Assembly (NCBI GenBank): GCA_964474705.1
Contig: CAYYUI010000002.1
Span: 5 to 64,004, forward strand
Direction: 5' to 3'
Length of the DNA: 64,000 nt
From: an uncultured bacterium
Lineage (GTDB): Bacteria > Muiribacteriota > Ozemobacteria > Ozemobacterales > Ozemobacteraceae
Below are positions 1 to 64,000 of this stretch, in pieces. The translations under genes were made by a program, and so were the position numbers. Numbering within the stretch: position 1 is the first letter of the stretch; every line of letters begins with the position of its first letter. The notes under the pieces are model-generated. The model had not been told where the DNA came from and did no database searches. It saw only the letters and a list, made by a program, of their open reading frames with translations.

Positions 1-581
1 TCCCGAGATATTCATTTTCAAAATGTTTCGGGGCTTTTATGCGAAAAAATTCAATAGCCTGACATTTCCGCTCACGACTTGCGTTGCGCCCATAGGAAAG
101 TGTTCACATGCTTGATGAATTTGTGAGAATCGTGGCGTTCTGCGTCATGCTCGCCGGAGTCGAAACGCTCCACGGAATTTTCAGGACCACCGTCCTTGTC
201 CCGAAATTGGCAGGAGTCGGGCCCTGAAGTTGAGCCTCGTTACGGGTTCCATGTTGGCCTTCGTCGATTGCTATCTTATGGTTCCTTATATTGGGGCAGT
301 CGAGCCGGTCGGTCTTTGCCATCGGGCTCGTTCTTGCTCTCTTCAAGGCCAGTTTTGATATTGCCCTTGCCAGGATGTTGCTGAGTTGTCCTGGGCGAAG
401 ATTTTTCAAGATTTTGACCCGCGAAGCGGAAACTACCTGTCCTTCAGCCTGTTGCTTCTGGTTATGTTTCCTTCAGCTGTAATGAAGCTGCGTTAAAGCA
501 TTGAGTTCAGCTTTCGATTAGATTAAGGTATACTGGGGTACTTAACAATCTGCCTTGTAATAGACTGAAGAGGGCGACAGA

Positions 582-860
582 ATGATGAAAAGCCGTATCG
601 TTTCCGGAGTAATTGCTTTTGGCTATTTATCAGGCGCGTATTTTGCAGGAGGTCCGCCACTTGCTTTGCGCGTCGCCGCCGGCCTTATTTTGCCGTTGGC
701 CTGCATCTGGTTCAGCGATGCGATGGGCGATTACATTGGTCTGGTCGGACAGATACCAATCTCGAGAAAAACACCAGGTTGTTTTGTCGCATTTGGTGGG
801 TGGCTGCTGCTCGCTTTGCCACTGCTGGCCTTACTGATTATCGGGGTCGGTGGAAGCTGA
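582..860 (+). CDS. small hydrophobic membrane protein (2-3 predicted TM helices), hypothetical
   Basis: 92-aa ORF, strongly hydrophobic (GVIAFGYLSGAYFAGG...LLLALPLLALLIIGVGG). SD-like GAAGAGGG upstream. No recognisable family. Confidence 0.4.
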   Translation: MMKSRIVSGVIAFGYLSGAYFAGGPPLALRVAAGLILPLACIWFSDAMGDYIGLVGQIPISRKTPGCFVAFGGWLLLALPLLALLIIGVGGS

Positions 861-915
861 TGACCAAAGAAAAAAAGTATGGCAACAATATATAATGAAC
901 TGAAGGAGGCAGAAA

Positions 916-1335
916 ATGAACAAAAGAAAATTTCTGTATTTACTAATTTTGCTGCTGGCTGCTTTCTTCTGTCTGTGGCTTTATTGTGGAACTTTTCAAT
1001 TGCAGAATCCCCAATATCTGCTTTGGATATATTCTGGTAATGAATGCCCGGAAGATTATTACGAGAAGTATGTTTTTGCCGATTCCTACAGGTCGCGGAT
1101 CATTCAGGGGCTTTCGACAGCTGAAATAAAAAAGCGCTTTCCAGGCATTGTAGACGGAGATTCCTTTCCTGTTGAATCTTACCGTGGAACTATCTTGCAG
1201 AACTGGCGAAATCATGAAGATTATAAAAACAGAAATCTAAAACTATTCTGGTTTGATAATGCTCCAGATAAAATGGGCTGGGTCATAATCATTTTAAATG
1301 AAAAGGGTTACCAGATTTACCCGATAAAAGGATGA
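916..1335 (+). CDS. hypothetical protein with N-terminal TM/signal anchor
   Basis: 139-aa ORF with GGAGG SD 7 nt upstream of the ATG. N-terminal hydrophobic stretch LYLLILLLAAFFCLWLY followed by a soluble domain. No family recognised. Confidence 0.45.
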   Translation: MNKRKFLYLLILLLAAFFCLWLYCGTFQLQNPQYLLWIYSGNECPEDYYEKYVFADSYRSRIIQGLSTAEIKKRFPGIVDGDSFPVESYRGTILQNWRNHEDYKNRNLKLFWFDNAPDKMGWVIIILNEKGYQIYPIKG

Positions 1336-1548
1336 AATCGCATAACATGCAACTGTCTCGGAATCATGTTCGCGGTCAGTAATAAGCTGCGTGATTTCTT
1401 GTTTGGGTTTATCGCTGCGGTCTTTTCTTCCTCTCGATTGACTGATACCAGACAATGTAGAAGTTGAAAAAGTTGGTTATAATGGTTTCGCTCGCACCCG
1501 TAAATTATGTGAGCCGGTAAGGTTAGAAATAATGAAGCTTGAGATCAA

Positions 1549-1938
1549 ATGAACAACTGGTATCAGAGCCTGCAACGGCCACCGCTTACGCCGCCCAGCT
1601 GGGTTTTCGGCCCAGTCTGGACGGTGCTGTACGTAATGATTGCTGTGGCGATAATTCTATTTTTGAAGAATTACCGTGCGGAAAGCAGAGCGGCAATGTA
1701 TTTGCTGATCGTAACCCATGTGGTTGCCAACTTTGCATGGACCCCTCTATTCTTCGGCCTTCAGAGACCTGGGCTTGCCCTGCTGGACATTGTCTTTCTC
1801 GATACAACCCTGATAATGATGATCTATTGTTTCTGGCAAACGAGCAGGCCGGCATCTGTTTTACTGATGCCTTATCTGGCATGGGTTCTGTTTGCCACCT
1901 ACCTGAATCTGGGTTTTTGGCTGTTGAACCGAACCTGA
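1549..1938 (+). CDS. tspO: TspO/MBR family tryptophan-rich sensory protein
   Basis: N-terminal motif WYQSLQRPPLTPPSWVFGPVWTVLY matches the TspO signature (W-rich, PxWxFxPVW). Five hydrophobic segments are consistent with the ~150-aa TspO fold. Confidence 0.75.
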   Translation: MNNWYQSLQRPPLTPPSWVFGPVWTVLYVMIAVAIILFLKNYRAESRAAMYLLIVTHVVANFAWTPLFFGLQRPGLALLDIVFLDTTLIMMIYCFWQTSRPASVLLMPYLAWVLFATYLNLGFWLLNRT

Positions 1939-2425
1939 AAAGCAGCCGCAACAAAAAAACGACTGGGGTGGTGGAACAGACTCCCGGTCGGGTGGGGCTT
2001 TTTCTGACAATGTATCGACGATTTCCGACGCTACAAATGGCCAGACGAATTTAAACTGGTAAAAATAGTCGAATAGACCTTGCAGATTGGGGCAGTCGGC
2101 GTATCAGCCGGATCAGGCGGCAAAAATTGCCGCTCAGCGAGTTACGCCAGGTTATTTGCCGGAGGGCGGCAGCTTGACCCATACCTGTAGTTTTGACTTT
2201 TCGTCAGTTCTTACAAGCACATAGTCTTTATAGGTTGCGTTGTTCTTTGTCTGCATAAAATTCACCCTTTTGTCGGCTGAAAAATTCAGTTACTGATAGT
2301 TTAGCAAAAAATGTGCCAAGATTGTCTGATAGTCATCGGCTGTCAGGAGGTAAAAGTTTAACTATGTTCTGAATAGCGGATTTGGTGCCGTTTGCCTTGC
2401 CAGATAAACCTTCGTTGGCTGAGTT

Positions 2426-2445
2426 CTGTACATTCGTGTGTACAG
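2426..2445. repeat. perfect 7-bp inverted repeat CTGTACA-N6-TGTACAG in a long convergent intergenic gap
   Basis: Read directly: ctgtaca ttcgtg tgtacag. It lies ~10 bp upstream of a TTGACA hexamer (2455..2460). Confidence 0.5.
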
Positions 2446-2580
2446 AGTCGTTTGTTGACAAAATTTCGGCAGTCTGTGCAAAAAATTAACTTTTGCTCAA
2501 AAATTATACAAAACTTGTAAGGTTACAACAAAATGTTTGTGTGAAATTTGAACATCTTCGAAGCCTGTTGCTTTTAAAAT

Positions 2581-3114
2581 TCAATCCAGGCCTGGAATGT
2601 CGAGCTCTTCGGGTTGATATTTTTCTGATTCGGGTGGCGGTTTTCTTGTTTGCAGATACATCCAGAAAGCGCCACAGACGCCGGCTATGCCCATAAGCAT
2701 CCAGAACAGGCCGAGGTCAAGAAAATTGCTGCCCCCGACACTGATCAGAAAAGAGTATTCATTTTTGCTGATGAATTCCAGTTCCTGGGCTTCGGTATAG
2801 GTGAGAGCCGAAACACCGACCCGCTGCAGTGGTTGCTCGGGGTTTTGCAGTGCTGCCAGAATAGTTTCTGACGAAGATATAGCTGAAGAGGGAAGAAGAA
2901 AAAGGTGATACTGGGTCGAGGTGATGCCAGGAGTGGCGGATTTCCGGATCAGGGTGCCACTGAACTCACGTCCGAGAGATCTGAATGAAGAAATCAGCAT
3001 GCCACAGGAAAGCATGAGAAGAAGCAGAGCAAATACTCTGGTTTTTATCTTTCCGGAATCGCCTCTAAAAAAGTTCATAAGCTTTACTTTAGACCGGGGA
3101 AATGAAAAAAGCAA
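2581..3114 (-). CDS. hypothetical membrane protein
   Basis: 177-aa ORF with two hydrophobic segments (FALLLLMLSCGMLISSF; LGLFWMLMGIAGVCGAFWMYL). No family recognised. Confidence 0.4.
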   Translation of the reverse strand: MLFSFPRSKVKLMNFFRGDSGKIKTRVFALLLLMLSCGMLISSFRSLGREFSGTLIRKSATPGITSTQYHLFLLPSSAISSSETILAALQNPEQPLQRVGVSALTYTEAQELEFISKNEYSFLISVGGSNFLDLGLFWMLMGIAGVCGAFWMYLQTRKPPPESEKYQPEELDIPGLD

Positions 3115-3203
3115 AAAAATATTGCTTTTTTTCTTGCGGTACCCTTACGGCTTGCTAAACTATATGTTATATTTATCCTGTAAGTTTAAGTCTGGAGGGT
3201 TAG

Positions 3204-3827
3204 TTGATGAAAAAGTTTATCATAGGGCTTCTCGCAGTTCTATTGTTTGCTTCAGCACCGGTAATGGCAGGCAATCCATACGGTTCAGGCTATAATAATT
3301 CCGGCCAGAGCGGCAGCAATGGCAGTTACGGCACTGTCGACCCCAATGACAAAGCTGTAGTGACCCTTCTCTGGATGGTCTACTCCGACCTGCAGATGTG
3401 CGGTACTTCTCTTAATCAGTCCGTAATGGATAACGTCTCTGCTATCGGTCATATCAACAACGCTCAATCGGCCCTCCGCAAAAGCGAAATGGATCCGGCT
3501 TACTACAGCCTCATCGGCGAAATCGATCAGCGCCTCAGCAAGATCAAATTCTATCTGGTCATGAATGAAAGAAAAGCAGTTGCTGAACGTCTGCATCAGC
3601 TGATGTCAGTCATCAGAAACGTTCTTGGCGCCGGCAATGGTAATCTTCCCAGCTACGGTGGCTACTCCGGTTACAACCCGAATGCCAACAACGGTTTCAC
3701 AAATCCGACCTCCGGCGGCACTCCGATCGGTTCAGGTTTCGTGCCGACTCAGCCCGAAATCCCCGTAAACGGCGGTCAGGTCAATCCGATGCCGGTTCTT
3801 CCTTCCGGTGTGGTTCCTGTAAGATAA
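3204..3827 (+). CDS. secreted Gly/Asn/Ser-rich protein (signal peptide)
   Basis: N-terminal signal peptide MMKKFIIGLLAVLLFASAPVMAG. Low-complexity GN-rich termini flank a central helical segment. GGAGGG SD upstream. Confidence 0.55.
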   Translation: MMKKFIIGLLAVLLFASAPVMAGNPYGSGYNNSGQSGSNGSYGTVDPNDKAVVTLLWMVYSDLQMCGTSLNQSVMDNVSAIGHINNAQSALRKSEMDPAYYSLIGEIDQRLSKIKFYLVMNERKAVAERLHQLMSVIRNVLGAGNGNLPSYGGYSGYNPNANNGFTNPTSGGTPIGSGFVPTQPEIPVNGGQVNPMPVLPSGVVPVR

Positions 3828-3848
3828 CCTGAATTTCTGCATAGTTTG

Positions 3849-3873
3849 AAACGGCGGTGAAAACCGCCGTTTC
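3849..3873 (+). terminator. putative stem-loop terminator after the secreted-protein gene
   Basis: aaacggcggt-gaaa-accgccgttt is a perfect 10-bp stem with a GAAA loop, followed by a weak T tract (tttcttc). Confidence 0.35.
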
Positions 3874-3893
3874 TTCACTTTAGAGGCAATTAC

Positions 3894-4409
3894 ATGATTT
3901 TTCTGTTGACCGGTTTCATGGCAGCCGGGAAAACTACTGCCGGCGCTGCTGCCGCTGCCAGGCTTGCCATTACCTTCCACGATCTTGATCAGCTGATCGA
4001 GTCGGCAGCCCGGATGAAGATTCGTGACATATTTGCAAGCCTTGGCGAGAGTGGTTTTCGCGCTCTCGAACACGAAGTTTTCAGCGGCCTTGTAAAAAAG
4101 ACCACCCTGCATGCAATAATTGCCGGCGGCGGCGGTCTGCTGACCAATGCGGCCAATCATGGGCTGATGCAGAACTGTTGTGTGATTTTTCTCGATACCC
4201 CTTTTTCGGTAATCGAGCGGCGGCTTGCTGAAGATTCAGGCAGTCGTCCGCTGCTTGCCGGCATGAATGCTTTGCAGATCAGAGCTTTCTGGGAAGCCAG
4301 GCGACAGATCTATTTAAAACATGCCGGTTTTGTGATAGAAGATGGTGATCAGATTTCAGCGTTGATCAGTAAAATAATCGCAGGTGCCAAAAATGAACGC
4401 AAACAATGA
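3894..4409 (+). CDS. aroK: shikimate kinase
   Basis: P-loop GFMAAGKTT near the N-terminus. ~170 aa with typical shikimate-kinase layout (DLDQLIE...G..I..IF...GE.GFR..E). The 3' end overlaps mazG. Confidence 0.8.
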   Translation: MIFLLTGFMAAGKTTAGAAAAARLAITFHDLDQLIESAARMKIRDIFASLGESGFRALEHEVFSGLVKKTTLHAIIAGGGGLLTNAANHGLMQNCCVIFLDTPFSVIERRLAEDSGSRPLLAGMNALQIRAFWEARRQIYLKHAGFVIEDGDQISALISKIIAGAKNERKQ

Positions 4410-5193
4410 ACGTATCAGCAGTGAATTTCTCAGGCTCGTCGAAATCATGCGCACTCTCAGATCGCCGCAGGGCTGTTCCTGGGACCGAAAACAGACCGGC
4501 AGTTCAATGGCGGAGCACATCGCTGAAGAAGCGCGCGAAGTCGTTGAAGCCATCAGCGCCGGTGACCCGCTGCATATAAAAGAAGAACTCGGCGACCTGC
4601 TGATGACAATTGTGTTCAGCGCCCAGATCGCAGCTGAAGCCGGAACTTTCGACATGAGTGACGTCGCCGCCGGTATCTGTGAAAAGCTCATCAATCGCCA
4701 CCCGCATGTTTTCGGTTCTGCCACCCGGGGTGTCGACCCCGAGAAGGTTATCGAAATGTGGGGCGAAATCAAAAAGCAGGAAAAGATCGACCGAAAGCGC
4801 CTGTCAAACCGCATGCGCGAAGCGCTCGACTTTCCGTCTGCTCTGGCCGGAGCTGAGAAAATTCAGGTTGAAGCAGCCAGAGTCGGGTTCGATTTTCCCG
4901 ACGCACATGCAGCACTGGCCAAAATCAAGGAAGAAACCGCCGAAATAGAGACCGCAATTGCCGGCCGAAACCGTGAGGAGCTCGAAGACGAAATCGGTGA
5001 CGTTCTTTTTGCGGTGCTGAACGTTTCGCGCCTGTCGGGCGTCAATGCTGAACAATGTCTACGCCAGGCGACCCGTAAGTTTGTCGATCGCTTCACCAGA
5101 GTGGAAACCCTTGTCGAAGAAGACGGCGGTTTTGACGGCAAGAGTCTCGAAGAACTCGATCGCTACTGGGATCGCGTCAAACTTGAAAAATAG
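4393..5193 (+). CDS. mazG: nucleoside triphosphate pyrophosphohydrolase MazG
   Basis: Two EE..E..E MazG cores: GCSWDRKQT...EEAREVVEAI...EELGDLLMTIVF and RHPHVF, then a second EExxE repeat (EETAEIETAI...ELEDEIGDVLF). A GTG at 4384 or the ATG at 4393 are both possible starts. Confidence 0.85.
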   Translation: MNANNERISSEFLRLVEIMRTLRSPQGCSWDRKQTGSSMAEHIAEEAREVVEAISAGDPLHIKEELGDLLMTIVFSAQIAAEAGTFDMSDVAAGICEKLINRHPHVFGSATRGVDPEKVIEMWGEIKKQEKIDRKRLSNRMREALDFPSALAGAEKIQVEAARVGFDFPDAHAALAKIKEETAEIETAIAGRNREELEDEIGDVLFAVLNVSRLSGVNAEQCLRQATRKFVDRFTRVETLVEEDGGFDGKSLEELDRYWDRVKLEK

Positions 5194-5358
5194 CGCCGGT
5201 CTCTGTGTGCAACTGTGAACATTTTATTGTACACTTTTGCAGAACCAGATAGAGCCGGTTCAAAGTACCGTTTTCTTTCTGTTACAGCCAATAATTTAAC
5301 GGTGGGGTTTTATTGTCGATATCGACAAAAGCTTTTGGTTTCAGGCTGCACTTGAACT

Positions 5359-7206
5359 TTACTGACGCAGGTTTTCTTTGAGCCGGAGCAGCTGTTCGCG
5401 GCGATGCGGATCGCTTTCGACTTCCAGACCGAGGTCGATTTCCTGGAGGGATCTGCGGAAATCACTGTTGCGCGCAAAGACTTCAGCAAGCACCAGTCTG
5501 GCCTCACCATTGTTCGGATTGGCCTTGAGAGCTCCTTCGGCATCGCTCTGGGCCCTGAGAAAATCTCGATTCTGCATGTGGAGAAGGCCTGACAGCGACA
5601 GGGTCTGGCTGTTGTTCGGGTTAACCTTGAGTGCCTGGTCTAGGTAGGCTCGCGCATCGCTGAAGCTTTCTTCAAAGATCAGCACTTTGGCCATCGAATA
5701 GTTGGGTTCGACGAGGTTAGGGTTCAGTCTTATGGCATTGCCGAAGAAGACCTTGGCCGCTTCGAGATGCCCAAGCTTTGCCAGTTCGAGCCCGGCAGTA
5801 TACTGCAATCTCAGATCATTAGGGTTCTGCATGGCCTGTCTTTTGAGCTTGTCGGCCGGGGTGTCGGCATCGAGGCCCGGGGTCGATACTACAGTTTCAA
5901 GCTTTGCCAGGTTTTCGATCTGGCGTTGCTGCTGCAGGCCGGCAACCTGTGAGGCATAGCGGGCGTCCTGCATCGCCAGCAGGTCGCACTCTCTGATGAT
6001 GCGTCGACCGTCATCTTCATATTCGCTGCTTTTCAGCTCTGGCAGAAGGTGAGTGATCTGGTCGCGGGCGATTTTATAATCGCCGTTAATGAAATTCACG
6101 AAGGCCGAAAGAAACTTTTTGTCGCGCTCAGAGCCGCCCGCCTTTACTTTGCGTTCGACTGCCGACATTGTTCCTTTGTCATCGCGGCCGAGCAGGGTAC
6201 GATCCATGGTGACTGCCGATCGGAAGAACTTGTATGCCAGATCGAGGCGGTTCTCTTTTTTAGCGTCGAGGGAGGCTTCAAAGAAAATCTGCGGCAGAAG
6301 GGGGTTGAGGCGGTGATATTTTTCAAGGTCGGCCAGCGCCAGTTCGATATTTTTCTGCGTTTTGAGAATGTTGTAAGTATAGAAATATGGCGTTGAATTG
6401 TCAGGTGCAATCTCGATGCAGCGCCGGAAATGCTTGATGGAATCGTCAAAACGCCCGGCATCGAAGTAGAGAACACCGAGCCAGAAGTTATAATCGAAAT
6501 TTTTGCTGTGATACTTTTCGCCAAGACTGACGAGGCTTTCGAGGCCCTTGAGCTGACCTGCCTGACGCAGCAGTTTGATCAGCGCCACCACTCCTTCCGG
6601 CGAGTCCGGGTAGTTTTTTACCAGTTCAGTGTTGTATTTGAAGGCCAGTTTGATGTCGTTTTCGTAGGAACTGGTGCGCGCCAGCCCTTCGTAAACTGCC
6701 CGGCGCATTTTTGCGGGCAGTTCGGCGCTGATCAACTGTTCGTAAAGCATGCGGGCGACGTTGATGCGGCCTGTTATCTCATACAGATAGGCGAGGGAAT
6801 AGGCGTTTTCCGGGATTTTGCGTGATTCCAGAGTTTTTTCAAAAGCGATGATCGCCGCATCGAAGAATTTCATGCCGGCGAGAGAGTAAGCGAGCATGCG
6901 TTGCAGATCAAAATCGGCCACATCTCTGAACGGTGAGAGAAGCTTGACCACCTTCTCGTAGTCGCCTTTCGCAAATGGCTCGGCGGCAGCCTTTACTGCA
7001 GCAGAACTGTCTGCTGAGCCTGGCTGGCTGGCCTGACCGGAAGCGGCAGCCGGGTCGCGTGCCGGTCGAGTGCGCACCGGCGGCTTGTTTCCGGTGAAGG
7101 GGTTAAACAGGAAGACCCCAAGGGCGAGAACGATTATCAATAAGAAAATGGGTAGTTTTAATCCGTCCATGCACAAAATATAGCATAAATTTTTAGTCAC
7201 AAACAA
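5359..7206 (-). CDS. membrane-anchored TPR repeat protein
   Basis: 615 aa. N-terminal TM (LPIFLLIIVLALGVFLF) followed by many TPR-like repeats (AYSLAYLYEITGR..., ALKANPNNGEARLVLAEVF...). Confidence 0.75.
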   Translation of the reverse strand: MFVTKNLCYILCMDGLKLPIFLLIIVLALGVFLFNPFTGNKPPVRTRPARDPAAASGQASQPGSADSSAAVKAAAEPFAKGDYEKVVKLLSPFRDVADFDLQRMLAYSLAGMKFFDAAIIAFEKTLESRKIPENAYSLAYLYEITGRINVARMLYEQLISAELPAKMRRAVYEGLARTSSYENDIKLAFKYNTELVKNYPDSPEGVVALIKLLRQAGQLKGLESLVSLGEKYHSKNFDYNFWLGVLYFDAGRFDDSIKHFRRCIEIAPDNSTPYFYTYNILKTQKNIELALADLEKYHRLNPLLPQIFFEASLDAKKENRLDLAYKFFRSAVTMDRTLLGRDDKGTMSAVERKVKAGGSERDKKFLSAFVNFINGDYKIARDQITHLLPELKSSEYEDDGRRIIRECDLLAMQDARYASQVAGLQQQRQIENLAKLETVVSTPGLDADTPADKLKRQAMQNPNDLRLQYTAGLELAKLGHLEAAKVFFGNAIRLNPNLVEPNYSMAKVLIFEESFSDARAYLDQALKVNPNNSQTLSLSGLLHMQNRDFLRAQSDAEGALKANPNNGEARLVLAEVFARNSDFRRSLQEIDLGLEVESDPHRREQLLRLKENLRQ

Positions 7207-7286
7207 ATTAAAGAAACTCTGGTCATAAAAAGCTGTGACTTTGCCGATAAAAAATCTGAAATCCCGCTTTATTCAGGAGTCACATC

Positions 7287-7667
7287 ATGAGAGTAGAAAT
7301 CAATGTCAGCGAAAACCAGGCTCACGAAGCTGAAACCACGGCTGCTGCCGTAGAAACAGCCTCAGAAGCGGTCTCATGTGACGTGGCGATCGATATCGGG
7401 CAGGTGCTTGCCGCCAATCAGGCATTGCTGAAAAACATGGCCCGCAAGATGGAAGCCATGGAAAGCAAACTGAACGGTATGGAACGCATTTTCAACGAGC
7501 ATGCCGCAAGAATTGCCGACGAACGCAATACCGTTCTGCTGCTCACCGGCCCGGTCAAAGAAATAAAGCCCTGGGAACCCCCGGCATGTGAAGACGTCGA
7601 CGCACACTGCCGGAAATTTTCGTTTATCGACAGGATTTTCAGACCCTGGCGAATGCGCAGAAACTGA
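7287..7667 (+). CDS. hypothetical protein
   Basis: 126-aa ORF with AGGAG SD upstream. Acidic N-terminus and a coiled-coil-like centre. No family recognised. Confidence 0.4.
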   Translation: MRVEINVSENQAHEAETTAAAVETASEAVSCDVAIDIGQVLAANQALLKNMARKMEAMESKLNGMERIFNEHAARIADERNTVLLLTGPVKEIKPWEPPACEDVDAHCRKFSFIDRIFRPWRMRRN

Positions 7668-7887
7668 GAGTCGTTAATGAGCTGACGAACACAACCATTT
7701 TTCGTTCAGCCCATCTATCTGCCAGTTTGACAAAGCCGGCTCCCGAATTTTTCGGTGATTAACCAGCAGACCGCGCTAAAACTTTCCGGGCAGCACAAAA
7801 TATCTGCCCGGCGTTAGGTTGCCTGCGCCAGAATGTTTTGTCGGGTATTAGGCTTAAAGAAGCACCGAAAAGGTGTTTTAAAGAACC

Positions 7888-8016
7888 TTATTTGTCATCA
7901 TCGATGACGACGATATCTTTAACTTCTTCGAGTTTGAGAGTGCCGGCCTGAAAGGCGAGGTAATGTTTGCAGGTGTCGCACTTTGAGTTGTTGTAGATTT
8001 CCCAGCAGTATGTCAT
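7888..8016 (-). CDS. small Cys-containing protein (42 aa), hypothetical
   Basis: Not in the ORF track because it is shorter than 60 aa. The ATG is preceded by AAGGAG at an ideal 7-nt spacing. Translation: MTYCWEIYNNSKCDTCKHYLAFQAGTLKLEEVKDIVVIDDDK. It lies co-directionally downstream of the 8044..8379 gene. Confidence 0.35.
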   Translation of the reverse strand: MTYCWEIYNNSKCDTCKHYLAFQAGTLKLEEVKDIVVIDDDK

Positions 8017-8043
8017 AGTTCAGCTCCTTGTGAATCAGCCTTG

Positions 8044-8379
8044 TCAGGCTGCTTTTGCCCATGATGCAAAATCCGCGCCGATCACTTCTTCAGCGAGCTC
8101 GTCGGCGATATCGAAGGCCTTGATCAACTCAATTCTGAATGCCGGCTCAAGCCAGATAGCTCTTCGCCAGCATCGAATTGCCTGACCGATTTTGCCGGTC
8201 GTTGCCAGGGTGATACCCAGATTATAGTGCGCCTGGGCATTGCGAGGGCAGGCGACCAGCGACTGCTGATAAGCATCGATTGCTTCAGCGGTCTTGCCTT
8301 CGGCTTCGAGGGCCACGGCCTGATCGAACAGTTCCTGACCCTGCTTTTTTGTCCAGAAATTAGCTGATTCCATATTCAA
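8044..8379 (-). CDS. small TPR-like repeat protein
   Basis: 111 aa. Helical-repeat signature AEAIDAYQQSLVACPRNAQAHYNLGITLATTGKIGQAIRCWRRAI. Confidence 0.5.
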   Translation of the reverse strand: MNMESANFWTKKQGQELFDQAVALEAEGKTAEAIDAYQQSLVACPRNAQAHYNLGITLATTGKIGQAIRCWRRAIWLEPAFRIELIKAFDIADELAEEVIGADFASWAKAA

Positions 8380-8612
8380 CCATATCTATCGGCAAAAAAG
8401 CGAAATCGATGCAGAAACATTGTATCACAAAACATACTTTTCTGCACGGCGCAGCAGAACGCCAGGCTTTAACAGTGGGAAAGCCTGTCATTGGTTAGTT
8501 CGTCAGCACTCCGGCGACTCACCGACACTCGGTCGCACCTGGGTTTCGCGAGCGGCAGGTTGCTTTTTTTCAGGCGCTCCAGTAGATTGCCATGGCAGAA
8601 ATGGAGGCTTGC

Positions 8613-9152
8613 ATGCTTATCGAATATTCAGGAAAAAGGCCGACGGTGCCTGATTCGTGCTTCGTTGCCCGAAGTGCCGAGCTGGTTGGTGAGATTACTC
8701 TCGGTGAAAACGTCAATATCTGGTATGGAACCGTTGTCAGAGGCGATATAAATACGATTGCCATCGGTGACAACACTAATGTGCAGGATGGCTCAGTCGT
8801 TCATGTCGACCGTGCCAACGGCAGCCCCGGCTCAGGGTCAGTTCGCATTGGTCAAAATGTGACTATCGGCCATCGCGCCGTGATTCACGCCTGCGAAATC
8901 GGCGACAACTGCCTGATCGGCATGGGCGCCATCGTTCTTTCGGGCGCTGTGATCGGCACAGGTAGCATTCTTGCGGCCGGCGCGGTAGTCAAAGAAAACG
9001 AGGTCATTCCGCCAGGTTCACTGGTAGCAGGAGTTCCGGCGAAGGTGAAGGCGCCGGTGTCGGCAGAATGGCAGCAGCGTATTCTCGAGTCTGCGCAACA
9101 TTACGTTATGCTTGGGCAGCGGCACAAAACTTCTACAAAGGTCGTAGAATGA
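8613..9152 (+). CDS. gamma-class carbonic anhydrase family / hexapeptide-repeat protein
   Basis: Left-handed beta-helix hexapeptide repeats (VNIWYGTVVRGD...IGDNTNVQDGSVVH...IGHRAVIHACEIGDNCLIGMGAIVLSGAVIG), typical of YrdA/PaaY gamma-CA-like proteins. GGAGG SD precedes the ATG at 8613. The track's start at 8592 is probably too long. Confidence 0.8.
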   Translation: MLIEYSGKRPTVPDSCFVARSAELVGEITLGENVNIWYGTVVRGDINTIAIGDNTNVQDGSVVHVDRANGSPGSGSVRIGQNVTIGHRAVIHACEIGDNCLIGMGAIVLSGAVIGTGSILAAGAVVKENEVIPPGSLVAGVPAKVKAPVSAEWQQRILESAQHYVMLGQRHKTSTKVVE

Positions 9153-9702
9153 CCGCTGGGTCAGGATAAGCCGGGCAGACGGTCAGGCAGGCTCCGCAGC
9201 CGGAACATTTTTCCGGTGCGATGACTGCGGCATGGCCTGTTTCAGGAATAACGACTGCAACCGGATTTGCCGGGCATTTGTCGATACAGGCCCGGCATGG
9301 TTCGCCGCTGCTGCGCAGGCAGTTGCCTGGCTTGATGCCGGCAATGCCGATTTTATGTAACCGGTCGGAATTTTTGATCGACAGTGCGCCGCTCTGACAG
9401 GCTTCAATACATGGAAAAGCTTCACAGAACCGGCACCAGGCCTCGCCGCTGCGCAATGCCGGGGTGCCAAGATCGAATTCGTTGCTCATCGTTACCGGCT
9501 TCAGAGCAAAATGCGGGCAGGCTTTAATGCAGGCACCGCAGCGTCGGCATTTTTCGAGGAATTCTTTTTCGGGGCAGGCACCAGGCGGGCGCACCAGTTC
9601 TGGAAACCTGGCGGCAAAACTGCTCAATTCTTCGTCGAAGGCGGTGTCGATGCCTTCGAGAAGATCGAGAAGATAGTCTTTGAAAAAGCGCTTTCGGTCC
9701 AT
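9133..9702 (-). CDS. 4Fe-4S ferredoxin-type multi-cluster protein
   Basis: Four Cys clusters of CxxCxxCxxxCP type (CRRCGACIKACP, CRFCEAFPCIEAC, CRACIDKCP, CSGCGACLTVCP). Confidence 0.75.
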   Translation of the reverse strand: MDRKRFFKDYLLDLLEGIDTAFDEELSSFAARFPELVRPPGACPEKEFLEKCRRCGACIKACPHFALKPVTMSNEFDLGTPALRSGEAWCRFCEAFPCIEACQSGALSIKNSDRLHKIGIAGIKPGNCLRSSGEPCRACIDKCPANPVAVVIPETGHAAVIAPEKCSGCGACLTVCPAYPDPAVILRPL

Positions 9703-9704
9703 TG

Positions 9705-10553
9705 CTATGGCTTCACTGAACGCTGCCGTTCGGTCAGCAGTTCGATGAGTGTTTTGATTTCAGCCTCATCAGGCTGCCAGCGCCACAGCCACTGGTAGTT
9801 GCCATCGCGGTCGACTTCAATCAAGTATGAGGTGCCGTCCATACCGATTTTACTGACCTGATTGCCAAGGCTTTTAAATTCGGCCGAAGAAACGGTATCG
9901 ATCAATCTTTGCAGGTCGTTGTCGCTGAAAGTGAAAGTTGCGATGCCGTTATTCTGGTGTGTACCGGGGAAAATTCTGCCGATGCCGGTTTTCAGGTTAA
10001 CTTCATACGCCGCTGCTACTATACCCATCGGTTGAATGACGAGACGCAGACTATCTCCGGCAATTGGAAGCCAGTTGTGTTTTCTGGCGTAGTCAGCAAT
10101 GAACGCCAGGCTTGCCGATTGAATTCCGGCAGGAATTTTCGGAAAAATAACCGGCGGTTCGTCATTGTTATCGTTAGTCGAAAAGTTCGGTTTGGCGAAA
10201 GTGGCAATACTTCCCCAATAAGCTTTGCTGAAATTGCCGTTCTGTTGTTTCAGAAAAAAAACGCCGGTATCGCCGATTTTGAGACGCGGGTCAAAATCTT
10301 TGATGCCGCCGCGGGTGCTCAAGGTAAGCCTGATAACCGGGCTGGCTATTTCGCCTTTGATCACTGAATGGACTCTGATGGAAAGATCGTCGAGATTGGC
10401 ATTGTTTTGTTCGGCAACTTCGATTACTTCCCCGAGAATGATCGCGTCTGAGCAGTCTGGCAGCTCACGCAGAGGCAACCGGGCAATGCTCGAAGCGCAG
10501 GCGGGAAGGGCGATCAGGATTGTACAGACCAGCAACAGAATTAACTTTGGCAT
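9705..10553 (-). CDS. secreted hypothetical protein
   Basis: 282 aa. N-terminal signal peptide (LILLLVCTILIALPACASS). Its stop is 2 nt from the downstream ferredoxin start, so the two are probably cotranscribed. Confidence 0.55.
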   Translation of the reverse strand: MPKLILLLVCTILIALPACASSIARLPLRELPDCSDAIILGEVIEVAEQNNANLDDLSIRVHSVIKGEIASPVIRLTLSTRGGIKDFDPRLKIGDTGVFFLKQQNGNFSKAYWGSIATFAKPNFSTNDNNDEPPVIFPKIPAGIQSASLAFIADYARKHNWLPIAGDSLRLVIQPMGIVAAAYEVNLKTGIGRIFPGTHQNNGIATFTFSDNDLQRLIDTVSSAEFKSLGNQVSKIGMDGTSYLIEVDRDGNYQWLWRWQPDEAEIKTLIELLTERQRSVKP

Positions 10554-10706
10554 GATTTTTCCTTTTAAAGCGCAGCTTTGCAGATATGTCTTAAACTGCC
10601 CCGTTTAATTTTTGTAACATGAGAAAATATTATACAACCTGACGATGTTGTACCAAAAGATTTTGCGGCATAAGCTGAATGCCATAGAAAAAAAACGCTT
10701 TATCCA

Positions 10707-10735
10707 TTGACATCAATGGCCGAAATACTTAGAAT
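10707..10735 (+). promoter_or_regulatory. near-consensus sigma70 promoter (TTGACA-17-TAGAAT) upstream of the C25 peptidase gene
   Basis: TTGACA at 10707..10712, a 17-nt spacer, then TAGAAT at 10730..10735. This predicts a ~155-nt 5' leader before the GTG at 10897. Confidence 0.45.
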
Positions 10736-10896
10736 GATTGAATCAAGGCATTCATCCACCCATTTGTACCCTGTGCAAAATTGCTGCAGGCTGATAGTTG
10801 TCTGAATGCCGGCACTCGGGAAGCATCTTTTCCCACGGTGGCTCGGGCCGTTTTCCGGGCGCAGAGTATGAAGTAAAACTGGAAAGGGGACAAGTA

Positions 10897-12717
10897 GTGA
10901 AAAAAATTATTGCGTTACTGGCTATGGTCGTTCTGATCAGTGGAGGGGCTTTTGCAGGTGAGATAGCTCTCGATGGTCAGGGTTGTGGTCTGAAGGTCGT
11001 CTCTCAGAAGGCGGCAGGCAGCAAACTGAATTTGCGCATGAAATGCGCCATTGACAAGCTCTATACCTACGATGCCGAAACACCCAAGGGTGATTTCACC
11101 GTTCTTTATTCGCCCAATTTTTATTTTGGCGGCGAATACGGCGCTCCGCAGCTGCCGGTAATCAATAAGCTCATTCAGGTTCCTTTTGGTGCCAATCTCA
11201 AAATCGAAGTCAAGAGCTACGACACCCGTGAATACAATCTGGCTGATTTCGGCGTTTCGGCTCCGGTTTTCCCCCGCCAGCCATCTGCCCCAAAAGACGG
11301 TTCAGAAGTTCCGTTTGTTTATGAAAAGTCAGCTTACATCAGCAAGGGTTTCAATGGCGTTCAGATGACCTCTATTCAGGATGCCGGCGTAATGCGCCAT
11401 ATGCGCCTTGCCAACCTGACCATCGCTCCGGTTAAATATGATGCCACCTCGAACAAGATCGTTGTGTACAACAACATCGATTTCGAAGTTGTCATGACCG
11501 ATGCCGATATGGACACCACCAAAGCCAAGCATGACGCCCTCTGGTCACCCGCTTTCGCCTGGATGGAAAGAATGGTTACTGTTCCTAACGCTCTCAAATA
11601 TGGCAAAAGAGCCAACAAACAGGGCTATGTAATCGTTTCTGACCCGGCCTTCAAGAAAGAAATCGAAACCTTCGCCGCCTATAAAACCGAAAAAGGTTAT
11701 GCCGTTAAAGTCGTTTATACCGACCAGTTCGGCACTGGCGCAGCAATCACCAATAACCTCAAGACCTATCTGCATGGCCTTTACAACAACCCGACTGCCG
11801 ATTTCCCGGCTCCGAGCTATGTATTGTTCGTCGGCGACCACGAACAGGTTCCGGCTTTCAAAGGCCAGACCGGTTCACACATCACCGAACTTTATTATGT
11901 AGCAGTTACCCCGGGCGATTTCCTCCCCGAAATGCTCACCGGCCGCTTCTCGGCTAAAACCGTCGATCAGCTGATTCCGCAGATCGAAAAGACCATGGAA
12001 TACGAAAAATTCCAGATGCCTGATCCTTCCTTCCTCGACGACGCAGTTCTGGTCGCCGGCTGGGATGGCAGCTGGGCAAGAAGCCATGGCTGGCCCCACA
12101 TCAATTATGCTACCAAGTATTTCTTCAACAAGGAACACGGTTTCAAGAACCTCTATGTTTCTCTGTCAGCCGGTTCGCAGATGAATACCGCCGCAATCCT
12201 GGCTGCTGTAGCCAAAGGCGTTTCATACGTCAACTACACCGCTCACGGTTCAGCAACTTCATGGGCTGACCCCAGCTTCAGCATCAGCAATATCGAAAAG
12301 CTCGGCAACAAAGGCAAATATCCGCTCGTCGTCGGCAACTGCTGTCTGACCAGCAAGTTCGAAACTCCGACCTGCTTTGCCGAAGCATGGCTGAGAACCA
12401 AAGATGCCGGCGCTATCGGTTACATCGGCGGCACCAACAGCACCTACTGGGATGAAGATTTCTGGTGGGGCGTAGGTCTGCACTCAATCGTTAAACCGAA
12501 CAATGACGGCGTTCCTCCGCTGAAGGAAAACACCGGCGTCGGCGCTCTCGACGCCCTGTTCGAAACCAACGGTGGCATCAGCAATGCCGGTTTCATGGTT
12601 GCCGGTAACCTGGCCGTCGAAGCCTCTACATCCAGCCGCAAACAGTACTACTGGGAAGTCTATCACCTCATGGGTGACCCCTCTCTCGTAACTTTTGTCG
12701 GTCATCCCAAAAAATGA
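10897..12717 (+). CDS. secreted cysteine peptidase, family C25 (gingipain-like)
   Basis: Signal peptide VKKIIALLAMVVLISGGAFAG after a GGAAAGGGGA SD. Catalytic His and Cys motifs typical of C25 (YVNYTAHGS...; VVGNCCLTSKF), plus YVLFVGDHEQVP. The track's start at 10798 lies upstream of the RBS. Confidence 0.75.
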   Translation: MKKIIALLAMVVLISGGAFAGEIALDGQGCGLKVVSQKAAGSKLNLRMKCAIDKLYTYDAETPKGDFTVLYSPNFYFGGEYGAPQLPVINKLIQVPFGANLKIEVKSYDTREYNLADFGVSAPVFPRQPSAPKDGSEVPFVYEKSAYISKGFNGVQMTSIQDAGVMRHMRLANLTIAPVKYDATSNKIVVYNNIDFEVVMTDADMDTTKAKHDALWSPAFAWMERMVTVPNALKYGKRANKQGYVIVSDPAFKKEIETFAAYKTEKGYAVKVVYTDQFGTGAAITNNLKTYLHGLYNNPTADFPAPSYVLFVGDHEQVPAFKGQTGSHITELYYVAVTPGDFLPEMLTGRFSAKTVDQLIPQIEKTMEYEKFQMPDPSFLDDAVLVAGWDGSWARSHGWPHINYATKYFFNKEHGFKNLYVSLSAGSQMNTAAILAAVAKGVSYVNYTAHGSATSWADPSFSISNIEKLGNKGKYPLVVGNCCLTSKFETPTCFAEAWLRTKDAGAIGYIGGTNSTYWDEDFWWGVGLHSIVKPNNDGVPPLKENTGVGALDALFETNGGISNAGFMVAGNLAVEASTSSRKQYYWEVYHLMGDPSLVTFVGHPKK

Positions 12718-12739
12718 TCTGAACTCTGTTCAATAAAAA

Positions 12740-12771
12740 GTGCCGTGTCATGTCGACACGGCACTTTTTTT
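12740..12771 (+). terminator. rho-independent terminator
   Basis: gtgccgtgtc-atgtc-gacacggcac forms a perfect 10-bp GC-rich stem, followed by TTTTTTT. Confidence 0.65.
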
Positions 12772-12876
12772 CGATCTTTTTGTAGCGATTAAAACCTCAG
12801 AATGCTAAGATTGATATGTAGGCCAACTCTCCTTTGCTGCCAGCCCGGCAAAAGATAATCAGAGAAGGAGCGAAGC

Positions 12877-14154
12877 TTGGATAACGCTACAAAAATTATT
12901 TCTTCTCTCTACAACCTCTGGGACAGCTACTTTGGCGATCTGCAGGTCACCCGATTCGGCCCCGCTTTCGATCAGACGATGCTTGCCACTCTTGTTTTCA
13001 TCGCGGCATCCATCGTTCTGGCTTCATTGTTCCGCAAGGTGCGCCGCCGGGTTGAAGGCCTCAAAGACCGGGCTGATTTCAATCTGACCCTGGGTGACCT
13101 CACTCTTGTATCCGCTGTTGAACTGACTGATTTTCTACTGCTGGTCAACCGCCTTTTGCGCACCATTCTGCTGCTGTTTGTTTTTTTATGCTACGTAACT
13201 CTGGTAACCGGCTTTTTTAAGGCAACCCGCGGTTTTGCAACCGCTGGACTTCGCTGGATGCTTGGAGCCGTCACCGATCTTGGCCGCACCATCGTTTCAT
13301 GGTTGCCCGGTCTGGCGGCGATTCTGCTGATCGCTTTCATCACCGTTCATGCCGTCAAGCTGATGCACCTGATCATGGGGGCGGTCGAACGCGGCCGGGT
13401 GTCGCTGCCCGGGTTCCATAAAGACTGGGCCAACCCGACCGACAAGCTGATGAGTTTTCTGATCATTGCTCTGGGTATCGTTCTTGCAGCGCCTTTTCTA
13501 CCAGGATTCGATTCTCCGGCTTTTCAGGGAGTCACAGTATTTCTCGGTGTTTTGCTGTCGCTTGGCTCTACCGCTGCTGTGGCCAACGTGGTCGCCGGCG
13601 TGGCGCTCATCTACATGCGGGCCTGTCGTTCAGGTGACCGCGTTAAAATTGGTGATATCGAAGGAATAGTGCTCGAGACCGGGTTGCTGGTCACCCGCGT
13701 TCGCACGATCGAAAATCAGGTGATCACCATTCCAAACGGTCTGGTTCTCGGTCAGCCGGTAGTCAATCTTTCTACCCTCGCCGAAACTGAAGGAGCGGGC
13801 ATGAGTGTTGACATGACCCTTGCCTACAACATTGACTGGCGGGTGGCTCATCGCCTGATGCTGGCTGCGGCTCAAAAGACCGAAGGTATTCTGGCGACAC
13901 CGGCTCCTTTCATAACTCAGCGCGAATTCGGGGAACTGGCGGTCGCGTATCGTCTGCATGCCTATACCCGTGACGCGAACCGGCTTCCAGGCATTCATTC
14001 AAAACTGCGGGCCAACGTGCTTGATGCCTTTTATGAAGCCGGTGTGGAAATACTCGTGCCTGCGTATGAGGCCAGCCGTGACGGCAGCGGGCCAATTCTT
14101 CCCGACGGCCGGCCGGTGGCTGAAGCGGGTCGTAAGGAAGGCAAAGTTTCCTGA
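12877..14154 (+). CDS. mechanosensitive ion channel, MscS family
   Basis: MscS signature GVALIYMRACRSGDRVKIGDIEGIVLETGLLVTRVRTIENQVITIPNGLVLGQPVVNLS. Several N-terminal TM helices. AGGAG SD before the TTG start. Confidence 0.8.
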   Translation: MDNATKIISSLYNLWDSYFGDLQVTRFGPAFDQTMLATLVFIAASIVLASLFRKVRRRVEGLKDRADFNLTLGDLTLVSAVELTDFLLLVNRLLRTILLLFVFLCYVTLVTGFFKATRGFATAGLRWMLGAVTDLGRTIVSWLPGLAAILLIAFITVHAVKLMHLIMGAVERGRVSLPGFHKDWANPTDKLMSFLIIALGIVLAAPFLPGFDSPAFQGVTVFLGVLLSLGSTAAVANVVAGVALIYMRACRSGDRVKIGDIEGIVLETGLLVTRVRTIENQVITIPNGLVLGQPVVNLSTLAETEGAGMSVDMTLAYNIDWRVAHRLMLAAAQKTEGILATPAPFITQREFGELAVAYRLHAYTRDANRLPGIHSKLRANVLDAFYEAGVEILVPAYEASRDGSGPILPDGRPVAEAGRKEGKVS

Positions 14155-14172
14155 TTCTTTAAAGGCTTCGGC

Positions 14173-14466
14173 TCAATACTCTGAATGGTAGCCGGAATCT
14201 ATTTTCTGGCCACACTTCGTACATTGATAGATAATCATGTCGTCGCCATCGCAAATCTCCATGCTGCCGCCGCATTTGCGGCAACTGACCCTGATGAGTT
14301 TACTGAAAATATAGAGCAGGGCGACCCAGACCAGGGCAGCGATACAAATGGTAAGTTCAATATCGTAGCTCCAGGTTATTGCGATCCAGTATGAAACAGC
14401 GAGGGCGGGAAGTGCGGTCAGCATGCCAACCAGTCTGATCAGGCCAATCTTGTTATTGGGACTCAT
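14173..14466 (-). CDS. membrane protein with C-terminal zinc-ribbon (CxxC...CxxC)
   Basis: Two TM helices followed by CRKCGGSMEICDGDDMIIYQCTKCGQKI. Confidence 0.5.
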   Translation of the reverse strand: MSPNNKIGLIRLVGMLTALPALAVSYWIAITWSYDIELTICIAALVWVALLYIFSKLIRVSCRKCGGSMEICDGDDMIIYQCTKCGQKIDSGYHSEY

Positions 14467-14505
14467 CTGATAATTTTCTCTCTTATTCTGGATTTTCGAC
14501 GCTCA

Positions 14506-15099
14506 TTATCGGCACCTTTGCGGCGTAGCAGGGAGATCTTCGAGTTGTTGCAATGCCTGCCGCAGCAGAGGGTCTGAAACAAGTTCCGCCTCATCGATAT
14601 TCAGTTTTGCAGCCAGTGCGGCAAGCAAACATTGGTAAAGCTGTTGGTGGGTAAGCGTCTGCATGCTGGGCTCTGCGCTCATATTACGAAGAACCGTTCT
14701 GGTTATTGTCGAGAATCGTGAATTGGCAAAGGTCAGAGCCAGGCCGCCGATTACCAGGCTGATTGCAATGAAGATGGCGAGGGTGATCAGGTCTTCTTTC
14801 GAATGGATGACCCAGGCGGCGGGAGCGGCAATCAACGTGGTGATCATTAGCAAAAGGTTCTGGGTTCGAAGAGACTTCTGCCTGTTGGTGATTATGGCGT
14901 TTACTGCGCTTTGCAATGCAGGATTGCCTTGAAAATCAGGGGCCGGAGTATCGTTCGGGTTATCTGCATCCGGTGAAGAAGCAGGATCACAAATGTCGAA
15001 GTCTCTGATGCAGTAAGGGCATCTGAGCAAGGTTCCGGTCATGTTATCAGGGACCGTAGTTTCTTTACCGCAAAACTGGCATTTTATCAGCCCTCTCAT
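14506..15099 (-). CDS. membrane protein with N-terminal zinc-ribbon
   Basis: N-terminal CQFCGKETTV...LRCPYCIRDF, then a Pro/Asp-rich linker and two TM helices. Confidence 0.5.
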   Translation of the reverse strand: MRGLIKCQFCGKETTVPDNMTGTLLRCPYCIRDFDICDPASSPDADNPNDTPAPDFQGNPALQSAVNAIITNRQKSLRTQNLLLMITTLIAAPAAWVIHSKEDLITLAIFIAISLVIGGLALTFANSRFSTITRTVLRNMSAEPSMQTLTHQQLYQCLLAALAAKLNIDEAELVSDPLLRQALQQLEDLPATPQRCR

Positions 15100-15423
15100 T
15101 TATTTTCTCCTGAAATCATTATACACGATCTATGCGCCATAATGGCTGTCGGCAAGCAGCGATTATGCCACAAAAACCTTGCTTGTTATGATAAGAATCG
15201 GTTTTAATGTTAGCGCTCAATAAACAGCTTCTTACAATTTTTTGCCAGCCAGGGCTTCTGCCTGAATCAAGCTTCAACAAAGGGGTTTTTATGGCGCGGA
15301 AAAGAGTCAATGACGGAACAGATCGCAACCGCCCGCTGCCGGCCGCGGCACCTACAGATATTGCGCGAGAGTGGTCTTGCCCAGGTAGAAGCATAGCTTG
15401 AAATCAACAGGCGGTTTAGGAAG

Positions 15424-16059
15424 ATGGGAGAAAATATGACAAGAAAAGTTCTGTTTTTTTTGCTGTGTATCGTGACCGGAAGTGTTGCATCTTCTGCAAA
15501 CCCGGCCAGTCGCGCCGAAATGATAAAAAAATATGGCCCGGTTCCTTCTGCCATACTTGAACCATCTGAACGAAGCGACATAACTTCGTTTTATTCAATA
15601 TGTTGGACGGTCATGGAAAAACTGGGAAAGGCAAAGGTCCATCATCAGTACCGGGATAAAACATGCTTTGCCTGTCAGCGGGTATTGAAGGGTGCCATTG
15701 ATTTATATAATCAAGAACACGCTTCACCCGGACAACAGATCGGCAAAATCGACCACAAGGATGTCGTGGATGCAGACAATTCTCTCTACACCCAGAAATA
15801 TTTGAAGAGCGTTCCGCTGATGGCAGATTCAAAATGCCGGATGCACAGTTACGGAGATCTGGCAACAGATGGGATTATTTACTGCGAATATCACGGAACT
15901 GATCCGATGGTGGCAAAAGAACTTCGCGCCCTCAGTGGCTACACTCTAGCTTCCGAAATTCAGCTGCGCAGGCAAATTCTGATCGTCGTTGGAATATTGT
16001 TAGCGGTATTTCTGATGCTGTTCAGCTATTTTCGCGCCCGGGCCAATCGCGTGCAGTAA
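15424..16059 (+). CDS. secreted Cys-containing protein with C-terminal TM anchor
   Basis: Signal peptide (VLFFLLCIVTGSVASSA). C-terminal hydrophobic helix ILIVVGILLAVFLMLFSYF. Confidence 0.5.
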   Translation: MGENMTRKVLFFLLCIVTGSVASSANPASRAEMIKKYGPVPSAILEPSERSDITSFYSICWTVMEKLGKAKVHHQYRDKTCFACQRVLKGAIDLYNQEHASPGQQIGKIDHKDVVDADNSLYTQKYLKSVPLMADSKCRMHSYGDLATDGIIYCEYHGTDPMVAKELRALSGYTLASEIQLRRQILIVVGILLAVFLMLFSYFRARANRVQ

Positions 16060-16307
16060 TGAGCCTCTGAAGCCAGCCATTTCGGCTCGATAGCAGCTGA
16101 AAATCGAATTGAATTTTGTCTGGCCTATAACACATCTACGTTCCAGACTGAAAAATGTAAGCGAAACTTATGAGGAAAATGCCGGGACGTTTCGTTTAGA
16201 ATCAACAGCATGATTCAAAATAATTCGATAAATCAGTCAAAACAAAGTTCATTCTAAATTAACTGCAGAATTGTTCTAAATCAATGTGCGAAGCAACAGA
16301 AGGCATC

Positions 16308-16358
16308 GAAATTAAATGATTAATCATGAATTTTAATTTGCATTGAATGAAATTAAAT
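16308..16358. repeat. 10-bp direct repeat GAAATTAAAT x2 flanking the palindrome ATTAATCATGAATTTTAAT, in an AT-rich promoter region
   Basis: Read directly: copies at 16308..16317 and 16349..16358. A further direct repeat TTCTAAAT x2 lies at 16252..16259 and 16273..16280. Confidence 0.5.
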
Positions 16359-16392
16359 TGTCATTTTGAAGAGTATGCCGGAGGAATTTGTT

Positions 16393-18882
16393 ATGGAAAA
16401 CTGGATCTTTTTGGGAATGTCTCCCGCTATTTTTGCTTCTTACCAAAAGCTTTATCGAAAAATGACTGCAAAAAATGAATTTGCCAGGCCTGATTCCCCG
16501 CAAATTAAATGCTTTAAAGCCTGCTTTCTTATGTGTATTTTTATTTTGATATCGTCTGCAAGCTTCTGTGAATATGCTGATTTTTCAAATTGGCATTTTC
16601 CAAGCCCGCCGCAACAAAGCATAGCCTGGAACCCTGGCGCAACGAATTTGTCTAATGAAGTGATTCTTGCCATGCGACAATTGTTTGAACTTGGTCTGGC
16701 CGACCCGCGCGGCTGTGAATACAAAACGGTTCAGGTAGAAACAGGCAGCGTATGGGCGCATTGCCCAATTATGATCACTACCAGAGGTTGGGTTCTTCCA
16801 GAATCGCCAAATTCAAAATGTTCTGAAAAATGGGTGATCTGCTGGAATGGGCTTTTGTATCCTGTGGCCTCAATGGGACCTTCGATAGACCTGGCTGCAG
16901 ACGTAGAAGAAATGCTGCAAAAGTCCATTGACTTGCCCGAAGATCGCAGAGACATAAGCGTTACCGGAAACATGAATACGGGAGTGACCACAAGATACCG
17001 TGACTTTAGATGTCATTCCATTCCCGAAAAATACGCCATCGATTACCATTTTTTAACACCATTGAAGGCGTTTCTTGTTTACCGGGCTGGTCATGAGAGT
17101 TTGGCGGAAAGAATGTGGCGAGAATATTATCGGTCATGTGATAACGTCGATGAATACCCATTGCTTCCAGTAATCATGGAATGGGTATGGTATCAGTGGG
17201 ATCGGGCAGTCTGTGCACATATGCGCGCCGATGATCGAATTGCATTGCTTACAGCCAGAAAGCTTCTACCAACTCTTAAGGTTGATGAAAGCGGCTGGAA
17301 AGATTGTCGACTTCCAAACTGGCGATTTGGCGGCGGATTGGATTGTTTTTCCAATCCCCGGTTTCTGACATTTGCAACTGGTTGTTCAATGCTTTTAATA
17401 GATCATGAAAGAAGATTGTGGGAAAAAACCATGAAGAATTTCTGGCATGCCGATCTGTGGAAAAAGATCAGCCAGAGTCTTAATCTTCCTTTGGGTGAAA
17501 CAGAACACTCTGAAGTTAAAACGCTGATCAAAAACCTTGAAAATGCACAGATCTGCCAAAGTGGACAACCGGGCTGGCTTGAGTTCGATCAGGCCGAAAC
17601 GGTTAGAAAATTGTCCGAAATTGGTGATGACGCAGTGGAGCCTCTGTTGCAAAGTCTTGAGACTGATGATCGCCTCTCCAGATCAGTATCATTCGGTCGC
17701 GACTTTCATTTCGATCGTAGTTTTTTACCAGTTTCAAGTCTTATTGATTACATCTTAAGTAGAATTTTAAGAACAAATCATAAGTTTCAAAAAGGCAGCA
17801 CAAAGCCTACCAGAAAAGAATATGTAGCCGCGATTCGTTCATACTGGCAGAAATTTAGAAATTGCTCAGTTCCCGAAAGAAGTTTCATAATACTGCAGGA
17901 TGACCATGCTTCAATAGGACAATGGGTAGAAAGTGCAAACGTTTTAACCAAAAGCGTCGATCAGGAGTTAGTTCCAAAAGGCTTTGGCTGGCAGACTGTT
18001 TATCAACCAAAGCCAGGACAACTGCCACCAATGACCGGCGAAAAATTTCGCACTGGTGTGACACCTACTCTGACAGAATTGCTTGAAAAAAGAAGTCAGC
18101 AACTTGCAACGATTATTCAAAATGGGGCTGAAAACCGTTATTCGGCAGAAGAAGCCTATCCCACCATTCTTTACGACAGATGCAAATGGGAACCGGAAAA
18201 AGTATCGCAGATTCTTGATGAATATGCTTCGACAACAAAAAACACAAGAGAAGCATGGGAACCAAACTCTGATTTCTGTCGAAAACTGAACTATATTTTT
18301 GAGATTAGCAAATTGGCCTGGAGAGCAGGCTATGAAGACGGCATTATCTGGACCGTTTCATACATTAGTTCGTTAAAATTTCATCCTGAACTGGCTGAAA
18401 CTATTACTGAGTTTTTTTCAAGCTGCGTTAAATCTAATATTGCAGAAAAATTTCTGAGGGAATCTATTGAAACAGGTAATAACCAATGGTCAGAATATTT
18501 TCGAGCCGATATCTGTCGCGACCTTAGTGTCTGGAGTAATTATTCCCGCTTAATGGTGGGACTATTTTCTCCTTTTTTCAGATATTGGCGTAGCTTATTC
18601 AGCATTTCCAAAATTGCTGGCCATATCAAGCCTCAATTTCTCCCCAGAACTTTTTATCGCGCCGAGGTTTCAATCGGTGAAAATCTAATTTATGTAAAAC
18701 GATATCAGGGCGATGATATTTTCTGGCCTAAGGAAGACACCACCGTCGAGTTCTCTATTGGCGATCTGCTTTGTCAGCTTGTGTGCGAACTTACTTACAC
18801 AGCAAAATTTAGAGTTTTTTGGCCTCAGCCCGTAAAGGAATTTGCAAGAAAACGTTGCTTTGATATCTGGTTTTGGGAATAA
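16393..18882 (+). CDS. large Trp/Cys-rich hypothetical protein with N-terminal signal/TM segment, encoded in a low-GC island
   Basis: Long ORF with GGAGGAA SD 8 nt before the ATG at 16393. GC content is visibly lower than in the flanks. One HEAT-like segment (AVEPLLQSLETDDRLSRSVSFG). No family recognised. Confidence 0.6.
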   Translation: MENWIFLGMSPAIFASYQKLYRKMTAKNEFARPDSPQIKCFKACFLMCIFILISSASFCEYADFSNWHFPSPPQQSIAWNPGATNLSNEVILAMRQLFELGLADPRGCEYKTVQVETGSVWAHCPIMITTRGWVLPESPNSKCSEKWVICWNGLLYPVASMGPSIDLAADVEEMLQKSIDLPEDRRDISVTGNMNTGVTTRYRDFRCHSIPEKYAIDYHFLTPLKAFLVYRAGHESLAERMWREYYRSCDNVDEYPLLPVIMEWVWYQWDRAVCAHMRADDRIALLTARKLLPTLKVDESGWKDCRLPNWRFGGGLDCFSNPRFLTFATGCSMLLIDHERRLWEKTMKNFWHADLWKKISQSLNLPLGETEHSEVKTLIKNLENAQICQSGQPGWLEFDQAETVRKLSEIGDDAVEPLLQSLETDDRLSRSVSFGRDFHFDRSFLPVSSLIDYILSRILRTNHKFQKGSTKPTRKEYVAAIRSYWQKFRNCSVPERSFIILQDDHASIGQWVESANVLTKSVDQELVPKGFGWQTVYQPKPGQLPPMTGEKFRTGVTPTLTELLEKRSQQLATIIQNGAENRYSAEEAYPTILYDRCKWEPEKVSQILDEYASTTKNTREAWEPNSDFCRKLNYIFEISKLAWRAGYEDGIIWTVSYISSLKFHPELAETITEFFSSCVKSNIAEKFLRESIETGNNQWSEYFRADICRDLSVWSNYSRLMVGLFSPFFRYWRSLFSISKIAGHIKPQFLPRTFYRAEVSIGENLIYVKRYQGDDIFWPKEDTTVEFSIGDLLCQLVCELTYTAKFRVFWPQPVKEFARKRCFDIWFWE

Positions 18883-19103
18883 CTCTAGAAAGCTGTTTGG
18901 GCCAAATACCAAAAAAAATGATATTAGAATTTGACGACTGTTACCAATTCTTTGAAAAAAATCGGAGCAAAGGAATTTCGTTCAGGGAAGATTGAAAGAA
19001 TAAAAAAATGTTCATATGGATTTTGGAAACGTACCTACAATGACTATTCATAGAAAAGAGAGAAAGAGCATGATGATGGAATGGTTCTACAATTTGATCA
19101 GCA

Positions 19104-19541
19104 ATGCAGGAGGATACTGTGATTAAAATACTGCTCCTAATTCTAATGGCGCTGCCTTGGCCGGCTAATGCAGAACCTGCGTCCGGTACGATTGCAGCCT
19201 CAGGATCTCAGACGATTGAACTTTCGATGCCTATGCTTCAGCAGGAGGGACCAGTGGTTAAATTTGTGATGAAAAAAATGCGGGTGCCTCATTGCAAACG
19301 GGGCCCACAGCGCTGTGAAATCTGCCGGATCGGGAATGTCGCGAAATGGTGTCTGCTCGACGTTGACCCGCCGGATCAGGACAGGGTGCAGCGCCCGGTA
19401 TTGGAATTCGTCTGTCAGGGCGAGCGTCTGATAAGGGTTTTTGATGTGCTGAAAAGTTTTGTTTCCAAGGAAGAGGCAGAAAAATTTCTTTCTGTGTCTG
19501 ATTATCCAGGTTTGATCTGGGATTCCGCTGAAGACAAATGA
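19104..19541 (+). CDS. secreted hypothetical protein
   Basis: Signal peptide ILLLILMALPWPANA. AGGAGGA SD precedes a GTG at 19119, which may be the true start. Confidence 0.45.
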   Translation: MQEDTVIKILLLILMALPWPANAEPASGTIAASGSQTIELSMPMLQQEGPVVKFVMKKMRVPHCKRGPQRCEICRIGNVAKWCLLDVDPPDQDRVQRPVLEFVCQGERLIRVFDVLKSFVSKEEAEKFLSVSDYPGLIWDSAEDK

Positions 19542-19547
19542 ACCGGA

Positions 19548-20294
19548 TCAGAACCAGCCTGAAGCAATGGCGTAGCGGGCGAGCATGCCGAGGCACATGG
19601 TCACGACCAGAATGCGCAGGTATTTAGCATTGATGCGCAGCAGACACAATGAACCGGCAAAAGCGCCGAGAAACTGCCCGACCATCATGGTCAGCCCTGC
19701 CAGCCAGACAACCTTGCCGGCGGTCAGAAACACCAGCAGCGAGGCAGCGTTGGTCGCAAAGTTAAGGGTTTTGGCAATGGCAGTCGCGTCAATGAGGCCG
19801 TGACCTCTGAGTGAAACGCCGGCAAGAGCGAAGAACGACCCGGTGCCAGGCCCGAACATGCCGTCATACCAGCCGATCAGGGGTACCATGAATCGGCGGT
19901 AACCGTTGTCGGAAATACGGCAGACGCCACTTTCGTGTAGCGGCGGTGCAAATAGAAAGTAGAACGCGATTACTACCAGAACCAGCGGAATTATGAAGTT
20001 CAGCACTCCGGGGTTGATGAATTGAACTGCGACCGTGCCGAGCAGTGAGCCGCAGAATGCAGCCAGCATCAGGTATTTAACCTGTTCCCAGCTGACCCGG
20101 TTTTTCCTGAACATCATGAAAGTTGCGGTTCCTGAGCCCATGGAGCTTTGCAATTTATTAGTACCCAGGGCAAAATGTGGCGGAATCCCGCTCATGATCA
20201 AAGCAGGCAGCGTAATTAACCCGCCACCTCCCGCGAGGGTGTCGATAAAAGCGGCCACTGACGCGGCTCCAAAAAGAAAAAACAATGTTTCCAT
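19548..20294 (-). CDS. TauE/SafE family sulfite/anion exporter (DUF81)
   Basis: Motifs GGGGLITLPALIMSGIPPHFALGTNKL and an internally repeated polytopic membrane architecture. Confidence 0.8.
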   Translation of the reverse strand: METLFFLFGAASVAAFIDTLAGGGGLITLPALIMSGIPPHFALGTNKLQSSMGSGTATFMMFRKNRVSWEQVKYLMLAAFCGSLLGTVAVQFINPGVLNFIIPLVLVVIAFYFLFAPPLHESGVCRISDNGYRRFMVPLIGWYDGMFGPGTGSFFALAGVSLRGHGLIDATAIAKTLNFATNAASLLVFLTAGKVVWLAGLTMMVGQFLGAFAGSLCLLRINAKYLRILVVTMCLGMLARYAIASGWF

Positions 20295-20378
20295 AATTTT
20301 GCTGTATGAGACTGCAGAAGCAAGCTTACCACAAACCAGCCCCGCCTGTAATCTTGCCGCGATTGCGTGAACGGTGGG

Positions 20379-23267
20379 TCAGGCGGAAGGGTGGGTGGTA
20401 ATGGCGGCGACAGTGAGGTCGCAGTCGGAAGGGAACCCGGCCTGGGTGTACAGGCTCGTGAAGGTGGCGAGAAAGGCTTCGGCAGAAATGGCGGCTGAAG
20501 TCTGCAACAGGGCGTTGCCGCCCGCCCCTGAAACGACGAAATCTGCTGCGGGGGCATAGGTTGCCAGTATCAGAGCACAACCATCGTTGAGGTTGATGTG
20601 CAGTCCGGCTATCTTTTGCCCGTGGCCGGCCAGAGGCAGGGAAGGCATCGGCAGAAGGCGCACCGTGCCTGAGTTGCGGTCGATGAGAACCGGGTCGTTC
20701 ATCCCGGCATTGCTGATTTCCAGGCTGGTGTCGTCATGGCACAGTATATATTGCAGGCTGATTTCATGACCTTCTCGACCGGCATTGCTTCGCTGCAGCA
20801 GTTCGTTGAGCTCTTCCATGAAGCGTGCCGGCTGGTCGGTCAGGTCATGAAGCTGCATGGCAGCTGACTTGAGAAAAGCCAGCAGCAGGCAGCGGCTTAT
20901 GCCGGTGCCGCCGACGTTGCCCAGCAGCAGGGCGGGTCGATTGGCAGCGGTGCTGATCAATTCAAAATAGTCGCCACCATTTCCGGCCAGCGACAGGGTT
21001 TTGCCATAAATGCCCAGCCTGCCGGCCAGAAGCGGCTGAGCCATTCTGGTCATCAGCTTTTCCTGAACGATAGAAGCAACGTGCATTTCTTCGAGATCGC
21101 CGAGAATTTCGTTGAAAATACCAGCCAGAGAGCCGAATTCATCGCGGCCCAGGTCTGGCAGGCGATAGGAAAAATTGCGCTTCTGCAGCTCGCCGATGCC
21201 GGTTTGCAGCTCTGACAGCGGCAGTAAAATCCCTGATGACACCTTGAGCCCCAGGGAAACTGAGATTAACAGGCTGACCAGAGCCAGCAGCCAGATCATT
21301 CGACGTTTGGAGCCTATTTGGCTCTCTATCTGCCCGAGCGGATAGAGGGAAAACAGCCTGATAGTCGGCATATGTACGCATTTGTGGCCGGCGAGCATGA
21401 AGTTTTCGTTGTCTATGACACAGAATTCAGGACGGGTGAGAGTTCTGTTTCTGAGTTTGCCGGCGAATTCAGCAAGACGGGCATTCGCGAGCGTTTCCGG
21501 GGGAAAGGCAGTGCTGAACAGATCGTCGGCGGCCATGACTCTGATGCCGTCTTCATTGCGGTTCAGAGCGTGAAAGATGCGCCTGATGAATTCGAGTTCG
21601 AGTTTGCGGCTGTCCCAGACGTAGAGCATGATGTAGTCGAGCAGAGCCGGGTCGAACAGCGAGAAGGTCTCGATGTAGGTCGGGTGTCTGACCTGCCCGA
21701 TGCCCCAATGCCAGAAAGTGCCGCTCTCGTAAAACCTTCGGATCAGCTCGGCAGGCTTTTTCTGCATCAAGCCATCGGAAATGAATTCGACCTCGGCTCC
21801 CTGCTTTCCAGAAATCGGTGTTTTGTTGATGCTCGCCATGATAAATGTCGTCAGCTTGAAAATGGCATTCATGACGTTGGTTTTGACCGGTGAGGTTTTC
21901 AGGCGGCTGTCGAAGGCTTCCTGAATGACACCGTTTTTCATGATTCCGGTATCGCCGGCAATGATCCCGGTGCTGCTCGCTGCGATGAACAACATGTCCG
22001 GGCCAGGGCGTTGCGGGGTGACAAAATTACTGATCGTCTGCCGGTTTACGAGGTTATGCTGCAGGGCGGAGCGCAATTCGGGCAGAGCTCTGGTTATTCG
22101 GCCCTTCTGGACGCTGTATTCATTGTTGAAAAGCTCATCGATGTTCTGCATGCAGGTCATGCTGCGGTTGAACGCCCGGTTCAGCAGGCCGGCGCGGAGT
22201 TGTTGCAGATAGTCACTTCCTGAGACCAGCAGCAGAAAGCCGGGCAGAATGTTTGCGACCACAAAAAGCAGCACCAGCTGAGTTCGTAGGCCGAGCGAAA
22301 GTCTGACGCCGCCAGCCATTACCCGATAGCTCAAAACCGCATAATATACCAGGCATAGATGCAGAAAAACCATTATCAGTCTGGTGAATCCATCGCTGGC
22401 CGGCATGTCGATACTGCTTTTTCTGACGGCGCAGAAACCGGTGAGGCTTTCGTTGATGAAGTTGGTAAAAATGTAGTAATTGGGCAAATCCTGGCAGTCG
22501 CTGAAGCGATGCCGCATGGCCGCTAATCTCGTTTGCAGACTTGCGGCCAGTTCCGGGTCAGCGCAATAAGCCCGGTGGTCGGTCATATAGCCCGAATGCA
22601 GGTCACCACGATATGAATCTAGCATTTTGTCAAGCCCGGGTGTTCGTTTCAGCAGGCCGTAATCGAAGAACACCGCGAGGCCGAAGCGTTCGTCGACTTT
22701 CAGCCAGGTCAGCGGGTATTTCTGGGCCGAATCTGGCCTGATGAGGCTGAGTTCACGCCCTGAATAACAATTGCGGAAGAAAAGCGGAAAAAAGTGTGGC
22801 CCGAAAATCTGCCGCAGGTTTTTCATGACTTCCGGGGGGATATTTTTCTCGTAGTTCTGATAAAACCAGTCGGCAATGCGGCGAAGCTCAAGATAGGCCT
22901 GTTGCCAGTTTCCTGGATTCTGCCGCCAGGAAAAATTGGCCTGATAAATCTCCCCGGATGGCTGCCAGATCAGATAGCGCATTTTCAGCCGGTGCTGTTT
23001 CCCATAGTCGTCGATGGCAGTTCTGAGAGCGGCGCTATTCTGGCTTTCTCTGAAAATTGCATCGAGACTGCTGCAGGTATATTTTTCCGTATCAGCTAGA
23101 GCCCGCATCGTTGCCAGCATTTCATCGGCAGCCGCGGCAAAATTTCTGAAGCGTGTCTCGCGGTCGAGCGTCGCCAGATAATAACCGCCCGCCCAGAAGA
23201 TCAGCAGAGGCAGAAGAACGGTTGCGCCGGCAAGCCTGAGCCAGGCGGTAATGTTTCTGTCAGGCAT
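20379..23267 (-). CDS. membrane sensor phosphatase: periplasmic domain, HAMP, PP2C (SpoIIE/RsbU-type)
   Basis: N-terminal TM, a ~290-aa extracytoplasmic region, a second TM and a HAMP-like linker (LSELQTGIGELQKRNFSYRLPDLGRDEFGSLAGIFNEIL). The C-terminal PP2C domain has GGDYFELI...GNVGGTGIS and a C-terminal DG motif. Confidence 0.8.
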   Translation of the reverse strand: MPDRNITAWLRLAGATVLLPLLIFWAGGYYLATLDRETRFRNFAAAADEMLATMRALADTEKYTCSSLDAIFRESQNSAALRTAIDDYGKQHRLKMRYLIWQPSGEIYQANFSWRQNPGNWQQAYLELRRIADWFYQNYEKNIPPEVMKNLRQIFGPHFFPLFFRNCYSGRELSLIRPDSAQKYPLTWLKVDERFGLAVFFDYGLLKRTPGLDKMLDSYRGDLHSGYMTDHRAYCADPELAASLQTRLAAMRHRFSDCQDLPNYYIFTNFINESLTGFCAVRKSSIDMPASDGFTRLIMVFLHLCLVYYAVLSYRVMAGGVRLSLGLRTQLVLLFVVANILPGFLLLVSGSDYLQQLRAGLLNRAFNRSMTCMQNIDELFNNEYSVQKGRITRALPELRSALQHNLVNRQTISNFVTPQRPGPDMLFIAASSTGIIAGDTGIMKNGVIQEAFDSRLKTSPVKTNVMNAIFKLTTFIMASINKTPISGKQGAEVEFISDGLMQKKPAELIRRFYESGTFWHWGIGQVRHPTYIETFSLFDPALLDYIMLYVWDSRKLELEFIRRIFHALNRNEDGIRVMAADDLFSTAFPPETLANARLAEFAGKLRNRTLTRPEFCVIDNENFMLAGHKCVHMPTIRLFSLYPLGQIESQIGSKRRMIWLLALVSLLISVSLGLKVSSGILLPLSELQTGIGELQKRNFSYRLPDLGRDEFGSLAGIFNEILGDLEEMHVASIVQEKLMTRMAQPLLAGRLGIYGKTLSLAGNGGDYFELISTAANRPALLLGNVGGTGISRCLLLAFLKSAAMQLHDLTDQPARFMEELNELLQRSNAGREGHEISLQYILCHDDTSLEISNAGMNDPVLIDRNSGTVRLLPMPSLPLAGHGQKIAGLHINLNDGCALILATYAPAADFVVSGAGGNALLQTSAAISAEAFLATFTSLYTQAGFPSDCDLTVAAITTHPSA

Positions 23268-26163
23268 CTGAACTGTCCTCCATGCGCAGCATCAGGAAAG
23301 TCAGATCGTCGTCGCGCCTGTCGGTCCAGGCCTTGTGACCTTCGAGAATCCTGCTCCAGTAGGTTTCGAGATCGGCGTGCCAGGCATCGGCAACCATTTT
23401 GAGAAACCTCGGGTAACCCAGCATTTCGCCTGATGGTGCCATTGCCTCGACAATTCCATCGGTATAGAGAATAAGCGTGGCGCCTGGAAGCAGGGCCAGG
23501 GTTTGTTCGACGGCCCGGTTCTTCGTTGAGCTCCCGAGCGGAAACCCATGAATTTCAATGAGTCGGGGGGCATTGCCGCCAGGCCCGATCATTACCGGGT
23601 AGCAATGCCCGGCATTGGCGATTTTGAATGCGCCGCTGCTGCAGTCGAAATCAAGGCACTGAGCGGTCATCATGCGTCGCCAGTCTTTCTTTTTCAATTC
23701 GTTCAGCACGCAGCTGCCACGGTGCAGCACTTCCGCTGGTCCGGGAAAGTCTCTGGAAACGCCTGCAATCATGGCTTTCATCATCGCCATGATCATCGCT
23801 GCCGGAATGCCGTGCCCGGCAACGTCTCCGAAGAAAATTGCCATTCTGTCGTTTGGCAGATCAAAGTAATCATAATAGTCACCACCCATTTTGCTCATAA
23901 ACAGGGAGCGCGCAAAAAGGCTGATCTTGCCGCGGCAGTGATGTTCCGGTGGTAAAAGACTGACTTGAACCGCAGTGCCGACTGCGAGCTCACGCATACC
24001 TTCGACGGTGGTGTTGAAAGCTTCGGTCAGCCGGCCAAGCTCATCGTTGCTTAACGAAGGAACGCGGATAGAATAATCACGTTTTCTCACCTTTTCTATA
24101 CCGGTTGCCAGAGATTCAACCGGTGCCAGCAGCCTGTGTGAAAACAGTATGACCGTCTGCCTGAGGATGATGACGACCAGCAGAAAACCTATACCGATTG
24201 CAAGTTTCAGTCTGAAGATCTGTTGCTCGATTATGGCTTCGGGGTAGAGTGCGACGAGAACTCCCATGCCGATTTCGTTGCCGGCAATCGAGGTGAAGAG
24301 ATAGTTCTTTCCGTCGAGGGCAACGCGTTCGCCGGCAATCATTTTTCGACTGCGGGTCAGGCGCATTAATCTGTTGATCTGCGGGTTGTTGATCTGTGTC
24401 GTCGAGAAAATCTTTTCAGAGTCATTGTCCATGACCGCAAGAATTCGTGGTTTAACCTCTTCAGAGGCTTGTGTGAGACTTGCGCTGATAAAATCTCTTA
24501 GAAAAGTGGCTCTTTCCCATGACAGGAGGAGAATACCCCAGATTTGCCCCTGTTGCTGGGCTCCGGTGAATTTCACGTAAGTCAGGCGTTCACTGTTGCC
24601 GCTGCTCATGAGCGAAAAACGGTCGACGGCCCCGAGGAAGAAATACAGTGATTTGTCGATACTCGAAACCTGTTCCAGTATCGAGGATTGCCCCTTTTTG
24701 CCGGCAGTTTCACCTTTACCTCCGAAGAATAGCAGGGCGTTCTGCATCAGAGAAAGTCCCATCTTCGAGGCACGGTTCGTCGTCTTGGCCATGTAGAAAG
24801 TGTAATTGCCCTCTGGTTCGGCCAGACCGCCTTCTTCCGGGCCTATTTCTGCGACCAGAGCCTGCAGGGCTTCTATTTCCGCATCAGGCCAACGTTTGCC
24901 GCCATATTTTTTGTTTCGTGCATCGATAAAAGCATTCAGACGATCTGCCAGAACCGCTGAGGTCTCCGGAAACCTGACGTCGAATTCCTTTAAAATGCGC
25001 AGGGATTCCTGGTGGGCGGCGTTGAAAAGTTCATCGCGTTTTTCATGAAAGAACTCGTAGCCGGCCGAAATCATCAGCCCAAGGGGCAGACCATTCGAGA
25101 AGATGAAGAGCAGCAACATTTTCTGGCGCACCGAAAGACACCATTCCGGGTGGCGCAGCAGATAGCAGTGCCAGACAAATAATGCCAGCATCAGCGCGAT
25201 GCTTATTCTTCCCAGCATGCGGGCCGAAAGATTATGAGGATCTGGTAAAAAAGTTGCCGGAAGGTAACTGATTAGAATCAGATCAGGAGAAGCCTGCCGG
25301 ATATTGAGCAGATAGTTCCGGCTTTGCCGCTGCGATTGCCCATCTGCCTCGTATTTTTTTACTTCCAGCATGATTTCGGACTGATGGGTGGTTGCAGCAG
25401 GCATGCCGAAACCTTGATAGGAAAGAGTCTTTACAAAAGCGAGGCGTTCAGGTTCAGCGGTTGCGGCTGCCTGTCGAACCATCGATTTTGGGCCGAGATG
25501 CCTGCCGGTCAGGGCAGCATCGAGAAAGCAGGCAAGCGAAAAATTGCTGCCCGGGTAATACCAGAGCAATTTTTGACCTGGTTCGAGGCTGACTGAGAGA
25601 CATTTTCCTTTGGCGCCGGGGCGCAGCGGCTCAAAAAGCTGGTTTTCGAAGAGAAACTGGCCGAAATAACCGCGCAACAGATTCATTTTTTCGACGATCT
25701 TCTGAATGTCGGCCGGATTGGCTGTTTCATCGACTTTAAAAGCATCTGCGAGCATGTGCATGACCTGAAACATGCTTTTCATGACAAACTGAAAACGTTT
25801 TTCGTCACTCAGATTTCTGTTGATGGAACCATCGCTGTTCCAGACGATGAATCTGATTCTGTCGGAAAAAAAACTGCGAACAGCGGCGACTTTCTCGATA
25901 AGTGCCTGCTCAGGGCCTGCCGACCTATCGGCGAGGGTGAAGTTTTTTTGCAGCAATGCATGAAAAAATGCCAGGTCATCATGGTATCTTGCAAAGCGGT
26001 CCAGCTTGATATTCAGGCGATAATGGGCATTTTCGACCGCCTGCTGATACGCGGCGCCAAAAGTTCCGGAAAGAAACAGCCACAAAAGATATAGTGGCAA
26101 AAGCAGCCCCAGCAGCAGCTGAGTAAGCTTGAATCCAATGATGCCGGCAAAGTTTCTGATCAA
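23260..26163 (-). CDS. membrane sensor phosphatase paralogue: periplasmic domain, HAMP, PP2C (SpoIIE/RsbU-type)
   Basis: Same architecture as the downstream gene: HAMP (LATGIEKVRKRDYSIRVPSLSNDELGRLTEAFNTTVEGM) and PP2C (GGDYYDYFDL...FFGDVAGHGIPAAM...YTDGIVEA). Overlaps the downstream paralogue by 8 nt. Confidence 0.8.
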   Translation of the reverse strand: MIRNFAGIIGFKLTQLLLGLLLPLYLLWLFLSGTFGAAYQQAVENAHYRLNIKLDRFARYHDDLAFFHALLQKNFTLADRSAGPEQALIEKVAAVRSFFSDRIRFIVWNSDGSINRNLSDEKRFQFVMKSMFQVMHMLADAFKVDETANPADIQKIVEKMNLLRGYFGQFLFENQLFEPLRPGAKGKCLSVSLEPGQKLLWYYPGSNFSLACFLDAALTGRHLGPKSMVRQAAATAEPERLAFVKTLSYQGFGMPAATTHQSEIMLEVKKYEADGQSQRQSRNYLLNIRQASPDLILISYLPATFLPDPHNLSARMLGRISIALMLALFVWHCYLLRHPEWCLSVRQKMLLLFIFSNGLPLGLMISAGYEFFHEKRDELFNAAHQESLRILKEFDVRFPETSAVLADRLNAFIDARNKKYGGKRWPDAEIEALQALVAEIGPEEGGLAEPEGNYTFYMAKTTNRASKMGLSLMQNALLFFGGKGETAGKKGQSSILEQVSSIDKSLYFFLGAVDRFSLMSSGNSERLTYVKFTGAQQQGQIWGILLLSWERATFLRDFISASLTQASEEVKPRILAVMDNDSEKIFSTTQINNPQINRLMRLTRSRKMIAGERVALDGKNYLFTSIAGNEIGMGVLVALYPEAIIEQQIFRLKLAIGIGFLLVVIILRQTVILFSHRLLAPVESLATGIEKVRKRDYSIRVPSLSNDELGRLTEAFNTTVEGMRELAVGTAVQVSLLPPEHHCRGKISLFARSLFMSKMGGDYYDYFDLPNDRMAIFFGDVAGHGIPAAMIMAMMKAMIAGVSRDFPGPAEVLHRGSCVLNELKKKDWRRMMTAQCLDFDCSSGAFKIANAGHCYPVMIGPGGNAPRLIEIHGFPLGSSTKNRAVEQTLALLPGATLILYTDGIVEAMAPSGEMLGYPRFLKMVADAWHADLETYWSRILEGHKAWTDRRDDDLTFLMLRMEDSSDA

Positions 26164-26311
26164 GCTTGTTTCCTTGTCAGGAACAGCCGGCTGTTTTTAT
26201 GGTCAGCCAGAAGCGATTTTGCAAGTGATCTCCTCGGGAAATGCTGTTTATGGTGCGAACATCGATGTATCAATAATATCAGATTCATCTTCTTTTGTGA
26301 GTTTGCCGCGG

Positions 26312-28063
26312 CTAAAACTTGAACAGGTTTTTCAGGCCTTTTTTGAGGGGGTCTTCTTTTTTGACCGGGGCGGTGTTGGTGGCGGGGGCCAGGTTGTCAC
26401 CAGATGATTTCTTCTTTTTGAAAATGTTCTGAAGATCGCCGAGAATGCCTTTGTTCTTTTTCTGCTGGCCGGAATCAGGGGATTTTGCACCGGGGTTGAT
26501 CATGTCCTGCAGGAGTTTCTGGCCCTGCTTTTTCAAGCCAAATTCAAGCAGACCACCGAGACTGAAACCCGGAAATACAGGCGCCAGAAGCGAGCCTTCA
26601 ACTGTGGTGGGAATTGCCGCGGAAACTCCGTCTGTCGATATCTGCCGCAGGATATCGCTCTTTCTGACCGCAGCCGCAGCAAAACGCAATTCGAGTCGGC
26701 CCTGCAGCGAAGTATCCAGGCCGATATTGCCGCGATAGAAAGCCAGACCGGCCGCGGTGCTGGCGGCAAGGTCGCTGGTCGTAAGAATGCCTTTGTCGAG
26801 AACGAAAGTGCCGCTGGCATCCTGCAGATCGCCAGATGAAAATTCTGCCAGATTGGCAATCTTCAGAAATGGCGAGATGACAGGGGGAGTCTGGTATCTG
26901 CCATTCTGCATCCGGAGATTGCCCTTGCCGTTAAGAGAATTGAGACCGGTCACATCGCCGGAAGCCATGAGGTTGGCGTCGATCGGACCTGAGATTGCCT
27001 GCTGCTGAGTGCTGTTCTGGGCCAGAAAATTTTCGGCCTGAATGCCGCTGCCGGCAGCTTCAAACTCGAAACGCAGCGGCACTTTGTCGGTAAAGACGGT
27101 GCCATCGCCGGAAATTGTACCGCCAAACAGGCTGGTTCTGGCGTTTTCGACTGAGAGCTTGCCGCCGGAAAAGCGTACCGGAGCTACCATATTTGTAAAA
27201 GGAAAAGCAAAAGTGCTTGAACTGCCTGATGCCAGCGCAACTTCAATTTTTCCTGAGGCGGCGAGAATATTGCCGACGATTACCAGGCGGTCAAATTGAC
27301 CTTTGGCGCTCAGGCCGGCTGAGACATTCTGCATGCTCAGCTTTTTATCGGGAATATTGCAGTTGCCGTCGGCGAGTTTCAGATCGATGGTGGTATCAGG
27401 GTTGCGTAGATTGCCGGCAAGGACGAGGGCGAGAGAACAGGAAGCCGATATTTCCGGGGGGGTGCTGGAATTTTTTCTGGAAGTATCGATCATAATCCGG
27501 CCGGCCAGGTTGGCGCGGACTTCTTTGCTGTCTGAAGTTCGGTTGATACTGGTGGCCGGGATTTCCATGACCGACTGCATTCCCGAATCAGCATCGATGA
27601 TGCTGAGATTCAAGTTGAGAACTTTGATCTGACTGAATGGCAGGTCAGCCGGGTGAAGCGGCTGACTGGCTGAAGCCGTCTGCCTTTTCTTACCGCCTGC
27701 CTGTTCAGGCTGCCTTTTGATTGGTAGTCTGGCCTTGCATGATTCGATGCTGATTTCCTTGAGCACGAGATTACCGCCCATCAGGCTCATAAAATCGCAG
27801 GTTGCCGAGAGACTGCCGATGGTGGCAGAAACCTGCTGCGGGTCAGCAGGGTTGCCGATATTGATACCGGTCAGGTGGACGGTTGAATAATCCATGCGGT
27901 AGTCTTTAACCGAGACCGGCATGCCGGCGAGTTTTGATACCATCTGTTCAAACTGCTTCCTGAGCCCCGCATCCCCGGCCGCGGATGCTTCAAGGCAAAC
28001 CGCAATGAACAGTGTCATTATGATTACCACTATGATTCGATTGCCTCTCATTATTCTGGCCAT
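26312..28063 (-). CDS. AsmA-family-like outer-membrane assembly protein
   Basis: N-terminal TM anchor followed by a long beta-rich region with AsmA-like N-terminal motifs. Lys-rich C-terminal tail. Confidence 0.5.
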   Translation of the reverse strand: MARIMRGNRIIVVIIMTLFIAVCLEASAAGDAGLRKQFEQMVSKLAGMPVSVKDYRMDYSTVHLTGINIGNPADPQQVSATIGSLSATCDFMSLMGGNLVLKEISIESCKARLPIKRQPEQAGGKKRQTASASQPLHPADLPFSQIKVLNLNLSIIDADSGMQSVMEIPATSINRTSDSKEVRANLAGRIMIDTSRKNSSTPPEISASCSLALVLAGNLRNPDTTIDLKLADGNCNIPDKKLSMQNVSAGLSAKGQFDRLVIVGNILAASGKIEVALASGSSSTFAFPFTNMVAPVRFSGGKLSVENARTSLFGGTISGDGTVFTDKVPLRFEFEAAGSGIQAENFLAQNSTQQQAISGPIDANLMASGDVTGLNSLNGKGNLRMQNGRYQTPPVISPFLKIANLAEFSSGDLQDASGTFVLDKGILTTSDLAASTAAGLAFYRGNIGLDTSLQGRLELRFAAAAVRKSDILRQISTDGVSAAIPTTVEGSLLAPVFPGFSLGGLLEFGLKKQGQKLLQDMINPGAKSPDSGQQKKNKGILGDLQNIFKKKKSSGDNLAPATNTAPVKKEDPLKKGLKNLFKF

Positions 28064-28306
28064 CAGTTCACCTCGCGAAAATTATTTCTCATCACTCAAA
28101 ATCTAATCCTTTCAGCCCAATGCGTCCACCATATTTTCCTGCGGCTGAACTTTCGAAAAGGCTGGCAATTTTCATCAAAATGCGTGATAATATTGTTGTG
28201 CAAAAATTCACAAACATGAAGCGGGAACTGTTGAAATGACATGCTCTGTCTGAATTGGTCGCGACTGGGCGACACCCGCAGTTGAAATGAAAGGTTGGAA
28301 AAGATA

Positions 28307-29512
28307 ATGCAGGCAACACCCCGTGGAATACGGCCTCATATAGCAATTTTCGGCCGGCGTAATGTGGGCAAGTCATCGTTGATCAATGCTCTGACCGACC
28401 AGGAGATAGCCCTGGTTTCAGCAACAGCCGGAACCACTGCTGATCCGGTTTACAAGAATATTGAACTGCTGCCTTTTGGCCCGGTGGTGCTTATCGATAC
28501 CGCCGGTCTCGACGATGTCGGAGATCTTGGTCGGCTCAGAGTCGAAGCCACCCTCAAGGTCATGAAAAAGACCGATCTGGCCCTGGTGGTGCTCGAACCG
28601 ACCGCAGGTCTTCATGCAACCGAAAAAGAACTGCTCGAGATGCTGAAGAAGCAGAAGGTGGCGTTTCTGACGGTCATGAACAAGTGCGAAACCGGCCCGG
28701 TTCCGCAGAGTCTCAAAGATGAAGTGGCCGCTTTCGGCGCTGAAATAATTCCGGTCAGTACAACGACCCGCGCCGGCATTCTCGAACTCAGATCGATTAA
28801 GATGCAGGAAGGCCTCAAAGGCTTCGATTCAGGAGTCATTCTCGGAGATCTTATCGCGCCGCGCGAAGTGGTGATACTGGTGACGCCGATCGATATTTCC
28901 GCTCCGAAAGGTCGATTGATTCTTCCACAGGTGCAGGCTTTGCGCGATCTTCTCGATGCCGATGCCATAACTCTGGTCGTCAAGGAAACCGAACTGAAGC
29001 CGGCTCTTGCGGTTTTGAGCCGGCCACCAGCTCTGGTGGTGACCGATTCGCAGGTGTTTTTCAAAGTGGCGGCCGATCTGCCTCCCGGTATTCCGTTCAC
29101 GAGCTTTTCGGTGGTATTCGCCCGCTACAAGGGCGACCTCAACGCTTATGTCGAAGGAGTAGCCGCTTTAAAGAAAAAGGGCGGTAATGCCCGGATTCTG
29201 ATTGCCGAGTCATGCACCCACCACCAGATGGAAGACGATATCGGCCGGGTCAAGATTCCGAAATGGGTCAGGCAGAAATACGGCGAAAGTGTGCAGTTCG
29301 ATTTCTGTCAGGGCGTCAGTTTTCCTGACGATCTGAAAAAGTATGATCTGGTCGTGCAATGCGGCGGCTGCATGACCAACCGTCGCGATATCATGGCTCG
29401 CATCGATGCCTGCCGGGCTGTCGGTGTGCCGATAACCAATTACGGTATTCTGATCGGGCATCTGCACGGAGTTCTCGAACAGGCATTGAAGCCTTTCAAC
29501 ATCAATCTGTAA
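28307..29512 (+). CDS. hydF: [FeFe]-hydrogenase H-cluster maturation GTPase HydF
   Basis: N-terminal GTPase (G1 GRRNVGKSSL, G3 DTAGLDD, NKCE). C-terminal HydF cluster-binding motifs ESCTHHQ...CGGC. The track's TTG at 28295 is upstream; the ATG at 28307 follows an AAAGG SD. Confidence 0.85.
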   Translation: MQATPRGIRPHIAIFGRRNVGKSSLINALTDQEIALVSATAGTTADPVYKNIELLPFGPVVLIDTAGLDDVGDLGRLRVEATLKVMKKTDLALVVLEPTAGLHATEKELLEMLKKQKVAFLTVMNKCETGPVPQSLKDEVAAFGAEIIPVSTTTRAGILELRSIKMQEGLKGFDSGVILGDLIAPREVVILVTPIDISAPKGRLILPQVQALRDLLDADAITLVVKETELKPALAVLSRPPALVVTDSQVFFKVAADLPPGIPFTSFSVVFARYKGDLNAYVEGVAALKKKGGNARILIAESCTHHQMEDDIGRVKIPKWVRQKYGESVQFDFCQGVSFPDDLKKYDLVVQCGGCMTNRRDIMARIDACRAVGVPITNYGILIGHLHGVLEQALKPFNINL

Positions 29513-29527
29513 AATTGTAAAAAGTAA

Positions 29528-29562
29528 GGGGCCCGTCGCAAGCTGCGAACGGGCCCCGTTTT
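29528..29562. terminator. bidirectional rho-independent terminator between convergent hydF and fabH
   Basis: ggggcccgt-(cgcaagctgcga)-acgggcccc is a GC-rich stem, flanked by an A tract on the left and GTTTT on the right. Confidence 0.55.
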
Positions 29563-29577
29563 ATGCGGTCGAAAAGA

Positions 29578-30591
29578 TCAGACTTTCGGGCTGGTGTAGC
29601 TTCCCCATCTGACCGGCATGATGCCATAGGTGAGGCCACCGCCGAAACCGACAAAAATGACGATATCGCCTTCCTCGATACGCCCTTCTTTCAGGGCTTC
29701 GTGCAGGGCGATCGGAATCGATGCGGCTACCGTGTTGCCGTAGCGTTCGATATTGATGTAGAACTTGTCGAGCGGGCAGTCGAAACGTTTGGCTGCCGAT
29801 TCGAGAATGCGGATGTTTGCCTGGTGCGGCACGATGAGCTTTACGTCTTCGAGGGTGATGTCGTTGCGTTTGAGAATTTCTTCGATCATGTCGCCGACAA
29901 TTTTCGTCGAGAACTTGAAAACTTCTTTGCCATTGATCTTGAGAAAATGATCGCCCTTCTGCACGCCTTCAATCGTTGGCCGGTAAGCTGAACCGCTCAT
30001 CGGTACAATGATATTTTCGGCACCACTGCCGATAGCCCCGAGCATGAAGTCGAAAGCGCCGGCGTCACCGGTAGCCGGAGTGAATATGGTCGCTCCGACA
30101 CCGTCTCCAAAGAGAACGCAGGAATTGCGGTCGGCAAAGTTGAGTATTCTGGTCGTCACATCGCCGCCGACTACGAGAACATTGTTGTACATTCCGGTGG
30201 CAATCATCTGGCAGGCAACTGTCGATGCGTAGACAAAGCCGGTACAGGCTGCCTGAAGATCGAAGGCGGCGGCTCGCAGGCAGCCGATTTTGTCCTGCAG
30301 GAGGCAGGCGGATGAAGGAACCTGGTAGTCAGGTGAAAAAGTGGCAAAAATGATCAGGTCAATATCTTCAGGTTTGAGGCCGGCATTTTCAATAGCCTGC
30401 AGACAGGCTGGAACGGCGAGATCGACCATGGTGCCACCCTCTTCGATCTGGTGACGTTTTTTGATGCCGGTGCGGGTAATGATCCATTCATCTGTAGTGT
30501 CAACCATTTTCTCGAGGTCGAAATTGGTTAATACTTTGTCGGGCACGCTGAATCCAGTGCCTGAGATCACAGCTTTTCTTAGTGATTTCAT
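29578..30591 (-). CDS. fabH: 3-oxoacyl-ACP synthase III (KAS III)
   Basis: N-terminus AVISGTGFSVPDKVLTNFDLEKMVDTTDEWIITRTGIKKRH plus the catalytic Cys region (ACTGFVYA) and the His/Asn region (VPHQANIRI). AAGGAG SD 6 nt before the ATG at 30591. The track's start at 30621 is too long. Confidence 0.85.
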   Translation of the reverse strand: MKSLRKAVISGTGFSVPDKVLTNFDLEKMVDTTDEWIITRTGIKKRHQIEEGGTMVDLAVPACLQAIENAGLKPEDIDLIIFATFSPDYQVPSSACLLQDKIGCLRAAAFDLQAACTGFVYASTVACQMIATGMYNNVLVVGGDVTTRILNFADRNSCVLFGDGVGATIFTPATGDAGAFDFMLGAIGSGAENIIVPMSGSAYRPTIEGVQKGDHFLKINGKEVFKFSTKIVGDMIEEILKRNDITLEDVKLIVPHQANIRILESAAKRFDCPLDKFYINIERYGNTVAASIPIALHEALKEGRIEEGDIVIFVGFGGGLTYGIMPVRWGSYTSPKV

Positions 30592-30653
30592 GTGACTCCT
30601 TAAGGGTGCAGAAGCTCGCAAATATTACTTGATTATTCCCTGCAAGTCAAGGT

Positions 30654-33600
30654 TTATGACTCCTGCAGATTATGGCTGGTCAGGGTCTCTCCGTGCAGGG
30701 TTATCGAGCCCTGATCAGATTTGACACAGCCGGTGATTTCGACTACCGAGGAATGGTCGAGCAGCTGGCGGCATTTTTCCCAGGCGCGCGGGAACATTAC
30801 CACCTCGATCAGCCCGGTGCGATCTTCGAGGGTTAAAAATTTCATTCTTTCGTTTCTGGAAGTGGTAACCGACTTGGCCGCTATGAGCAGGCCGTAGATT
30901 TTGACCTTCTTTCCTGTCATGGTCGGCAGTTTTTCCGCCGGGCAGAAATTTATCGGTGGTTTAATGAGTTCAAGCGGGTGACCGGAAACGCTGAAACCCA
31001 TGGAACGGATCTCGGCTGCGATATTTTCAGCGCGCGTTTCCGTTTTCATTGCCATTGGAGGCAGGGCAGGGGAGGGTTCGCTGAACAGACTGCCTGTGTT
31101 CGTCAGTTTTGCCTGCCAGCGGAGAGCGGCTCTGGAACCGAAACAGTGCAGGGCGCCGCTGTCGGTCATGGCTTCTAGCTCGTCGGCAGCAGGTCTGGTT
31201 CTGGCGATGAAATCGGCAAACGAGGCAAAAGCCGTCTTACTTCGTTCGGAAATGATTCGGGCGATGGTTGCCTGTTTGAGCCCGTTGATGAAACCAAGAC
31301 CTGTGAGAATCTGCCCGTTTTTCCAGGTGAATTCTGTCTCGCTGTGGCTGATTTCAGGTGGCAATGTCTGCAGGCCAAGGCGGCGGGCTTCGGAAATATA
31401 AGCCTGCAGTCCGTAGAAACCGCCGCGATTGTTGATTACCGCTGCCATGAAGGGCCCGGGAAAATGCACCTTGAACCAGAGAAGTTCCATTGACAGAACC
31501 GCGTAGGCGGCGCTGTGTGCCTTGCAGAAAGCATAGCCGCAGAAACTGTCGATCTGACGCCAGATTTCGCCTGCAGTTGCAGCTGGAATGTTTCTGACGG
31601 CAGCTCCGTCGAGAAATCGCTGCCTGGTTGCCGCCATCCGGTCATGACTGCGTTCCTTACCGCTCATGGCGCGGCGCAGCACATCGGCTTCCGCAAGAGA
31701 AAAGCCGGCGATATGGTGGGCAACCTTCATGACGTCTTCCTGGTAGACCATGACTCCATATGTTTCGGCAAGCAGTTCTCCCATTATCGGGTGAAGGGGT
31801 TGCCAGCTGCCATGATGATGACGCCTGATGTATTCCTGCATCATGCCGCTTTCGGCCACGCCAGGTCTGATTATCGAACTGGCGGCCACCAGGCCGAGGT
31901 AGGTTCTGCAGCCAAGTTTTTGCAGCAGACCGCGCATGCCGGGTGATTCAATATAGAAAACTCCCATCGTTCGCCCGTCAGCGAGTGCCGAGGCAATCTG
32001 CGGGTCATTTTCTATCAGTTCAGGATCTGACGGTGGCATCGTGATTGCAGGAGCGCAGCCCGAGAATCGACCGCTTCCAGTTGATATTTCGGAACGATCG
32101 TCGGAGTTTGCTGCCGCTGCCAGGTCAGAATAGACGCCAAGCGACCGCTGCGAAAGCAGGTCCAGTTTTACGAGACCGAATCTCTCGATGCCGCGCATTT
32201 CCAGCTGAGTAATCGGCAGAGCTTTGCTCGATGGCATGGTGGGTGTGAATTCATGTATGCTGCCAGGCGCAATAACGATGCCGCCGGCATGAATGGAAAA
32301 ATGGGTTGGAATGCCCTCGATCTGCGCTGCGAGTTTGAACAGCGGGTTGAGGATTTTCCTGCGCTCGTCTGGCATTTTGAAGCGGGCCCCTCGCTCCGGA
32401 TCTGCAAGAAACTGTGCCAGAGAAGAATGCCCGATAAGCGCGGTCGCGGCGTCGAGGTCGGCCTTTTTTATTCCGAGAGTTTTGCCGGTTTCGCGCAGGG
32501 CGGCCCGACCGCGCAGACTGATGTGAGTGCAGATCATGGCAACCTTGTCACTGCCCCAGCGTTCGAGAAGATGCTGGTAGATCTGGTCGCGGATGCGCCA
32601 TGAAAAATCGAGATCGACATCGGGCGGTGATTTTCTGGCTGAATTGAGAAACCGTTCGAAGTAGAGGTTGTATTTGAGCGGGTCTACCTGGGTAAAATCA
32701 AGTGCATAGCTGATCAGACTGTTGGCGGCCGAACCGCGGCCGAGCACCCGGTGGCCGAGTTCGCGCGCCTTGATGGTGATGTCGTTGACGACGAGAAAAT
32801 AGTCAGCGAAGCCAAGCTTTTCGATGACTTCGAGTTCACCGGCAAAGCGGTTCTCTATTTCTGAATTCAGCTTGCCGTAACGGCGTTGCAGGCCCTCGGA
32901 AGCCAACTGGCGCAACAGGCGCACCGATTCGGCACTGTTTGGGCAGAATTGCGGCATATGCAACCTGCCTTCGCCTGGAATCCAGGTCGGTTGTGAGCAG
33001 AATTTCCGGTTTTCAGCTGCGGCTTCCGGGAAGCGGGCGGCCATATCGGCGCATCTTTTCAACTCAACCGGCATTGCCGATTCTTCAGTCGGAACATCAT
33101 TCAACAGGGCCCCGGAATCAATAGCTCTTATCAGGCGGTTCAGGCTGAGATCGTCGGTTGTGGTCGCGGTCAGATGGGGGGCGATGATCATCGGCAGGTT
33201 ATGGTGACGGGCAAGAGAAGCTGTTTCCTCATGTCTGGCGAGCGAAAGGCTGTCTTCAAGAGCGAGAAAGCACTTCCAGCCGGTGGAGATCAGAAGGGCG
33301 GTAAGCTCCCGGTCGATATGGCCGCCGATAACGATTCGCCCGCTTCCCTTTATTTTGAGCCAGATGGCAGGATCGGGACTGAAACCGGCTGTTTGTCCCC
33401 GCAGGTGGTGGTAGTGCGAAATGGAAGCGTTCAGGCTGGTAAAGGCCTGGTGATCGTCGGGATAAAACCTCAGGCTGGTTCGGCCGGCCGTTACGCAGGA
33501 GACGCCGACAAGAAGAGATAATTCGAGGTTTTGGGTAGCGGAAAGGGCTTCTGGAAGCCCTGCCAGCGACATTATGTCGGTAAGCGGCAGGGTGGCGAGT

Positions 33601-33698
33601 CCCGCGGTCTTCAAGGCTGCAGCCATTTTTGCGGGAGTGACCGCCCCATGGCCAAAACTGTAGCAGCTCGAAAAAGATATTGGACTAATCAGAATCAT
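30654..33698 (-). CDS. dnaE2: DNA polymerase III alpha-subunit family, DnaE2/ImuC-like (error-prone type) with degenerate PHP domain
   Basis: 1014 aa, which is shorter than replicative DnaE1. Polymerase core motifs are present (GYAFCKAHSAAYAVLSMELLWFKVHFPGPFMAAV). The N-terminal PHP metal ligands are replaced (ISPISFSSCYSFGHG instead of HxHSxYS), as in ImuC. Confidence 0.7.
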   Translation of the reverse strand: MILISPISFSSCYSFGHGAVTPAKMAAALKTAGLATLPLTDIMSLAGLPEALSATQNLELSLLVGVSCVTAGRTSLRFYPDDHQAFTSLNASISHYHHLRGQTAGFSPDPAIWLKIKGSGRIVIGGHIDRELTALLISTGWKCFLALEDSLSLARHEETASLARHHNLPMIIAPHLTATTTDDLSLNRLIRAIDSGALLNDVPTEESAMPVELKRCADMAARFPEAAAENRKFCSQPTWIPGEGRLHMPQFCPNSAESVRLLRQLASEGLQRRYGKLNSEIENRFAGELEVIEKLGFADYFLVVNDITIKARELGHRVLGRGSAANSLISYALDFTQVDPLKYNLYFERFLNSARKSPPDVDLDFSWRIRDQIYQHLLERWGSDKVAMICTHISLRGRAALRETGKTLGIKKADLDAATALIGHSSLAQFLADPERGARFKMPDERRKILNPLFKLAAQIEGIPTHFSIHAGGIVIAPGSIHEFTPTMPSSKALPITQLEMRGIERFGLVKLDLLSQRSLGVYSDLAAAANSDDRSEISTGSGRFSGCAPAITMPPSDPELIENDPQIASALADGRTMGVFYIESPGMRGLLQKLGCRTYLGLVAASSIIRPGVAESGMMQEYIRRHHHGSWQPLHPIMGELLAETYGVMVYQEDVMKVAHHIAGFSLAEADVLRRAMSGKERSHDRMAATRQRFLDGAAVRNIPAATAGEIWRQIDSFCGYAFCKAHSAAYAVLSMELLWFKVHFPGPFMAAVINNRGGFYGLQAYISEARRLGLQTLPPEISHSETEFTWKNGQILTGLGFINGLKQATIARIISERSKTAFASFADFIARTRPAADELEAMTDSGALHCFGSRAALRWQAKLTNTGSLFSEPSPALPPMAMKTETRAENIAAEIRSMGFSVSGHPLELIKPPINFCPAEKLPTMTGKKVKIYGLLIAAKSVTTSRNERMKFLTLEDRTGLIEVVMFPRAWEKCRQLLDHSSVVEITGCVKSDQGSITLHGETLTSHNLQES

Positions 33699-33911
33699 GG
33701 GAATATAATAAAATAATCAGGGAAAAAAAAGAACCGGGTACATTAAGTACACCGGCCTGAAAAATAGGAGGCAAACAAATCCAGGGTCTTTTTCGACACA
33801 TGTTGCATAATATTTAACTATTTTTGTAACGAACGGGTGGAGCTTTACGTATGTAGAGTAGAACAGTGCAGAACCGCCCTTTTATGGTTTAAATAGCGAG
33901 AAATTATTCCT

Positions 33912-35261
33912 TTGGAGGGAAATATGAAAAAACTTACCGGTTTTCTGATGGTTGTTGCGGTGCTTTTCTCTTTTGCAGTGATGATCACTGCTGAAGAAAC
34001 CGCAACCTCGACCGAGACTGCGACCACAACCGCAACTGGCACTGAAACGACAGCTGCCGCTCCTGAAGAAAAACCAATTCCAGATAATGCCGATATGACC
34101 CTTGGCATGCAGTCACAGGACAATGTCATGCCTGCCACTTTCCGTGGCGGCGACCCCGACAACAGCCTCGTTCACTGCCTTGAAGACGTCTATTACGAAA
34201 AGCAGGAACATTCTCTGATCTACAAAGAAGACGCCAGTGAACTCAAAGAAGGCGCCAAATTTGAAACCGACCCCAATATCACCTGGGATACCAAAGTCAA
34301 AGATGCCGATGGTAACTGGAAGACCCTGCAGAGTGCCAATACCAACGTCGCCAGAGACGGCGGTTATTTCTATGCTCCAGGCGAATACCAGATCGGCAAC
34401 AGTGGTGCCCGTCAGGTTGGTGCCAGCACTGCCGGTGCTGACAATGTCGGCGAAGGCGATGATCCGACCGATGACGAAGAAGCTGCCGGTGGCGACAAGA
34501 CCGATACCGCTCTGGTCGGTGCAGACGGCAAAACCGAAGCCGAAACCAAAACCGTTACTGCTCAGCAGTCAATGGGTGTTCAGGTTCACGACGTTACCTC
34601 TCCTGACCTGTGGGTAGCCTTCCAGGAAGGCGCCGGCACTGTAGACATGGCCGCCACCGAACAGGAACTCAAGAACAAAATGATGGAAAAGATCGTTTCC
34701 ACTCTTGGCCGCCCGTTCTCGACCAAAGGCGAAGACTATGAAGAAGCCAGCTACATGTTTATCGACGAAGGCGATGAAGGCGAACGCGATCTTGAACCTT
34801 TCAAGAAAACCGCAAGACTGTCAGTTGCCGGTGCTCTGTTCAACGAACGCGGCGCTCCCAAATTTGAAACCAAGACTGTTGAATCCAAGACTCTCGACAA
34901 AGAAGCCATGACCCGCCAGGTTCATGTCTCCGGCGGCGACAACAGCGCTCTCAAGGGCGTTTTCGTCAGACGCAACGTTCCGTTCATTTTTGCCTCCATG
35001 GCTATCGACAATGGCGACCTGCGCGCCTCAGCCGGCGAAGTTGCCTGCAGAATCGAAAAAGCCGACGGCACTGAAGTTGAAAAAGAAGGTAACAGCTACC
35101 TGTTCCGCGTTCCGAACTTTCCTCGCGACAACTATGCTGACCAGCCCGAATATTTCTTCGTCGCCAAGGGCAGCGACAAATCAGGTAACCTCACTACCGT
35201 AAGAACTCCTCTCTATATCGTTAACACTCAGGCAGCCTTCGAGGGCGGCAGCAACCAGTAA
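33912..35261 (+). CDS. secreted acidic Thr/Ala-rich protein
   Basis: Signal peptide LTGFLMVVAVLFSFAVMITA. A TETATTTATGTETT low-complexity tract, then an acidic globular region. GGAGGG SD. Confidence 0.55.
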   Translation: MEGNMKKLTGFLMVVAVLFSFAVMITAEETATSTETATTTATGTETTAAAPEEKPIPDNADMTLGMQSQDNVMPATFRGGDPDNSLVHCLEDVYYEKQEHSLIYKEDASELKEGAKFETDPNITWDTKVKDADGNWKTLQSANTNVARDGGYFYAPGEYQIGNSGARQVGASTAGADNVGEGDDPTDDEEAAGGDKTDTALVGADGKTEAETKTVTAQQSMGVQVHDVTSPDLWVAFQEGAGTVDMAATEQELKNKMMEKIVSTLGRPFSTKGEDYEEASYMFIDEGDEGERDLEPFKKTARLSVAGALFNERGAPKFETKTVESKTLDKEAMTRQVHVSGGDNSALKGVFVRRNVPFIFASMAIDNGDLRASAGEVACRIEKADGTEVEKEGNSYLFRVPNFPRDNYADQPEYFFVAKGSDKSGNLTTVRTPLYIVNTQAAFEGGSNQ

Positions 35262-35277
35262 GGCTACAGCCCAAGTC

Positions 35278-36303
35278 ATGAAAAAATTCCTGATAAATGC
35301 TGTTGCCGCTGTTATGGTAATCGGTTCGATGGTATCAGCTCAGGAGCCCCAGACAGGGGCTCCTGCCGCTGCTTCTGAGAATCTTGAAAAAACTCCCTGG
35401 CTGAAGGGTGTCACAATCAGTCCTTATCCGGTTGACCTCAGTCCGGTTCTGCCGCTGAAAATTTCCGCTGATAATGGTGAGCCACTTGCTGCCACGATGA
35501 CCGAAGATATGCCGTTTATGGTTCAAGCCGATACGGCTATTTTTGAGGATGCACCGCCGGCAGAATACAAAGGACAGCCTATTCCCAACCCCCGCTGGGA
35601 AGAAAACCCAGCTGTATCCTGGTTCTTCATCGACTGGGAGAAAAACAAAAATCACATGGCATCGGTTTCTCAGCCTCTGGCGCTTAACCAGATGGTTGTA
35701 ATCCCGACCATGCCGACCGGAAAGGGTGCAGTCACCTGCCACATTGCCCGCAAGATGCGCTACGATCTCGCTGAACCCGGACGCACCAAGTCGACCTACG
35801 CAAACTCAAGCGGCGCAAAAGATGTGAGAGTTCTCGATATCACTCCTCCGTTGTGCGGTCTCGAAATTTCGATCGAAAACGGTGGTTCCGGCGCCTGCTG
35901 GCCGGTCGAAAACCCGCCCGACAAATATCCGCTTCCGAAACAGGCCGATGTTTATCTGAATGGCTCGTTGTTTAACGCCATTGATCAGGATATCGTGGTT
36001 TCCGGGCTGGAGCTTGGCGGCAACATGGTTATTCCTGCCGAACAGGCTGCCCTGAGTGTTTCTGCCCAGGATAAACTTCACATCAAGGTTATCGGTGGCG
36101 ACAACTACAAGCTCGATAACGCTAAACTCAAATACGGTATCTGCAATGGCGCCGGCGGTGAACCGGCCCCGGCAGGTCCGGTGAACGAAGAGACTCTTGA
36201 CCTGAGCAAGCTCAAGCTTCCTGAAGCGCCGTATCTGTATCTTGACGCCACAGATGTAGCCGGCAACCGTCAGGTGATGTACATTGCGATCAAAGTGAAA
36301 TGA
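35278..36303 (+). CDS. secreted hypothetical protein
   Basis: Signal peptide LINAVAAVMVIGSMVSAQ. Its start is 17 nt after the upstream gene, so the two are probably cotranscribed. Confidence 0.55.
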   Translation: MKKFLINAVAAVMVIGSMVSAQEPQTGAPAAASENLEKTPWLKGVTISPYPVDLSPVLPLKISADNGEPLAATMTEDMPFMVQADTAIFEDAPPAEYKGQPIPNPRWEENPAVSWFFIDWEKNKNHMASVSQPLALNQMVVIPTMPTGKGAVTCHIARKMRYDLAEPGRTKSTYANSSGAKDVRVLDITPPLCGLEISIENGGSGACWPVENPPDKYPLPKQADVYLNGSLFNAIDQDIVVSGLELGGNMVIPAEQAALSVSAQDKLHIKVIGGDNYKLDNAKLKYGICNGAGGEPAPAGPVNEETLDLSKLKLPEAPYLYLDATDVAGNRQVMYIAIKVK

Positions 36304-36325
36304 CCTGACCGTCTGAAGTTGCAAA

Positions 36326-36366
36326 GAAGCCAGGAGAGCGTGCTCCTCTGGCTTCTTATTTTATTT
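36326..36366 (+). terminator. putative rho-independent terminator
   Basis: gaagccagg-agagcgtgc-tcctctggcttc stem followed by TTATTTTATTT. Confidence 0.45.
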
Positions 36367-36413
36367 CTGTGCTTTGCCTGCGGTGTGTGTTATTCTATAA
36401 ATGAAAGACACGA

Positions 36414-37094
36414 ATGATGAAGATGATCAGGCATAAAAGAAAAGATGGCATCACCTTTGTCGAGGTAATGCTTGCATTTCTAATTCTCGGGCTGCTTTTT
36501 CTGCCGGTTTTCTTTTTTCTGACCGGCGCGGTTCGTGATACCGAGAAATTTTACACCGAAACCGTCGCGATTTCGCGGGCAAAATTCATCATGGATTCAC
36601 TGATGTTCCAGTTTCCATGGTGGTCTATCAAGGCAGGCAATCCCTGCGAGTTCACTTCATACAACAGTGTTACCAAAAAATCTGTGAATGGGGTCAGTTC
36701 ACTGCTCGATAAAGCCATACCGGCAATGCTTGGTCAGGATGGCGAACCGGCTGAAATGCTGAAGATTTCCGCCAGCCCGCTCAAATACAGAGGTGAAGGT
36801 CTGTACCGATGTCGCAAAGGCTTTCTCTTCAGAGCCCGTGTTAAGGTTGTCGATCTCGATTACGATTCGACCTCGGCCAATCCGGTCATGTTCTCGATTC
36901 CGATCCCGGGTTCGCCGAACAAGCATGAGTTTCAGATCAACCAGCTTGTCTCGAAGCGTGATGATAAGTTCAATCTGATCAAAAAGATCATCGTTCAGGT
37001 CAAATGGTCAAATAACAAGGGCAAAGATCCAAAAGACGACAAGGGAGCGAAAAGCATTTTTCTTGTTGCCTTCAAATCTGATCTGGAAGGTTGA
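36414..37094 (+). CDS. pseudopilin-like protein (prepilin-type N-terminal motif)
   Basis: N-terminus KDGITFVEVMLAFLILGLLFLPVFFFL matches the class III signal / N-methylation motif (G|FTxxE + hydrophobic helix). Confidence 0.6.
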   Translation: MMKMIRHKRKDGITFVEVMLAFLILGLLFLPVFFFLTGAVRDTEKFYTETVAISRAKFIMDSLMFQFPWWSIKAGNPCEFTSYNSVTKKSVNGVSSLLDKAIPAMLGQDGEPAEMLKISASPLKYRGEGLYRCRKGFLFRARVKVVDLDYDSTSANPVMFSIPIPGSPNKHEFQINQLVSKRDDKFNLIKKIIVQVKWSNNKGKDPKDDKGAKSIFLVAFKSDLEG

Positions 37095-37097
37095 AGC

Positions 37098-37631
37098 ATG
37101 AAAAGACATGGCGTAGCAATAGTTGTGGTGCTGTTTTTCGCGTTTTCAATCGCGATAATTCTATTTTTCATGCTTCACTCGAATACCAATCTGGCCTATC
37201 AGAACAAGCAGACGCTCTATCAGATGCAGGCTTATTACCTGGCACATTCGGCCATGCAGCACGCTAAACTGCAGCTGCGCCTGCTTCCGAAAGAAACCTA
37301 CGAATTTTTCGCCAAGAATGGTACAGGCAATCCTTATGCCGACATCGACAGCTCCAACTATCCTCCGACCGCCATGGGGGTTTTCAGCAATAAAAATGCC
37401 GGTTATGACCTGTTCAAACCCGACAAATGCAGTGACGAAAAGTTTCCCTACGGCGGAAAATACCATGTTGAAACTCTTGAGCTACAGGGCTCGCACGACC
37501 GGATGAAAATGGTTCAGGATGGCTACAAAGTGGTGGTCAAGGCTGAAATTGACGGCGGTCGCGGCAAAACCTTCTCTGAAGAGCTGGCCGAAGAAATGAT
37601 CGTATCGCGATACACAGGGGGCCTCAAATGA
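37098..37631 (+). CDS. membrane-anchored pseudopilin-like protein (GspK/I-like N-terminus)
   Basis: N-terminus RHGVAIVVVLFFAFSIAIILFFM with no Glu at +5, as in GspK-type minor pseudopilins. Tightly linked to the flanking pseudopilin genes. Confidence 0.45.
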   Translation: MKRHGVAIVVVLFFAFSIAIILFFMLHSNTNLAYQNKQTLYQMQAYYLAHSAMQHAKLQLRLLPKETYEFFAKNGTGNPYADIDSSNYPPTAMGVFSNKNAGYDLFKPDKCSDEKFPYGGKYHVETLELQGSHDRMKMVQDGYKVVVKAEIDGGRGKTFSEELAEEMIVSRYTGGLK

Positions 37632-38671
37632 ATAGATGCTCCCGTAAAGGGGTAACCCTTGTCGAAGTCATGTTGACGGTGGCAATGCTCAGTCTGCTTT
37701 TTGGGGCGGCCAACGGCGTCATGACCTATTCGCGACGCGAGACCGAAAAGGGCTTCTGGATTCAGCAGGCGATCACGCAGCTGCGCAATACGACGCGCGC
37801 CATTTCCATGAAATTGAAGCAGACTTCTTACCCCTCGACCCTGATAAGAACGGCAACGGGTGATGAAAAGGTAATGTCCTTCAAGGAACGCCGCGAATAC
37901 GATGCCAGCGGCCGCCTGCGCAAGCTTGACATCAACCCGAGCGATGCCTATGAGCTGCGTTCGGTAATCAGCGGTTCAGGGGCGCTCATTCCTTCTTTTG
38001 AGGATCAGACGATCATGTATTTTCCGATCTGTGAGCCCGAAAAAGATTATGATACCGGTTACACCGCCGGCACGATAACCTGGGTTCATCTGGTGCTGCG
38101 CCCGGCCAAAGATTACCGGAGCAGCGGTCTTGGCAGCATTCACATGGTCGAGCATCAGGAAACCTACGATACCCGCGCTTACCCGCTCAAAAGAGCGTTT
38201 GGTCTCAACAAGACCTTCAGCAAAAGTGTTCCGATTCTGCGCACCAAAGAGCTGATAACCGATGTGCGCGAGATCAAGATCGATTTTTACGATATCGATG
38301 AATTGAGAGGCTCATACGTCGATAAAGATGGCAAACTGTCCGATGAAAAGATGGTGAAGCGCACCTTGATTTCACTGGGTATCAGCTGCTGTCACCCCAG
38401 AGACAAAAAAATCTGGATGAGCGACCAGTGTTCGGTAATCAACAATGTTGAACTGGTCGAGCTGCCAAGTCCGGCGACCATGGAACTGGTCAAGGTCATT
38501 TCCACCGGCCCATCCGGTTCGGCGCAGGTAAAGCTTGCAGGAGTCTCTCAGACGGTGAACGTCGGCAGCATGATGAATACCTACAAGGTAAAAGAGATTC
38601 TCAGTGACGCTCTGGTGCTTCTCGACCCGGCAACCGGCATCGAATCATATCTGACGAAGCTGGACGAATAA
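37628..38671 (+). CDS. pseudopilin-like protein (prepilin-type N-terminal motif)
   Basis: N-terminus RKGVTLVEVMLTVAMLSLLFGAANG is a canonical G|VTLVE prepilin motif. Overlaps the upstream gene by 4 nt. Confidence 0.6.
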   Translation: MNRCSRKGVTLVEVMLTVAMLSLLFGAANGVMTYSRRETEKGFWIQQAITQLRNTTRAISMKLKQTSYPSTLIRTATGDEKVMSFKERREYDASGRLRKLDINPSDAYELRSVISGSGALIPSFEDQTIMYFPICEPEKDYDTGYTAGTITWVHLVLRPAKDYRSSGLGSIHMVEHQETYDTRAYPLKRAFGLNKTFSKSVPILRTKELITDVREIKIDFYDIDELRGSYVDKDGKLSDEKMVKRTLISLGISCCHPRDKKIWMSDQCSVINNVELVELPSPATMELVKVISTGPSGSAQVKLAGVSQTVNVGSMMNTYKVKEILSDALVLLDPATGIESYLTKLDE

Positions 38672-38716
38672 TTTTTTTTTCCTTAATAAAATTCCCGGTC
38701 TTTCACGATAGTTAAG

Positions 38717-39277
38717 GTGAAATCACCAAATATGGGGAATATGATGAAGGAAAAGCGTTATTCAATCAGCAATGTTCAGCAGATGATCAATATCAGTCCG
38801 GCAGAACTGCAGAAAATGCTGCGCCGGAATGCGAATTTGCTTACGGTTTTCAAGGAAGACCTCGGCAATGGAAAACCCGAAATCTGCATTGATGAAGAAT
38901 CACTTCAGAAACTTATTTTCATCAGGCAACTCGGCAGCGGCAGCAAGCTTACCGGCAAAGAAGCGTGCGAAATGATCAGGGTGCCTGAGCTCAACTCTTT
39001 AAAAACCTGTGCCAGCAGCGAAAAAGAAGTTGTGGCGAGGCTGCAGAAAATTCTGGAAAGCGTTTCAGCTGAAGCCAGTGATCTGAAAAATCAGCTGGAT
39101 GGACTGTTGATCAAACACGAGCATCTGGTGAAGATGCTTAATGTGTCGCAGGCAAAGAACATTACTCTTGAAAAGGAAATCGGCATCCTGCGCAATCGTC
39201 AGGCCGCTTTGATGGGCCAGCTCAGGCAGAATGCCGAAAATTCCGATGAGGATCTGGAAATCCGTCTGGTTAACTGA
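38717..39277 (+). CDS. coiled-coil protein, hypothetical
   Basis: 186 aa. The C-terminal half is heptad-like (LQKILESVSAEASDLKNQLDGLLIKHEHLVKMLNVSQAKNITLEKEIGILRNRQAALMGQL). Confidence 0.4.
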   Translation: MKSPNMGNMMKEKRYSISNVQQMINISPAELQKMLRRNANLLTVFKEDLGNGKPEICIDEESLQKLIFIRQLGSGSKLTGKEACEMIRVPELNSLKTCASSEKEVVARLQKILESVSAEASDLKNQLDGLLIKHEHLVKMLNVSQAKNITLEKEIGILRNRQAALMGQLRQNAENSDEDLEIRLVN

Positions 39278-39968
39278 TTTTCTCAGATTCCTTGCCGGTA
39301 ATTCTGTCTTTGATCTTTCTCGACAGAATTGTAACGGTTTCAAGATGTGATGCCGGGTCGAGCTTGGCTGCAATTTCAGCATGCTGCTGGGCATCGGCGA
39401 ATTCACCGGTTTCGAAAAGTGCATTGGCCAGGTTGAAGTGGGCCAGTGCATAATTCTTGTCGGCTTTGACCGCTTTTCTGTACCAGACTGCGGCTTTGCC
39501 GAAGCTGCGCAGGGTCGCGTAAGCCACCCCGATGTTGTTCATGACTTCAACATTGTGGGGCTTGAATTTCAGTGCCTGTTTCCACCATCTGATGGCTGAG
39601 TGCAGGCGCCCTTCGTCTCTGGCAATCTGACCGAGGTTGAAGTAGACTTCTGAATCTTCAGGGTTCAGTCTGAGAGCCTTTTTCCAGTAGGTGCGGGCCA
39701 TGTAGAGATTACCCTGCAGATAATGAGCCAGGGCGTAGTTATAGAGCAGGTCGACATTTTCTGGAAACTTGCGCAGTGCGTCGTGCCAGATCTTTTTGGC
39801 TTTGCCGAGAAAACCGGTATAAGCGAAAGTATTGCCATACAGGCGCAGCGCCAGTACATCGTTCGGGTTGGCTGCAAGGTATTCTTTGAGCAGAGGACGG
39901 GCTTCATCGTAATTGCCGTTACTCATTATCTGCTGAATCCTTGTTAAATCAACAGTCATATCTCCCAT
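39270..39968 (-). CDS. TPR repeat protein
   Basis: Consecutive 34-aa TPR units (ALRLYGNTFAYTGFLGKAKKIWHDALRKFPEN...; AHFNLANALFETGEFADAQQHAEIAAKLDP). Confidence 0.7.
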   Translation of the reverse strand: MGDMTVDLTRIQQIMSNGNYDEARPLLKEYLAANPNDVLALRLYGNTFAYTGFLGKAKKIWHDALRKFPENVDLLYNYALAHYLQGNLYMARTYWKKALRLNPEDSEVYFNLGQIARDEGRLHSAIRWWKQALKFKPHNVEVMNNIGVAYATLRSFGKAAVWYRKAVKADKNYALAHFNLANALFETGEFADAQQHAEIAAKLDPASHLETVTILSRKIKDRITGKESEKIS

Positions 39969-40001
39969 AATCTTTCCTTTCAGGTATGTAAGACCAGTAT
40001 A

Positions 40002-41141
40002 TCAGAAAGTCGTCCCAAAAATAAACCCACTCAACGCACTGAATAATACCACAAGCGCCAGAAAAGCGGCTGCCTTTTTTGTGCCGACGATCGGAATCAG
40101 GGCGATAATTCCGGGAAGACTGACGGCTGGCCCTGACAGCAACAGAGTTAGCGCCGGGCCAGGATGCATGCCGAAGTCTTTTAGAGTAGATACGATGCTG
40201 ACTCCGACGATGGTGCCGAAATACATCAGGGCTCCGATTATTGCCGAAACCAGGTTGCTTTCGATGCCATTGCTGTCAAAAAATTGCATGAAGCTGGTAA
40301 GCGGGAAAAAGGTTGCCAGCATTCCAGATAGGAAGATGCCTCCAAGTACCTTTGGAAAGATCAGAACAAACAGGCTCCATGACTTTTTCAGCCAGAGAAT
40401 CAGTTCGCTGCGATAAAACCACTTTAACGAAAGCGCGGCCAGCAGCGTTATTTCGCCGGCAAGGGTCAGGATGCGCGGCAGCAGAGCTCCTTCGATGCCT
40501 GCGAGTGTAGAAATTTTCAGGATGACTGGGTCGAGGACTCCGGTGGCCGTTATCATGATCAATACCTGCAGCAAAAAGAAGATCAGAGTCTGCAGGTCGG
40601 TGCGGTCCGCATCTTCTTCAACGATTATGACTCCGGAAGGGGCTTCCTGAGGCTTTTCTTCACCGGCAAAAATCAGACGCATGCAGAAACCGATGATTAT
40701 GGCGCAGACCATTACCATTACCGCGCGGCCGACAAGAAATTTCGTGCCCAGAAGCGTATAGGTGTAAGAAAGTGCGATCAGATTGATGGCCGGGGAAGCG
40801 AAAAGAAAAGTAAAAGCCGGCCCAATACCGGCACCCTGCTGCATAATGCCTGTAAAAATCGGGATAACTCCGCAGGAGCAGACGGTCAGAATAGCTCCGG
40901 AAAAGGCGGCCACCGGGTAAGCGATCAGGGGGTTGGCATCGGCACCCATCAATCTGGTTATTCGTTGTTTGTCGAGAAAAACCGATAAGGCACCGGCGAA
41001 GAAAAAAGCTGGAACCATGCCGGAAATAAGGTGGGTTCCGAGAAATTTGCCGGCCTCGGCAAGCCCGGGCCATATCCAGGTGTCGCGCAGCGGCTCGAAA
41101 AGATTGAGAAAAGCGATGAAGAAGGCGTTGAACTGGTTCAT
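40002..41141 (-). CDS. permease of the COG0701 / ArsP-like family
   Basis: Polytopic membrane protein with the vicinal-Cys motif TVCSCGVIP in a TM helix, as in ArsP-type permeases. Internally duplicated halves. Confidence 0.65.
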   Translation of the reverse strand: MNQFNAFFIAFLNLFEPLRDTWIWPGLAEAGKFLGTHLISGMVPAFFFAGALSVFLDKQRITRLMGADANPLIAYPVAAFSGAILTVCSCGVIPIFTGIMQQGAGIGPAFTFLFASPAINLIALSYTYTLLGTKFLVGRAVMVMVCAIIIGFCMRLIFAGEEKPQEAPSGVIIVEEDADRTDLQTLIFFLLQVLIMITATGVLDPVILKISTLAGIEGALLPRILTLAGEITLLAALSLKWFYRSELILWLKKSWSLFVLIFPKVLGGIFLSGMLATFFPLTSFMQFFDSNGIESNLVSAIIGALMYFGTIVGVSIVSTLKDFGMHPGPALTLLLSGPAVSLPGIIALIPIVGTKKAAAFLALVVLFSALSGFIFGTTF

Positions 41142-41146
41142 CTGGG

Positions 41147-41401
41147 TCAGCTGCCAAGTTCTTTACGTATCCAGCCTTCGACCTTTTCGCGAATGACCGG
41201 TTTGCCCATCGAATAAATCTTTTTGCCCAGCGCGACGACCGGGGTTGAGATGATGCCAAATTCTTTTGCTTCGGGAACACCATTGATCAGAAGCCGGAAT
41301 TCAACCTCAGGAAATTTACGGGCGATTTCTTCGACGATCAGCTGGGTTTCATCACAGGTGGAGCATTTGGAAGGACTCTTTATTACGGTGACGATGAGCA
41401 T
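41147..41401 (-). CDS. thioredoxin-fold small redox-active disulfide protein
   Basis: 84 aa with CxxC (KCSTCDE) near the N-terminus and a thioredoxin-like beta-alpha-beta layout. Its stop is 3 nt before the ArsP-like permease start. Confidence 0.65.
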   Translation of the reverse strand: MLIVTVIKSPSKCSTCDETQLIVEEIARKFPEVEFRLLINGVPEAKEFGIISTPVVALGKKIYSMGKPVIREKVEGWIRKELGS

Positions 41402-41407
41402 TTTTTT

Positions 41408-42184
41408 TCATTTCTCCTGGTTCTGCTGGTTGAGAGCCGGAAACCATTCCAGCATAAGGATGTGCGATCTGAGGGCTTCAAATGAGACTTTAAGACCCTG
41501 AACTTTATTGTCGAGATCGCTGGTGGACAATTTGCTGCTGATGCCGGCTTCTAAATCGCTGATGAGACTGCCGGTTTTTTCGACGGCGGTAGAAAATGAT
41601 GCCGGAAGCATTGGAGCGAAATCGGTCAGATTGAGTCGGAGTTCGGCAGTCAATGATGCGGCGCCCAGGTAGTCGGAATTGAGCAAAAGACGTTCGAGAT
41701 TGGTAAGATTGGTGGAAGTTTTGATAAAAAGCTGCTTTTCATCACTTACGCCGAAAGCATCGAAAAACATGCCGATACGGCCGCTGAGATCAAGAACCCG
41801 GTCATGGGCTTCGTTAAATTGGCCACTGCTGACAAGTTTGCGGATTTCGCCGATATAGCGGGCGGTGTCGCTGGTCTTTTTCACCCAGTTCAGGTCGTTA
41901 CGGGCTTCTTCCGGGGGGCTGGTCATATATTTCTGGGAAAACTCGAGCCATGAATCCATGACCTGGTTCATTTCAGATTCAAAAGAGCTTTTCTGGCGAC
42001 TTTTTAGAGCTGACCCCAGATTGGTAAGCGAAGTTGTGAAGCTTCTGATTGCTTTAGAAAACTCACTGGCCGGATTTTTGGCGGTCAGCAACATGACGAG
42101 AGTGTCATCGCATGCCAGAAGAAGCGCCGGGGAGGTAAAAATGCCGACAAGAAGCAACCCTGCTATCATGTGTCTGATTTTCAT
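41408..42184 (-). CDS. secreted hypothetical protein
   Basis: Signal peptide MIAGLLLVGIFTSPALLLAC. The rest is helical; no family recognised. Confidence 0.5.
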   Translation of the reverse strand: MKIRHMIAGLLLVGIFTSPALLLACDDTLVMLLTAKNPASEFSKAIRSFTTSLTNLGSALKSRQKSSFESEMNQVMDSWLEFSQKYMTSPPEEARNDLNWVKKTSDTARYIGEIRKLVSSGQFNEAHDRVLDLSGRIGMFFDAFGVSDEKQLFIKTSTNLTNLERLLLNSDYLGAASLTAELRLNLTDFAPMLPASFSTAVEKTGSLISDLEAGISSKLSTSDLDNKVQGLKVSFEALRSHILMLEWFPALNQQNQEK

Positions 42185-42185
42185 A

Positions 42186-43424
42186 TCAGCCTTTCAGGTA
42201 AAAACAGCGGACTTTGTGGCCGACTTCGAGAGGGCCGGCCTCGGCGGGATGCAGAAACAACAGATCAGCACCGGCCAGGCTCGTCAGCATATGGGATTCC
42301 TGAGATTCAAGTGGTTCGATCATCAGTCGGCCGTTCTGGTAAACAGGGCGGCCGCGTTTGAAAAAGTCGCGCCCACCATCGTTGAAGCTTGGGCGGGTCA
42401 GCTCGAGGTCGAGAATTAGACGTTCAACCGGTGCTCCGAGCATCTTCCTGATAAAGGGTCTGACAAAAAGCTCAAAACAAACTGAGGTTGAAACCTGGTT
42501 TCCAGGAAGAGCGAAGAGAGCCCGGTCTGCATGAACGCTAAAAAACAGGGGTTTTCCGGGTTTTATTCTGACGCCATAGAATATCGGTTTTATTTCGAGG
42601 TCAATGAAAACTTGCTTGAATGGATCGCATCGCCCCATGGAAATTCCGCCGCTGGTAACGATGATGTCGGCGACTGCAGCGGCTCTGGTGAAAATATCGC
42701 GGGCATGAGTACCCCGATCGCGGGCAATGCCGAAATCAAGTACGGCAGCACCGGCTTCTTCGGCCTGAAACCTCAGCATCGTCGTGTTGGAATTGCGAAC
42801 CTGCCAGGGCTGCGGGCTTTCAAACGGCATGAGAACTTCGTCGCCAGAGGCAATAATCGCGACTACCGGCTTGCGGAAAACCTTGACGGCCGTTAACCCT
42901 GCCGAGGCCAGCTGCCCGGCAATCGGTGGGGTTATCAGAGCCGGAGCACCGACCATGGTATCGCCGCGGCGCATTTCTGACGCCTTTTTTCTGACAAAAT
43001 TTCCGGGTTGAACGTCGGTTAAAAAGCTTATCATCTGCCGGTTTTCGTCATGAAGCGTATCTTCAAGTCTGATTACGGAATCGGCACCGGATGGCAGCAT
43101 CGCGCCGGTCGCTATATAGGCACATCGCCCGGCCGGCAGACTGTCGATATGGTGGCCGGCATCGACACCTGCAATACTTCTGAGTGTCACTGGATTCTCG
43201 GTGGAGGCACCCCTGACGTCTTCTGAGCGAAGGCAATAACCATCCATGGATGAGCTGTCGGCTCCTGGCAGGTCGATGTCAGAGATGACATCTTCGGCAA
43301 GAACTCTGTTGATTGCCGAGGTGAGACAGACTGATTCGATGCCGGGTTTGAATTGACCGGCCTGTTCTAATACCAGCTCCAGGGCTCTGTCGTAACTGAC
43401 GGGTTGCTGAGACAATTTATTCAT
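42186..43424 (-). CDS. moeA: molybdopterin molybdenumtransferase MoeA
   Basis: ~410 aa. N-terminal MoeA domain (DYPPFDRSAMDGY-type: LPGADSSSMDGYCL), a central MoCF-binding domain (GGISMGRCD) and a C-terminal beta-barrel. Confidence 0.85.
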   Translation of the reverse strand: MNKLSQQPVSYDRALELVLEQAGQFKPGIESVCLTSAINRVLAEDVISDIDLPGADSSSMDGYCLRSEDVRGASTENPVTLRSIAGVDAGHHIDSLPAGRCAYIATGAMLPSGADSVIRLEDTLHDENRQMISFLTDVQPGNFVRKKASEMRRGDTMVGAPALITPPIAGQLASAGLTAVKVFRKPVVAIIASGDEVLMPFESPQPWQVRNSNTTMLRFQAEEAGAAVLDFGIARDRGTHARDIFTRAAAVADIIVTSGGISMGRCDPFKQVFIDLEIKPIFYGVRIKPGKPLFFSVHADRALFALPGNQVSTSVCFELFVRPFIRKMLGAPVERLILDLELTRPSFNDGGRDFFKRGRPVYQNGRLMIEPLESQESHMLTSLAGADLLFLHPAEAGPLEVGHKVRCFYLKG

Positions 43425-43637
43425 ACCGGAATTGTATCATATCGTCGATTTCGATTCAATGACGGTCTGGAAACTGTCGCTGCAAAGAATTTCGTATCGC
43501 GTTGGTGAAGCAGAACGACACGGCAGCCGTTGCTGTGACAAATATAAATTTCGATCTACCGTGTCAGAGTGAACTTACGATTGCTTCGCACTGCTCGCAA
43601 TGACAGTCGGGGCACGACAGTCGCTACCATGACAAAT

Positions 43638-45629
43638 TCAATAGGTGTCGGGGTCGGTAAAATCGAGCTCGACGATTACCGGAATGGAGCGCAGATTCAT
43701 CAGGCGTTCGAGGCGACTTTCCTGACCAGGCTGATTTTTCGCGCCATAAATGGCAGCATTACCGCTCAAAATCATGGGAATTACGCGCTCGCCCGTATGC
43801 AATCCGACTTTTCCGCCTGGTTTCAGGGCAGTCATCAGCTTTTCAAGGCTTATCTCGCCAGGAAGAACCGGACTGAACGGTCCGATTTTGTTGTCCTTAT
43901 CGGTCTGAAAGCGGGTTGCTCCTCGAATACTTTCCGGAACGTGTGTCAGGCCGCTCAGGCGACGAATTGCCCTGGCAAGCGTTGGTGCCCATTCTGTGGC
44001 TGCCTTGGGTCTGGCTGAGGCAAGATCATTCAATTCGGCAAGAATTCCCAGAAGACCTTCAAGCCGTTCAAGTTCTGCAGCCTGGTCTTCTATTCCGATC
44101 AGACCGAAGCGGCTGGCCCGGCATTCGGCCTCTCCGATTATGAAGTCAATACCAGCATTCTTGCTGCGCAGAGCAGAAATGACGCTGGTAAAAAATGCCG
44201 CCGGTTCCAGCCAGATTTTCATAGTTGAGAAACGGTATTTGCCAAGATTCAGCTCGTTCTCGATCAGGAAAAAGCGTTTATGTGACTGGGCGCATAAATT
44301 GTCTGCTGCGAGCCATCTTTCCGGATTATGTTCAAATGCATATCTGGAGGGTTCAAGCAGTTGTAGAGCCGGAGGTTGCAGGCTGGTGAGATTTTCAACG
44401 GTGAAAGAACCGCTGACCGATGTCAGTCCGGGGCGGGAAAAAAACAGACTGCAGAAATCGTCGTCTGATGGAGATTGAGTCTGTGCCGGCGTGTCCCGCA
44501 AAATGGCAATTGCCGGGGTAAACCGTTTATCTGATGGCAATATTGCCTGCTCCTGAATTCCAAGAGTTCGGCCGGTAAGCTGCCAGAGGCGAAAAACGAG
44601 AGGCTGCGCCTGTTCTATCGGACGAGGAAAGGGAATGGAGATTCTGCCTGCAGGGAGTTGCAGGTCGCTGGTGTAGATGATGCTTCCGTTCTGCCAGACT
44701 TCTATCTGTCGATGTTCTGACCCGGGACAATTGTATGTTAGAAAGGCCTGACCGGCTTCATGCCTGATATCTGAAAGTAGCGGCCGATCTGAAGACCGTG
44801 CTCTGGCAATTATATAGGCGGGTGGTGAAGCAAGCGCGGTAACTCGCAGAAAATGAGGCGCCAATGGCTGAATCAGGCCGGGTCTGCTGCTGAAAAACTG
44901 GTTCAGCAGCTGCAGCTGATCAGGGCGGTTGAAGACGGGTATTTCAAGCATTTGCATTGCATCGCCATGGGAAAATTCGAATTTATACAGACCTGGAGCA
45001 GCATGTTCATGAATATGAGTCGTAAAAACAGCTGTTCCATGAATATCAGTCTGAACTACGCGATTCACTGTCTGATGGCCTGCAGGTGTCTGCATTTTCA
45101 CCCTGACCGGTTGTCTGAATATTCCGTATGCGGTTTTACGGTTGATCAGGGCAATGCGAAAACTGAGCCAGTTGCCCGGCTGAATAGGAGCTGTAGGTGG
45201 AAGGACTGCCAGCCCGTTGTCGGCGGCTATCTTCAGGTCGCAGGAAAAAGCATGATTCTGTCGGGCACCGGCCGGGAATATTTTCAGCACCGCCTTGCCG
45301 GAGCAGTTTTCGGGAATATTGAAGCCGGTGGAATATGAACCGTCAGGCAATAGCTGCAGACTGGCATGTTCAAGAAACTGCGTGGTCGAAGCCACAGTTA
45401 TTTCGAGGCTTGCCGAAAGCTGCAACTGGTTTTCTCTGACCAGTCTCTTCTGATTACGGCTGAAAGCGGCGACGACTATTTCCTGACGCTGACCGGGCTG
45501 AGCCGGGCCATCAGCCGAAACCACGAAGAACACACTTTCAGGAATTGCGGACACAGAATCAGGATGACGGAAAAACCACCATGTGGCAGGCAGAAGGATA
45601 ATAATTAAAGCGAAAACAAATTTACGCAT
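43638..45629 (-). CDS. large secreted hypothetical protein
   Basis: 663 aa. Signal peptide FVFALIIILLPATWWFF. Beta-rich; no family recognised. Confidence 0.55.
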   Translation of the reverse strand: MRKFVFALIIILLPATWWFFRHPDSVSAIPESVFFVVSADGPAQPGQRQEIVVAAFSRNQKRLVRENQLQLSASLEITVASTTQFLEHASLQLLPDGSYSTGFNIPENCSGKAVLKIFPAGARQNHAFSCDLKIAADNGLAVLPPTAPIQPGNWLSFRIALINRKTAYGIFRQPVRVKMQTPAGHQTVNRVVQTDIHGTAVFTTHIHEHAAPGLYKFEFSHGDAMQMLEIPVFNRPDQLQLLNQFFSSRPGLIQPLAPHFLRVTALASPPAYIIARARSSDRPLLSDIRHEAGQAFLTYNCPGSEHRQIEVWQNGSIIYTSDLQLPAGRISIPFPRPIEQAQPLVFRLWQLTGRTLGIQEQAILPSDKRFTPAIAILRDTPAQTQSPSDDDFCSLFFSRPGLTSVSGSFTVENLTSLQPPALQLLEPSRYAFEHNPERWLAADNLCAQSHKRFFLIENELNLGKYRFSTMKIWLEPAAFFTSVISALRSKNAGIDFIIGEAECRASRFGLIGIEDQAAELERLEGLLGILAELNDLASARPKAATEWAPTLARAIRRLSGLTHVPESIRGATRFQTDKDNKIGPFSPVLPGEISLEKLMTALKPGGKVGLHTGERVIPMILSGNAAIYGAKNQPGQESRLERLMNLRSIPVIVELDFTDPDTY

Positions 45630-45680
45630 TGGCGCAAATTAGCATTAGAAGCGTAGAATTGTCAAACTGCCGCCCTGCGG

Positions 45681-47891
45681 GTGTTCAATATTGCGCGGAA
45701 TAATGTTATAAATACAGGCGTGGAAAATGAATGCATAACCGTCACCATCGACCGGGTAACCTTCTGCAATGAGCAGACAGGCTATTACGTGCTGCGTGCA
45801 TCCGGTCGTCAGCATCCGCAGGGGGTGACGGTGGTGGGCAATTTCGGTTACATACAACCAGGCGAAGAAATTCGGGTATATGGCACCTGGGCCTGCCACC
45901 CAAACTTCGGCATGCAGTTTCAGGCGATGAAATTCACGGTTCTCAAACCAGCAACGCTTAAAGGCATCGAAAAATATCTGGGTTCGGGTATGATCAAGGG
46001 TATTGGCCCGGTTACCGCCCGGCGTCTCGTTGAAACATTTGGAATCGATACGCTCGAGGTGATTGAAAGCAATCCTGAACGACTTGCGGAATGCCCGGGA
46101 ATCGGACCGGGAAAAGCTGAAAAAATCGCCAGTGGCTGGTTTTTGCAGCGTTCGATTCAGGATATCATGATTTTTCTGCAGGGACATGGCATTTCGCCTG
46201 CATATGCCACCAGAATCTATCGCAAATACGACCGGGAAGCGGTGCGAAAAATTTCTGAGAATCCCTATATTCTTGCACACGAAGTCCCGGGTATGGGTTT
46301 TAAAAAGGCTGACAGCATAGCTGCCGAGTTCGGAATCACCGGAAACGATCCGCGTCGGGTCAAGGCCGGCATTCTTTTTCTCATGAGCAGCATTACCAAA
46401 GACGGGCATCTGTTTCTTCGCGGGGAGGAAATGTCGAGGATGGCGGCCGAAATGCTCGCAACCGGCGAACCTGGCGATGTCGCTTCTGCCCTTGAGGCTC
46501 TTACCCGCGAGAAGAAGCTGCTGGTTAGAGAATACCGGCAGCAGCATCTGTTTTATCTGCCATCCAGTTACCGGGCTGAAGAGGGAAGCGCGACCCTTGT
46601 CAAAGCGCTGGCCGGGCGTACCCGTGAAATTCCGAGGGAAAAACTCCTTGTCGTTCTGGAAAAGGCTCTGGCAAACCAGGGCATGCAGCTGAGCGAAGTG
46701 CAGCAGGTGGCGGTCGAGACCTCTCTCAAAAAGGGCTTTTTGATTATAACCGGCGGCCCGGGAACAGGAAAAACAACGACTCTCAAGGCGGTAGTCAGCG
46801 CACATCGGGCTCTCGGTAATCGCGTTCTGCTGGCGAGTCCCACCGGGCGCGCGGCGAAGCGCCTTGCTGAAGTTTCAGGTTTTCCGGCGCTGACCATTCA
46901 CAGGCTGCTTGAATTTTCGCCCCAGGAGAAAGGTTTCCGACGAAACCGCCAGTTGCCGCTCGATTGCGATACTCTTGTCGTCGACGAAGCGTCGATGGTT
47001 GACATGAATCTCTTTTTCAGTCTGGTACAGGCGGTCCCCGATCAGGCCACTCTTATACTGGTTGGCGATGCCGATCAGTTGCCATCGGTAGGCCCTGGGC
47101 TGGTGTTGAACGAGCTGATAAATTCAGGCGCTGTGCCGGTGGTGACGCTGGATGCTATTTTCAGACAGGCTGAAACCTCGAGTATCGTTAAAAATGCGCA
47201 TCTGATCAACCATGGCCAGATGCCGCAACTGACGGTGCCAGATGGGCACAATCAGTCGGACTGTTATCTGGTAGCGGCTGAAGAGCCTGACAAAGTGATT
47301 TCTCTGCTGAAAAATGTTGTTCAGAAGAGTTTGCCGGCGCGTTTCAATTATGACCCGATCAATGATATTCAGGTGTTGACGCCAATGAACCGAGGCAAAC
47401 TGGGTGCAGCCAGCCTGAATGGCATTCTTCAGGAAATTCTCAACCCGCCGGCACCGGAGCGCAATGAAATTCAGCACCTTGATCGGGTTTTTCGCACCGG
47501 CGACAAGGTCATTCAGCTGCGCAACAACTATGATCTCGAGGTTTTCAATGGTGATATCGGGCTGATTGCAGAAATAATGCCGGAAGACCAGGAGGCAGCG
47601 ATCGATTTTCCCCAGGGGCGGGTGGTTTTTCAGGCGGCTGATTTCGTCGATCTGGCACACGCCTACGCGGTAACGGTTCATAAGTCTCAGGGCAGTGAAT
47701 ACCCGGCGGTAATCATGATCGCCTCCACCCAGCACTATATGATGCTGCAGCGAAATCTCATTTATACCGGTCTGACCAGAGCAAGGCGCACGATGGTGTT
47801 TCTCGGCAGCCGCAAGGCTATAGCCATGGCGGTCAGAAATAACCGCATCAAAATGCGCAACACAGTATTTGCCAGTCTTTTGAGCCAATAG
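45681..47891 (+). CDS. recD2: ATP-dependent RecD-like helicase (RecD2 family, SF1)
   Basis: N-terminal domain ERVTFRNE..GYxVLR-like (DRVTFCNEQTGYYVLRA) and HhH region. Walker A GGPGTGKTTT, Walker B LVVDEASMVD, motifs V/VI (HKSQGSEY...GLTRAR). The real start may be the internal GTG at 45720. Confidence 0.85.
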   Translation: MFNIARNNVINTGVENECITVTIDRVTFCNEQTGYYVLRASGRQHPQGVTVVGNFGYIQPGEEIRVYGTWACHPNFGMQFQAMKFTVLKPATLKGIEKYLGSGMIKGIGPVTARRLVETFGIDTLEVIESNPERLAECPGIGPGKAEKIASGWFLQRSIQDIMIFLQGHGISPAYATRIYRKYDREAVRKISENPYILAHEVPGMGFKKADSIAAEFGITGNDPRRVKAGILFLMSSITKDGHLFLRGEEMSRMAAEMLATGEPGDVASALEALTREKKLLVREYRQQHLFYLPSSYRAEEGSATLVKALAGRTREIPREKLLVVLEKALANQGMQLSEVQQVAVETSLKKGFLIITGGPGTGKTTTLKAVVSAHRALGNRVLLASPTGRAAKRLAEVSGFPALTIHRLLEFSPQEKGFRRNRQLPLDCDTLVVDEASMVDMNLFFSLVQAVPDQATLILVGDADQLPSVGPGLVLNELINSGAVPVVTLDAIFRQAETSSIVKNAHLINHGQMPQLTVPDGHNQSDCYLVAAEEPDKVISLLKNVVQKSLPARFNYDPINDIQVLTPMNRGKLGAASLNGILQEILNPPAPERNEIQHLDRVFRTGDKVIQLRNNYDLEVFNGDIGLIAEIMPEDQEAAIDFPQGRVVFQAADFVDLAHAYAVTVHKSQGSEYPAVIMIASTQHYMMLQRNLIYTGLTRARRTMVFLGSRKAIAMAVRNNRIKMRNTVFASLLSQ

Positions 47892-48029
47892 TCAGTTTTT
47901 TCGGGTTTGTCATGTTGACGTGAAAAAAAATCTTCAGGTGCCTTGACGCTTTGGCAACCCATCATTAAACTTGTAAGTAATTCTGAAGGTACACAACTCT
48001 TCTTTCGACTACTATCAGGGGGTTAGATT

Positions 48030-48914
48030 ATGATAAAGCGCTATGAATTTCGAGTAACACTCTGCATTGTTCTCTCGTTGCTCATGCTGGTAGACTTCAC
48101 GGTATTCAATCCGGCTCCGGCATTCGCTCTTGACAAGAAAAGCGTTCTGATCGGCGCAGGCGTTGGCGCTGCTGCCGGTGCTGGTATCGTTCTTGCCGCA
48201 CCTGCTATTGGTGCAGCTATCGGTGCAGCCGGTGGTATCGCCGGGGTCGGCACTGCAGTCGTCGGTGGCGTCGCCGCAGTTGGCGGTGGTGTAGTCGGCG
48301 CTCTGGCCGCTTTTGGTGGTGCAATAGCCTCTGCTCTTGGCGCAGTGGGTGGCTTCATCGTCGGTATCTTTACCAGCCCGCTGTTCATTCCGGCGTTGAT
48401 TCTGGTAGGTGCTGCAGTAGCCGGTTATTTCCTCTACAAGAGATACAAAGCCAAAAAGAATGCTTCTTCAACAGCCTCTGGCGCTTCTGACGAAGTAATT
48501 CCTTCCTCTGACGAAATCTACGTTACCCCCGGTGACTACGAAATGAGCGGTGGCGTTGTTCCGTCAGGCGACCAGGATGCCGCGATCAGCGTTGGCGACA
48601 CTATCTCGATCGGTGGCGGCGACAGTGTAGTAGTATCCAACGAAGTTCCGGTAACGAACACTACTACTACAACCTCTGCTGAAGCTCCGACCGTCAGCAC
48701 CTCGACTACTACCGAAACAGCCACAACCGGTATCGCAACTTCAAGCGATGCACTCAAAGCCGCTCATGACCGCTATATCTCATGCTACCAGAAGTATACC
48801 ACTCTGGTTACCAACAGTGGCGGTGCCGATCCTGCTGAAATCAAAGCCGCTCTGGCTGAATACCGGGCCGCTTACAATGACTATCAGAATCTGCGCATGT
48901 CTGGCAGCAAATAA
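48030..48914 (+). CDS. glycine-zipper membrane protein with Thr-rich acidic C-terminal region
   Basis: GxxxG/AxxxA-rich hydrophobic core (GAGVGAAAGAGIVLAAPAIGAAIGAAGGIAGVG...). GGGG SD upstream. Confidence 0.5.
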   Translation: MIKRYEFRVTLCIVLSLLMLVDFTVFNPAPAFALDKKSVLIGAGVGAAAGAGIVLAAPAIGAAIGAAGGIAGVGTAVVGGVAAVGGGVVGALAAFGGAIASALGAVGGFIVGIFTSPLFIPALILVGAAVAGYFLYKRYKAKKNASSTASGASDEVIPSSDEIYVTPGDYEMSGGVVPSGDQDAAISVGDTISIGGGDSVVVSNEVPVTNTTTTTSAEAPTVSTSTTTETATTGIATSSDALKAAHDRYISCYQKYTTLVTNSGGADPAEIKAALAEYRAAYNDYQNLRMSGSK

Positions 48915-48937
48915 CCCCCCGAATAACCTATAAAAAA

Positions 48938-48969
48938 ATCACCACCCGAGAGGGTGGTGATTTTTTTTC
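48938..48969. terminator. bidirectional rho-independent terminator between convergent genes
   Basis: AAAAAAA-tcaccaccc-gaga-gggtggtga-TTTTTTTTT is a perfect 9-bp stem flanked by an A tract and a T tract. Confidence 0.65.
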
Positions 48970-48984
48970 TCCGCAGTTATGGTT

Positions 48985-49545
48985 TCAGGACTGATCTGCA
49001 CTTAGCCTGAAAAAGGTGATGACGGTATCGCCGAAAGTGCGTTCATCGAGAAGTCGATAGGCAGGCAGGTTTTCAAGACCGAGCAGATCTTTTTTCTGGC
49101 GCTCGATTATGAACAGGGTTTCTGGTGAGAACATGTCGCAGGCAGGAATATACTTCAACAAGGGCTCGAGCAGCCCCTTGAGGTAAGGAGGGTCGATGAA
49201 AACGATGTCGAATCTCGGCAAATGCATGGTCTGGAGGAATTTGAGGCAATCCATGGTAAAAACTTCACCGCGATCGGCAAGGTTGGTTATTTCAAGGTTT
49301 TCACGAATGGTTCTGGTGCATTCCCGTGAGGCATCGACAAAAGCGGCGTAACTGCCCCCCCGGCTGAGAGCTTCGATACCCAGGTTTCCTGAACCGGCGA
49401 ATAGATCGAGAAAGCGCGCATCGTCTACCATCGCCGCAATGATGTTGAAAGTCGAACCCTTGACTTTGTCCATGGCCGGGCGGGTTTTGCCGCCTCCAGG
49501 CATTTTGAGATGTCTGCCCTTGGCAGAACCGGTAATTATGCGCAT
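48985..49545 (-). CDS. rsmD: 16S rRNA (guanine966-N2)-methyltransferase RsmD
   Basis: MRIITGSAKGRHLKMP...TRPAMDKVKGSTFNII...LDLFAGSGNLGIEALSRGG...IDPPY. The start at 49545 is 2 nt after the recG stop. The track's start at 49614 would overlap recG. Confidence 0.8.
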   Translation of the reverse strand: MRIITGSAKGRHLKMPGGGKTRPAMDKVKGSTFNIIAAMVDDARFLDLFAGSGNLGIEALSRGGSYAAFVDASRECTRTIRENLEITNLADRGEVFTMDCLKFLQTMHLPRFDIVFIDPPYLKGLLEPLLKYIPACDMFSPETLFIIERQKKDLLGLENLPAYRLLDERTFGDTVITFFRLSADQS

Positions 49546-49547
49546 GT

Positions 49548-51644
49548 TCAACCGCCTTCCATGAATGTCCGGTAGCTGTCTCCGAATGATCTGATCATCT
49601 GGCCATAAAACCATTCGCGAATTTCAGCCGGTTCTGAAGTCAGTATCGCGAAGGCGCGGGTGCGCGCGGTCTCGACAAGTTTCTGCGGTATGCGATGCGA
49701 AAAACATGGGTGGGAAAGGCCGCTCTGCCTGGTTCCTACCAGATCGCCCGGACCGCGCATTCTCAGGTCTTCGAGTGACAGTTCGAAGCCGTCATTTGTC
49801 GAAGCCAGAGCGGCCAGTCGCTCATTTTCGGCGGCAACATGCGAAACCAGCAGGCAGGTTGAAGCGTCAGAGCCTCGGCCAACGCGGCCGCGCAGCTGAT
49901 GTAATTGCGAAAGGCCAAAACAGTCGGCGTTCTCAATTATCATCAATGTGGCATTCGGATTGTCGACGCCGACTTCAACTACGGTTGTGGCAATGACTAT
50001 GTCGAGTTCGCCGGCTTTGAAACGCTGCATCGTCTGTTCTTTTTCTTCCCAGGTCTGAGCGCCGGTCAGACAGGCAAAAGTGGCATCGGGCAGGCAATCG
50101 CTGATGCGGTCGGCCGCTTCTTCAACCGACAGCCATTCTTTGTTTTCAGAAACTTCGATCAGCGGACAGACGATATAAATCTGCTTTTTTAGACGCAAAG
50201 CGCTTTCCATTGCCGGCAGCACCTCGGAAAAGCCTGAGCAGACCCTGGTGGTCACGGGCTGCCGCCCGGGAGGCAGCTCGTTGATGACACTGGTGTCCAT
50301 GTCGCCGAAAATTGTCAATGACAGGGTTCTCGGTATCGGAGTCGCAGACAGAAGCAGCTGGTGCGGATTCGTGCCTTTGCGGAACAGCTGCCGGCGATGG
50401 TTGACGCCGAACCTCTGTTGCTCGTCGATGATGCAGAAATCGAGGCGGTTGAACTGCGTCTGATCCTGAAAAAGTGCGTGGGTGCCGAAAACGAATCTGG
50501 CATTGCCGGCGGCGGTCGCGGCATTGGCATCTTTTCGTCCCGCCCCCTTCATGCTGCCGGTGACAATCGTTGCCAGATGAGCGAATTTGGGAAAAAACCG
50601 CGTGAAACTCTGCAGATGCTGCCGTGCCAGTATCTCAGTCGGAGCCATGAAGGCGCATTGTGAGCCGGGAGAAAGCTCCAGCGCAAAATGCAGCATTGCC
50701 AGAAAGGCAACCATGGTTTTGCCTGAGCCGACATCGCCCTGTAGAAGTCTGTTCATGGGAGGGCGGTCAGGGCCCGGCTGCAGATCGAAAATTATTTCGC
50801 CGAGTGCCTGCTTTTGCCCGCCGGTCAGGTCGAATGGCAGCGGGAAAGGTGAATCACATGGCCTGGCATTGCCGGCGTCAGGCAGGGTAAGAAAACCCGT
50901 GAGGTTTTCGCGACGTTTGAGAACGCCCATCTGAAACAGAACCTGATCGAAGAAGGCGAGGGTGTTGCGTGCTTTTTTTAATTCTTCGTCCGATTCAGGG
51001 CGGTGGATGTCTTCGATGGCTTCGGCGATGACGTTGAAAGATGAAGATCTTATTGCTTCAGGAAAAGACGAAGCCCAGTCAACCTGATCAAGAACGCTGT
51101 CAATAAGCTTGCGCAGCGAAAGCGGCGAAATTTTAGCTTCAGAGAGCCGGGCATTCGAAGGATATACCGGGGTCAGCTGCGCCCGGCAGGCAGTCAGCAC
51201 TTCATTATCGACCGGCTCGATTTCGGGGTTGGCAAGAACCGACTGGCCTTTTCCGGTGGTGAAGGTGCCGAAGAGCCAATAGTCACAACCGGTTTTCAAC
51301 TGCTTTACCAGGTAAACCCGATTGAACCATCTTGCCACTATTTTACCCGTTGCATCGGAAAACTCTGCATTGATTACAGTTAACCCGCGTCTGGCATGAT
51401 ATGATTTTACGGATTCAAGCCGGGCTTTGATTAAACTCTGGGCCTGAGGCTGGAGGTCGATAATTTTGACGGCCTGACGGCGGTCCTGGTATCTGACCGG
51501 GTAAATGCGCAGCAGATCGAATACGCTTGTGAAGCCCGCTTTTTCGAGGGTTTCGGATTTTTTCGGCCCGATGCCCTGAATGATGCCGACATGGTCGTCG
51601 AGACGGATCTTTACCGGAACCCGGACTTTTCTGGGGGCAGTCAT
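49548..51644 (-). CDS. recG: ATP-dependent DNA helicase RecG
   Basis: N-terminal wedge domain, helicase motif I GDVGSGKT, DEQQRFG (motif II) and the C-terminal QLRGRVGRG motif VI. Confidence 0.9.
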   Translation of the reverse strand: MTAPRKVRVPVKIRLDDHVGIIQGIGPKKSETLEKAGFTSVFDLLRIYPVRYQDRRQAVKIIDLQPQAQSLIKARLESVKSYHARRGLTVINAEFSDATGKIVARWFNRVYLVKQLKTGCDYWLFGTFTTGKGQSVLANPEIEPVDNEVLTACRAQLTPVYPSNARLSEAKISPLSLRKLIDSVLDQVDWASSFPEAIRSSSFNVIAEAIEDIHRPESDEELKKARNTLAFFDQVLFQMGVLKRRENLTGFLTLPDAGNARPCDSPFPLPFDLTGGQKQALGEIIFDLQPGPDRPPMNRLLQGDVGSGKTMVAFLAMLHFALELSPGSQCAFMAPTEILARQHLQSFTRFFPKFAHLATIVTGSMKGAGRKDANAATAAGNARFVFGTHALFQDQTQFNRLDFCIIDEQQRFGVNHRRQLFRKGTNPHQLLLSATPIPRTLSLTIFGDMDTSVINELPPGRQPVTTRVCSGFSEVLPAMESALRLKKQIYIVCPLIEVSENKEWLSVEEAADRISDCLPDATFACLTGAQTWEEKEQTMQRFKAGELDIVIATTVVEVGVDNPNATLMIIENADCFGLSQLHQLRGRVGRGSDASTCLLVSHVAAENERLAALASTNDGFELSLEDLRMRGPGDLVGTRQSGLSHPCFSHRIPQKLVETARTRAFAILTSEPAEIREWFYGQMIRSFGDSYRTFMEGG

Positions 51645-51657
51645 GTTAAGGAGCTTT

Positions 51658-51843
51658 TCAGTCCTTTGCGAAGTAAAGCTGTTTGAGGATCATGTAGTCC
51701 TGGCACATGTAGGCGAGATCCCAGCCGTTGCGGCCGGCTTCGTCAAGTAATGAACCGAGGCGTTCAAGAAATTCGGGGCCCTGCATTGGTGTGAGATCGA
51801 GGGTTTTATAATTCCAGCGCTGTGGTGATTTTTCAAGCATCAT
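51658..51843 (-). CDS. small DUF4177-like protein
   Basis: 61 aa with W(N)YKTL...LGSLLDEAGRNGWDL, resembling the DUF4177 WEYK...GWEL pattern. This is an inference from a remembered family profile. Confidence 0.4.
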   Translation of the reverse strand: MMLEKSPQRWNYKTLDLTPMQGPEFLERLGSLLDEAGRNGWDLAYMCQDYMILKQLYFAKD

Positions 51844-54220
51844 GATTTTTCTCCTGGCCTGGGTGCTGATCCTGCAGGATCGAGTTCAAATAGAGGTAGC
51901 CTTTGAGCATCTGTCTGAGCGAGGCATCCTGTTGCGGTGACTGAGCGCAGGCACGCAAAGTCAGATCGATGGCACTGAAGCCCTTCTGATGCTGACCGGT
52001 AAGATTGAAGCAGTAAGCAAGCAAAAGGTTGGATTCTACGTCTACCGGCGAAATGTCGACCGCTTTCAGCAGAACTTCAATTGCCTTGTCGTATTGCTTC
52101 AGCTGAATGTGCAGGGTGGCGAGTTTCTGATAGATTACCGGGTTGCGGGGCGAAAGCGCTGCCGCATGGGTGAGCAGTTTAACGCTCTCATTGAACTTGC
52201 CGGCGATCTGGTATATCTGACCGAGAATCAGGTAAGCGCCGAGAATTTTCGGGTAAATGCTCAGAGCTTTGACCAGATGCTTTACTGCGTCTTCATATTT
52301 TCGGCTGTAAAAATAGATGGTGCCGAGATTGAAATGGGCTTTGACCAGATTGGGGTTGATTTTGATCGCTTCGAGATAGAGCTTGGCCGCCTCATTGTTC
52401 TTTTTCTGCAGAAAGCAGAGGTTGGCAAACCCGAGCAGGGCCTTGAGATGCTGCGGGTCTTTCTGATAGATCATCTTGAAGATTTTTTCAGCGGCAGTGA
52501 AATTTTTAGCGGTAATAAAGCGGTTGGCGCTTTCAATTTCCTCATCATAGCTGTTGTCTGGCAGTATCTGGCTGGTGAGGACGACTGGTTTCGGCGCGAC
52601 TTCTTCATCTTCAGGCTGCTGTGTATGGGAATCCTTGCCTGGCGGGGCAGCGGGTGTGTCAGTAATCGGCGTTGCCGGAACGACGATCGAGGCCACCGGA
52701 GCAGCCACACCCCCGTCGGCGGCTATTTGTCGGTTGATGGCATCTGGGTTGCCGATCAATTCAGCGAGCAGGTTGTTGATCTGTTTGAGAAGCACTTCGT
52801 CATGGCTGATTTCTTTGCCGATTTCACCGAGAACGAAGGTTGCCGACTGGATGCGGCGCTTGTCTTCGCTTTTAAACAGTTCGCGGAGGTTGTCGAGAAC
52901 GCTGTATTCGCCCCACACCCAGAGGGTTCTGATCGCAGTACTTTTTACCCGGTTGTCTTCATGCTGCAGCAGATCCGTTAATTTGTTTATCAGCTCCGGG
53001 GCAGGCTTTCTCGATATCCTGACCATAGCATCGATGGTATTTGAAACAACTCTTGGATCTTCGCTGCCGAGGAATGGGCTGATGATGGCAATGACATCGG
53101 CTTTGGCGGTCTGCCCCAGGCAGGAAATGAGGGTTGCCTGCACGATAAAATTTTCTTCGCGCTGCAGTTTTTCTTTAAACATCGGCAGGGCGGCTTCAGG
53201 GGCGCAGCGTGCAATAGCCAGGGCCGCTTCAACCCTGACATCGAAATTCGGGTCGTCGAGCATCGGCTTCAAATGAGGCAGGGCGTCTTTCATTTCGATT
53301 TTACGCAGGGCATTGGTGGCATTGCGTCTGACATCGGGGTCTTCGTCTTTAAGGGCCCGGCCGAGCTCACGTATGAATCGCGAATCTTTAATTTCGCCGA
53401 TGGCGTAGGCGGCTGAGGCCCGATACCACTTGTCGGCGTGTTCCAGCATCTGGCGCAGGGTTTCTGAAACATCGAAGTCACCGTATTTCCAGATTGCCTT
53501 GGCTACATTCGCTCTGACGCGGTTACTGGGGTCTTCGAGATATGGCTGCAGAATGCCCACGATTGAGCCCGATTTGATGGTTTCGATGGCTTCGATGGCA
53601 TTGGCGCGAACACGCGGGTCTTCATCGCGCAGCGCCGCCTGGAAAACCGGCATAAGCTTGTCTGAGGCCATGTTGCCGAGAGCCATAATAATGGAAGCTC
53701 TGATCCTGGCACTTTTCTCCTGGGCAAGAAGCTTTTTCAACAGTGAGATAGCCCGCCAGTTTTTGATTTTGCCGACTGCGATGATGGCGCTGATAATGGC
53801 GTCTTCTTCGAAAAATATCTGGGAAGCATGTTCTTCGAGGGCCTGGGTGCTGGCGCCGACGTTTGCTTCCGAATAGGTGTTGAGAGCTTCCATCAGAATG
53901 TCGAAGGCCTCGGGGTTCTCGAGCATTCCAAGTGCCTGGGCGGCATTGAAGCGTACTTCCTGCTGGGAATCATTGAGAGCGTTTATAAGAAGTCCGATAG
54001 CCTTGTGGTTGTCTATGTTTCCCAGTGCCAGGGCCATGAAATCCTGAATATTGTCACTTTCGTAGGTCTGCAGCAGAAAATCGGTCGCCTTTTCACCTTT
54101 GAATTTTGAGAGGGCAATGGCGGCTTCGCGGCGTTGATCGTAGTCGCCGGCGACAAAATTATGAATAAGCCTGGCAATAAGTGGCTTGATGCTGGTAAGG
54201 ACTACATTGTTGGCGGTCAT
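51833..54220 (-). CDS. HEAT (PBS-lyase-type) repeat plus TPR repeat protein
   Basis: N-terminal 30-aa HEAT-like units (DEDPRVRANAIEAIETI; DPSNRVRANVAKAI; DEDPDVRRNATNAL; DPNFDVRVEAALAI). A Pro/Thr linker precedes C-terminal TPR units. Divergent from the pilT operon. Confidence 0.75.
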   Translation of the reverse strand: MTANNVVLTSIKPLIARLIHNFVAGDYDQRREAAIALSKFKGEKATDFLLQTYESDNIQDFMALALGNIDNHKAIGLLINALNDSQQEVRFNAAQALGMLENPEAFDILMEALNTYSEANVGASTQALEEHASQIFFEEDAIISAIIAVGKIKNWRAISLLKKLLAQEKSARIRASIIMALGNMASDKLMPVFQAALRDEDPRVRANAIEAIETIKSGSIVGILQPYLEDPSNRVRANVAKAIWKYGDFDVSETLRQMLEHADKWYRASAAYAIGEIKDSRFIRELGRALKDEDPDVRRNATNALRKIEMKDALPHLKPMLDDPNFDVRVEAALAIARCAPEAALPMFKEKLQREENFIVQATLISCLGQTAKADVIAIISPFLGSEDPRVVSNTIDAMVRISRKPAPELINKLTDLLQHEDNRVKSTAIRTLWVWGEYSVLDNLRELFKSEDKRRIQSATFVLGEIGKEISHDEVLLKQINNLLAELIGNPDAINRQIAADGGVAAPVASIVVPATPITDTPAAPPGKDSHTQQPEDEEVAPKPVVLTSQILPDNSYDEEIESANRFITAKNFTAAEKIFKMIYQKDPQHLKALLGFANLCFLQKKNNEAAKLYLEAIKINPNLVKAHFNLGTIYFYSRKYEDAVKHLVKALSIYPKILGAYLILGQIYQIAGKFNESVKLLTHAAALSPRNPVIYQKLATLHIQLKQYDKAIEVLLKAVDISPVDVESNLLLAYCFNLTGQHQKGFSAIDLTLRACAQSPQQDASLRQMLKGYLYLNSILQDQHPGQEKNHDA

Positions 54221-54328
54221 CGGTTTTCCCCGGCAAATAAGGCTTCAGCAGAAATTTTAGCAGAAACGCGAACAAATTAGAATACTGCAAACATTAAGAA
54301 AAGTTAAAGCAAATTTTATTTTGTTTGG

Positions 54329-54357
54329 TTGAACAGCGGGGTTTTTGTGCTTATAAT
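54329..54357 (+). promoter_or_regulatory. near-consensus sigma70 promoter TTGAAC-17-TATAAT, positioned for a leaderless pilT transcript
   Basis: TTGAAC at 54329..54334, a 17-nt spacer, then TATAAT at 54352..54357. The predicted TSS at ~54364/54365 coincides with the PilT ATG at 54365. The track's TTG 'start' at 54329 is the -35 box. Confidence 0.5.
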
Positions 54358-54364
54358 GACTGAC

Positions 54365-55438
54365 ATGGCAGACGCAAAAAGCTTGTTCAGATTACTAAAA
54401 CTGACTTTTGATGAGAACGCCTCCGACCTGCACCTGAAAATCGGCAAATCGGCCGCAATCAGGGTCGATGGGCACATTCGTCATCTTGAAGATTTTAAAT
54501 TCAACAAACATGATTTCGACCGGATTATCGAGGTGTTGTTGACCCCTGACCAGCAGGACCAGTTCCGCAAAAACCGCGAAATTGACTTTGCCTATTCCCT
54601 CGAAGGAGTATGCAGATTCAGGGTGAACCTCTACCAGGACCTGAACGGCGCCGGAGCCGTCTTCAGGGTGATTCCATACCGGGTTATGGAATTCGACGAA
54701 ATCGGCCTGCCCTTCGCCGCGCGTCGGCTGATCGAGCAACCCAATGGCCTGATTCTCATCACCGGGCCGACCGGGGCCGGCAAAACGTCGACGATGGCCA
54801 GTTATCTGAGCTATGTCAATCGCAATGCCCGTCGCCATGTGGTGACGCTCGAAGACCCGATCGAATATCAGTTCGAAGATGGCAACAGTTTCTTCAACCA
54901 GCGTCAGGTCGGCATCGACTGTTTGAGTTTTTATGACGGTCTGCTGACTGTTCTCCGCCAGGACCCCGACATAATCGTCGTCGGTGAAATGCGCGAACCT
55001 GAAACGATTTCTCTGACACTTAACGCCGCCGAAACCGGGAAACTGGTCATCGCGACTCTGCATACCAGCTCGGCGGTCAGTACCGCTGAGCGCATTGTCA
55101 ACGTTTTTCCCGAGGCCAGGCATCATCAGATTTTTCTGCAGCTGTCGATGGTGCTGCGCGGAGTCGTTTCACAGACGTTGCTGCCAAAAGTCGAAGGCGG
55201 CCGGGTCGCGGCTTTCGAAATACTGCTGAATACTTCGGCGGTTCGGTCTCTGATTGCCGACGGCAAGATTCACATGTTGCCGTCTTATCTTGAAACCGGA
55301 ACCGAATTCGGCATGACCACCATGGAAATGTCACTGGCACAGCTGGTTAAAGACCGGGTTGTCAGAAAAGAAGATGCATATTCGGTGGCGCCTAATCCGG
55401 CGGCACTGCGCAAGATCCTCAACGAACCGCCAGTCTGA
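54365..55438 (+). CDS. pilT: type IV pilus retraction ATPase PilT (canonical motifs)
   Basis: N-terminal ASDLHL...IRVDG domain. Walker A GPTGAGKTST, Asp box LEDPIEY, Walker B DPDIIVVGEMRE, His box IATLHTSSA. Confidence 0.85.
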   Translation: MADAKSLFRLLKLTFDENASDLHLKIGKSAAIRVDGHIRHLEDFKFNKHDFDRIIEVLLTPDQQDQFRKNREIDFAYSLEGVCRFRVNLYQDLNGAGAVFRVIPYRVMEFDEIGLPFAARRLIEQPNGLILITGPTGAGKTSTMASYLSYVNRNARRHVVTLEDPIEYQFEDGNSFFNQRQVGIDCLSFYDGLLTVLRQDPDIIVVGEMREPETISLTLNAAETGKLVIATLHTSSAVSTAERIVNVFPEARHHQIFLQLSMVLRGVVSQTLLPKVEGGRVAAFEILLNTSAVRSLIADGKIHMLPSYLETGTEFGMTTMEMSLAQLVKDRVVRKEDAYSVAPNPAALRKILNEPPV

Positions 55439-55451
55439 CGGGGTAACCAGC

Positions 55452-56489
55452 ATGCTGAGAATTCACCGCTTTTTTGAAATTGCCATCGAACGCCAGGCCT
55501 CAGATCTTCATCTCAAGGCCGGGGCGCCGCCGATCATCAGGGTCGGAGGGCGACTTATTCAACTTCCTGAAGAACCGCTGGCTTATCAGGAAATGCCGAA
55601 TCTCTTTTTGCCGTTGATGGATGTTAAAGCACAGAGCGATCTACGTGCCCAGCATGAAGCGAACTTCATGGCCAGATACAAGAACCGCTGGCGGGTGCGC
55701 GCCTGCATTTTCAGCCAGCGCGGCTGCCTTTCCGGGGCTTTCCGTTTCATTCCCCTCTCGACGCCATCGATCGATGGTCTTGGCCTGCCACCGCTGCTCA
55801 AGGAAATAGCAGCGCGGCCGCGCGGCCTGTTTCTGGTAACCGGGCCGGCCAACTCGGGCAAAACCCATACTCTTGCAGCAATCGTCAACGAGATCAACCG
55901 TATCTCAGCCCGACACGTCATCACTATCGAAGACCCTATCGAATTTGTCTACCGCGAACGCAAGTCGATATTTACCCAGCGCGAAATCGGGGTAACCGCC
56001 AACGATTACCACAGCGCCCTGATGAATGCGCTACGAGAAGACCCCGACGTAATTCTGGTCGGTGAAATGCGTGATGTCGATACCATTGAAATGGTACTGA
56101 CTGCTGCCGAAACCGGTCATCTGGTCTTGTCGACCCTGCATACGGTCGGGGCGGTGCAGACTATCGATCGCATTATCAACATGTTTCCGGGGCATCGCCA
56201 CGAAGAAATCCGTACCCAGGTTTCGATGTCGCTGATCGGAATAATTTCGCAGATACTTCTGCCCAGTCTGCACAAGAAAGAACGGGTCATGGCTTATGAG
56301 CTGATGATAATGAACTCGGCCATGCGGAACCTGATCCGTGAAAAGAAGACCAACCAGCTTAAGTCTGCTCTGATGCTGGCGCGCAAGGACGGCTGCAAAA
56401 CCCTCAAAGACTCGCTCAACGAAATGCTCAAAGATGAACGTGTCGATGGCCGGCTGGTTTCGACGGTCATGAAGGAGATAGTAGAATGA
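55452..56489 (+). CDS. PilT/PilU-family retraction ATPase (canonical motifs), second copy
   Basis: Walker A GPANSGKTHT, Asp box IEDPIEF, Walker B DPDVILVGEMRD, His box LSTLHTVGA. The ATG at 55452 lies 13 nt after the pilT stop. Confidence 0.85.
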   Translation: MLRIHRFFEIAIERQASDLHLKAGAPPIIRVGGRLIQLPEEPLAYQEMPNLFLPLMDVKAQSDLRAQHEANFMARYKNRWRVRACIFSQRGCLSGAFRFIPLSTPSIDGLGLPPLLKEIAARPRGLFLVTGPANSGKTHTLAAIVNEINRISARHVITIEDPIEFVYRERKSIFTQREIGVTANDYHSALMNALREDPDVILVGEMRDVDTIEMVLTAAETGHLVLSTLHTVGAVQTIDRIINMFPGHRHEEIRTQVSMSLIGIISQILLPSLHKKERVMAYELMIMNSAMRNLIREKKTNQLKSALMLARKDGCKTLKDSLNEMLKDERVDGRLVSTVMKEIVE

Positions 56490-58633
56490 GTCACCATGAA
56501 ATCGAATCCTTCAGATATGTCAAAGCGGCCCGCCGCCTGATGAAACCTTCGACTGAACGACTCGAAGCGATGATCTACGAAGATTTTTCCGACGAACTCA
56601 AGTTTGAAGCATTACTGAGCCTCGGCAGAATCGGCGACCAGGATTCTTTGCAGACCCTGACTCGCGCGTTCAACGATTACCCGGATTACATCGAACCGGT
56701 AACTGCGCTGGGCCATTATCGAAGCAGTACCCCGGTGGCGAAACTTCTCGAACGTCTCCAGGACCCAGATTCATTGTTTAAAGAAGAAATTGTCAGGGTG
56801 CTGGGTGAAATCGGTGACCCGATGGCCACCCGGTCGCTAATGGAACTCCTGCATGACGAGGACCGCATGGTTCGCTACTATTCGGCACGGGCTCTGCATA
56901 AAATGGGGGGGCGCGATGTCGTTCAGGCTCTCTGCAGCCTTTTGAACGACCCGGATGAATGGATCGTCATCAACGTTCTCGAGATTCTTTCCAGTATGCG
57001 TGATCCTGAGGCAATTCCAGCCCTGGTGGGGCAATTTGAAATAGCCCGTGACTCGCGATTGAAGGCAATCATCATCTCGTCACTGGCAACGTTCTCAGAA
57101 GGTCGTCTGCTCAAAACCTTCGAAAGCGGCCTTGGGTCATTTGACCCACGTATTCAGGCCAATTCCGTCGAAGCGGTGTCGATGCTGAAAATTCCGGCGC
57201 TTGAAATGAAGCGCAAATTGAAAAAATTCTATGGGCATCCGAACAATCGGGTCAGGGCCAATCTATGTATTGCTCTTGCCAATGCCGATGCCGAGGCGGT
57301 TACCGAAGAACTTGCCGCGATGATGCAGAGTCGTGACGCACCGACCAGACGTTCGGCTGCCTATGTGCTGGCCCGCATCAACAACCCGAAGCGTGAAGAA
57401 TACGTGCACAAACTTCTGGCTGATGAAAATTTCGGGGTTAGAAAAATGGCTCTCAAAGCAGCTCTTGAACTCGGCGATCTGGTAGGAGCCCGTGAGATTC
57501 AGCCGCTTCTGGCTGATGAAAACCAGTGGGTGCGCCGTGAAGCTGTAGAATGTGCGACCCGCATCGACGATTTTCCTGATGATGCGGTGCTTGGCCTGTT
57601 TAAAAAGGAAGAAACGCCGCCGGTTATCGAAGTGCTGTTGAAATATATAGTAAAACGCAGGCTGGTTGCGGCAATACCGCAGATTTTCGAAAGAATCCGC
57701 AAGGAACCGGAAGAGGAAATGCCCTGGCTGATTGCGGCTCTTGGTCATCTGGGCGCACGCGAAGAGCTTGGCAAAGTCAAAAAGTTTCTTGGCGCGGTGC
57801 GCTCGAATGTTTACTCTGAATATTATCAGGCTTTGATGCTTAATGGCGAGTTGACGGTATTTGAAGAAATCGCCGGCGGCCTCAAAGACAGGAAACGTGA
57901 AAACGAGCTGATGGTTTGGGTTAAGATTTCCGGAGTCATCGGCGGTTTCATGCAGAGAACCGATGAGTTTTCCCGGGCTCTTTTGACATCGCTCGCCGAT
58001 GAGGTGCAGCGAGACATGGATGGAGTAACCGTTTTTGCCGATGCCGAAAAGGAAACTCCAGACCATAAGGCTCAGATGCAGGAGGGCCTGGCTCTGTTCG
58101 ACAGCCGTGATTTCAGCCGGGCCCGTGAAATTTTCGAGAAGGTTTATAAGGCGAGGCCGAAAGATTTCGAAGCCGGGTTCCATCTGGCGAACTGCTTGTA
58201 CAATCTAGGTGAAATGCCCCGTTCCCAGGAAATCCTCGAGAAGATCATTCACCACAATCATGGGCAGGTTGAAGCGGGAATTCTACTTGGGCAGATCTAC
58301 TTCAGGCGCAAGGAATGGGCCAAACTTGCCGGTTGCTACGAAAAACTCAGGAAGCATGTTCAGGCCGACGACAAAAAGAACATCATCAAGGTCTATGGGG
58401 CTCTCGGGCTTGCCTATTTCAACCAGAAAAAATACGTCGAGGCGATCGAGGCTCTCAATCTCGGTTTGCAGGCAAATCCGCGTGATCTGTCGTCTTCTTA
58501 TCATCTCGCTCTCTGTTACTACTCGGTTGGCGAAACTGAAAAAGCCCGGCGTATTCTCGAAACGCTGCGCAAAACACTTCCCGCCGACAGCCAGGTGCTC
58601 AAGAACGTCATCGAGCTGCTGCAGCGCATTTAA
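56486..58633 (+). CDS. HEAT (PBS-lyase-type) repeat plus TPR repeat protein, paralogue of 51833..54220
   Basis: HEAT-like units (DPRIQANSVEAV; NNRVRANLCIALA; DAPTRRSAAYVLARI; DENQWVRREAVEC), then C-terminal TPR units. Its ATG overlaps the stop of the upstream ATPase (ATGA). Confidence 0.75.
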   Translation: MSHHEIESFRYVKAARRLMKPSTERLEAMIYEDFSDELKFEALLSLGRIGDQDSLQTLTRAFNDYPDYIEPVTALGHYRSSTPVAKLLERLQDPDSLFKEEIVRVLGEIGDPMATRSLMELLHDEDRMVRYYSARALHKMGGRDVVQALCSLLNDPDEWIVINVLEILSSMRDPEAIPALVGQFEIARDSRLKAIIISSLATFSEGRLLKTFESGLGSFDPRIQANSVEAVSMLKIPALEMKRKLKKFYGHPNNRVRANLCIALANADAEAVTEELAAMMQSRDAPTRRSAAYVLARINNPKREEYVHKLLADENFGVRKMALKAALELGDLVGAREIQPLLADENQWVRREAVECATRIDDFPDDAVLGLFKKEETPPVIEVLLKYIVKRRLVAAIPQIFERIRKEPEEEMPWLIAALGHLGAREELGKVKKFLGAVRSNVYSEYYQALMLNGELTVFEEIAGGLKDRKRENELMVWVKISGVIGGFMQRTDEFSRALLTSLADEVQRDMDGVTVFADAEKETPDHKAQMQEGLALFDSRDFSRAREIFEKVYKARPKDFEAGFHLANCLYNLGEMPRSQEILEKIIHHNHGQVEAGILLGQIYFRRKEWAKLAGCYEKLRKHVQADDKKNIIKVYGALGLAYFNQKKYVEAIEALNLGLQANPRDLSSSYHLALCYYSVGETEKARRILETLRKTLPADSQVLKNVIELLQRI

Positions 58634-58649
58634 TTAAAGAGGTCGCAAA

Positions 58650-59696
58650 ATGTCAGAATTGTTGAAAGTATGTCAGCTGGTCAAGGTTAAGGGGGCTTCA
58701 GATATCCACCTCTACCCGGATCAGCCGGTGTTTTACCGCCTGTACGGCCAGATCGAAAAGCTCGATACGGTGCAGCTCAGCGAAGACCAGATAAAGAAGA
58801 TCATTCTCGAAACCAGCACCCCGAAAGCCCGTGAAATTCTCGGTAAGCAACGCCAGGTAACTTATGCCGAAGAAGTGCCTACCGTTGGGCGCCTCAGGTT
58901 TTCAGTGTTTCTCGACAAAGGAAAGTTTGCCATCGCCATACGTTTTATCAGCGAGAAATTTTTCGAACTCGATGAGCTTGGCTTTGCCGAGGGAATCCGC
59001 AAGGTGATTTCGCAGCCATCTGGTCTGGTGCTGGTGGGCAGCCCTTCCGGGGAAGGAAAAACCACAACCATTGCTGCGATGCTCAATTTTATCAACCGGC
59101 ATTTCGAAAAAAGCATTTTTACCATCGAGAATCCCGTAGAATACGTGTTCTCAGATGATAAGGCCGCTTTCATCCAGCGTAGTATTCCGGTCGATATTTC
59201 AAATTTTTACAACGGTCTCTGCGAAGCCTATCGGGTTGATCCCGACGTCGTCGTATCTGATTCCATCAATTATTCCGATGCCATGGATCAGGCCCTGACC
59301 CTTTGCGAGTCCGGCTGCATGGTAATCGGTTCCACTGAAGGTGGGGACTGTCAGCAGATTCTCGAGCGTCTGATCAACTGCCGTGAGCCGGCAGGCCGTG
59401 AAGCTTTGCGGGCAAGAATCGCCGCGCAACTGAAGATGATTGTCAGTCAGCGCCTGATTCCGCGCGAAGATAAGACCGGCAGAGTTGCCATCTTCGATAT
59501 CATGATCAACACGCCGCAGATGAAAGCCCTGGTTCGCAACAATAACATGAGCATGTTTCGTGCTCTGCAGGGGCAGGGAGAAATCGCCGGCATGAAGACC
59601 TTCGATTCACAGCTGGCGCACCTGGTGAGAAAACGCATTATCAGTCAGAGAGTTGGGGCCGAATACGCGATCGATAAGTCGCGGATTAACAGTTAA
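58650..59696 (+). CDS. PilT-like ATPase paralogue with degenerate catalytic motifs (probable pseudo-ATPase)
   Basis: PilT N-domain is retained (ASDIHLYPDQPVFYRLYG). The P-loop is GSPSGEGKTTT, with the first Gly shifted. The Asp box is IENPVEY (D to N). Walker B is DPDVVVSDSINY, with the catalytic Glu and the Arg lost. The His box is GSTEGG, with His lost. AAAGAGG SD. Confidence 0.75.
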   Translation: MSELLKVCQLVKVKGASDIHLYPDQPVFYRLYGQIEKLDTVQLSEDQIKKIILETSTPKAREILGKQRQVTYAEEVPTVGRLRFSVFLDKGKFAIAIRFISEKFFELDELGFAEGIRKVISQPSGLVLVGSPSGEGKTTTIAAMLNFINRHFEKSIFTIENPVEYVFSDDKAAFIQRSIPVDISNFYNGLCEAYRVDPDVVVSDSINYSDAMDQALTLCESGCMVIGSTEGGDCQQILERLINCREPAGREALRARIAAQLKMIVSQRLIPREDKTGRVAIFDIMINTPQMKALVRNNNMSMFRALQGQGEIAGMKTFDSQLAHLVRKRIISQRVGAEYAIDKSRINS

Positions 59697-59709
59697 AGGG
59701 GACTGCAGC

Positions 59710-60750
59710 ATGGATATCCGCAAAATGATCGAAAAAGTAAAGACCGCAGGCGGCACCGAGCTGCATCTTAAGGTTGGTGCCAAACCCCTGATGCGCCGCA
59801 ACAAGTTTCTCCGCCACATGGAACTGCCGATTCTGCACGAAGACGATATGTCAACTCTGATCAAAGATCTCCTCAACGATGAAGACCGCCAGAAATTCGC
59901 CAGACTCAGTTCTTTCGAAGCGAACTTCTTTGGCAAACCGCCCTGTAACTTTCGTCTTACCCTTTTTCATTCGCAACAGAAGCCGGTCGCCCTGATCAAA
60001 ATCATCAACAACAAGATTCCCAGTCTCGAAGAAATCAGGTTTCCTGACGCTCTTACACCGATTATCGATGCCCGCAAGGGTATTTTCATAATCGCAGGGC
60101 CTGCCAGATCAGGCATTTCAACCTCGCTTGCCGCAATCGTGGAGCGCATTAACCAGATGCATCCACGGCATGTGCTGATCATCGAAGATCCGATCGAATT
60201 CAACTTTGAACCCAAGCGCTGCCGCATTTCTCAGAGGCAGTTCCGCAAGGATATCAACCAGATCGAGCAGGGCATCAACTTTGCCAAGCGTATGGATGTG
60301 GATGTCCTGGTGATTGGCGATCTCAAACGGGAAATTCCATTTCGGAACATTGTGGAATACGTTGCCGGCGGTCATTTTGTCATTCTGAGCATGCAGACGC
60401 TTGGAATTGTCAACACTCTCGAAAAATTCATCTTCTCATTTCCCGAGCCTGACCGTGAATATGTCTGTCAGGTGCTGGCTGAAAATCTGCAGGGAATCTG
60501 TTCGCAGATGCTGATTGCCGATATGGGCGGCAAGCGCGTGGTGCCTGTTCACGAGACTCTGGTAATGAACAACACTGCGATGAGCATTGTTCAGAAAGGC
60601 AAAATTTCACAGCTTGAACCCAATATCACCAGTGTCGGGCCGGGTAGCCAGCTGTTTGCGCAGGTCGTTCAGAAGCTCTATCTCAAAAACGATCTCGAGC
60701 GCACCGCCGGCGAAGATTTTCTCGATTTCTACCGTGGGGCCAGGGGGTAA
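59710..60750 (+). CDS. PilT-like ATPase paralogue with P-loop Lys lost (probable pseudo-ATPase)
   Basis: Walker A is AGPARSGISTS, with the Lys replaced by Ile. Walker B is DVDVLVIGDLKR, with Glu lost. The His box is LSMQTLG, with His replaced by Gln. The Asp box IEDPIEF is retained. AAAGGGGA SD before the ATG at 59710. Confidence 0.75.
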   Translation: MDIRKMIEKVKTAGGTELHLKVGAKPLMRRNKFLRHMELPILHEDDMSTLIKDLLNDEDRQKFARLSSFEANFFGKPPCNFRLTLFHSQQKPVALIKIINNKIPSLEEIRFPDALTPIIDARKGIFIIAGPARSGISTSLAAIVERINQMHPRHVLIIEDPIEFNFEPKRCRISQRQFRKDINQIEQGINFAKRMDVDVLVIGDLKREIPFRNIVEYVAGGHFVILSMQTLGIVNTLEKFIFSFPEPDREYVCQVLAENLQGICSQMLIADMGGKRVVPVHETLVMNNTAMSIVQKGKISQLEPNITSVGPGSQLFAQVVQKLYLKNDLERTAGEDFLDFYRGARG

Positions 60751-60752
60751 TT

Positions 60753-61133
60753 ATGAACAGCAGCCGTGGCAGAAGAGGTTTCACGCTTGTCGAAATGAGC
60801 GTCGTCGTGGCCATAATCGGGGTGCTTTATGCAACCGTGGTGCCTGTTTATGGCAAAACAATTATGCGTGCCCGTGAAACAGCGCTTAAAAACAGCCTGC
60901 ATACCTTCCGCATTACCCTCAACAATTATTACAAAGATCACGAAAAATGGCCTGAAAAACTCGATGTGCTGGTGACTGAAGGTTACATCCGGGCTGTTCC
61001 GGCAGACCCTTTTACGGATCGCAGTGATACCTGGTTGGTTGTGCCCTCTGAACCCGGTTTGTCAGATGTTTACGACATCAAATCGGGTGCTGAAGGTGCC
61101 AGTCTCGATGGTGTACCTTATGCAGATTTCTGA
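60753..61133 (+). CDS. GspG-like major pseudopilin (type II secretion / type IV pilin fold)
   Basis: N-terminus RRGFTLVEMSVVVAIIGVLYATVVPVY is a class III signal with Glu at +5. Length 126 aa. The C-terminal region resembles GspG (ITLNNYYKDHEKWPEKLDVLV...PADPFTD). AGGGGG SD. Confidence 0.75.
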   Translation: MNSSRGRRGFTLVEMSVVVAIIGVLYATVVPVYGKTIMRARETALKNSLHTFRITLNNYYKDHEKWPEKLDVLVTEGYIRAVPADPFTDRSDTWLVVPSEPGLSDVYDIKSGAEGASLDGVPYADF

Positions 61134-61500
61134 GCGTTCCGGAATTTCACTGCTGGTGCTGACGGTTGCTCTGGTTCTTATGGCTATTGGTCTTTCAGTC
61201 GTCATTCCGCGTGCTGATCTTGAGGTCAGACGCAGTCACGAAGAAGATCTGCGCTTCAAGCTCGGTGAATTCCGCCGGGCGGTAAGCAAATTTGCCAGAT
61301 GCAATGGCCGGCAGCCTGCCAATCTTGATGAACTGCTATGCGATGCTGGTGGGCGAAAGTTTCTGCGCCGGGCTTATGTCGATCCGATGACCGGTGCCTT
61401 CGACTGGCAGTGGGGTATTGCTTCCGATGGGGTGTTTGCGGTGCATTCTGCAAGCCAGCAGCCAGGAATCAACGGCGTGCCTTACAGCGCTTTTCGTTAA
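61120..61500 (+). CDS. minor pseudopilin-like protein
   Basis: N-terminus ERSGISLLVLTVALVLMAIGLSVV (G|ISLLV + hydrophobic helix). Its ATG at 61120 overlaps the GspG-like stop. The track's start at 61024 lies inside the upstream gene. Confidence 0.55.
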   Translation: MQISERSGISLLVLTVALVLMAIGLSVVIPRADLEVRRSHEEDLRFKLGEFRRAVSKFARCNGRQPANLDELLCDAGGRKFLRRAYVDPMTGAFDWQWGIASDGVFAVHSASQQPGINGVPYSAFR

Positions 61501-61503
61501 CCG

Positions 61504-63186
61504 TCAGGCAGCCGCGCGTTTTTCGAGCAGACTGCGGGCGAATTCGCGGCCCTGACTGTCGGTCTGACCAAGCATACGGGCAATTTCCTCAACCCGCTCT
61601 GCATTTTCAACGCGCCTGATCATGACGGTCGTCTGGTCATTTTCGACACTTTTGCTGACCGTAAAATGGTGGTTGCCTTCTTTGGCGATCTGATGCAGAT
61701 GAGTGACGAGCAAAACCTGCTTTTCGTTGCCGAGGCTGCGCAGGCTTTCGGCAACAGCTTCAGCAGTCTTTCCCCCGATCCCGGCGTCGATTTCGTCGAA
61801 TACCAGAGTCGGCAGGGCATCACAACTGGCCAGAACCTTCTTTATCGCCAGAGCAACTCTTGAGAGTTCCCCGCCGGAAGCGATTTTGCGCAGAGGGCCG
61901 CCCGGCGAACCGGGGTTGAGAGAAACCATAAATTCGATGCTTTCGGCACCCGAAGCGCCGGGGGTAACCGGCATGAGTTCGGCTTTGAAAACCGCAGCGT
62001 TGAAGCCGAGACTTGCCATTTCACGCGATACCTTTTTATTGAGGGCTTCAGCAAGTTTCTGGCGTTCACGGCTTGTCGTGCTGACGAGTTCCTGGAAACG
62101 GCGATCGACGGCGCTGAGCTCTTTTTTCAAACGATCGCGGGTGAGATCGGGTGCGAGTAATTCTTCAAGTTCAGCGCTGATGGTGTTCTTGAGATCAAAC
62201 AAGCCGGCAAAATCTGTGGCATATTTCCGGCAGGCTTTCGAAATGGCGGCCAGTCTTTCCTGAATCTGGTTGAGGCGCTCTGGGTCGAGATCAGTGTTTT
62301 CGGCAAGGGCCTCGAGATCGCCTTCGAGAGCTTTCAGTTCATAATAAGCATTATTACAGCGCTGATAGGCATCTTCAAAGTCCCGGTCGAGACCGGCTAT
62401 CTTTTTAAGCTGTTCGGCGGCCCGGTAGGACTGCATGGTCGCACCGGTCTGCTCTTCGCTGCCTGTAAGAATGCCGACGGCTGTCTGCAGGCTGTTGATG
62501 ATAGCCTCTGAATTACTCAGTTTTTTCAGATGCTCTTTGAGTTTTGCCTCTTCGTCGGGATCGCTAAGGTTCAGGGCACTGAGTTCCTGCATGGAAGCCT
62601 GCAGTTCGTCGATACGGTTGGCAGACTGCTGCTGGCGGTTTTCGAGGTCAAGAAGTTTTTCGGTGAGGGTCTGACGCTCGTGATGGACGCGACGCAATTC
62701 GGCAAGACTGCTGCGAAACTGTGAAGACCCGGTTCGGTCGAGAAGCTGCTTCTGAACATCCGGCAGCAGCAGGGTCTGGTGCTCATTCTGCCCGTGGATT
62801 TCCATGAGGAAAGGGCCGAGCTGCTTGAGGAAGGCGGCGGTGGTCAGGATTCCGTTTACCAGAACACGCCCGGTTCCTTCTTCTTTGAATGTCCGGCTGA
62901 TGGCAAGCGTCTGCGGTTCTTCTTCATTGCGAAAACCTGATTCCTCGAGAAAGGCGGCCAGCTCAGCGTGCCCTGAGATGTCGAATTCGGCACCGATTTT
63001 TGCAGATGTCTGGCCGGGTAAAACAAGCCCGGTGCGGGCCTTTTTCCCGAGGAGCAGCTTGACTGCTTCGAGAAGGACGCTTTTTCCGGCTCCGGTTTCA
63101 CCGGTGATGACGTTGAGGCCGGGCGAAAAAGCCAGTTCGGCTTTGGGCATGAAAAGAAAGTTTTCAAGAAGAATGGCTCGGATCAT
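61504..63186 (-). CDS. recN: DNA repair protein RecN
   Basis: N-terminal Walker A NVITGETGAGKS. Long central coiled coil. C-terminal signature GELSRVALA and Walker B LVFDEIDAGIGG. Confidence 0.9.
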   Translation of the reverse strand: MIRAILLENFLFMPKAELAFSPGLNVITGETGAGKSVLLEAVKLLLGKKARTGLVLPGQTSAKIGAEFDISGHAELAAFLEESGFRNEEEPQTLAISRTFKEEGTGRVLVNGILTTAAFLKQLGPFLMEIHGQNEHQTLLLPDVQKQLLDRTGSSQFRSSLAELRRVHHERQTLTEKLLDLENRQQQSANRIDELQASMQELSALNLSDPDEEAKLKEHLKKLSNSEAIINSLQTAVGILTGSEEQTGATMQSYRAAEQLKKIAGLDRDFEDAYQRCNNAYYELKALEGDLEALAENTDLDPERLNQIQERLAAISKACRKYATDFAGLFDLKNTISAELEELLAPDLTRDRLKKELSAVDRRFQELVSTTSRERQKLAEALNKKVSREMASLGFNAAVFKAELMPVTPGASGAESIEFMVSLNPGSPGGPLRKIASGGELSRVALAIKKVLASCDALPTLVFDEIDAGIGGKTAEAVAESLRSLGNEKQVLLVTHLHQIAKEGNHHFTVSKSVENDQTTVMIRRVENAERVEEIARMLGQTDSQGREFARSLLEKRAAA

Positions 63187-63188
63187 GA

Positions 63189-64000
63189 TCAGAAAATTCT
63201 GCGGTTGCGCGATATGCCCGGGTCTGCCGGAGTCCAGAAAACTTTTCTGACGCCGAGAGCGGTATTACCGGCTCTGACGGTGGAAATTTCCTTGAGGGTG
63301 GTAAGAATATTTTTTTTGCGAGCTTCAGAAGGCGTATTTTTTCGCATCAGGGCGCTGATCTGAGTCGGGTTGATCGGCCCTTCAAGCGGCAGCAGATTCT
63401 TCTCTGGCGGTGGAGCGACTACCGTAACCGCTTCAGGAGTTGCTGCAACTATGATCGGTTTCTGGTCGGGTTCTGGTGGAACCTGAATGCCGGGGCCTGC
63501 GTAGCCGAGGGATTCAAGACGGGTGCCGGGGTAGTAAAAAGCAAGAATCTGGCGGGCACTGTAACCAGCCAGGGCCATGCCGATCGCGCCATCCTGGCAC
63601 ATGCCGACGCGGTGCCCGTAATTTTTGCTGACAAGTTTGCGGGCATTCCAGGGCAGAGGCTTCACCTTCAACTGTGGATCAGGCTTGGGAAATTTTCCGG
63701 TCGGTTTGTTCTGGCGATAGCGGTTGCCGTATGAGCAGAATGGGTCTTCGCCTGGAGGCCCGTCGAAATGACTGACCAGGTATGGAATCTCACTGCCGGA
63801 CCAGGCAGCTTTGCTGCTGATAAGATAGCCGCCGCAGTTAGAATGATAAACGGTATTTGCAGGAGCTTTGGCGAAGGAAAGAATCTGCCCCTCGGTCTTT
63901 TTTACTGCTTTTGAGGCCAGTTGCGTTTCTCTGAGGATGCCGGTGTAAACCTGGCAGTGAACTGTGTCGCAGACCTGGTAGCGCTGATCTTTTCCATGAC
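63189..64000 (-). CDS. SpoIID/LytB-domain protein, 5'-truncated at the window edge
   Basis: The frame is open to position 64000 with no stops in my manual translation of 63672..64000. SpoIID-type motifs YHSNCGG and HRVGMCQDGA are present. The track's TTG start at 63671 is internal. Confidence 0.7.
   Translation of the reverse strand, partial: HGKDQRYQVCDTVHCQVYTGILRETQLASKAVKKTEGQILSFAKAPANTVYHSNCGGYLISSKAAWSGSEIPYLVSHFDGPPGEDPFCSYGNRYRQNKPTGKFPKPDPQLKVKPLPWNARKLVSKNYGHRVGMCQDGAIGMALAGYSARQILAFYYPGTRLESLGYAGPGIQVPPEPDQKPIIVAATPEAVTVVAPPPEKNLLPLEGPINPTQISALMRKNTPSEARKKNILTTLKEISTVRAGNTALGVRKVFWTPADPGISRNRRIF

What the first reader, a model, noticed from the sequence alone, without database searches (positions are those of the whole stretch)
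16060..19100. Low-GC island carrying a single 830-aa Trp/Cys-rich secreted protein of unknown family
Between two ordinary GC-rich genes the composition drops sharply. It is AT-rich in the intergenic parts and about 40% GC in the coding part by eye. The island encodes one long ORF (16393..18882) with a good SD and an N-terminal hydrophobic segment. Trp is unusually abundant, with many Cys and no motif I can place except one HEAT-like turn. Atypical composition together with a single large orphan gene is the signature of horizontally acquired cargo, such as a toxin, adhesin or defence protein.
Basis: partly seen in the sequence, partly recalled or inferred. Interest (0 to 1): 0.55.

Follow-up and report, generated by a model that had tools for sequence, protein, structure and literature searches.

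The report
Recently acquired gene for unknown exported protein
A 3.9-kb piece of foreign, AT-rich DNA recently inserted into the chromosome of an uncultured Riflebacteria bacterium carries a gene for an exported protein from a large, multi-phylum family that no database has yet named and whose function is unknown.

Summary
Window 16060-19100 has 40.7% GC against 51.1% for the window, and it is the lowest 3-kb stretch. The 829-aa ORF (16393-18882) has GC3 0.38 against 0.58±0.04 for 37 other genes (z=-4.9), 3.7% Trp and 2.8% Cys.

Horizontal acquisition is supported. A syntenic sister Riflebacteria contig (L095, ~81% nt identity over 21 kb) lacks window ~15132-19054. A 94%-identical copy (dS 0.16, against 0.5-1.1 for core genes) lies at an unrelated locus in another Rifleibacterium-like genome. 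An 81%-aa copy lies at a third locus. Both of those sit in low-GC islets next to toxin-antitoxin pairs.

Two corrections. The insert also carries an orphan 211-aa gene (15424-16059). The large gene is not an orphan: it has at least 1293 homologue clusters in Planctomycetota, Verrucomicrobiota, Acidobacteriota, Armatimonadota and other phyla.

Pfam, NCBIfam, PADLOC and PHROGs give no match. The family is absent from the viral, plasmid and phage collections searched. AlphaFold gives a confident model: a signal/anchor helix, an N-terminal α/β domain with no PDB neighbour, an α-solenoid, and a small β/α domain.

Nothing supports a toxin or defence role. The function is unknown. My best guess is an extracytoplasmic protein that binds a specific ligand.

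The parts
15132..19054 (.). Inserted segment (~3.9 kb) present in the window lineage and absent from the syntenic sister genome L095
   Evidence: blastn collinearity of window 12083-33256 with L095 at ~81% identity, except for this stretch, which corresponds to only ~77-225 bp in L095. Gene order comes and the junction alignment. The same junctions are present in independent assemblies L001 (100%) and L086 (99.93%).
15424..16059 (+). Co-inserted 211-aa orphan gene. It has an N-terminal signal-like segment, a Cys-rich body and a C-terminal hydrophobic anchor. GC is 0.46 and GC3 0.47.
   Evidence: ORF and composition. There is no Pfam, PADLOC or PHROGs match. It is absent from L095. Its 90% cluster holds only two members, both from the window lineage. 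It is unrelated to the genes upstream of the family gene in L082 and L101.
16060..16392 (+). AT-rich 5' spacer (GC 0.35) with the Shine-Dalgarno GGAGGA at 16380-16385. Only its last ~37 nt are shared with the L082 copy.
   Evidence: The promoter-like matches here are no more numerous than in shuffled sequence.
16356..18905 (+). Cassette shared at 94% nt identity with a copy at an unrelated locus in another Rifleibacterium-like genome (L002/L082). The shared stretch is the ORF plus 37 nt upstream and 23 nt downstream.
   Evidence: blastn. Boundary alignments. tblastx shows that nothing else is shared.
16393..18882 (+). 829-aa ORF. It is a member of a large unnamed family of exported proteins and is under purifying selection.
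   Evidence: dN/dS is 0.23 against L082 and 0.22 against L100. The AF2 model has pLDDT 82.6 and pTM 0.80.
16498..16566 (+). N-terminal hydrophobic helix (aa ~36-58). It is either a Sec signal peptide with a long n-region or a signal anchor.
   Evidence: Sequence and AF2 helix 36-54. 182 of 229 family members have an N-terminal hydrophobic 12-mer, with a median start at residue 7.
16576..17322 (+). Domain D1 (aa 62-310). It is an α/β domain that carries the motifs DPRGxEY, CWNGLxYP and FDRAVCAHMRxDD, and it has no structural neighbour in the PDB.
   Evidence: Domain model with pLDDT 87.7 and pTM 0.88. The best Foldseek PDB hit has E=1.0 and TM<0.2. Conservation.
17350..17967 (+). Domain D2 (aa 320-525). 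It is helical, with one HEAT-like turn (aa 401-432, nt 17593-17688) followed by a conserved β-hairpin motif, DxRL(T/S)RSVxFGRDF.
18025..18600 (+). Domain D3 (aa 545-736). It is an α-helical repeat (solenoid) region.
   Evidence: AF2 secondary structure. Foldseek gives only generic HEAT/ARM solenoid matches, with E~1e-2 and TM~0.23.
18613..18879 (+). Domain D4 (aa 741-829). It is a small four-stranded β-sheet followed by two helices.
   Evidence: It shows a weak profile similarity to Sclerotium rolfsii lectin (E=0.025), which is only a lead.
18883..19054 (+). AT-rich 3' spacer (GC ~0.33) that ends the insert
14506..15099 (-). Left bounding core gene (197 aa, zinc-ribbon/TM), conserved in the empty-site genome
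   Evidence: 56% aa identity to the L095 202-aa gene. Synteny.
19104..19541 (+). Right bounding core gene (145 aa, signal peptide), conserved in the empty-site genome and so not part of the insert
   Evidence: 64% aa identity to the L095 125-aa gene. Synteny.

Best explanation
SHOWN.
- The window is chromosomal DNA of a Candidatus Rifleibacterium-like organism in the candidate phylum Riflebacteria.
- A ~3.9-kb low-GC segment (~15132-19054) entered this lineage after it split from its closest sampled relative.
- The segment brought in two genes. One is an orphan 211-aa gene. The other is an 829-aa gene that also occurs, 94% and ~80% identical, at two other unrelated loci in other Rifleibacterium-like genomes. 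There too it sits in low-GC islets, next to type II toxin-antitoxin pairs.
- The 829-aa protein belongs to a large family with no curated name, spread over Planctomycetota, Verrucomicrobiota, Lentisphaerota, Acidobacteriota, Armatimonadota/Abditibacteriota, Myxococcota and others.
- Family members start with Sec-type signal peptides.
- Members share a four-part architecture: a conserved α/β domain with no PDB neighbour, a helical domain with one HEAT-like turn, an α-solenoid, and a small β/α domain.
- The gene evolves under purifying selection and keeps essentially all family-invariant residues, so it is probably functional.

INFERRED (about 0.4).
- The protein is exported. In this copy it probably stays tethered to the inner membrane by an uncleaved N-terminal anchor.
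- It acts in the periplasm or at the cell surface by recognising one specific ligand, most plausibly an anionic polymer such as an acidic or sulfated glycan or an envelope component.
- Recognition would use the strongly conserved Arg/Trp/Tyr/His/Asp residues of D1-D2, with the solenoid acting as a platform.
- Whether it only binds the ligand or also cleaves it is open.
- The vehicle of transfer is unknown. No mobility gene or repeat is left. It could have been natural transformation with illegitimate recombination, or an unsampled low-GC mobile element.
For: Host identity. RecG is 80% identical to 'Ca. Rifleibacterium sp.'. HAMP-SpoIIE homologues are found only in Riflebacteria.

Insertion. 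L095 is collinear with the window over 21 kb at ~81% nt identity but lacks 15132-19054.

Foreign composition. GC3 is 0.38 against 0.58±0.04, z=-4.9, with the largest codon-usage distance in the window.

Recency.
- dS between the ORF copies in the window and L082 is 0.16. dS for seven Pfam-identified core genes between the window and L095 is 0.49-1.08.
- Identity with L082 stops 37 nt before the start codon and 23 nt after the stop codon.

Other hosts are Riflebacteria. The L082 amylase and AlkD and the L100 OTCase fall in ≥90% clusters that carry Rifleibacterium/Riflebacteria names.

Low-GC islets and TA neighbours. These are shown. A relative of the L082 host has a different accessory set, with a PemK TA and an IS-related HTH, upstream of the same TetR-amylase pair.

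Not an assembly artefact. The junctions are identical in L001 and L086.

Family size and spread..

No curated family..

Export signal..

Structure..

Conservation. 82 positions are ≥90% conserved over 220 members, including ~15 Arg, 7 Trp, 8 Asp, Y110, Y156 and H276. The window copy retains essentially all of them; the few differences are conservative.

Selection. dN/dS is 0.22-0.23.
Against: - Only one empty-site genome was found, and more distant Riflebacteria have lost synteny here. The direction of the event (gain or loss) therefore rests on composition and dS, not on an outgroup.
- The insert has no integrase, transposase, tRNA gene or flanking repeats, so the mechanism of insertion is unknown.
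- The source organism or element is unidentified. The Riflebacteria subfamily sits on its own long branch with no specific sister.
- Core-gene divergence between the window and the L082 host could not be measured, because no shared core genes were in hand.
- The functional part is inference only. There is no operon partner, no fold match, and no expression data.
- Conserved Arg/Asp/Trp could be structural (salt bridges, packing) rather than a ligand site. I could not map them on the model.
- 'No known fold' is relative to the PDB via Foldseek only. AlphaFold DB and HHpred were not available.
- Export was judged by a hydrophobicity heuristic, not by a trained signal-peptide predictor.
Confidence: 0.7

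Rival explanations
1. The genes are ancestral to this Riflebacteria clade. They were deleted in the L095 lineage, and the low GC reflects a gene-specific bias rather than foreign origin.
For: There is only one empty-site genome and no informative outgroup. No insertion scars or mobility genes are present. The family gene is slightly below the GC of its flanks in several hosts.
Against: - GC3 lies 4.9 sd below the host genes. Across 94 family genes the mean gene-minus-flank GC difference is +0.007, so low GC is not a family trait.
- The ORF copies in the window and L082 differ by dS 0.16, while core genes of the much more syntenic L095 differ by 0.5-1.1.
- The three Riflebacteria copies lie at three unrelated loci.
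- Nucleotide identity with L082 ends abruptly at the gene borders.
Confidence: 0.06
2. It is defence or toxin cargo: an anti-phage or antibacterial effector carried in a variable defence island.
For: The composition is atypical and the gene shows presence/absence variation. Type II TA modules lie directly beside the gene in L082 (RHH+ParE) and L100 (RHH+PIN). A weakly GIY-YIG-like gene sits upstream in L082.
Against: - PADLOC gives no match for the gene, the window neighbours, or ten island companions in L082, L100 and L101.
- PHROGs gives no match.
- It is not found on viral contigs, phages or plasmids.
- Family members carry Sec signal peptides, so they act outside the cytoplasm.
- No known toxin domain is present and no conserved immunity-like partner exists. 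The census of 101 neighbours shows no defence or secretion-system association.
- The family is widespread as single chromosomal genes in large-genome soil and water bacteria.
Confidence: 0.07
3. It is a non-enzymatic periplasmic protein-protein scaffold or adaptor, a HEAT-like α-solenoid that organises other exported proteins, rather than a binder of a small or polymeric ligand.
For: About half of the protein is α-solenoid, and its only fold matches are karyopherin-, AP2- and catenin-type scaffolds. It has one HEAT-like motif. In ~9-10 Verrucomicrobiota loci the gene is divergently adjacent to an exported giant ankyrin-repeat protein, a classic protein-interaction module.
Against: - The fold matches are generic (TM~0.23, E~1e-2).
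- The density of near-invariant polar and aromatic residues is unusual for a plain scaffold: 82 positions at ≥90% in a family with ~30% mean identity.
- The ankyrin association is confined to one phylum and may be plain synteny.
- No partner travels with the gene in Riflebacteria.
Confidence: 0.2
4. It is an assembly or binning artefact: a chimeric contig that joins low-GC DNA from another organism to a Riflebacteria chromosome.
For: All the data come from metagenome assemblies. The composition changes abruptly.
Against: The same 16.4-kb and 8.6-kb stretches, spanning both junctions, were assembled independently in Logan SRR8925823 (100%) and GCA_020047475.1 (99.93%, 6 mismatches). The flanks on both sides are syntenic with L095.
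Confidence: 0.01

Closest known systems
HEAT / PBS-lyase-HEAT-like repeat α-solenoid proteins (Pfam HEAT_2 PF13646, HEAT_PBS PF03130; designed AlphaRep proteins; karyopherin-β-type solenoids)
   Same: One turn, (E/D)GDxAVEPLLxxLExD, matches the AlphaRep/PBS-HEAT consensus at E~0.01. The C-terminal half is an α-helical solenoid whose best PDB fold matches are karyopherin β2 and importin β.
   Different: - No Pfam HEAT model matches, even at E≤1. Genuine HEAT/TPR proteins in the same window score E 1e-49 to 1e-68.
- There is only a single recognisable repeat.
- Fold matches are weak (TM~0.23).
- The most conserved part (D1) is an α/β domain that resembles nothing in the PDB.
- The protein is exported.
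Small genomic islets (integrase-less strain-specific indels acquired by HGT) in bacterial chromosomes
   Same: It has atypical GC and codon usage. It is present or absent between close relatives, with precise junctions between conserved core genes. Near-identical copies occur at other loci in related genomes, with toxin-antitoxin modules nearby.
   Different: It has none of the hallmarks of a classical genomic island: no tRNA target, integrase, direct repeats or IS element in the window copy. The vehicle is unknown.
PVC 'membrane-coat-like' proteins (β-propeller followed by α-solenoid); comparison from general knowledge, not tested against sequences
   Same: A β-containing N-terminal part is followed by a long α-solenoid, and the family is abundant in Planctomycetota and Verrucomicrobiota.
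   Different: The N-terminal domain has only ~5-7 strands mixed with helices, so it is not a β-propeller. The family also occurs well outside the PVC group. Members carry signal peptides.
Fungal fruit-body lectin / Sclerotium rolfsii lectin fold
   Same: There is a weak profile match (E=0.025-0.037) between the family's C-terminal β/α domain and residues 16-112 of the lectin.
   Different: The match is below any significance threshold. Pfam FB_lectin finds nothing in 50 members. Foldseek with the full model does not recover it. It should be treated only as a lead towards a possible glycan-binding role.

Membership tests
Unnamed exported family defined here (alignments A1/A5; ≥1293 clusters at 50% identity) | Full-length homology with the motifs DPRGxEY, CWNGLxYP, FDRAVCAHMRxDD, QxGQPGG and DxRL(T/S)RSVxFGRDF, and the invariant residues G153, G233, R271, H276, R341, R427, R430, W511, R567 and W599 | tested here: met
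   E-values reach 1e-84 to members outside the close subfamily. All invariant positions are retained.
Unnamed exported family defined here | N-terminal Sec-type signal peptide | tested here: inconclusive
   182 of 229 members have an N-terminal hydrophobic 12-mer starting around residue 7. In the window copy the hydrophobic helix lies at aa ~36-58, after a ~35-aa extension that is shared with its 80% relative. It may therefore be an uncleaved anchor. No trained predictor was available.
Pfam HEAT-repeat families (HEAT_2, HEAT_PBS, HEAT, HEAT_EZ) | Significant match to the repeat HMMs, normally in several tandem copies | tested here: not met
   No Pfam family matches at E≤1 for the protein, and none among 50 family members. 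Only a single-turn similarity to AlphaRep chains is seen, at E~0.01.
α-solenoid fold class | Stacked antiparallel helix pairs forming an extended superhelix | tested here: inconclusive
   The AF2 model shows ~25 helices between aa 212 and 736. Foldseek's best matches are solenoids with probability up to 0.99, but with E~1e-2 and TM~0.23. Coordinates could not be inspected.
Classical genomic island | Atypical base composition and codon usage | tested here: met
   GC is 0.407 against 0.511. The GC3 z-score is -4.9 and the codon-usage distance is the largest in the window.
Classical genomic island | Presence/absence polymorphism between close relatives at a conserved locus | tested here: met
   Empty site in L095.
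Classical genomic island | Integrase, transposase or another mobility gene within or beside the island | tested here: not met
   The insert has only two ORFs, and neither matches any family. There are no mobility genes between MscS and TauE.
Classical genomic island | Insertion at a tRNA/tmRNA gene, with flanking direct repeats (att sites) | tested here: not met
   The 64-kb window contains no tRNA or tmRNA gene. Only short repeats at chance level occur across 14900-19400.
Known anti-phage defence systems (PADLOC-DB v2) | Match of the protein or its neighbours to a defence-system model | tested here: not met
   There are no matches for the ORF or its two window neighbours, or for ten island companions in L082, L100 and L101.
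Phage- or plasmid-borne cargo | Homologues on viral contigs, phage genomes or plasmids | tested here: not met
   No matches in IMG/VR, INPHARED phages, PLSDB plasmids, PHROGs or BFVD folds.
Polymorphic toxins / secreted effectors | A recognisable toxin domain, an adjacent immunity gene, and linkage to a secretion system | tested here: not met
   No Pfam or NCBIfam domain is found. The downstream 145-aa gene is conserved in the empty-site genome, so it is not an immunity partner. The neighbour census shows no secretion-system genes.
Fungal fruit-body lectins | Significant sequence or fold match to the lectin β-sandwich | tested here: not met
   The only signal is E=0.025 in a PDB profile search. 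There is no Pfam match and no Foldseek match.

The most novel reading that the evidence does not exclude
The family is a previously unrecognised class of extracytoplasmic glycan- or envelope-polymer-active proteins, either a binding module or a new lyase/hydrolase type. Its N-terminal domain would be a new fold whose Arg/Trp/Tyr/His cluster forms the active site. In Riflebacteria it would circulate as a solo low-GC cassette on an unsampled mobile element that repeatedly lands next to toxin-antitoxin modules.
Probability: 0.2. Interest if true: 0.65.

Novelty: new variant of a known kind. Interest (0 to 1): 0.4.

Why it matters
This is a clean, datable case of recent gene flow within an uncultured candidate phylum (Riflebacteria). 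It has base-level junctions, an empty site, and three independent insertion loci.

More usefully, it flags a very large exported protein family (over 1,000 clusters at 50% identity, in at least seven phyla, often in several copies per genome). No curated database names this family. Its best-conserved domain is modelled with high confidence and has no neighbour among solved structures.

Families of this size that remain uncharacterised are good targets for a new Pfam entry and for structural and functional work. If the Arg/Trp-rich site proves to bind or cleave a polymer, the family would add a new component to the cell-envelope or polysaccharide biology of Planctomycetota, Verrucomicrobiota, Acidobacteriota and their relatives.

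The transfer event itself is ordinary biology.

Tried and rejected
1. Pfam, NCBIfam, PADLOC and PHROGs on the protein, its window neighbours and 50 family members gave nothing.

2. PDB sequence searches with the single sequence and with the profile gave only one HEAT-like turn and a sub-threshold lectin hit.

3. Foldseek of the whole model against the PDB gave only generic solenoids. Foldseek against BFVD gave nothing. Foldseek of D1 alone against the PDB gave nothing.

4. I looked for an empty site by scanning metagenome contigs with the flanking MscS protein. This returned only distant MscS loci. I then succeeded with orthologues of the HAMP-SpoIIE gene.

5. I first read L082 as a '44.5% GC donor lineage whose composition matches the gene'. 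I rejected this after per-gene analysis. The Rifleibacterium-type genes in L082 are 51-59% GC, and the family gene lies in a low-GC block there too.

6. Searches for att-like direct or inverted repeats at the insert borders found only short matches at chance level.

7. Promoter- and terminator-like sites are no more frequent than in shuffled sequence.

8. Rfam and tRNA scans of the window found nothing.

9. Viral contigs, phage genomes and plasmids gave no family member.

10. A census of 101 neighbouring genes in 80 loci found no conserved partner apart from ankyrin-repeat proteins in Verrucomicrobiota.

11. An NJ tree to find a donor clade gave no specific sister. The subfamily sits on its own long branch.

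12. Literature searches (the motif string, Rifleibacterium, Riflebacteria with HGT) found nothing on the family.


Full report
**1. The observation**

The composition drop is real and is the most extreme in the window.
- Region 16060-19100 has GC 0.407, against 0.511 for the whole window.
- Among all 3,041-bp windows (mean 0.512, sd 0.026) the minimum lies at 16101.
- The ORF is 0.422 GC. The 5' spacer (16060-16392) is 0.348 and the 3' spacer 0.330.
- At third codon positions the ORF has GC3 0.38, against 0.583±0.042 for 37 other genes (z=-4.9).
- Its codon usage is the most deviant of all genes, although long genes normally deviate least.

The gene-level description also holds.
- The ORF 16393-18882 (829 aa) is there.
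- GGAGGA lies at 16380-16385, 7 nt before the ATG.
- A hydrophobic helix spans about aa 36-58.
- Trp is 3.73% and Cys 2.77%.
- Pfam and NCBIfam give nothing, even at E≤1.
- The only sequence-level resemblance is one HEAT-like turn (aa ~401-432) to designed AlphaRep proteins, at E~0.01.

**2. Host and context**

RecG (49548-51644) is 80% identical to proteins labelled Candidatus Rifleibacterium sp.. The HAMP-SpoIIE gene next to the island has homologues only in Riflebacteria. The window is ordinary chromosome, with DnaE, RecG, RecN, MoeA, HydF and FabH.

The island lies between small conserved genes. On the left are MscS, a 97-aa gene and a 197-aa gene. On the right are a 145-aa gene, TauE and two HAMP-SpoIIE genes.

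**3. Evidence for acquisition**

(a) Empty site.
- Contig L095 comes from a sister genome whose SpoIIE orthologue is 80% identical.
- It is collinear with window 12083-33256 at ~81% nt identity.
- Window 15132-19239 corresponds to only 225 bp in L095.
- The junction alignment places loss of homology after ~15131 and its return at ~19055.
- The 197-aa and 145-aa bounding genes have orthologues in L095 at 56% and 64% aa identity. The 211-aa gene (15424-16059) and the 829-aa gene do not.

(b) A near-identical copy elsewhere.
- L002/L082 carries the gene at 94% nt identity.
- The identity begins 37 nt before the ATG and ends 23 nt after the stop codon. Nothing else is shared.

(c) Timing (Nei-Gojobori dS).
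- The ORF copies differ by dS 0.16 (window against L082) and 0.46 (window against L100).
- Seven Pfam-identified core genes between the window and L095 differ by dS 0.49-1.08.
- The copies are therefore younger than the split from the syntenic sister that lacks the insert.

(d) Who carries the other copies.
- The flanking α-amylase and AlkD of L082, and the OTCase of L100, fall in ≥90%-identity clusters with proteins named Ca. Rifleibacterium or Riflebacteria.
- The hosts of the other copies are therefore also Riflebacteria.
- I first took the 44.5% average GC of L082 to mean a compositionally matching donor. Per-gene values corrected this. Host-type genes in L082 are 0.49-0.59 GC.
- In L082 the family gene lies at the edge of a low-GC block (0.34-0.43) of at least 8 kb. 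The block holds unknown genes, runs to the contig end, and closes with an RHH+ParE pair.
- In L100 the gene lies in a ~4-kb low-GC islet with an RHH+PIN pair.
- A relative of the L082 host has a different accessory set (PemK TA, IS-type HTH) upstream of the same TetR-amylase pair.
- The gene thus looks foreign at three different loci in three Riflebacteria genomes. The ultimate source is unknown.

(e) Not an artefact. Both junctions are reproduced in independent assemblies, L001 at 100% over 16.4 kb and L086 at 99.93% over 8.6 kb.

(f) No trace of the mechanism.
- The window has no tRNA gene, no integrase or transposase, and no convincing flanking repeats.
- The family is absent from IMG/VR, phage genomes, plasmids and PHROGs.

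**4. The protein is not an orphan**

One search found 293 homologues. Another found 1293 clusters at 50% identity (915 at E≤1e-10). All are unnamed and none has a Pfam domain. NCBIfam also gives no credible match: the only hit is one member at E=0.0034 to an unrelated FMN-reductase model.

The scan of GTDB species-representative genomes found 204 stretches encoding relatives. The hosts include Planctomycetota, Verrucomicrobiota, Lentisphaerota/Kiritimatiellota, Acidobacteriota, Armatimonadota/Abditibacteriota, Myxococcota and a Chlorogloeopsis strain. Some genomes hold more than one copy.

Low GC is not a family property. The gene-minus-flank GC difference averages +0.007 over 94 genes. The Riflebacteria copies plus L101 (43% aa identity) form their own long branch with no specific sister.

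Most members begin with a classical Sec-type signal: 182 of 229 have a hydrophobic 12-mer, with a median start at residue 7. Trp-richness is a family trait (median 2.6%). The Cys content of the window copy is the family maximum (median 1.07%).

**5. Structure**

AlphaFold2 with a 50-sequence alignment gives pLDDT 82.6 and pTM 0.80. The model has these parts:
- an N-terminal helix (aa 36-54);
- D1, an α/β domain (aa ~62-310);
- D2, helical, with the HEAT-like turn and a β-hairpin (aa ~320-525);
- D3, a helical-repeat solenoid (aa ~545-736);
- D4, four strands plus two helices (aa ~741-829).

Foldseek against the PDB returns only generic HEAT/ARM solenoids, with E≥1.4e-2 and TM~0.23. D1 modelled alone (pLDDT 87.7, pTM 0.88) has no PDB neighbour at all; the best hit has E=1.0 and TM<0.2. 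BFVD also gives nothing.

Over 220 members, 82 positions are ≥90% conserved. They include ~15 Arg, 7 Trp, 8 Asp, Y110, Y156 and H276. The window copy keeps essentially all of them, and D1 to D4 are each covered in ~80-89% of members.

dN/dS of 0.22-0.23 shows purifying selection, somewhat weaker than on core genes, which range from 0.03 to 0.14.

**6. Function**

No conserved operon partner exists. Among 101 immediate neighbours in 80 loci, the only recurrent family is a giant ankyrin-repeat protein. It too carries a signal peptide and is divergently adjacent in ~9-10 Verrucomicrobiota loci.

PADLOC finds nothing for the gene, the window neighbours, or ten island companions. No toxin domain, immunity partner or sorting tag was found.

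From established knowledge, conserved Trp, Arg, Tyr and His in exported proteins are typical of carbohydrate or anionic-polymer recognition and of β-elimination lyases. The host phyla are polysaccharide specialists. A sub-threshold lectin similarity in D4 (E=0.025) points the same way.

My working model (about 0.4) is an extracytoplasmic, probably membrane-tethered, ligand-recognition protein for an anionic polymer. Catalysis is possible. A pure protein-protein scaffold is the main alternative (about 0.2). All of this is inference.

**7. Comparison with what is known**

The protein works like an exported α-solenoid. It fails the membership test for the Pfam HEAT families, while genuine HEAT/TPR proteins in the same window score E 1e-49 to 1e-68.

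The insert behaves like an integrase-less genomic islet. It meets the composition and presence/absence criteria for a genomic island. It fails the tRNA, integrase and repeat criteria.

It is not a member of any known defence, toxin, phage or plasmid cargo family by the tests available.

**8. Verdict**

The 'orphan' label and the toxin/adhesin/defence guesses are not supported.

The transfer itself is ordinary. The notable residue is a very large, unnamed, exported family whose core domain has no neighbour among solved structures. Interest is 0.4.

Noticed in passing
L032, L035, L036, L041, L044, L049, L050, L051, L053, L071 (upstream of the family gene, about 5300-9900 on the minus strand): In about ten loci, most labelled Verrucomicrobiota (two carry a doubtful 'Bifidobacteriaceae' label), the family gene is divergently adjacent to a giant (900-1500 aa) ankyrin-repeat protein. 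That protein itself starts with a signal peptide. This could be a functional partner or plain lineage synteny.
   Followed up: partly
L082:7807-8323 and L100:2015-2663: Type II toxin-antitoxin pairs lie directly beside the family gene in both other Riflebacteria hosts. L082 has RHH+ParE downstream and L100 has RHH+PIN upstream. A relative of the L082 host (L102) has a PemK pair and an IS-type HTH gene at the corresponding place.
   Followed up: partly
L082:4245-5000 (+): A 251-aa gene ends 7 bp before the called start (5007) of the family gene in L082. It has a faint resemblance to the GIY-YIG nuclease T4 endonuclease II (PDB 2wsh, E=0.04 over aa 17-126). It has no Pfam or PADLOC match. It belongs to a low-GC block (0.34-0.38) of unknown genes that runs to the contig end.
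   Followed up: partly
window 15424-16059 (+): The co-inserted 211-aa gene has a signal-like N-terminus, many Cys and a C-terminal hydrophobic anchor. Its 90% cluster has only two members, both from this lineage. It matches no library. Its origin and its relation to the large gene are unknown.
   Followed up: partly
window 20379-26163 (-): Two tandem ~965-aa paralogues with HAMP and SpoIIE (PP2C phosphatase) domains have reading frames that overlap by 8 nt. Their homologues were found only in Riflebacteria.
   Followed up: no
window 51833-54220 (-) and 56486-58633 (+): Two large proteins combine many HEAT_2/PBS-HEAT repeats with TPR repeats (E down to 1e-68). They serve as a useful positive control, showing that genuine HEAT repeats are easily detected in this genome.
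   Followed up: no
window 10798-12717 (+): A gingipain-type peptidase C25 with its propeptide domain (E 2.7e-62) lies near the island.
   Followed up: no
L058 (NZ_FTNA01000011.1), L034, L050, L053: Some family members sit on contigs labelled Leptospira interrogans ATCC 43642, Clostridia or Bifidobacteriaceae. These labels are at odds with the rest of the distribution. They may reflect contamination or mis-binning, as L050 and L053 carry the Verrucomicrobiota-type ankyrin neighbour.
   Followed up: no
window 1-3000: A second, milder low-GC stretch (0.45-0.47 per kb) lies at the left end of the window. I did not examine it.
   Followed up: no
window 18613-18879 (aa 741-829): The C-terminal β/α domain gives a sub-threshold profile match to Sclerotium rolfsii lectin (E=0.025-0.037). 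Pfam and Foldseek do not confirm it.
   Followed up: partly

Follow-up and report, generated by a model that had tools for sequence, protein, structure and literature searches.

An overlapping gene pair for a sensor-linked PP2C phosphatase and a predicted pseudophosphatase: a candidate two-subunit receptor in Riflebacteria

Many bacteria rely on sensor-linked PP2C phosphatases to trigger general-stress and biofilm responses, and the route by which a membrane signal reaches the PP2C catalytic domain is just beginning to be understood. The window analyzed here, a stretch of 64,000 nucleotides of DNA from an uncultured member of the Ozemobacteraceae, carries two adjacent, overlapping genes for paralogous proteins of this kind. 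The locus raises the question of whether the two products are separate receptors or the two chains of a single one.

Gene arrangement and sensor architecture

A previous sequence-only reading of the window had described two paralogous minus-strand genes coupled by an 8-nt overlap, and our analysis bears this out (Table 1). The first ORF starts with TTG and encodes P1 (type T1), a protein of 967 aa; the second starts with ATG and encodes P2 (type T2), with 962 aa. The genes share the 8 nt ATGCCTGA at positions 23260-23267, and a GGAGGA Shine-Dalgarno motif lies within the P1 gene, 8 nt 5' of the P2 ATG. P1 and P2 proved to be collinear over their whole length (BLASTP, E=3e-30, 22% identity, 945 columns). 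The pairwise per-domain alignment suggested earlier gave identities of 16.5% for the first extracytoplasmic domain (ECD1), 15.5% for the second (ECD2), 37.5% for HAMP, and 19.5% for PP2C. Thus, the extracytoplasmic domains are indeed divergent between the two proteins. A single frameshifted ORF, named earlier as a possible pitfall, is ruled out, because each protein has its own N-terminal TM helix, a complete architecture, and separate full-length orthologues.

The membrane topology had to be revised. The order given before (TM, ~290 aa, TM, HAMP) omits about 330 residues. Hydropathy analysis of P1 and P2, together with an AF2 model of P1, revealed four TM helices and two extracytoplasmic domains of ~280 aa per protein, which rules out the view that each protein carries one sensor domain. 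The order in P1 is TM1, ECD1 (~280 aa), TM2, a short positive loop, TM3, ECD2 (~280 aa), TM4, HAMP, helical linker, and PP2C. With three K+R versus one D+E, the TM2-TM3 loop of P1, LRHPEWCLSVRQK, fits the cytoplasmic side. HAMP follows directly after the last TM helix, which ends at residue ~672 in P1 and ~680 in P2 according to hydropathy; the Pfam HAMP matches (PF00672, cut-off 25) cover residues 673-724 of P1 (39.9 bits) and 680-726 of P2 (31.4 bits).

Table 1. Features of the two-gene locus, with positions counted in the window
Feature	Position	Strand	Basis or remark
T1 gene, P1, sensor-HAMP-PP2C phosphatase, predicted to be catalytically competent	23260..26163	-	Pfam, motifs, AF2, Foldseek
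T2 gene, P2, P1-like architecture, degenerate PP2C, predicted pseudophosphatase	20379..23267	-	Pfam, motifs, orthologues
Gene junction	23260..23281	-	GGAGGA (23276-23281), 8-nt spacer, P2 ATG over P1 stop; direct sequence reading
P1 ECD1, residues 35-310	25234..26061	-	Between TM1 (13-31) and TM2 (312-335), hydropathy
P1 TM2, cytoplasmic loop, TM3 hairpin, residues 311-368	25060..25233	-	Hydropathy peaks 312-335, 349-367
P1 ECD2, residues 369-648, probably dCache-like module	24220..25059	-	Foldseek on the model of residues 1-672
P1 TM4 (649-672) and HAMP (673-728)	23980..24219	-	Hydropathy; Pfam HAMP at 673-724
P1 helical linker (729-755) and PP2C (756-962)	23278..23979	-	Most conserved T1 parts; motif alignments
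P2 ECD1 (35-293), TM2-TM3 hairpin (294-350), ECD2 (351-656)	21300..23165	-	Hydropathy; collinear with P1
P2 TM4, HAMP, linker helix, residues 657-760	20988..21299	-	Most conserved part of T2
P2 degenerate PP2C-like domain, residues 761-958	20394..20987	-	Least conserved T2 domain, 33.1% pairwise identity
Weak sigma-70-like promoter match, CTCACA, 17 nt, TATTAT, with TG	26273..26301	-	In the 148-nt gap upstream of P1

At the sequence level, the sensor region had no match in Pfam, NCBIfam, or PDB sequences. HAMP and SpoIIE were the only Pfam families matched by P1 and P2 at E<=0.1, with no Cache family among them; ECD1 of P1 had neither a Pfam nor a PDB sequence match, and a profile of the N-terminal sensor part retrieved nothing among PDB sequences. 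Because the PP2C domain dominated the full-length Foldseek search, a second AF2 model was made of P1 residues 1-672. This model matched dCache domains with a probability of 1.0 over 270-300 columns (TMt 0.35-0.48, rmsd 8-12 Å), the output not distinguishing which of the two domains was matched. The matches comprised Tlp3 (4XMR/6W3O), 3LIF, McpH (8BMV), Mlp37 (5AVE), PctA/B, and KinD (4JGO). The McpB model 9A65_B aligned with P1 over 360-422 columns, which points to ECD2, TM4, and HAMP. In the AF2 model, ECD1 comprises a long helix and, after it, two alpha/beta modules, and this dCache pattern fits both extracytoplasmic domains of P1. At least one of them thus probably adopts a dCache-like fold, with moderate TM-scores (0.35-0.48). 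An origin of ECD1 and ECD2 by internal duplication has no sequence support, as hhalign of the two profiles returned a probability of 0.2%.

One catalytic and one degenerate PP2C domain

P1 matches the SpoIIE family (Pfam PF07228) with 138 bits over profile positions 2-191 of 192 (cut-off, 25 bits). Alignment to Rv1364c, P. aeruginosa RssB, and SiaA placed the motifs GGD, GDVxGHG, TDG, and DDxT, and all metal motifs are present in P1 as GGD762, GDVAGHG780, TDG902, and DDD951-953. The Asp residues are spaced like the four that are given as essential in chlamydial RsbU (PMC4552016). All four Asp motifs are kept wherever a T1 orthologue has a residue at the position (30-32 of 32), and the linker and the PP2C domain show mean pairwise identities of 65.5% and 60.5%, respectively, among T1 orthologues. 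The AF2 model of P1 (mean pLDDT 82.7) has the PP2C fold, as seen from Foldseek matches to 3KE6, 3F79, and 6K4E (TMt 0.53-0.81) and to 3F79, 6K4E, and 3PU9 (TMt 0.77-0.81). Judged by its four conserved metal-binding Asp residues, P1 is a catalytically competent phosphatase.

P2 matches SpoIIE weakly and over only part of the profile (39.9 bits, positions 4-130 of 192), though above the cut-off of 25. Motif II reads GNVGGTG in place of GDVAGHG, with Asp replaced by Asn, and motif III reads LATYAP in place of YTDG and has no Asp, so that P1 possesses the four metal-binding Asp and P2 does not. The sequence-only reading had taken both proteins for PP2C phosphatases with metal motifs. HAMP and SpoIIE do score above the gathering threshold in both, but P2 lacks the Asp residues of motif II and TDG, a loss hidden by the pattern G[DN]V.G.G that had been used to describe the motif. 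Absent metal-ligand Asp had also been mentioned there as counting against the assignment, and this applies to P2 and not to P1.

The loss is not peculiar to P2. Among 29 T2 orthologues from Riflebacteria, the motif III Asp is found in none and the motif II Asp in eight. The residue replacing the former is not conserved (G, S, A, Y, N, or P), and at the motif II position D, T, H, R, N, E, and S all occur. Of the 29 proteins, 23 have D in the GGD motif and the other 6 have E. PP2C is the least conserved domain of T2 (33.1%) and is among the two most conserved regions of T1 (60.5%). Other parts of T2 are well preserved: the mean pairwise identity among T2 orthologues is 69.6% for TM4 plus HAMP and 42-53% for ECD1, hairpin, and ECD2. 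The majority-residue frequency amounts to 0.79-0.87 in the HAMP connector, AS2, and linker of T2 and to 0.73 in PP2C helix alpha1; in the C-terminal half of the PP2C domain it is 0.30-0.45, compared with 0.82-0.88 in the T1 catalytic motifs.

It is very improbable that T2 is still active through a non-canonical metal site or another catalytic arrangement, which would make the pair two enzymes with different sensors. P2 does score above the SpoIIE gathering threshold, and the Asp of GGD and a final motif resembling DxDLT are still in place. However, neither the motif II residue nor the motif III replacement is constant, several T2 orthologues have no SpoIIE score at all, and the four Asp are reported to be essential for PP2C-like activity and to be missing from chlamydial CT589 (PMC4552016). 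Because the motif III Asp is absent in all 29 orthologues while sensor, HAMP, and linker stay conserved, we conclude from the sequences that T2 is a conserved pseudophosphatase in Riflebacteria. By the same token P2 is a member of the PP2C fold family that falls outside the active enzymes. Annotation pipelines name both genes 'SpoIIE family protein phosphatase' or 'HAMP domain-containing protein'; T2 should not be counted as an enzyme.

Conservation of the pair and a proposed two-subunit receptor

We examined 18 T1-T2 pairs at 13 loci. In all 18, T1 precedes T2 and the genes overlap by 4-17 nt, and the flanking genes are unrelated among the loci. Each locus contains one, two, or three pairs, and multi-copy loci alternate T1-T2-T1-T2(-T1-T2), indicating that whole pairs were duplicated and not single genes. 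The family comprises at least 436 clusters at 50% identity. Among 124 full-length representatives, the site is degenerate in 19 of 50 T2-like and in 1 of 70 T1-like proteins, and in three distant metagenomic loci (L015-L017) T2 appears catalytically intact by its motifs. A scan of genome contigs matched only close Ozemobacteraceae-type relatives; for the distant family members, look-ups of two clusters gave 'bacterium CG2_30_54_10' as the sole organism name. A literature search for Riflebacteria and phosphatase returned no relevant paper. On these comparisons the overlapping T1-T2 pair is a conserved unit, old and widespread, and the split between T1 and T2 predates the divergence of L015-L017.

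The local duplication implied by the sequence-only reading is contradicted by this result. Adjacent paralogues of which the second has a degenerate active site may look like a recent tandem duplication with one copy drifting towards a pseudogene and no joint function, yet there is next to no probability left for this explanation. The full-length identity of P1 and P2 is only about 19-22%, both have separate full-length orthologue sets across Riflebacteria (37-80% identity), no truncated or frameshifted T2 was seen among the orthologues found there, conservation is strong in the sensor and HAMP regions of T2, and the T1/T2 split is older than the divergence of the distant loci. The orthologue data thus already speak against it.

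No partner gene accompanies the pair. Of 54 non-overlapping window ORFs of >=80 aa, 50 were scanned with Pfam, and no STAS protein, RsbW-type kinase, or Ser/Thr kinase was detected among them, in agreement with the earlier remark that no STAS, anti-sigma, or kinase partner is adjacent. Neither STAS nor HATPase_c_2, which would mark an RsbU-RsbV-RsbW adjacency, occurred in these 50 ORFs or in any related locus, and the window and all related T1-T2 loci were likewise devoid of a substrate or partner gene. Conserved operon partners were rejected as well: only a ~80-87% identical relative has the same AsmA-like and TauE flanks, and other loci have other flanks. Genes for rubredoxin and rubrerythrin do recur as neighbours. 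The promoter/terminator scan yielded 8 promoter-like matches in the region and 6.1 in shuffled sequence; since the count is no higher than in shuffled sequence, the match upstream of P1 is only a pointer.

As only T1 has a working phosphatase site, the pair is most likely one two-subunit receptor. We favor, with modest confidence, the interpretation that P1 and P2 are two subunits of one heteromeric transmembrane receptor phosphatase with a single catalytic subunit. The fixed order and overlap, the duplication of whole pairs, the asymmetric decay of the catalytic site, and the conservation of T2 in HAMP, linker, and alpha1 argue for a heteromer. RsbU-class PPM phosphatases, including HAMP-linked ones, are described as forming dimers via crossing helical linkers and an alpha0-alpha2 interface (PMC12143880), and Chlamydia offers a precedent for an active membrane PP2C (RsbU) with a paralogue devoid of the metal site (CT589; PMC4552016). 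In the proposed receptor, the gene overlap would provide for equimolar co-translation of T1 and T2, and the chains would pair through the TM bundle, a HAMP four-helix bundle, and crossing linker helices, as in the dimers reported for RsbU-class phosphatases. Binding of ligands to as many as four different extracytoplasmic modules would alter the conformation of HAMP and linker, and this change would activate or silence the one active site, that of T1, via the alpha0-alpha2 dimer interface, the dead domain of T2 serving as allosteric partner of T1. The substrate would probably be a phosphorylated partner-switch protein, of the STAS type or another, whose gene lies at some other place in the genome. 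The earlier proposal of two ligands feeding one output survives in part: several inputs with one output are the more plausible because only one subunit can be catalytic, but the underlying assumption of a single sensor per protein does not hold.

In distant relatives both members are intact, so that pairing of T1 and T2 does not depend on one subunit being dead, and it could alternatively reflect co-regulation of two separate homodimers. T1 would then be the phosphatase and T2 a non-catalytic receptor that binds the phospho-substrate or another partner but does not cleave it, as a substrate trap, scaffold, or competitor, the two being co-expressed from one operon for matched amounts only. T1 and T2 each have a full-length, self-sufficient architecture; GGD is kept in most T2 orthologues, so that some phosphate or substrate binding could remain; both are intact enzymes in the distant loci, so that each could work alone; and with E. 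coli RssB an adaptor is known that derives from PP2C and has no catalytic role (PMC12143880). We nevertheless regard two homodimers as rather unlikely, because strict order and overlap in every pair and duplication only of whole pairs are tighter than co-regulation needs, and because the conservation of T2 sits in the dimer and allostery elements (HAMP, linker, alpha1) and not in the poorly conserved, substrate-facing C-terminal half.

It is conceivable, and we put this forward tentatively, that the heteromer is an obligate heterodimeric HAMP receptor in which four different ligand-binding modules act on one catalytic site, and that it evolved from a form with two active sites, represented by the distant metagenomic loci, to one with a single active site and an allosteric pseudophosphatase subunit in Riflebacteria. 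If so, nature would provide here a first case of an asymmetric heterodimeric sensor-PP2C, which could serve as a model for the action of the uncharacterised chlamydial CT589. The family offers a receptor layout in which each protein combines four TM helices with two consecutive outside domains, a fixed two-gene unit that behaves like two chains of one protein, and a natural evolutionary series in which both chains are enzymes in some lineages and one site was lost, with sensor and transmission parts kept, in others. This makes it a testable question whether one active site is enough in a PP2C dimer and whether the dead subunit acts as an allosteric switch; the same can be asked of the RsbU-like protein of Chlamydia.

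Comparison with known systems

In its predicted fold, the sensor part resembles the dCache domains of Tlp3, PctA/B, Mlp24/37, and KinD, in which a long N-terminal helix and two alpha/beta modules lie between two TM helices and are followed by HAMP. It differs in that P1 has no Pfam Cache match at E<=0.1 or PDB sequence match, TM-scores reach only 0.35-0.48, and two domains of such size are arranged in series with a TM hairpin between them, unrelated by hhalign (0.2%).

P. aeruginosa SiaA, of the SiaABCD module, likewise combines a membrane sensor with HAMP and PP2C output, and 6K4E, the structure of its PP2C domain, ranks with the best matches to P1 in both sequence and fold. SiaA (NF038263) is also the best NCBIfam match, but membership is ruled out by a score of 54 bits versus an equivalog cut-off of 700. 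No siaB (kinase)-, siaC-, or siaD (DGC)-like neighbours were found in the 50 window ORFs scanned or in related loci, and SiaA is a single gene with a different sensor region and no active/pseudo pair.

With B. subtilis RsbU and P. aeruginosa RssB, the pair shares the SpoIIE-family PP2C fold, the GGD, GDVxGHG, TDG, and DDxT motifs, and a helical linker into the domain; the RssB structures 3F79, 3EQ2, and 3F7A are top fold matches to P1. Regulation by dimerisation through crossing linkers and alpha0-alpha2 has been published for these proteins (PMC12143880). They are, however, soluble and homodimeric, with a partner protein or a receiver domain controlling them, whereas P1 and P2 have a four-TM double extracytoplasmic sensor with HAMP input and are proposed to form a heterodimer with one dead site.

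The closest analogue of the P1/P2 pair is Chlamydia RsbU/CT589. C. trachomatis RsbU (CT588) has four Mn2+-coordinating Asp and is active on RsbV1, while in CT589/CTL0852 the residues for metal coordination are missing (PMC4552016); as late as 2026, what this dead paralogue does was described as uncharacterised (PMC13463777). The chlamydial proteins are described with one periplasmic domain, in contrast to the four TM helices and two extracytoplasmic domains of P1 and P2, and the P1/P2-type pair is a conserved overlapping unit, duplicated as a unit, with relatives in which both members are intact. Both systems nevertheless consist of a pair of inner-membrane paralogues that join a periplasmic sensor to a cytoplasmic PP2C-like domain, and the partner-switch substrates of Chlamydia, and probably those of the P1/P2 pair, are products of genes at other sites in the genome. 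In both, one paralogue carries the metal ligands and the other does not, a likeness at the level of description.

Gene pair and sensor region

The two genes, P1 (upstream, type T1) and P2 (downstream, type T2), lie on the minus strand, exactly where the sequence-only reading had placed them, and the claimed 8-nt overlap was confirmed, with the P2 start codon (ATG) and the P1 stop codon (TGA) falling within a common ATGCCTGA. A GGAGGA motif, read from the sequence, is located inside P1, 8 nt 5′ of the P2 start. Both proteins exceeded the curated Pfam cut-offs for HAMP and SpoIIE; the SpoIIE match covered the whole profile in P1 (138 bits) and only profile positions 4–130 of 192 in P2 (39.9 bits). 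BLASTP aligned P1 and P2 collinearly from end to end (22% identity, E = 3e-30). The domain-by-domain comparison proposed in the earlier reading, made on the family alignment, gave 16.5% identity for the first extracytoplasmic domain (ECD1), 15.5% for the second (ECD2), 19.5% for PP2C, and the highest value, 37.5%, for HAMP. A single frameshifted gene was rejected, as P1 and P2 are two complete paralogues, collinear over their full length.

Hydropathy analysis revealed four hydrophobic segments in both P1 (approximately 13–31, 312–335, 349–367, and 649–672) and P2 (10–34, 294–312, 331–349, and 658–680), and AlphaFold2 models of P1 (mean pLDDT 82.7 for the full length, 82.8 for residues 1–672) placed long helices at the P1 positions. 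The N-terminus and the short TM2–TM3 loop carry a net positive charge, which is consistent with a cytoplasmic N-terminus. In this topology, two domains of ~280 aa per protein would be exposed outside the membrane, and HAMP, a helical linker, and the PP2C domain would follow ECD2 and TM4 in the cytoplasm. The single sensor domain per protein described previously does not hold, since ECD2 had been left out. The N-terminal 650 residues had no sequence match in Pfam, NCBIfam, or the PDB. Foldseek, queried with the model of residues 1–672, returned matches to dCache-type ligand-binding domains from chemoreceptors and kinases (Tlp3, 3LIF, McpH, Mlp37, PctA/B, KinD) with probability 1.0 over 270–300 columns and moderate TM-scores (0.35–0.48). 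Because the alignment with the full McpB model extended over 360–422 columns, these predicted structures suggest that ECD2, TM4, and HAMP form the matching part. The ECD1 and ECD2 profiles showed no similarity to each other.

Coordinates of the gene pair, other window genes, and redox genes directly beside related pairs (locus handles L001–L017)
Feature	Position	Strand	Description
P1	23260-26163	minus	967 aa, TTG start
P2	20379-23267	minus	962 aa, ATG start
AsmA-like gene	26312-28063	minus	583 aa, weak AsmA/YhdP/DUF748/TamB-like N-terminal matches
ORF	16366-18882	plus	838 aa, no Pfam or NCBIfam match
ORF	19104-19541	plus	145 aa, no Pfam or NCBIfam match
ORF	15424-16059	plus	211 aa, no Pfam match
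ORF	14506-15099	minus	197 aa, no Pfam match
Peptidase_C25	10798-12717	plus	639 aa, gingipain-like, propeptide domain present
HydF	28295-29512	plus	[FeFe]-hydrogenase maturation GTPase
DnaE-like polymerase	30654-33698	minus	1014 aa, PHP domain match only weak
T2SSE-type ATPase	54329-55438	plus	secretion/pilus ATPase
T2SSE-type ATPase	55359-56489	plus	secretion/pilus ATPase
Rubredoxin	L001 1828-1986
Rubredoxin	L003 1307-1465
Rubredoxin	L014 3856-4014
Rubrerythrin	L015 6298-6888
Rubrerythrin	L016 13209-13712
Ferric_reduct/FAD/NAD gene	L017 5539-6897

Catalytic residues and constraint

The motifs of P1, GGD(762), GDVAGHG(780), YTDG(902), and DDDLT(951–953), align with their counterparts in Rv1364c and in P. 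aeruginosa RssB and SiaA, and their Asp residues are spaced like the four that chlamydial RsbU reportedly needs for PP2C-like activity (PMC4552016). Of 32 T1 orthologues, all those with a residue in these columns retain the motifs. P2 carries GGDYFE, GNVGGTG, LATYAP, and DCDLT. Thus, the view of both genes as phosphatases with metal-binding motifs stands for P1, with all four Asp, and fails for P2, which has GNV and no TDG. Overall, the sequence-only reading made a real observation, described it incompletely, and interpreted it partly correctly.

In the set of 29 P2-type orthologues, 20 have the Asp of motif IV, 8 that of motif II, and none that of motif III, where the substitute varies; several have lost the SpoIIE score altogether. 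Residual activity of T2 fits these data poorly, and we consider it very unlikely. Judged by mean pairwise identity, constraint is distributed in opposite ways in the two types: the linker (65.5%) and PP2C (60.5%) are the most conserved regions of T1, whereas in T2 PP2C is the least (33.1%) and TM4 plus HAMP the most conserved (69.6%). Majority-residue frequencies in T2 are 0.79–0.87 in the HAMP connector, AS2, and linker helix, 0.73 in PP2C helix α1, and 0.30–0.45 in the C-terminal half of PP2C. This distribution argues that T2 has given up catalysis and is maintained as a protein. Simple gene decay of T2 agrees poorly with it and is scarcely credible.

A profile of the N-terminal region retrieved at least 436 clusters at 50% identity, 288 of them with E ≤ 1e-10; nearly all full-length matches have 950–1000 aa, and therefore the architecture is fixed and the family sizeable. 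One metagenomic representative (P0207, 1415 aa) has ~460 extra N-terminal residues and matches the double-sensor profile at 460–1097. Of 124 full-length representatives, 70 were T1-like, all but one with all four Asp (69/70), and 50 T2-like (31 intact, 19 degenerate). The degenerate ones are those nearest to the Riflebacteria T2 set, and T2 in the distant loci L015–L017 retains GGD, GDVAGHG, and TDG, which argues that pairing came first and that T2 catalysis was lost later in a lineage-specific manner.

The pair as a unit and its surroundings

Homologues of P1 and P2 form two distinct orthologue sets. Nearly all entries with a source name carry the name Candidatus Riflebacteria or Rifleibacteriota, and two are labelled Erysipelotrichia. 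Every retrieved locus has T1 followed by T2 with a 4–17 nt overlap, giving 18 pairs over 13 loci. One pair each is present in the window, L005, L006, L007, L008, L010, L012, L016, and L017, two (T1-T2-T1-T2) in L001, L003, and L014, and three in L015. Flanking genes vary from lineage to lineage. The AsmA-like upstream and TauE downstream flanks of the pair in the window are common only to one ~80–87% identical relative; the AsmA-like gene, 148 nt upstream of P1, is conserved beside a pair in L009 alone, the closest relative (87% identity).

The sequence-only reading had also noted that no STAS or kinase partner is adjacent, and indeed the scan of 50 window ORFs and of the genes next to the related pairs in the retrieved loci found no STAS, SiaB/C-like, RsbW-type kinase, or Hanks kinase gene. 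Small redox/oxygen-defence genes adjoin pairs in six loci with at least four different flank contexts, accompanied by a CheW gene in Rifleibacterium-like loci; the pair in the window has no such redox neighbour. These neighbours may reflect a redox or O2-related role or merely the gene content of anaerobes.

The block of four unmatched ORFs downstream of the pair is also called on the public contig of the same genome (L011). HydF stands alone, with no HydE/G detected beside it, near the DnaE-like gene. Genes for two very large proteins with HEAT plus TPR repeats (795 aa, minus; 715 aa, plus) flank the adjacent T2SSE genes within 51833–58633.

Proposed receptor model and known systems

HAMP domains form parallel dimers with a four-helix bundle. 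RsbU-class PPM phosphatases, including HAMP-linked ones, have been described as dimeric, with crossing linker helices and the α0–α2 interface controlling their activity (PMC12143880). We lean towards a T1:T2 heterodimeric receptor as the somewhat likelier arrangement. Translational coupling would supply both proteins in equal amounts, the four different outside modules of the heterodimer would set the conformation of HAMP and linker and thereby how active the single T1 site is, and the dead T2 domain would act as allosteric dimer partner. The main rival, two separate homodimeric receptors with T2 as a non-catalytic binder, seems to us rather unlikely.

Sensor-HAMP-PP2C phosphatases are already known, and the active/dead paralogue pair has a precedent. 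Among known systems, Chlamydia trachomatis RsbU (CT588) and its paralogue CT589 come closest: each is a membrane-spanning protein with a periplasmic and a PP2C-like domain, and CT589 is without metal-coordinating residues (PMC4552016). A 2026 review still terms CT589 uncharacterised (PMC13463777). P. aeruginosa SiaA shares the sensor-HAMP-PP2C layout with P1 and is its best NCBIfam match and a top structural match; assignment as a SiaA equivalog was rejected (54 bits versus 700 needed; no sia partner genes). The T1–T2 pair is a naturally occurring system in which asymmetric dimer signalling of PP2C phosphatases could be tested. Unlike RsbU/CT589 and SiaA, its family has a sensor region with four TM helices and two ECDs, forms a strict overlapping unit that is duplicated as such, and spans active/active and active/dead versions.

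Follow-up and report, generated by a model that had tools for sequence, protein, structure and literature searches.

What might a gene cluster do that carries four PilT-family ATPases, two of them with altered catalytic motifs, together with two HEAT-TPR proteins and two pilin-like proteins? The question is raised by positions 51833-61500 of the 64-kb window, the whole stretch of DNA analysed here. All eight ORFs are present at the coordinates given in Table 1, and Pfam and NCBIfam profiles (hhalign for P2) bear out the gene order of an earlier sequence-only reading, with H1 on the minus strand followed by A, B, H2, C, D, G and P2. The junction lengths reported there are also reproduced from the coordinates: gaps of 13 nt (A/B), 16 nt (H2/C), 13 nt (C/D) and 2 nt (D/G), a 4-nt ATGA overlap (B/H2) and a 14-nt overlap (G/P2). 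Additional pilin-like genes are found in the same window at 36414-38671; genes for PilB, PilC, PilMNOPQ or a secretin are absent from its 64 kb.

Table 1. Putative features of the cluster, with coordinates in the window.
Feature	Coordinates	Strand	Description	Evidence
H1, HEAT-TPR protein	51833..54220	-	795 aa, cytoplasmic alpha-solenoid, divergent from the operon	Pfam HEAT_2 1e-67, TPR_2 9e-23
Promoter-like site TTGAAC-17-TATAAT	54329..54357	+	top consensus match of the region, 10/12	
A, catalytically intact PilT-family ATPase	54365..55438	+	357 aa from ATG 54365	TIGR01420 405 bits
B, canonical PilT	55452..56489	+	345 aa, AMRNLIREK	TIGR01420 384 bits
H2, cytoplasmic HEAT-TPR scaffold	56486..58633	+	HEAT 8-511, linker, TPR 526-714	Pfam
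C, PilT-fold pseudo-ATPase	58650..59696	+	348 aa	motifs, TIGR01420 276 bits
D, PilT-family pseudo-ATPase	59710..60750	+	346 aa	motifs, TIGR01420 218 bits
G, small GspG-like prepilin	60753..61133	+	126 aa	PF07963, TIGR02532
P2, divergent G paralogue	61120..61500	+	non-canonical N-terminus	hhalign vs G family

The -10 box of the putative promoter lies 7 nt from ATG 54365. Since a TAnnnT box spaced 7-8 nt from the ATG of A is invariant in 13 species, this ATG (MADAKSL...) is its most likely start, and the starts at 54329 and 54356 are disfavoured. A -10 box so near the ATG suggests that A, the first gene of the operon, is a candidate for a leaderless transcript.

All four ATPases match PF00437 (T2SSE) and TIGR01420 (PilT/PilU family). 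They share the two-domain PilT fold, consisting of N-terminal PAS-like and RecA-like ATPase domains in ~345-370 aa and devoid of the long N-terminal domains of PilB and GspE; this was established by a structural model for C and by end-to-end alignment with solved PilT chains for A, B and D. A (405.2 bits) and B (384.1 bits) exceed the curated whole-protein TIGR01420 cutoff of 319.1 bits. Alignment with Aquifex PilT, checked on homologues, places the motifs GPTGAGKT / EDPIE / GEMRE / TLHT in A and GPANSGKT / EDPIE / GEMRD / TLHT in B, and canonical motifs are found in 31 A orthologues and the motifs of B are kept in 30 orthologues. The motifs of this pair had been called perfect, which is right in that all catalytic residues are kept, but a Lys replaces the first His of the A His box and the P-loop of B is atypical. 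An AIRNLIRE motif near the PilT C-terminus is required for retraction function. The corresponding region is of the intact type and conserved in B and partial in A (AVRSLIADG); the motif is absent from C (QMKALVRNN) and D (TAMSIVQKG). A PilU identity was rejected for each of the four, as solved PilT gives each of them a higher score than PilU 9n32 does (A 307/224, B 287/216, C 180/146 and D 166/133 bits). The earlier description of B as PilT/PilU-like is corrected accordingly, and in a neighbour-joining (NJ) tree B groups with PilT of other phyla.

The second ATPase pair is degenerate, as had been noticed from the sequence. C reads SPSGEGKT / ENPVE / SDSINY / STEG in the same alignment: the first Gly of Walker A is a Ser, and the catalytic Glu is gone, as are the His of the His box and the Asp of the Asp box, with the P-loop Lys-Thr and both N-domain arginines retained. 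D reads GPARSGIS / EDPIE / GDLKR / SMQT, having an intact Asp box and substitutions of the P-loop Lys by Ile, the catalytic Glu by Asp, the His by Gln and one N-domain Arg by Asn. These motifs hold both in the alignment with Aquifex PilT and in homologues, so they are no alignment artefact. The substitutions of C are shared by 114 homologues with identities as low as 47%, and all of the ~40 D orthologues carry GP[AST]RSGI[ST]T, the Lys to Ile change being universal among them. Both proteins score below the TIGR01420 cutoff (C 275.8, D 217.6 bits), though it is still by far the best family for each. The model of C (pLDDT 83) superposes on ATP-bound PilT4 6ojx with a TM score of 0.91 and on Thermus PilT2 with 0.87; no closer relatives of D were found among 1.8 billion representatives. 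With the species locus L011 as reference, dN amounts to 0.036 for C, 0.072 for D, 0.165 for RecG and 0.192 for RecN (dS is saturated, which makes dN/dS only rough), meaning that C and D change less at the amino-acid level than these two DNA-repair proteins. Given this low dN and the recurrence among homologues, the residue losses of C and D are ancient and fixed under strong purifying selection, and do not represent decay.

Single changes of such catalytic residues abolish ATPase activity in the PilT family, and C and D are predicted to be no longer able to hydrolyse ATP by the PilT-family mechanism. Since the P-loop Lys-Thr and arginines of C are kept, it has probably retained nucleotide binding. 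Some residual nucleotide chemistry may persist in either protein, as D carries an invariant Arg inside the P-loop, three residues ahead of the lost Lys, and C an Asp (204) beside the lost Glu. Taken further, this would make C and/or D enzymes working through non-canonical residues, among them the Asp at the Glu position of D, as slow ATPases or nucleotide switches. Such continued use would fit the strong conservation around both sites, with their family-specific invariant residues, as well as the Lys-Thr and arginines of C and the Asp box of D; however, the losses are joint (Glu, His and Asp-box Asp in C; Lys, His and one Arg in D) and both proteins fall under the family cutoff, and we find this explanation quite unlikely. 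We favour instead that C and D are probably non-catalytic partners of working motors.

Fused tandem PilT-PilT proteins are found in other phyla as single polypeptides, for example in Candidatus Eremiobacterota (MEQ8220930.1), and a few of them (P0250, P0251, P0281) have degenerate Walker or His motifs in one or both halves. They are remote from C and D (~26% identity) and to our knowledge have not been characterised; they show that one member of a PilT paralogue pair can become inactive in evolution.

H1 and H2 both combine N-terminal HEAT_2/HEAT_PBS repeats with C-terminal TPR repeats (Pfam). They align colinearly from end to end (22% identity, E = 6e-29), which confirms them as paralogues. 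The AlphaFold model of H2 (pLDDT 90) is an all-alpha solenoid, with residues 8-31 as its first helix, and a Foldseek search with this model returned generic solenoids only. Inspection of both N-termini by eye revealed no signal peptide and no lipobox. The name PilF/PilW/Tgl TPR pilotin lipoprotein, used in some sources, was rejected, as TIGR02521 gives 55.8 bits for H1 and 43.5 bits for H2 against a threshold of 154 bits. An anti-phage defence identity was also rejected, since PADLOC yielded only partial, repeat-level HEAT/TPR and P-loop matches, and none for C, D, G or P2. Full-length orthologues of H1 occur in Riflebacteria only, and the H2 family is confined to the same phylum, its score falling from 523 to 204 bits beyond it.

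H2 orthologues were seen after B and nowhere else, and 28 of 32 species preserve the 4-nt B/H2 overlap, which is also found in genomes with a split cluster. Thus, the proposed partnership of HEAT-TPR proteins with PilT ATPases is supported for H2 with B. H1 is a different case: in one deep-branching genome it lies beside RecG-RsmD, ~95 kb from A-B-H2, and since it stays with RecG there, its adjacency to the operon here may be partly synteny.

The two small proteins at the end of the operon had been described as pseudopilins, the first of them as GspG-like. G possesses a prepilin cleavage/N-methylation motif, RRG↓FTLVEM, and scores above the cutoffs of PF07963 (28.4 versus 21.2 bits) and TIGR02532 (30.9 versus 16.3 bits). 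Its profile finds GspG 5wda as the best full-length solved match (E = 5e-9), along with pilin N-terminal helices, but its score against the GspG model TIGR01710 (43.2 bits) is below the curated cutoff of 88.85. We therefore call G GspG-like and not a demonstrated GspG. P2 begins with RSG↓ISLLVL, without Phe1/Glu5, and thus has no canonical prepilin motif; nor does it have a Pfam or NCBIfam match. Even so, it aligns with the G family along its entire length (hhalign probability 99.1%, E = 5e-19) and is a paralogue of G.

A survey of 39 species-level genomes of Candidatus Rifleibacteriota (Riflebacteria), an uncultured bacterial phylum, found the gene adjacency conserved across the whole phylum and thus not unique to this genome. 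D follows C in all 38 species loci, and in 29 of 31 species C is immediately preceded by A-B-H2. H1 is upstream in 22 of 26 species loci, G comes after D in 29 of 35 loci (split C-D-G loci included) and P2 is present in 26 of 35. The C and D families, like those of the HEAT-TPR proteins, are found in Riflebacteria only. RecG, RsmD and RecN are often conserved as flanking genes.

The cluster also divides along recurrent lines. The assemblies GCA_015232575.1 and GCA_015233565.1 have A-B-H2 and C-D-G at two different loci, and the deep-branching genomes contain A-B-H2, C-D-G(-P2) and H1 next to RecG as separate units, which weakens the case for one obligate complex. A gut and rumen clade has kept A-B-H2-C-D and lost G and P2. 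Within the operon, the C-D, D-G and G-P2 junctions are tight and H2-C is the loosest. This structure does not support the earlier idea of a duplicated unit of one HEAT-TPR protein and two PilT ATPases: the units of the deep-branching genomes differ from it, its second copy would span the loosest junction, and no pairing of A with C (34/200) or B with D (10/200) is seen in an NJ bootstrap of 200 replicates. The sister grouping of C and D (146/200) may be due to long-branch attraction.

The same divisions could mean that C-D-G-P2 belongs to a type IV filament system other than that of A-B-H2, such as a short GspG-type pseudopilus or a non-retractile fibre. In most Riflebacteria the two would simply have come to lie side by side, with C and D acting in that second system, e.g., by competing with its assembly ATPase. 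The separation of C-D-G from A-B-H2 in deep-branching genomes and the loose H2-C junction are in line with this, as are the full-length similarity of G to GspG and the tendency of G and P2 to travel with C-D and not with A-B. However, 29 of 31 species have the two modules contiguous and co-oriented, with short gaps; the gut and rumen clade indicates that C-D is independent of G and P2, and C and D are of the PilT type, not the GspE or PilB type. We consider two different systems unlikely.

A further explanation is that the cluster is no functional unit at all, its gene order being inherited within one phylum and the HEAT-TPR proteins having an unrelated job. Every locus indeed comes from a single phylum, the flanking genes are often conserved too, HEAT and TPR repeats are generic, and in one deep-branching genome H1 lies beside RecG, well away from the ATPases. 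Yet A-B-H2 and C-D have each stayed together while their proteins have diverged to 46-50% identity and the flanks vary or are rearranged (L026; RecN is missing in many loci), the B/H2 overlap persists after relocation of A-B-H2, and H2 orthologues were seen nowhere but after B, all of which makes mere inheritance very unlikely.

We infer a link of the cluster to pilus retraction. The chances seem to us about even that this cluster, which is specific to Candidatus Rifleibacteriota and built from three separable sub-modules, codes for the retraction motors on the cytoplasmic side of a type IV (T4a-like) filament machine, with C/D rings as non-catalytic adaptors or regulators. The first sub-module, A-B-H2, would provide two competent PilT-family hexameric ATPases, B as the canonical PilT and A as an accessory motor; H2 would be synthesised in step with B by translational coupling at the conserved overlap, and most likely binds or positions the motor. 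In the second, C-D-G-P2, two PilT-fold pseudo-ATPases would share a transcript with the GspG-like pilin G and its paralogue P2, and the third would be H1, a second HEAT-TPR scaffold. C and D may assemble into non-catalytic PilT-like rings, as homo- or hetero-hexamers, with the pilus platform and/or the active motors as docking site. Such rings, scaffolded or localised by the HEAT-TPR proteins, could act as an adaptor, clutch or brake, comparable to the ATPase-dead PilT that permits PilU retraction in Vibrio.

In V. cholerae, retraction by PilU needs the presence of PilT and not its ATPase activity, and PilT Walker A/B mutants suffice (PMC6821130), so a catalytically dead PilT ring can be an adaptor. 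The adjacent active pair A/B resembles the PilT-PilU dual motors of Vibrio cholerae, Acinetobacter baylyi, Pseudomonas aeruginosa and Myxococcus xanthus, in which adjacent PilT-family paralogues serve one pilus machine. Unlike those systems, the cluster has no PilU orthologue and contains HEAT-TPR genes inside the operon, and its dead state is natural, fixed and phylum-wide, in two distinct paralogues beside two active ones. M. xanthus also has several PilT-like genes, PilT and four paralogues with auxiliary motility roles, some of them adjacent (MXAN_6705/6706), but all five have retained their Walker A and B motifs and their Asp and His boxes (PMC13584747), whereas C and D lack the full set.

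The role proposed for C has an analogue in FlaH (ArlH) of the archaellum, which binds ATP without hydrolysing it and is a ring partner of the FlaI motor, its nucleotide-dependent binding to FlaI being needed for assembly (PMC5019145). FlaH is archaeal, of RecA/KaiC type and no motor paralogue; the likeness to C is one of role, and no homology to C or D is claimed. For H1 and H2, a comparison is offered by SgmX, a cytoplasmic TPR protein of M. xanthus that stimulates type IV pilus formation (PMC7519303) and sets the place and time of pilus motor activity (PMC7519303, PMC7668184). SgmX lacks a HEAT domain and acts on PilB, the extension side of the machinery, unlike H1 and H2, in which ~500 aa of HEAT precede ~190 aa of TPR, which are operonic with PilT-type genes and whose full-length relatives are restricted to Riflebacteria. 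In the literature we found neither natural pseudo-PilT paralogues nor a PilT-HEAT link described.

Judged by sequence, the cluster is best read as a form of type IV pilus retraction with several motors that is particular to this phylum. A more specific version, which is possible but which we hold as doubtful, is that C and D form a dedicated non-catalytic ring, a C3D3 hetero-hexamer or a stacked arrangement, that would sense nucleotide through C and, with the HEAT-TPR scaffolds, couple the two active PilT motors to the pilus base or uncouple them from it. If this is true, the C/D ring would represent an as yet undescribed class of regulator, a pseudo-enzyme that serves naturally as the clutch of a type IV filament motor.

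The cluster consists of a HEAT-TPR gene (H1) followed, on the opposite strand, by seven co-oriented genes, namely two encoding catalytically intact PilT-family ATPases (A and B), a second HEAT-TPR gene (H2), two encoding PilT-family proteins lacking catalytic residues (C and D), a small GspG-like prepilin gene (G) and its divergent paralogue (P2). All ORFs called in the sequence-only reading are present, Pfam and NCBIfam profile searches match its domain assignments, and its junction lengths (13 nt, a 4-nt ATGA overlap, 16 nt, 13 nt, 2 nt and a 14-nt overlap) are exact. A, B, C and D each encode a PilT-family protein of one module (PF00437, with TIGR01420 as the best NCBIfam family). Housekeeping genes flank the cluster: RsmD and RecG upstream on the reverse strand and a convergent RecN downstream, whose stop codon lies 3 nt from that of P2.

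Features of the ATPase cluster and of other genes in the window
Feature	Coordinates	Strand	Length (aa)	Content
H1	51833-54220	-	795	HEAT_2/HEAT_PBS repeats, then TPR repeats
H2	56486-58633	+	715	HEAT_2/HEAT_PBS repeats, then TPR repeats
G	60753-61133	+		prepilin N-methylation motif
P2	61120-61500	+		no family match in the profile search
Five co-oriented genes	33912-38671	+		no Pfam match
Single ORF	48030-48914	+	294	between RecD2 and RsmD; no Pfam match

Motif states of the four ATPases were read from an alignment with Aquifex PilT (sequence from a PDB alignment). A and B retain the P-loop Lys, Asp box, Walker B Glu and catalytic His. In C (SPSGEGKT / ENPVE / DPDVVVSDSINY / STEG), the catalytic Glu, the His and the Asp of the Asp box are gone, but Lys-Thr and both N-domain arginines remain; D (GPARSGIS / EDPIE / DVDVLVIGDLKR / SMQT) has lost the Lys and one arginine, with Glu replaced by Asp and His by Gln. 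The proposed contrast between an intact first pair and a degenerate second pair is therefore borne out. Both C (276 bits) and D (218 bits) score below the curated TIGR01420 cutoff of 319 bits, which A and B exceed, and pairwise identity is 36% for A-B and 20% for C-D. Solved PilT gives all four proteins better scores than solved PilU does, and PilU, the alternative identity suggested for B, is rejected; the AIRNLIRE motif is almost perfect in B. The AlphaFold model of C (pLDDT 83) matches ATP-bound PilT4 with a TM of 0.91. Its sole stretch with pLDDT below 50, residues 173-184 (window 59166-59201), coincides with the family-invariant motif FIQRSIPxD, a candidate interface or disorder-to-order loop. 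One of the 30 B orthologues from homologous loci carries GKMRD in place of the Walker B sequence GEMRD (Glu to Lys), which is explained either by an error of sequencing or assembly or by inactivation of B, too, in that lineage.

The losses in C and D are shared by their entire families. A search with C returned 114 homologues with identity down to 47%, all bearing its substitutions; the named ones are all from Riflebacteria (Candidatus Rifleibacteriota), bar a few oddly labelled MAGs, and beyond this family the next matches are canonical PilTs at 35% identity. Likewise, genome loci supplied ~40 D orthologues, all with GP[AST]RSGI[ST]T. An exhaustive search with D of 1.8 billion representative proteins returned only the D family before scores fell from 727 to 246 bits; relatives of D outside Riflebacteria were considered and rejected, the next matches after this fall being fused or canonical PilTs. 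Missing catalytic residues might also be expected of decaying pseudogenes, an explanation ruled out because every species has intact ORFs, with dN below that of RecG and RecN. Relative to a congeneric species (locus L011), dN is 0.036 for C and 0.072 for D, compared with 0.035 for A, 0.033 for B, 0.165 for RecG and 0.192 for RecN; dN/dS is about 0.02-0.03, a rough value as dS is saturated. The non-catalytic PilT state appears to have been fixed in nature twice in Riflebacteria, under stronger constraint than RecG or RecN.

Fused tandem PilTs (P0243-P0252, P0281, P0332) carry two PilT modules in one polypeptide of 660-1024 aa and are found, for example, in Candidatus Eremiobacterota; P0250, P0251 and P0281 have degenerate Walker or His motifs in one or both halves.

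Each GTDB species was represented by one genome in a pattern scan that yielded 39 loci, all Riflebacteria-type; these were annotated by phmmer against the window proteins. The genomes sampled are MAGs from groundwater, rumen and other sources, and the loci include that of Candidatus Ozemobacter sibiricus, whose C is 51% identical. Gene adjacency is kept across species and is not peculiar to the window genome: C is followed by D in 38/38 loci, A-B-H2 lies immediately 5' of C in 29 of 31, and H1 is found in 22 of 26. G occurs in 29/35 and P2 in 26/35, both having been lost in a gut and rumen clade. The 4-nt overlap of the B stop with the H2 start recurs in 28 of 32 species and the C-D, D-G and G-P2 junctions are likewise tight, the H2-C spacer being the longest and most variable junction (median 55 nt). 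In 13 species, the conserved ATG of A at 54365 (window 54295-54376; equivalents in loci L009-L039) is preceded at 7-8 nt by an invariant TAnnnT (-10-like) box, which leaves no space for a ribosome-binding site (Shine-Dalgarno). This suggests that translation of A, the first gene of the operon, may start on a leaderless mRNA.

The most divergent lineage found (L049, 7253-9606) lies on an AT-rich contig, with H2 at 38% identity, the order H1|A-B-H2-C and C-type substitutions in C; no D is present in the 1.2 kb between C and the contig end. Complete Riflebacteria-type syntenic clusters also occur in records labelled Candidatus Methylomirabilis, Candidatus Avigastranaerophilus, Erysipelotrichia or Clostridiales (L023, L031, L032; P0013, P0047), labels that are probably wrong.

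The sequence-only reading derived the cluster from a duplicated unit of one HEAT-TPR protein and two PilTs. H1 and H2 are indeed paralogues (colinear, 22% identity, E = 6e-29). However, en-bloc duplication is rejected, because pairings of A with C and of B with D lack support in a neighbour-joining tree (34/200 and 10/200 bootstrap replicates, versus 146/200 for C+D) and split loci join H2 to A-B rather than to C-D. In this tree A, B, C and D are each monophyletic (200/200), and B is placed with PilT of other phyla. The split is seen in two deep-branching genomes (GCA_015232575.1 and GCA_015233565.1), where A-B-H2, with its 4-nt overlap retained, occupies its own locus and C-D-G(-P2) a separate one; in one of them H1 adjoins RecG-RsmD, about 95 kb from A-B-H2. 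The units of the cluster are A-B-H2, C-D-G-P2 and H1.

In the model of H2 (pLDDT 90), the HEAT solenoid spans residues 8-511 and is joined to the TPR domain (526-714) by a disordered linker (513-524). A functional analogue was sought by fold, Foldseek matching only generic solenoids (such as alphaRep, importins and PP2A). Both HEAT-TPR proteins score below the PilW/PilF cutoff and are most likely cytoplasmic, since neither has a signal peptide discernible by eye. Riflebacteria possess a third, more distant HEAT-TPR family of about 730-750 aa, 32-34% identical to H1 (P0470-P0474; L051 8001-10190). It is not adjacent to PilT genes; a T2SSG-like pseudopilin and an AglB-like oligosaccharyltransferase are encoded nearby in L051. 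Large HAMP-SpoIIE (PP2C-type phosphatase) genes form a tandem pair in the window (20379-26163, reverse strand); such a pair adjoins the third-family gene in L051 (10262-15768), and a single one adjoins A-B-H2 in L047 (10410-13247), with a STAS gene nearby. A partner-switching tie between these phosphatases and HEAT-TPR proteins is possible; the link was set aside, as the window pair has no HEAT-TPR neighbour, and the 838-aa neighbour and a 787-aa L047 protein are unrelated to the third HEAT-TPR paralogue family.

G is a canonical prepilin, with profile matches to GspG over its full length and to pilin N-terminal helices, and P2 is its full-length paralogue (hhalign probability 99.1%) lacking Phe1 and Glu5. 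Some 13 kb away from the ATPase operon, the five-gene set encodes two secreted proteins (449 and 341 aa) and three pilin-like proteins (226, 177 and 347 aa; 36414-38671), two of them with canonical prepilin motifs (G|ITFVEVM and G|VTLVEVM), and looks like a minor-pilin set. In the 294-aa protein, the N-terminal half is hydrophobic, multi-pass and very rich in Gly and Ala, and the tail is rich in Thr and Ser. Genes for PilB, PilC and a secretin are absent from the 64-kb window, as are Rfam families and tRNAs; membership in a defence system was also considered, and PADLOC gave no specific match.

Type IVa pili are retracted by motors of the PilT family, and the cluster can therefore be read as putatively encoding the cytoplasmic, motor side of a pilus machine of this type. 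B would be the canonical PilT and A a second active motor, with H2, produced in step with B, as the best candidate for a motor-binding scaffold. Having kept its P-loop and arginines without the catalytic base, C is likely a ring that binds ATP but does not hydrolyse it; D probably lacks the usual nucleotide binding, and its invariant P-loop Arg could in principle offset the lost Lys. We hypothesize that C and D form rings that serve the active motors as adaptor, clutch or brake and that H1 and H2 are scaffolds, on the precedents of PilT/PilU in Vibrio cholerae and FlaH/FlaI in archaea. In the former, PilU-driven retraction persists in PilT Walker A/B mutants, not in a pilT deletion (PMC6821130), which points to a structural role of the PilT ring itself; in the latter, FlaH binds ATP without hydrolysing it, and its binding to FlaI is required for assembly (PMC5019145). 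The three sub-modules are separable, which counts against a single obligate complex.

Myxococcus is the best-studied case of multiple PilT paralogues. All five of them have all four motifs (PMC13584747), unlike C and D, and the Riflebacteria arrangement therefore differs in kind from ordinary paralogue expansion. Literature coverage that excluded most subscription journals yielded nothing relevant on pili in Riflebacteria, on PilT paralogues that are natural pseudo-enzymes or on a link between PilT and HEAT proteins. We rate the cluster, which is confined to one candidate phylum (Candidatus Rifleibacteriota in NCBI), as a putative multi-motor type IV pilus retraction system in which pseudo-ATPase paralogues are fixed and HEAT-TPR partners are operonic.

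Public annotation labels C and D as 'PilT', 'TadA' or 'T2SS/T4P/T4SS ATPase' and H1/H2 as 'PilF' or 'phycocyanin operon protein', which would misdirect metabolic or motility inference for Riflebacteria. The cluster bears on how work is divided among PilT-family paralogues at the pilus base: C and D are ready-made, evolution-tested sequences for probing the role of a non-hydrolysing PilT ring, and H1 and H2 add two candidate cytoplasmic partners for a motor family with, to our knowledge, few known ones.
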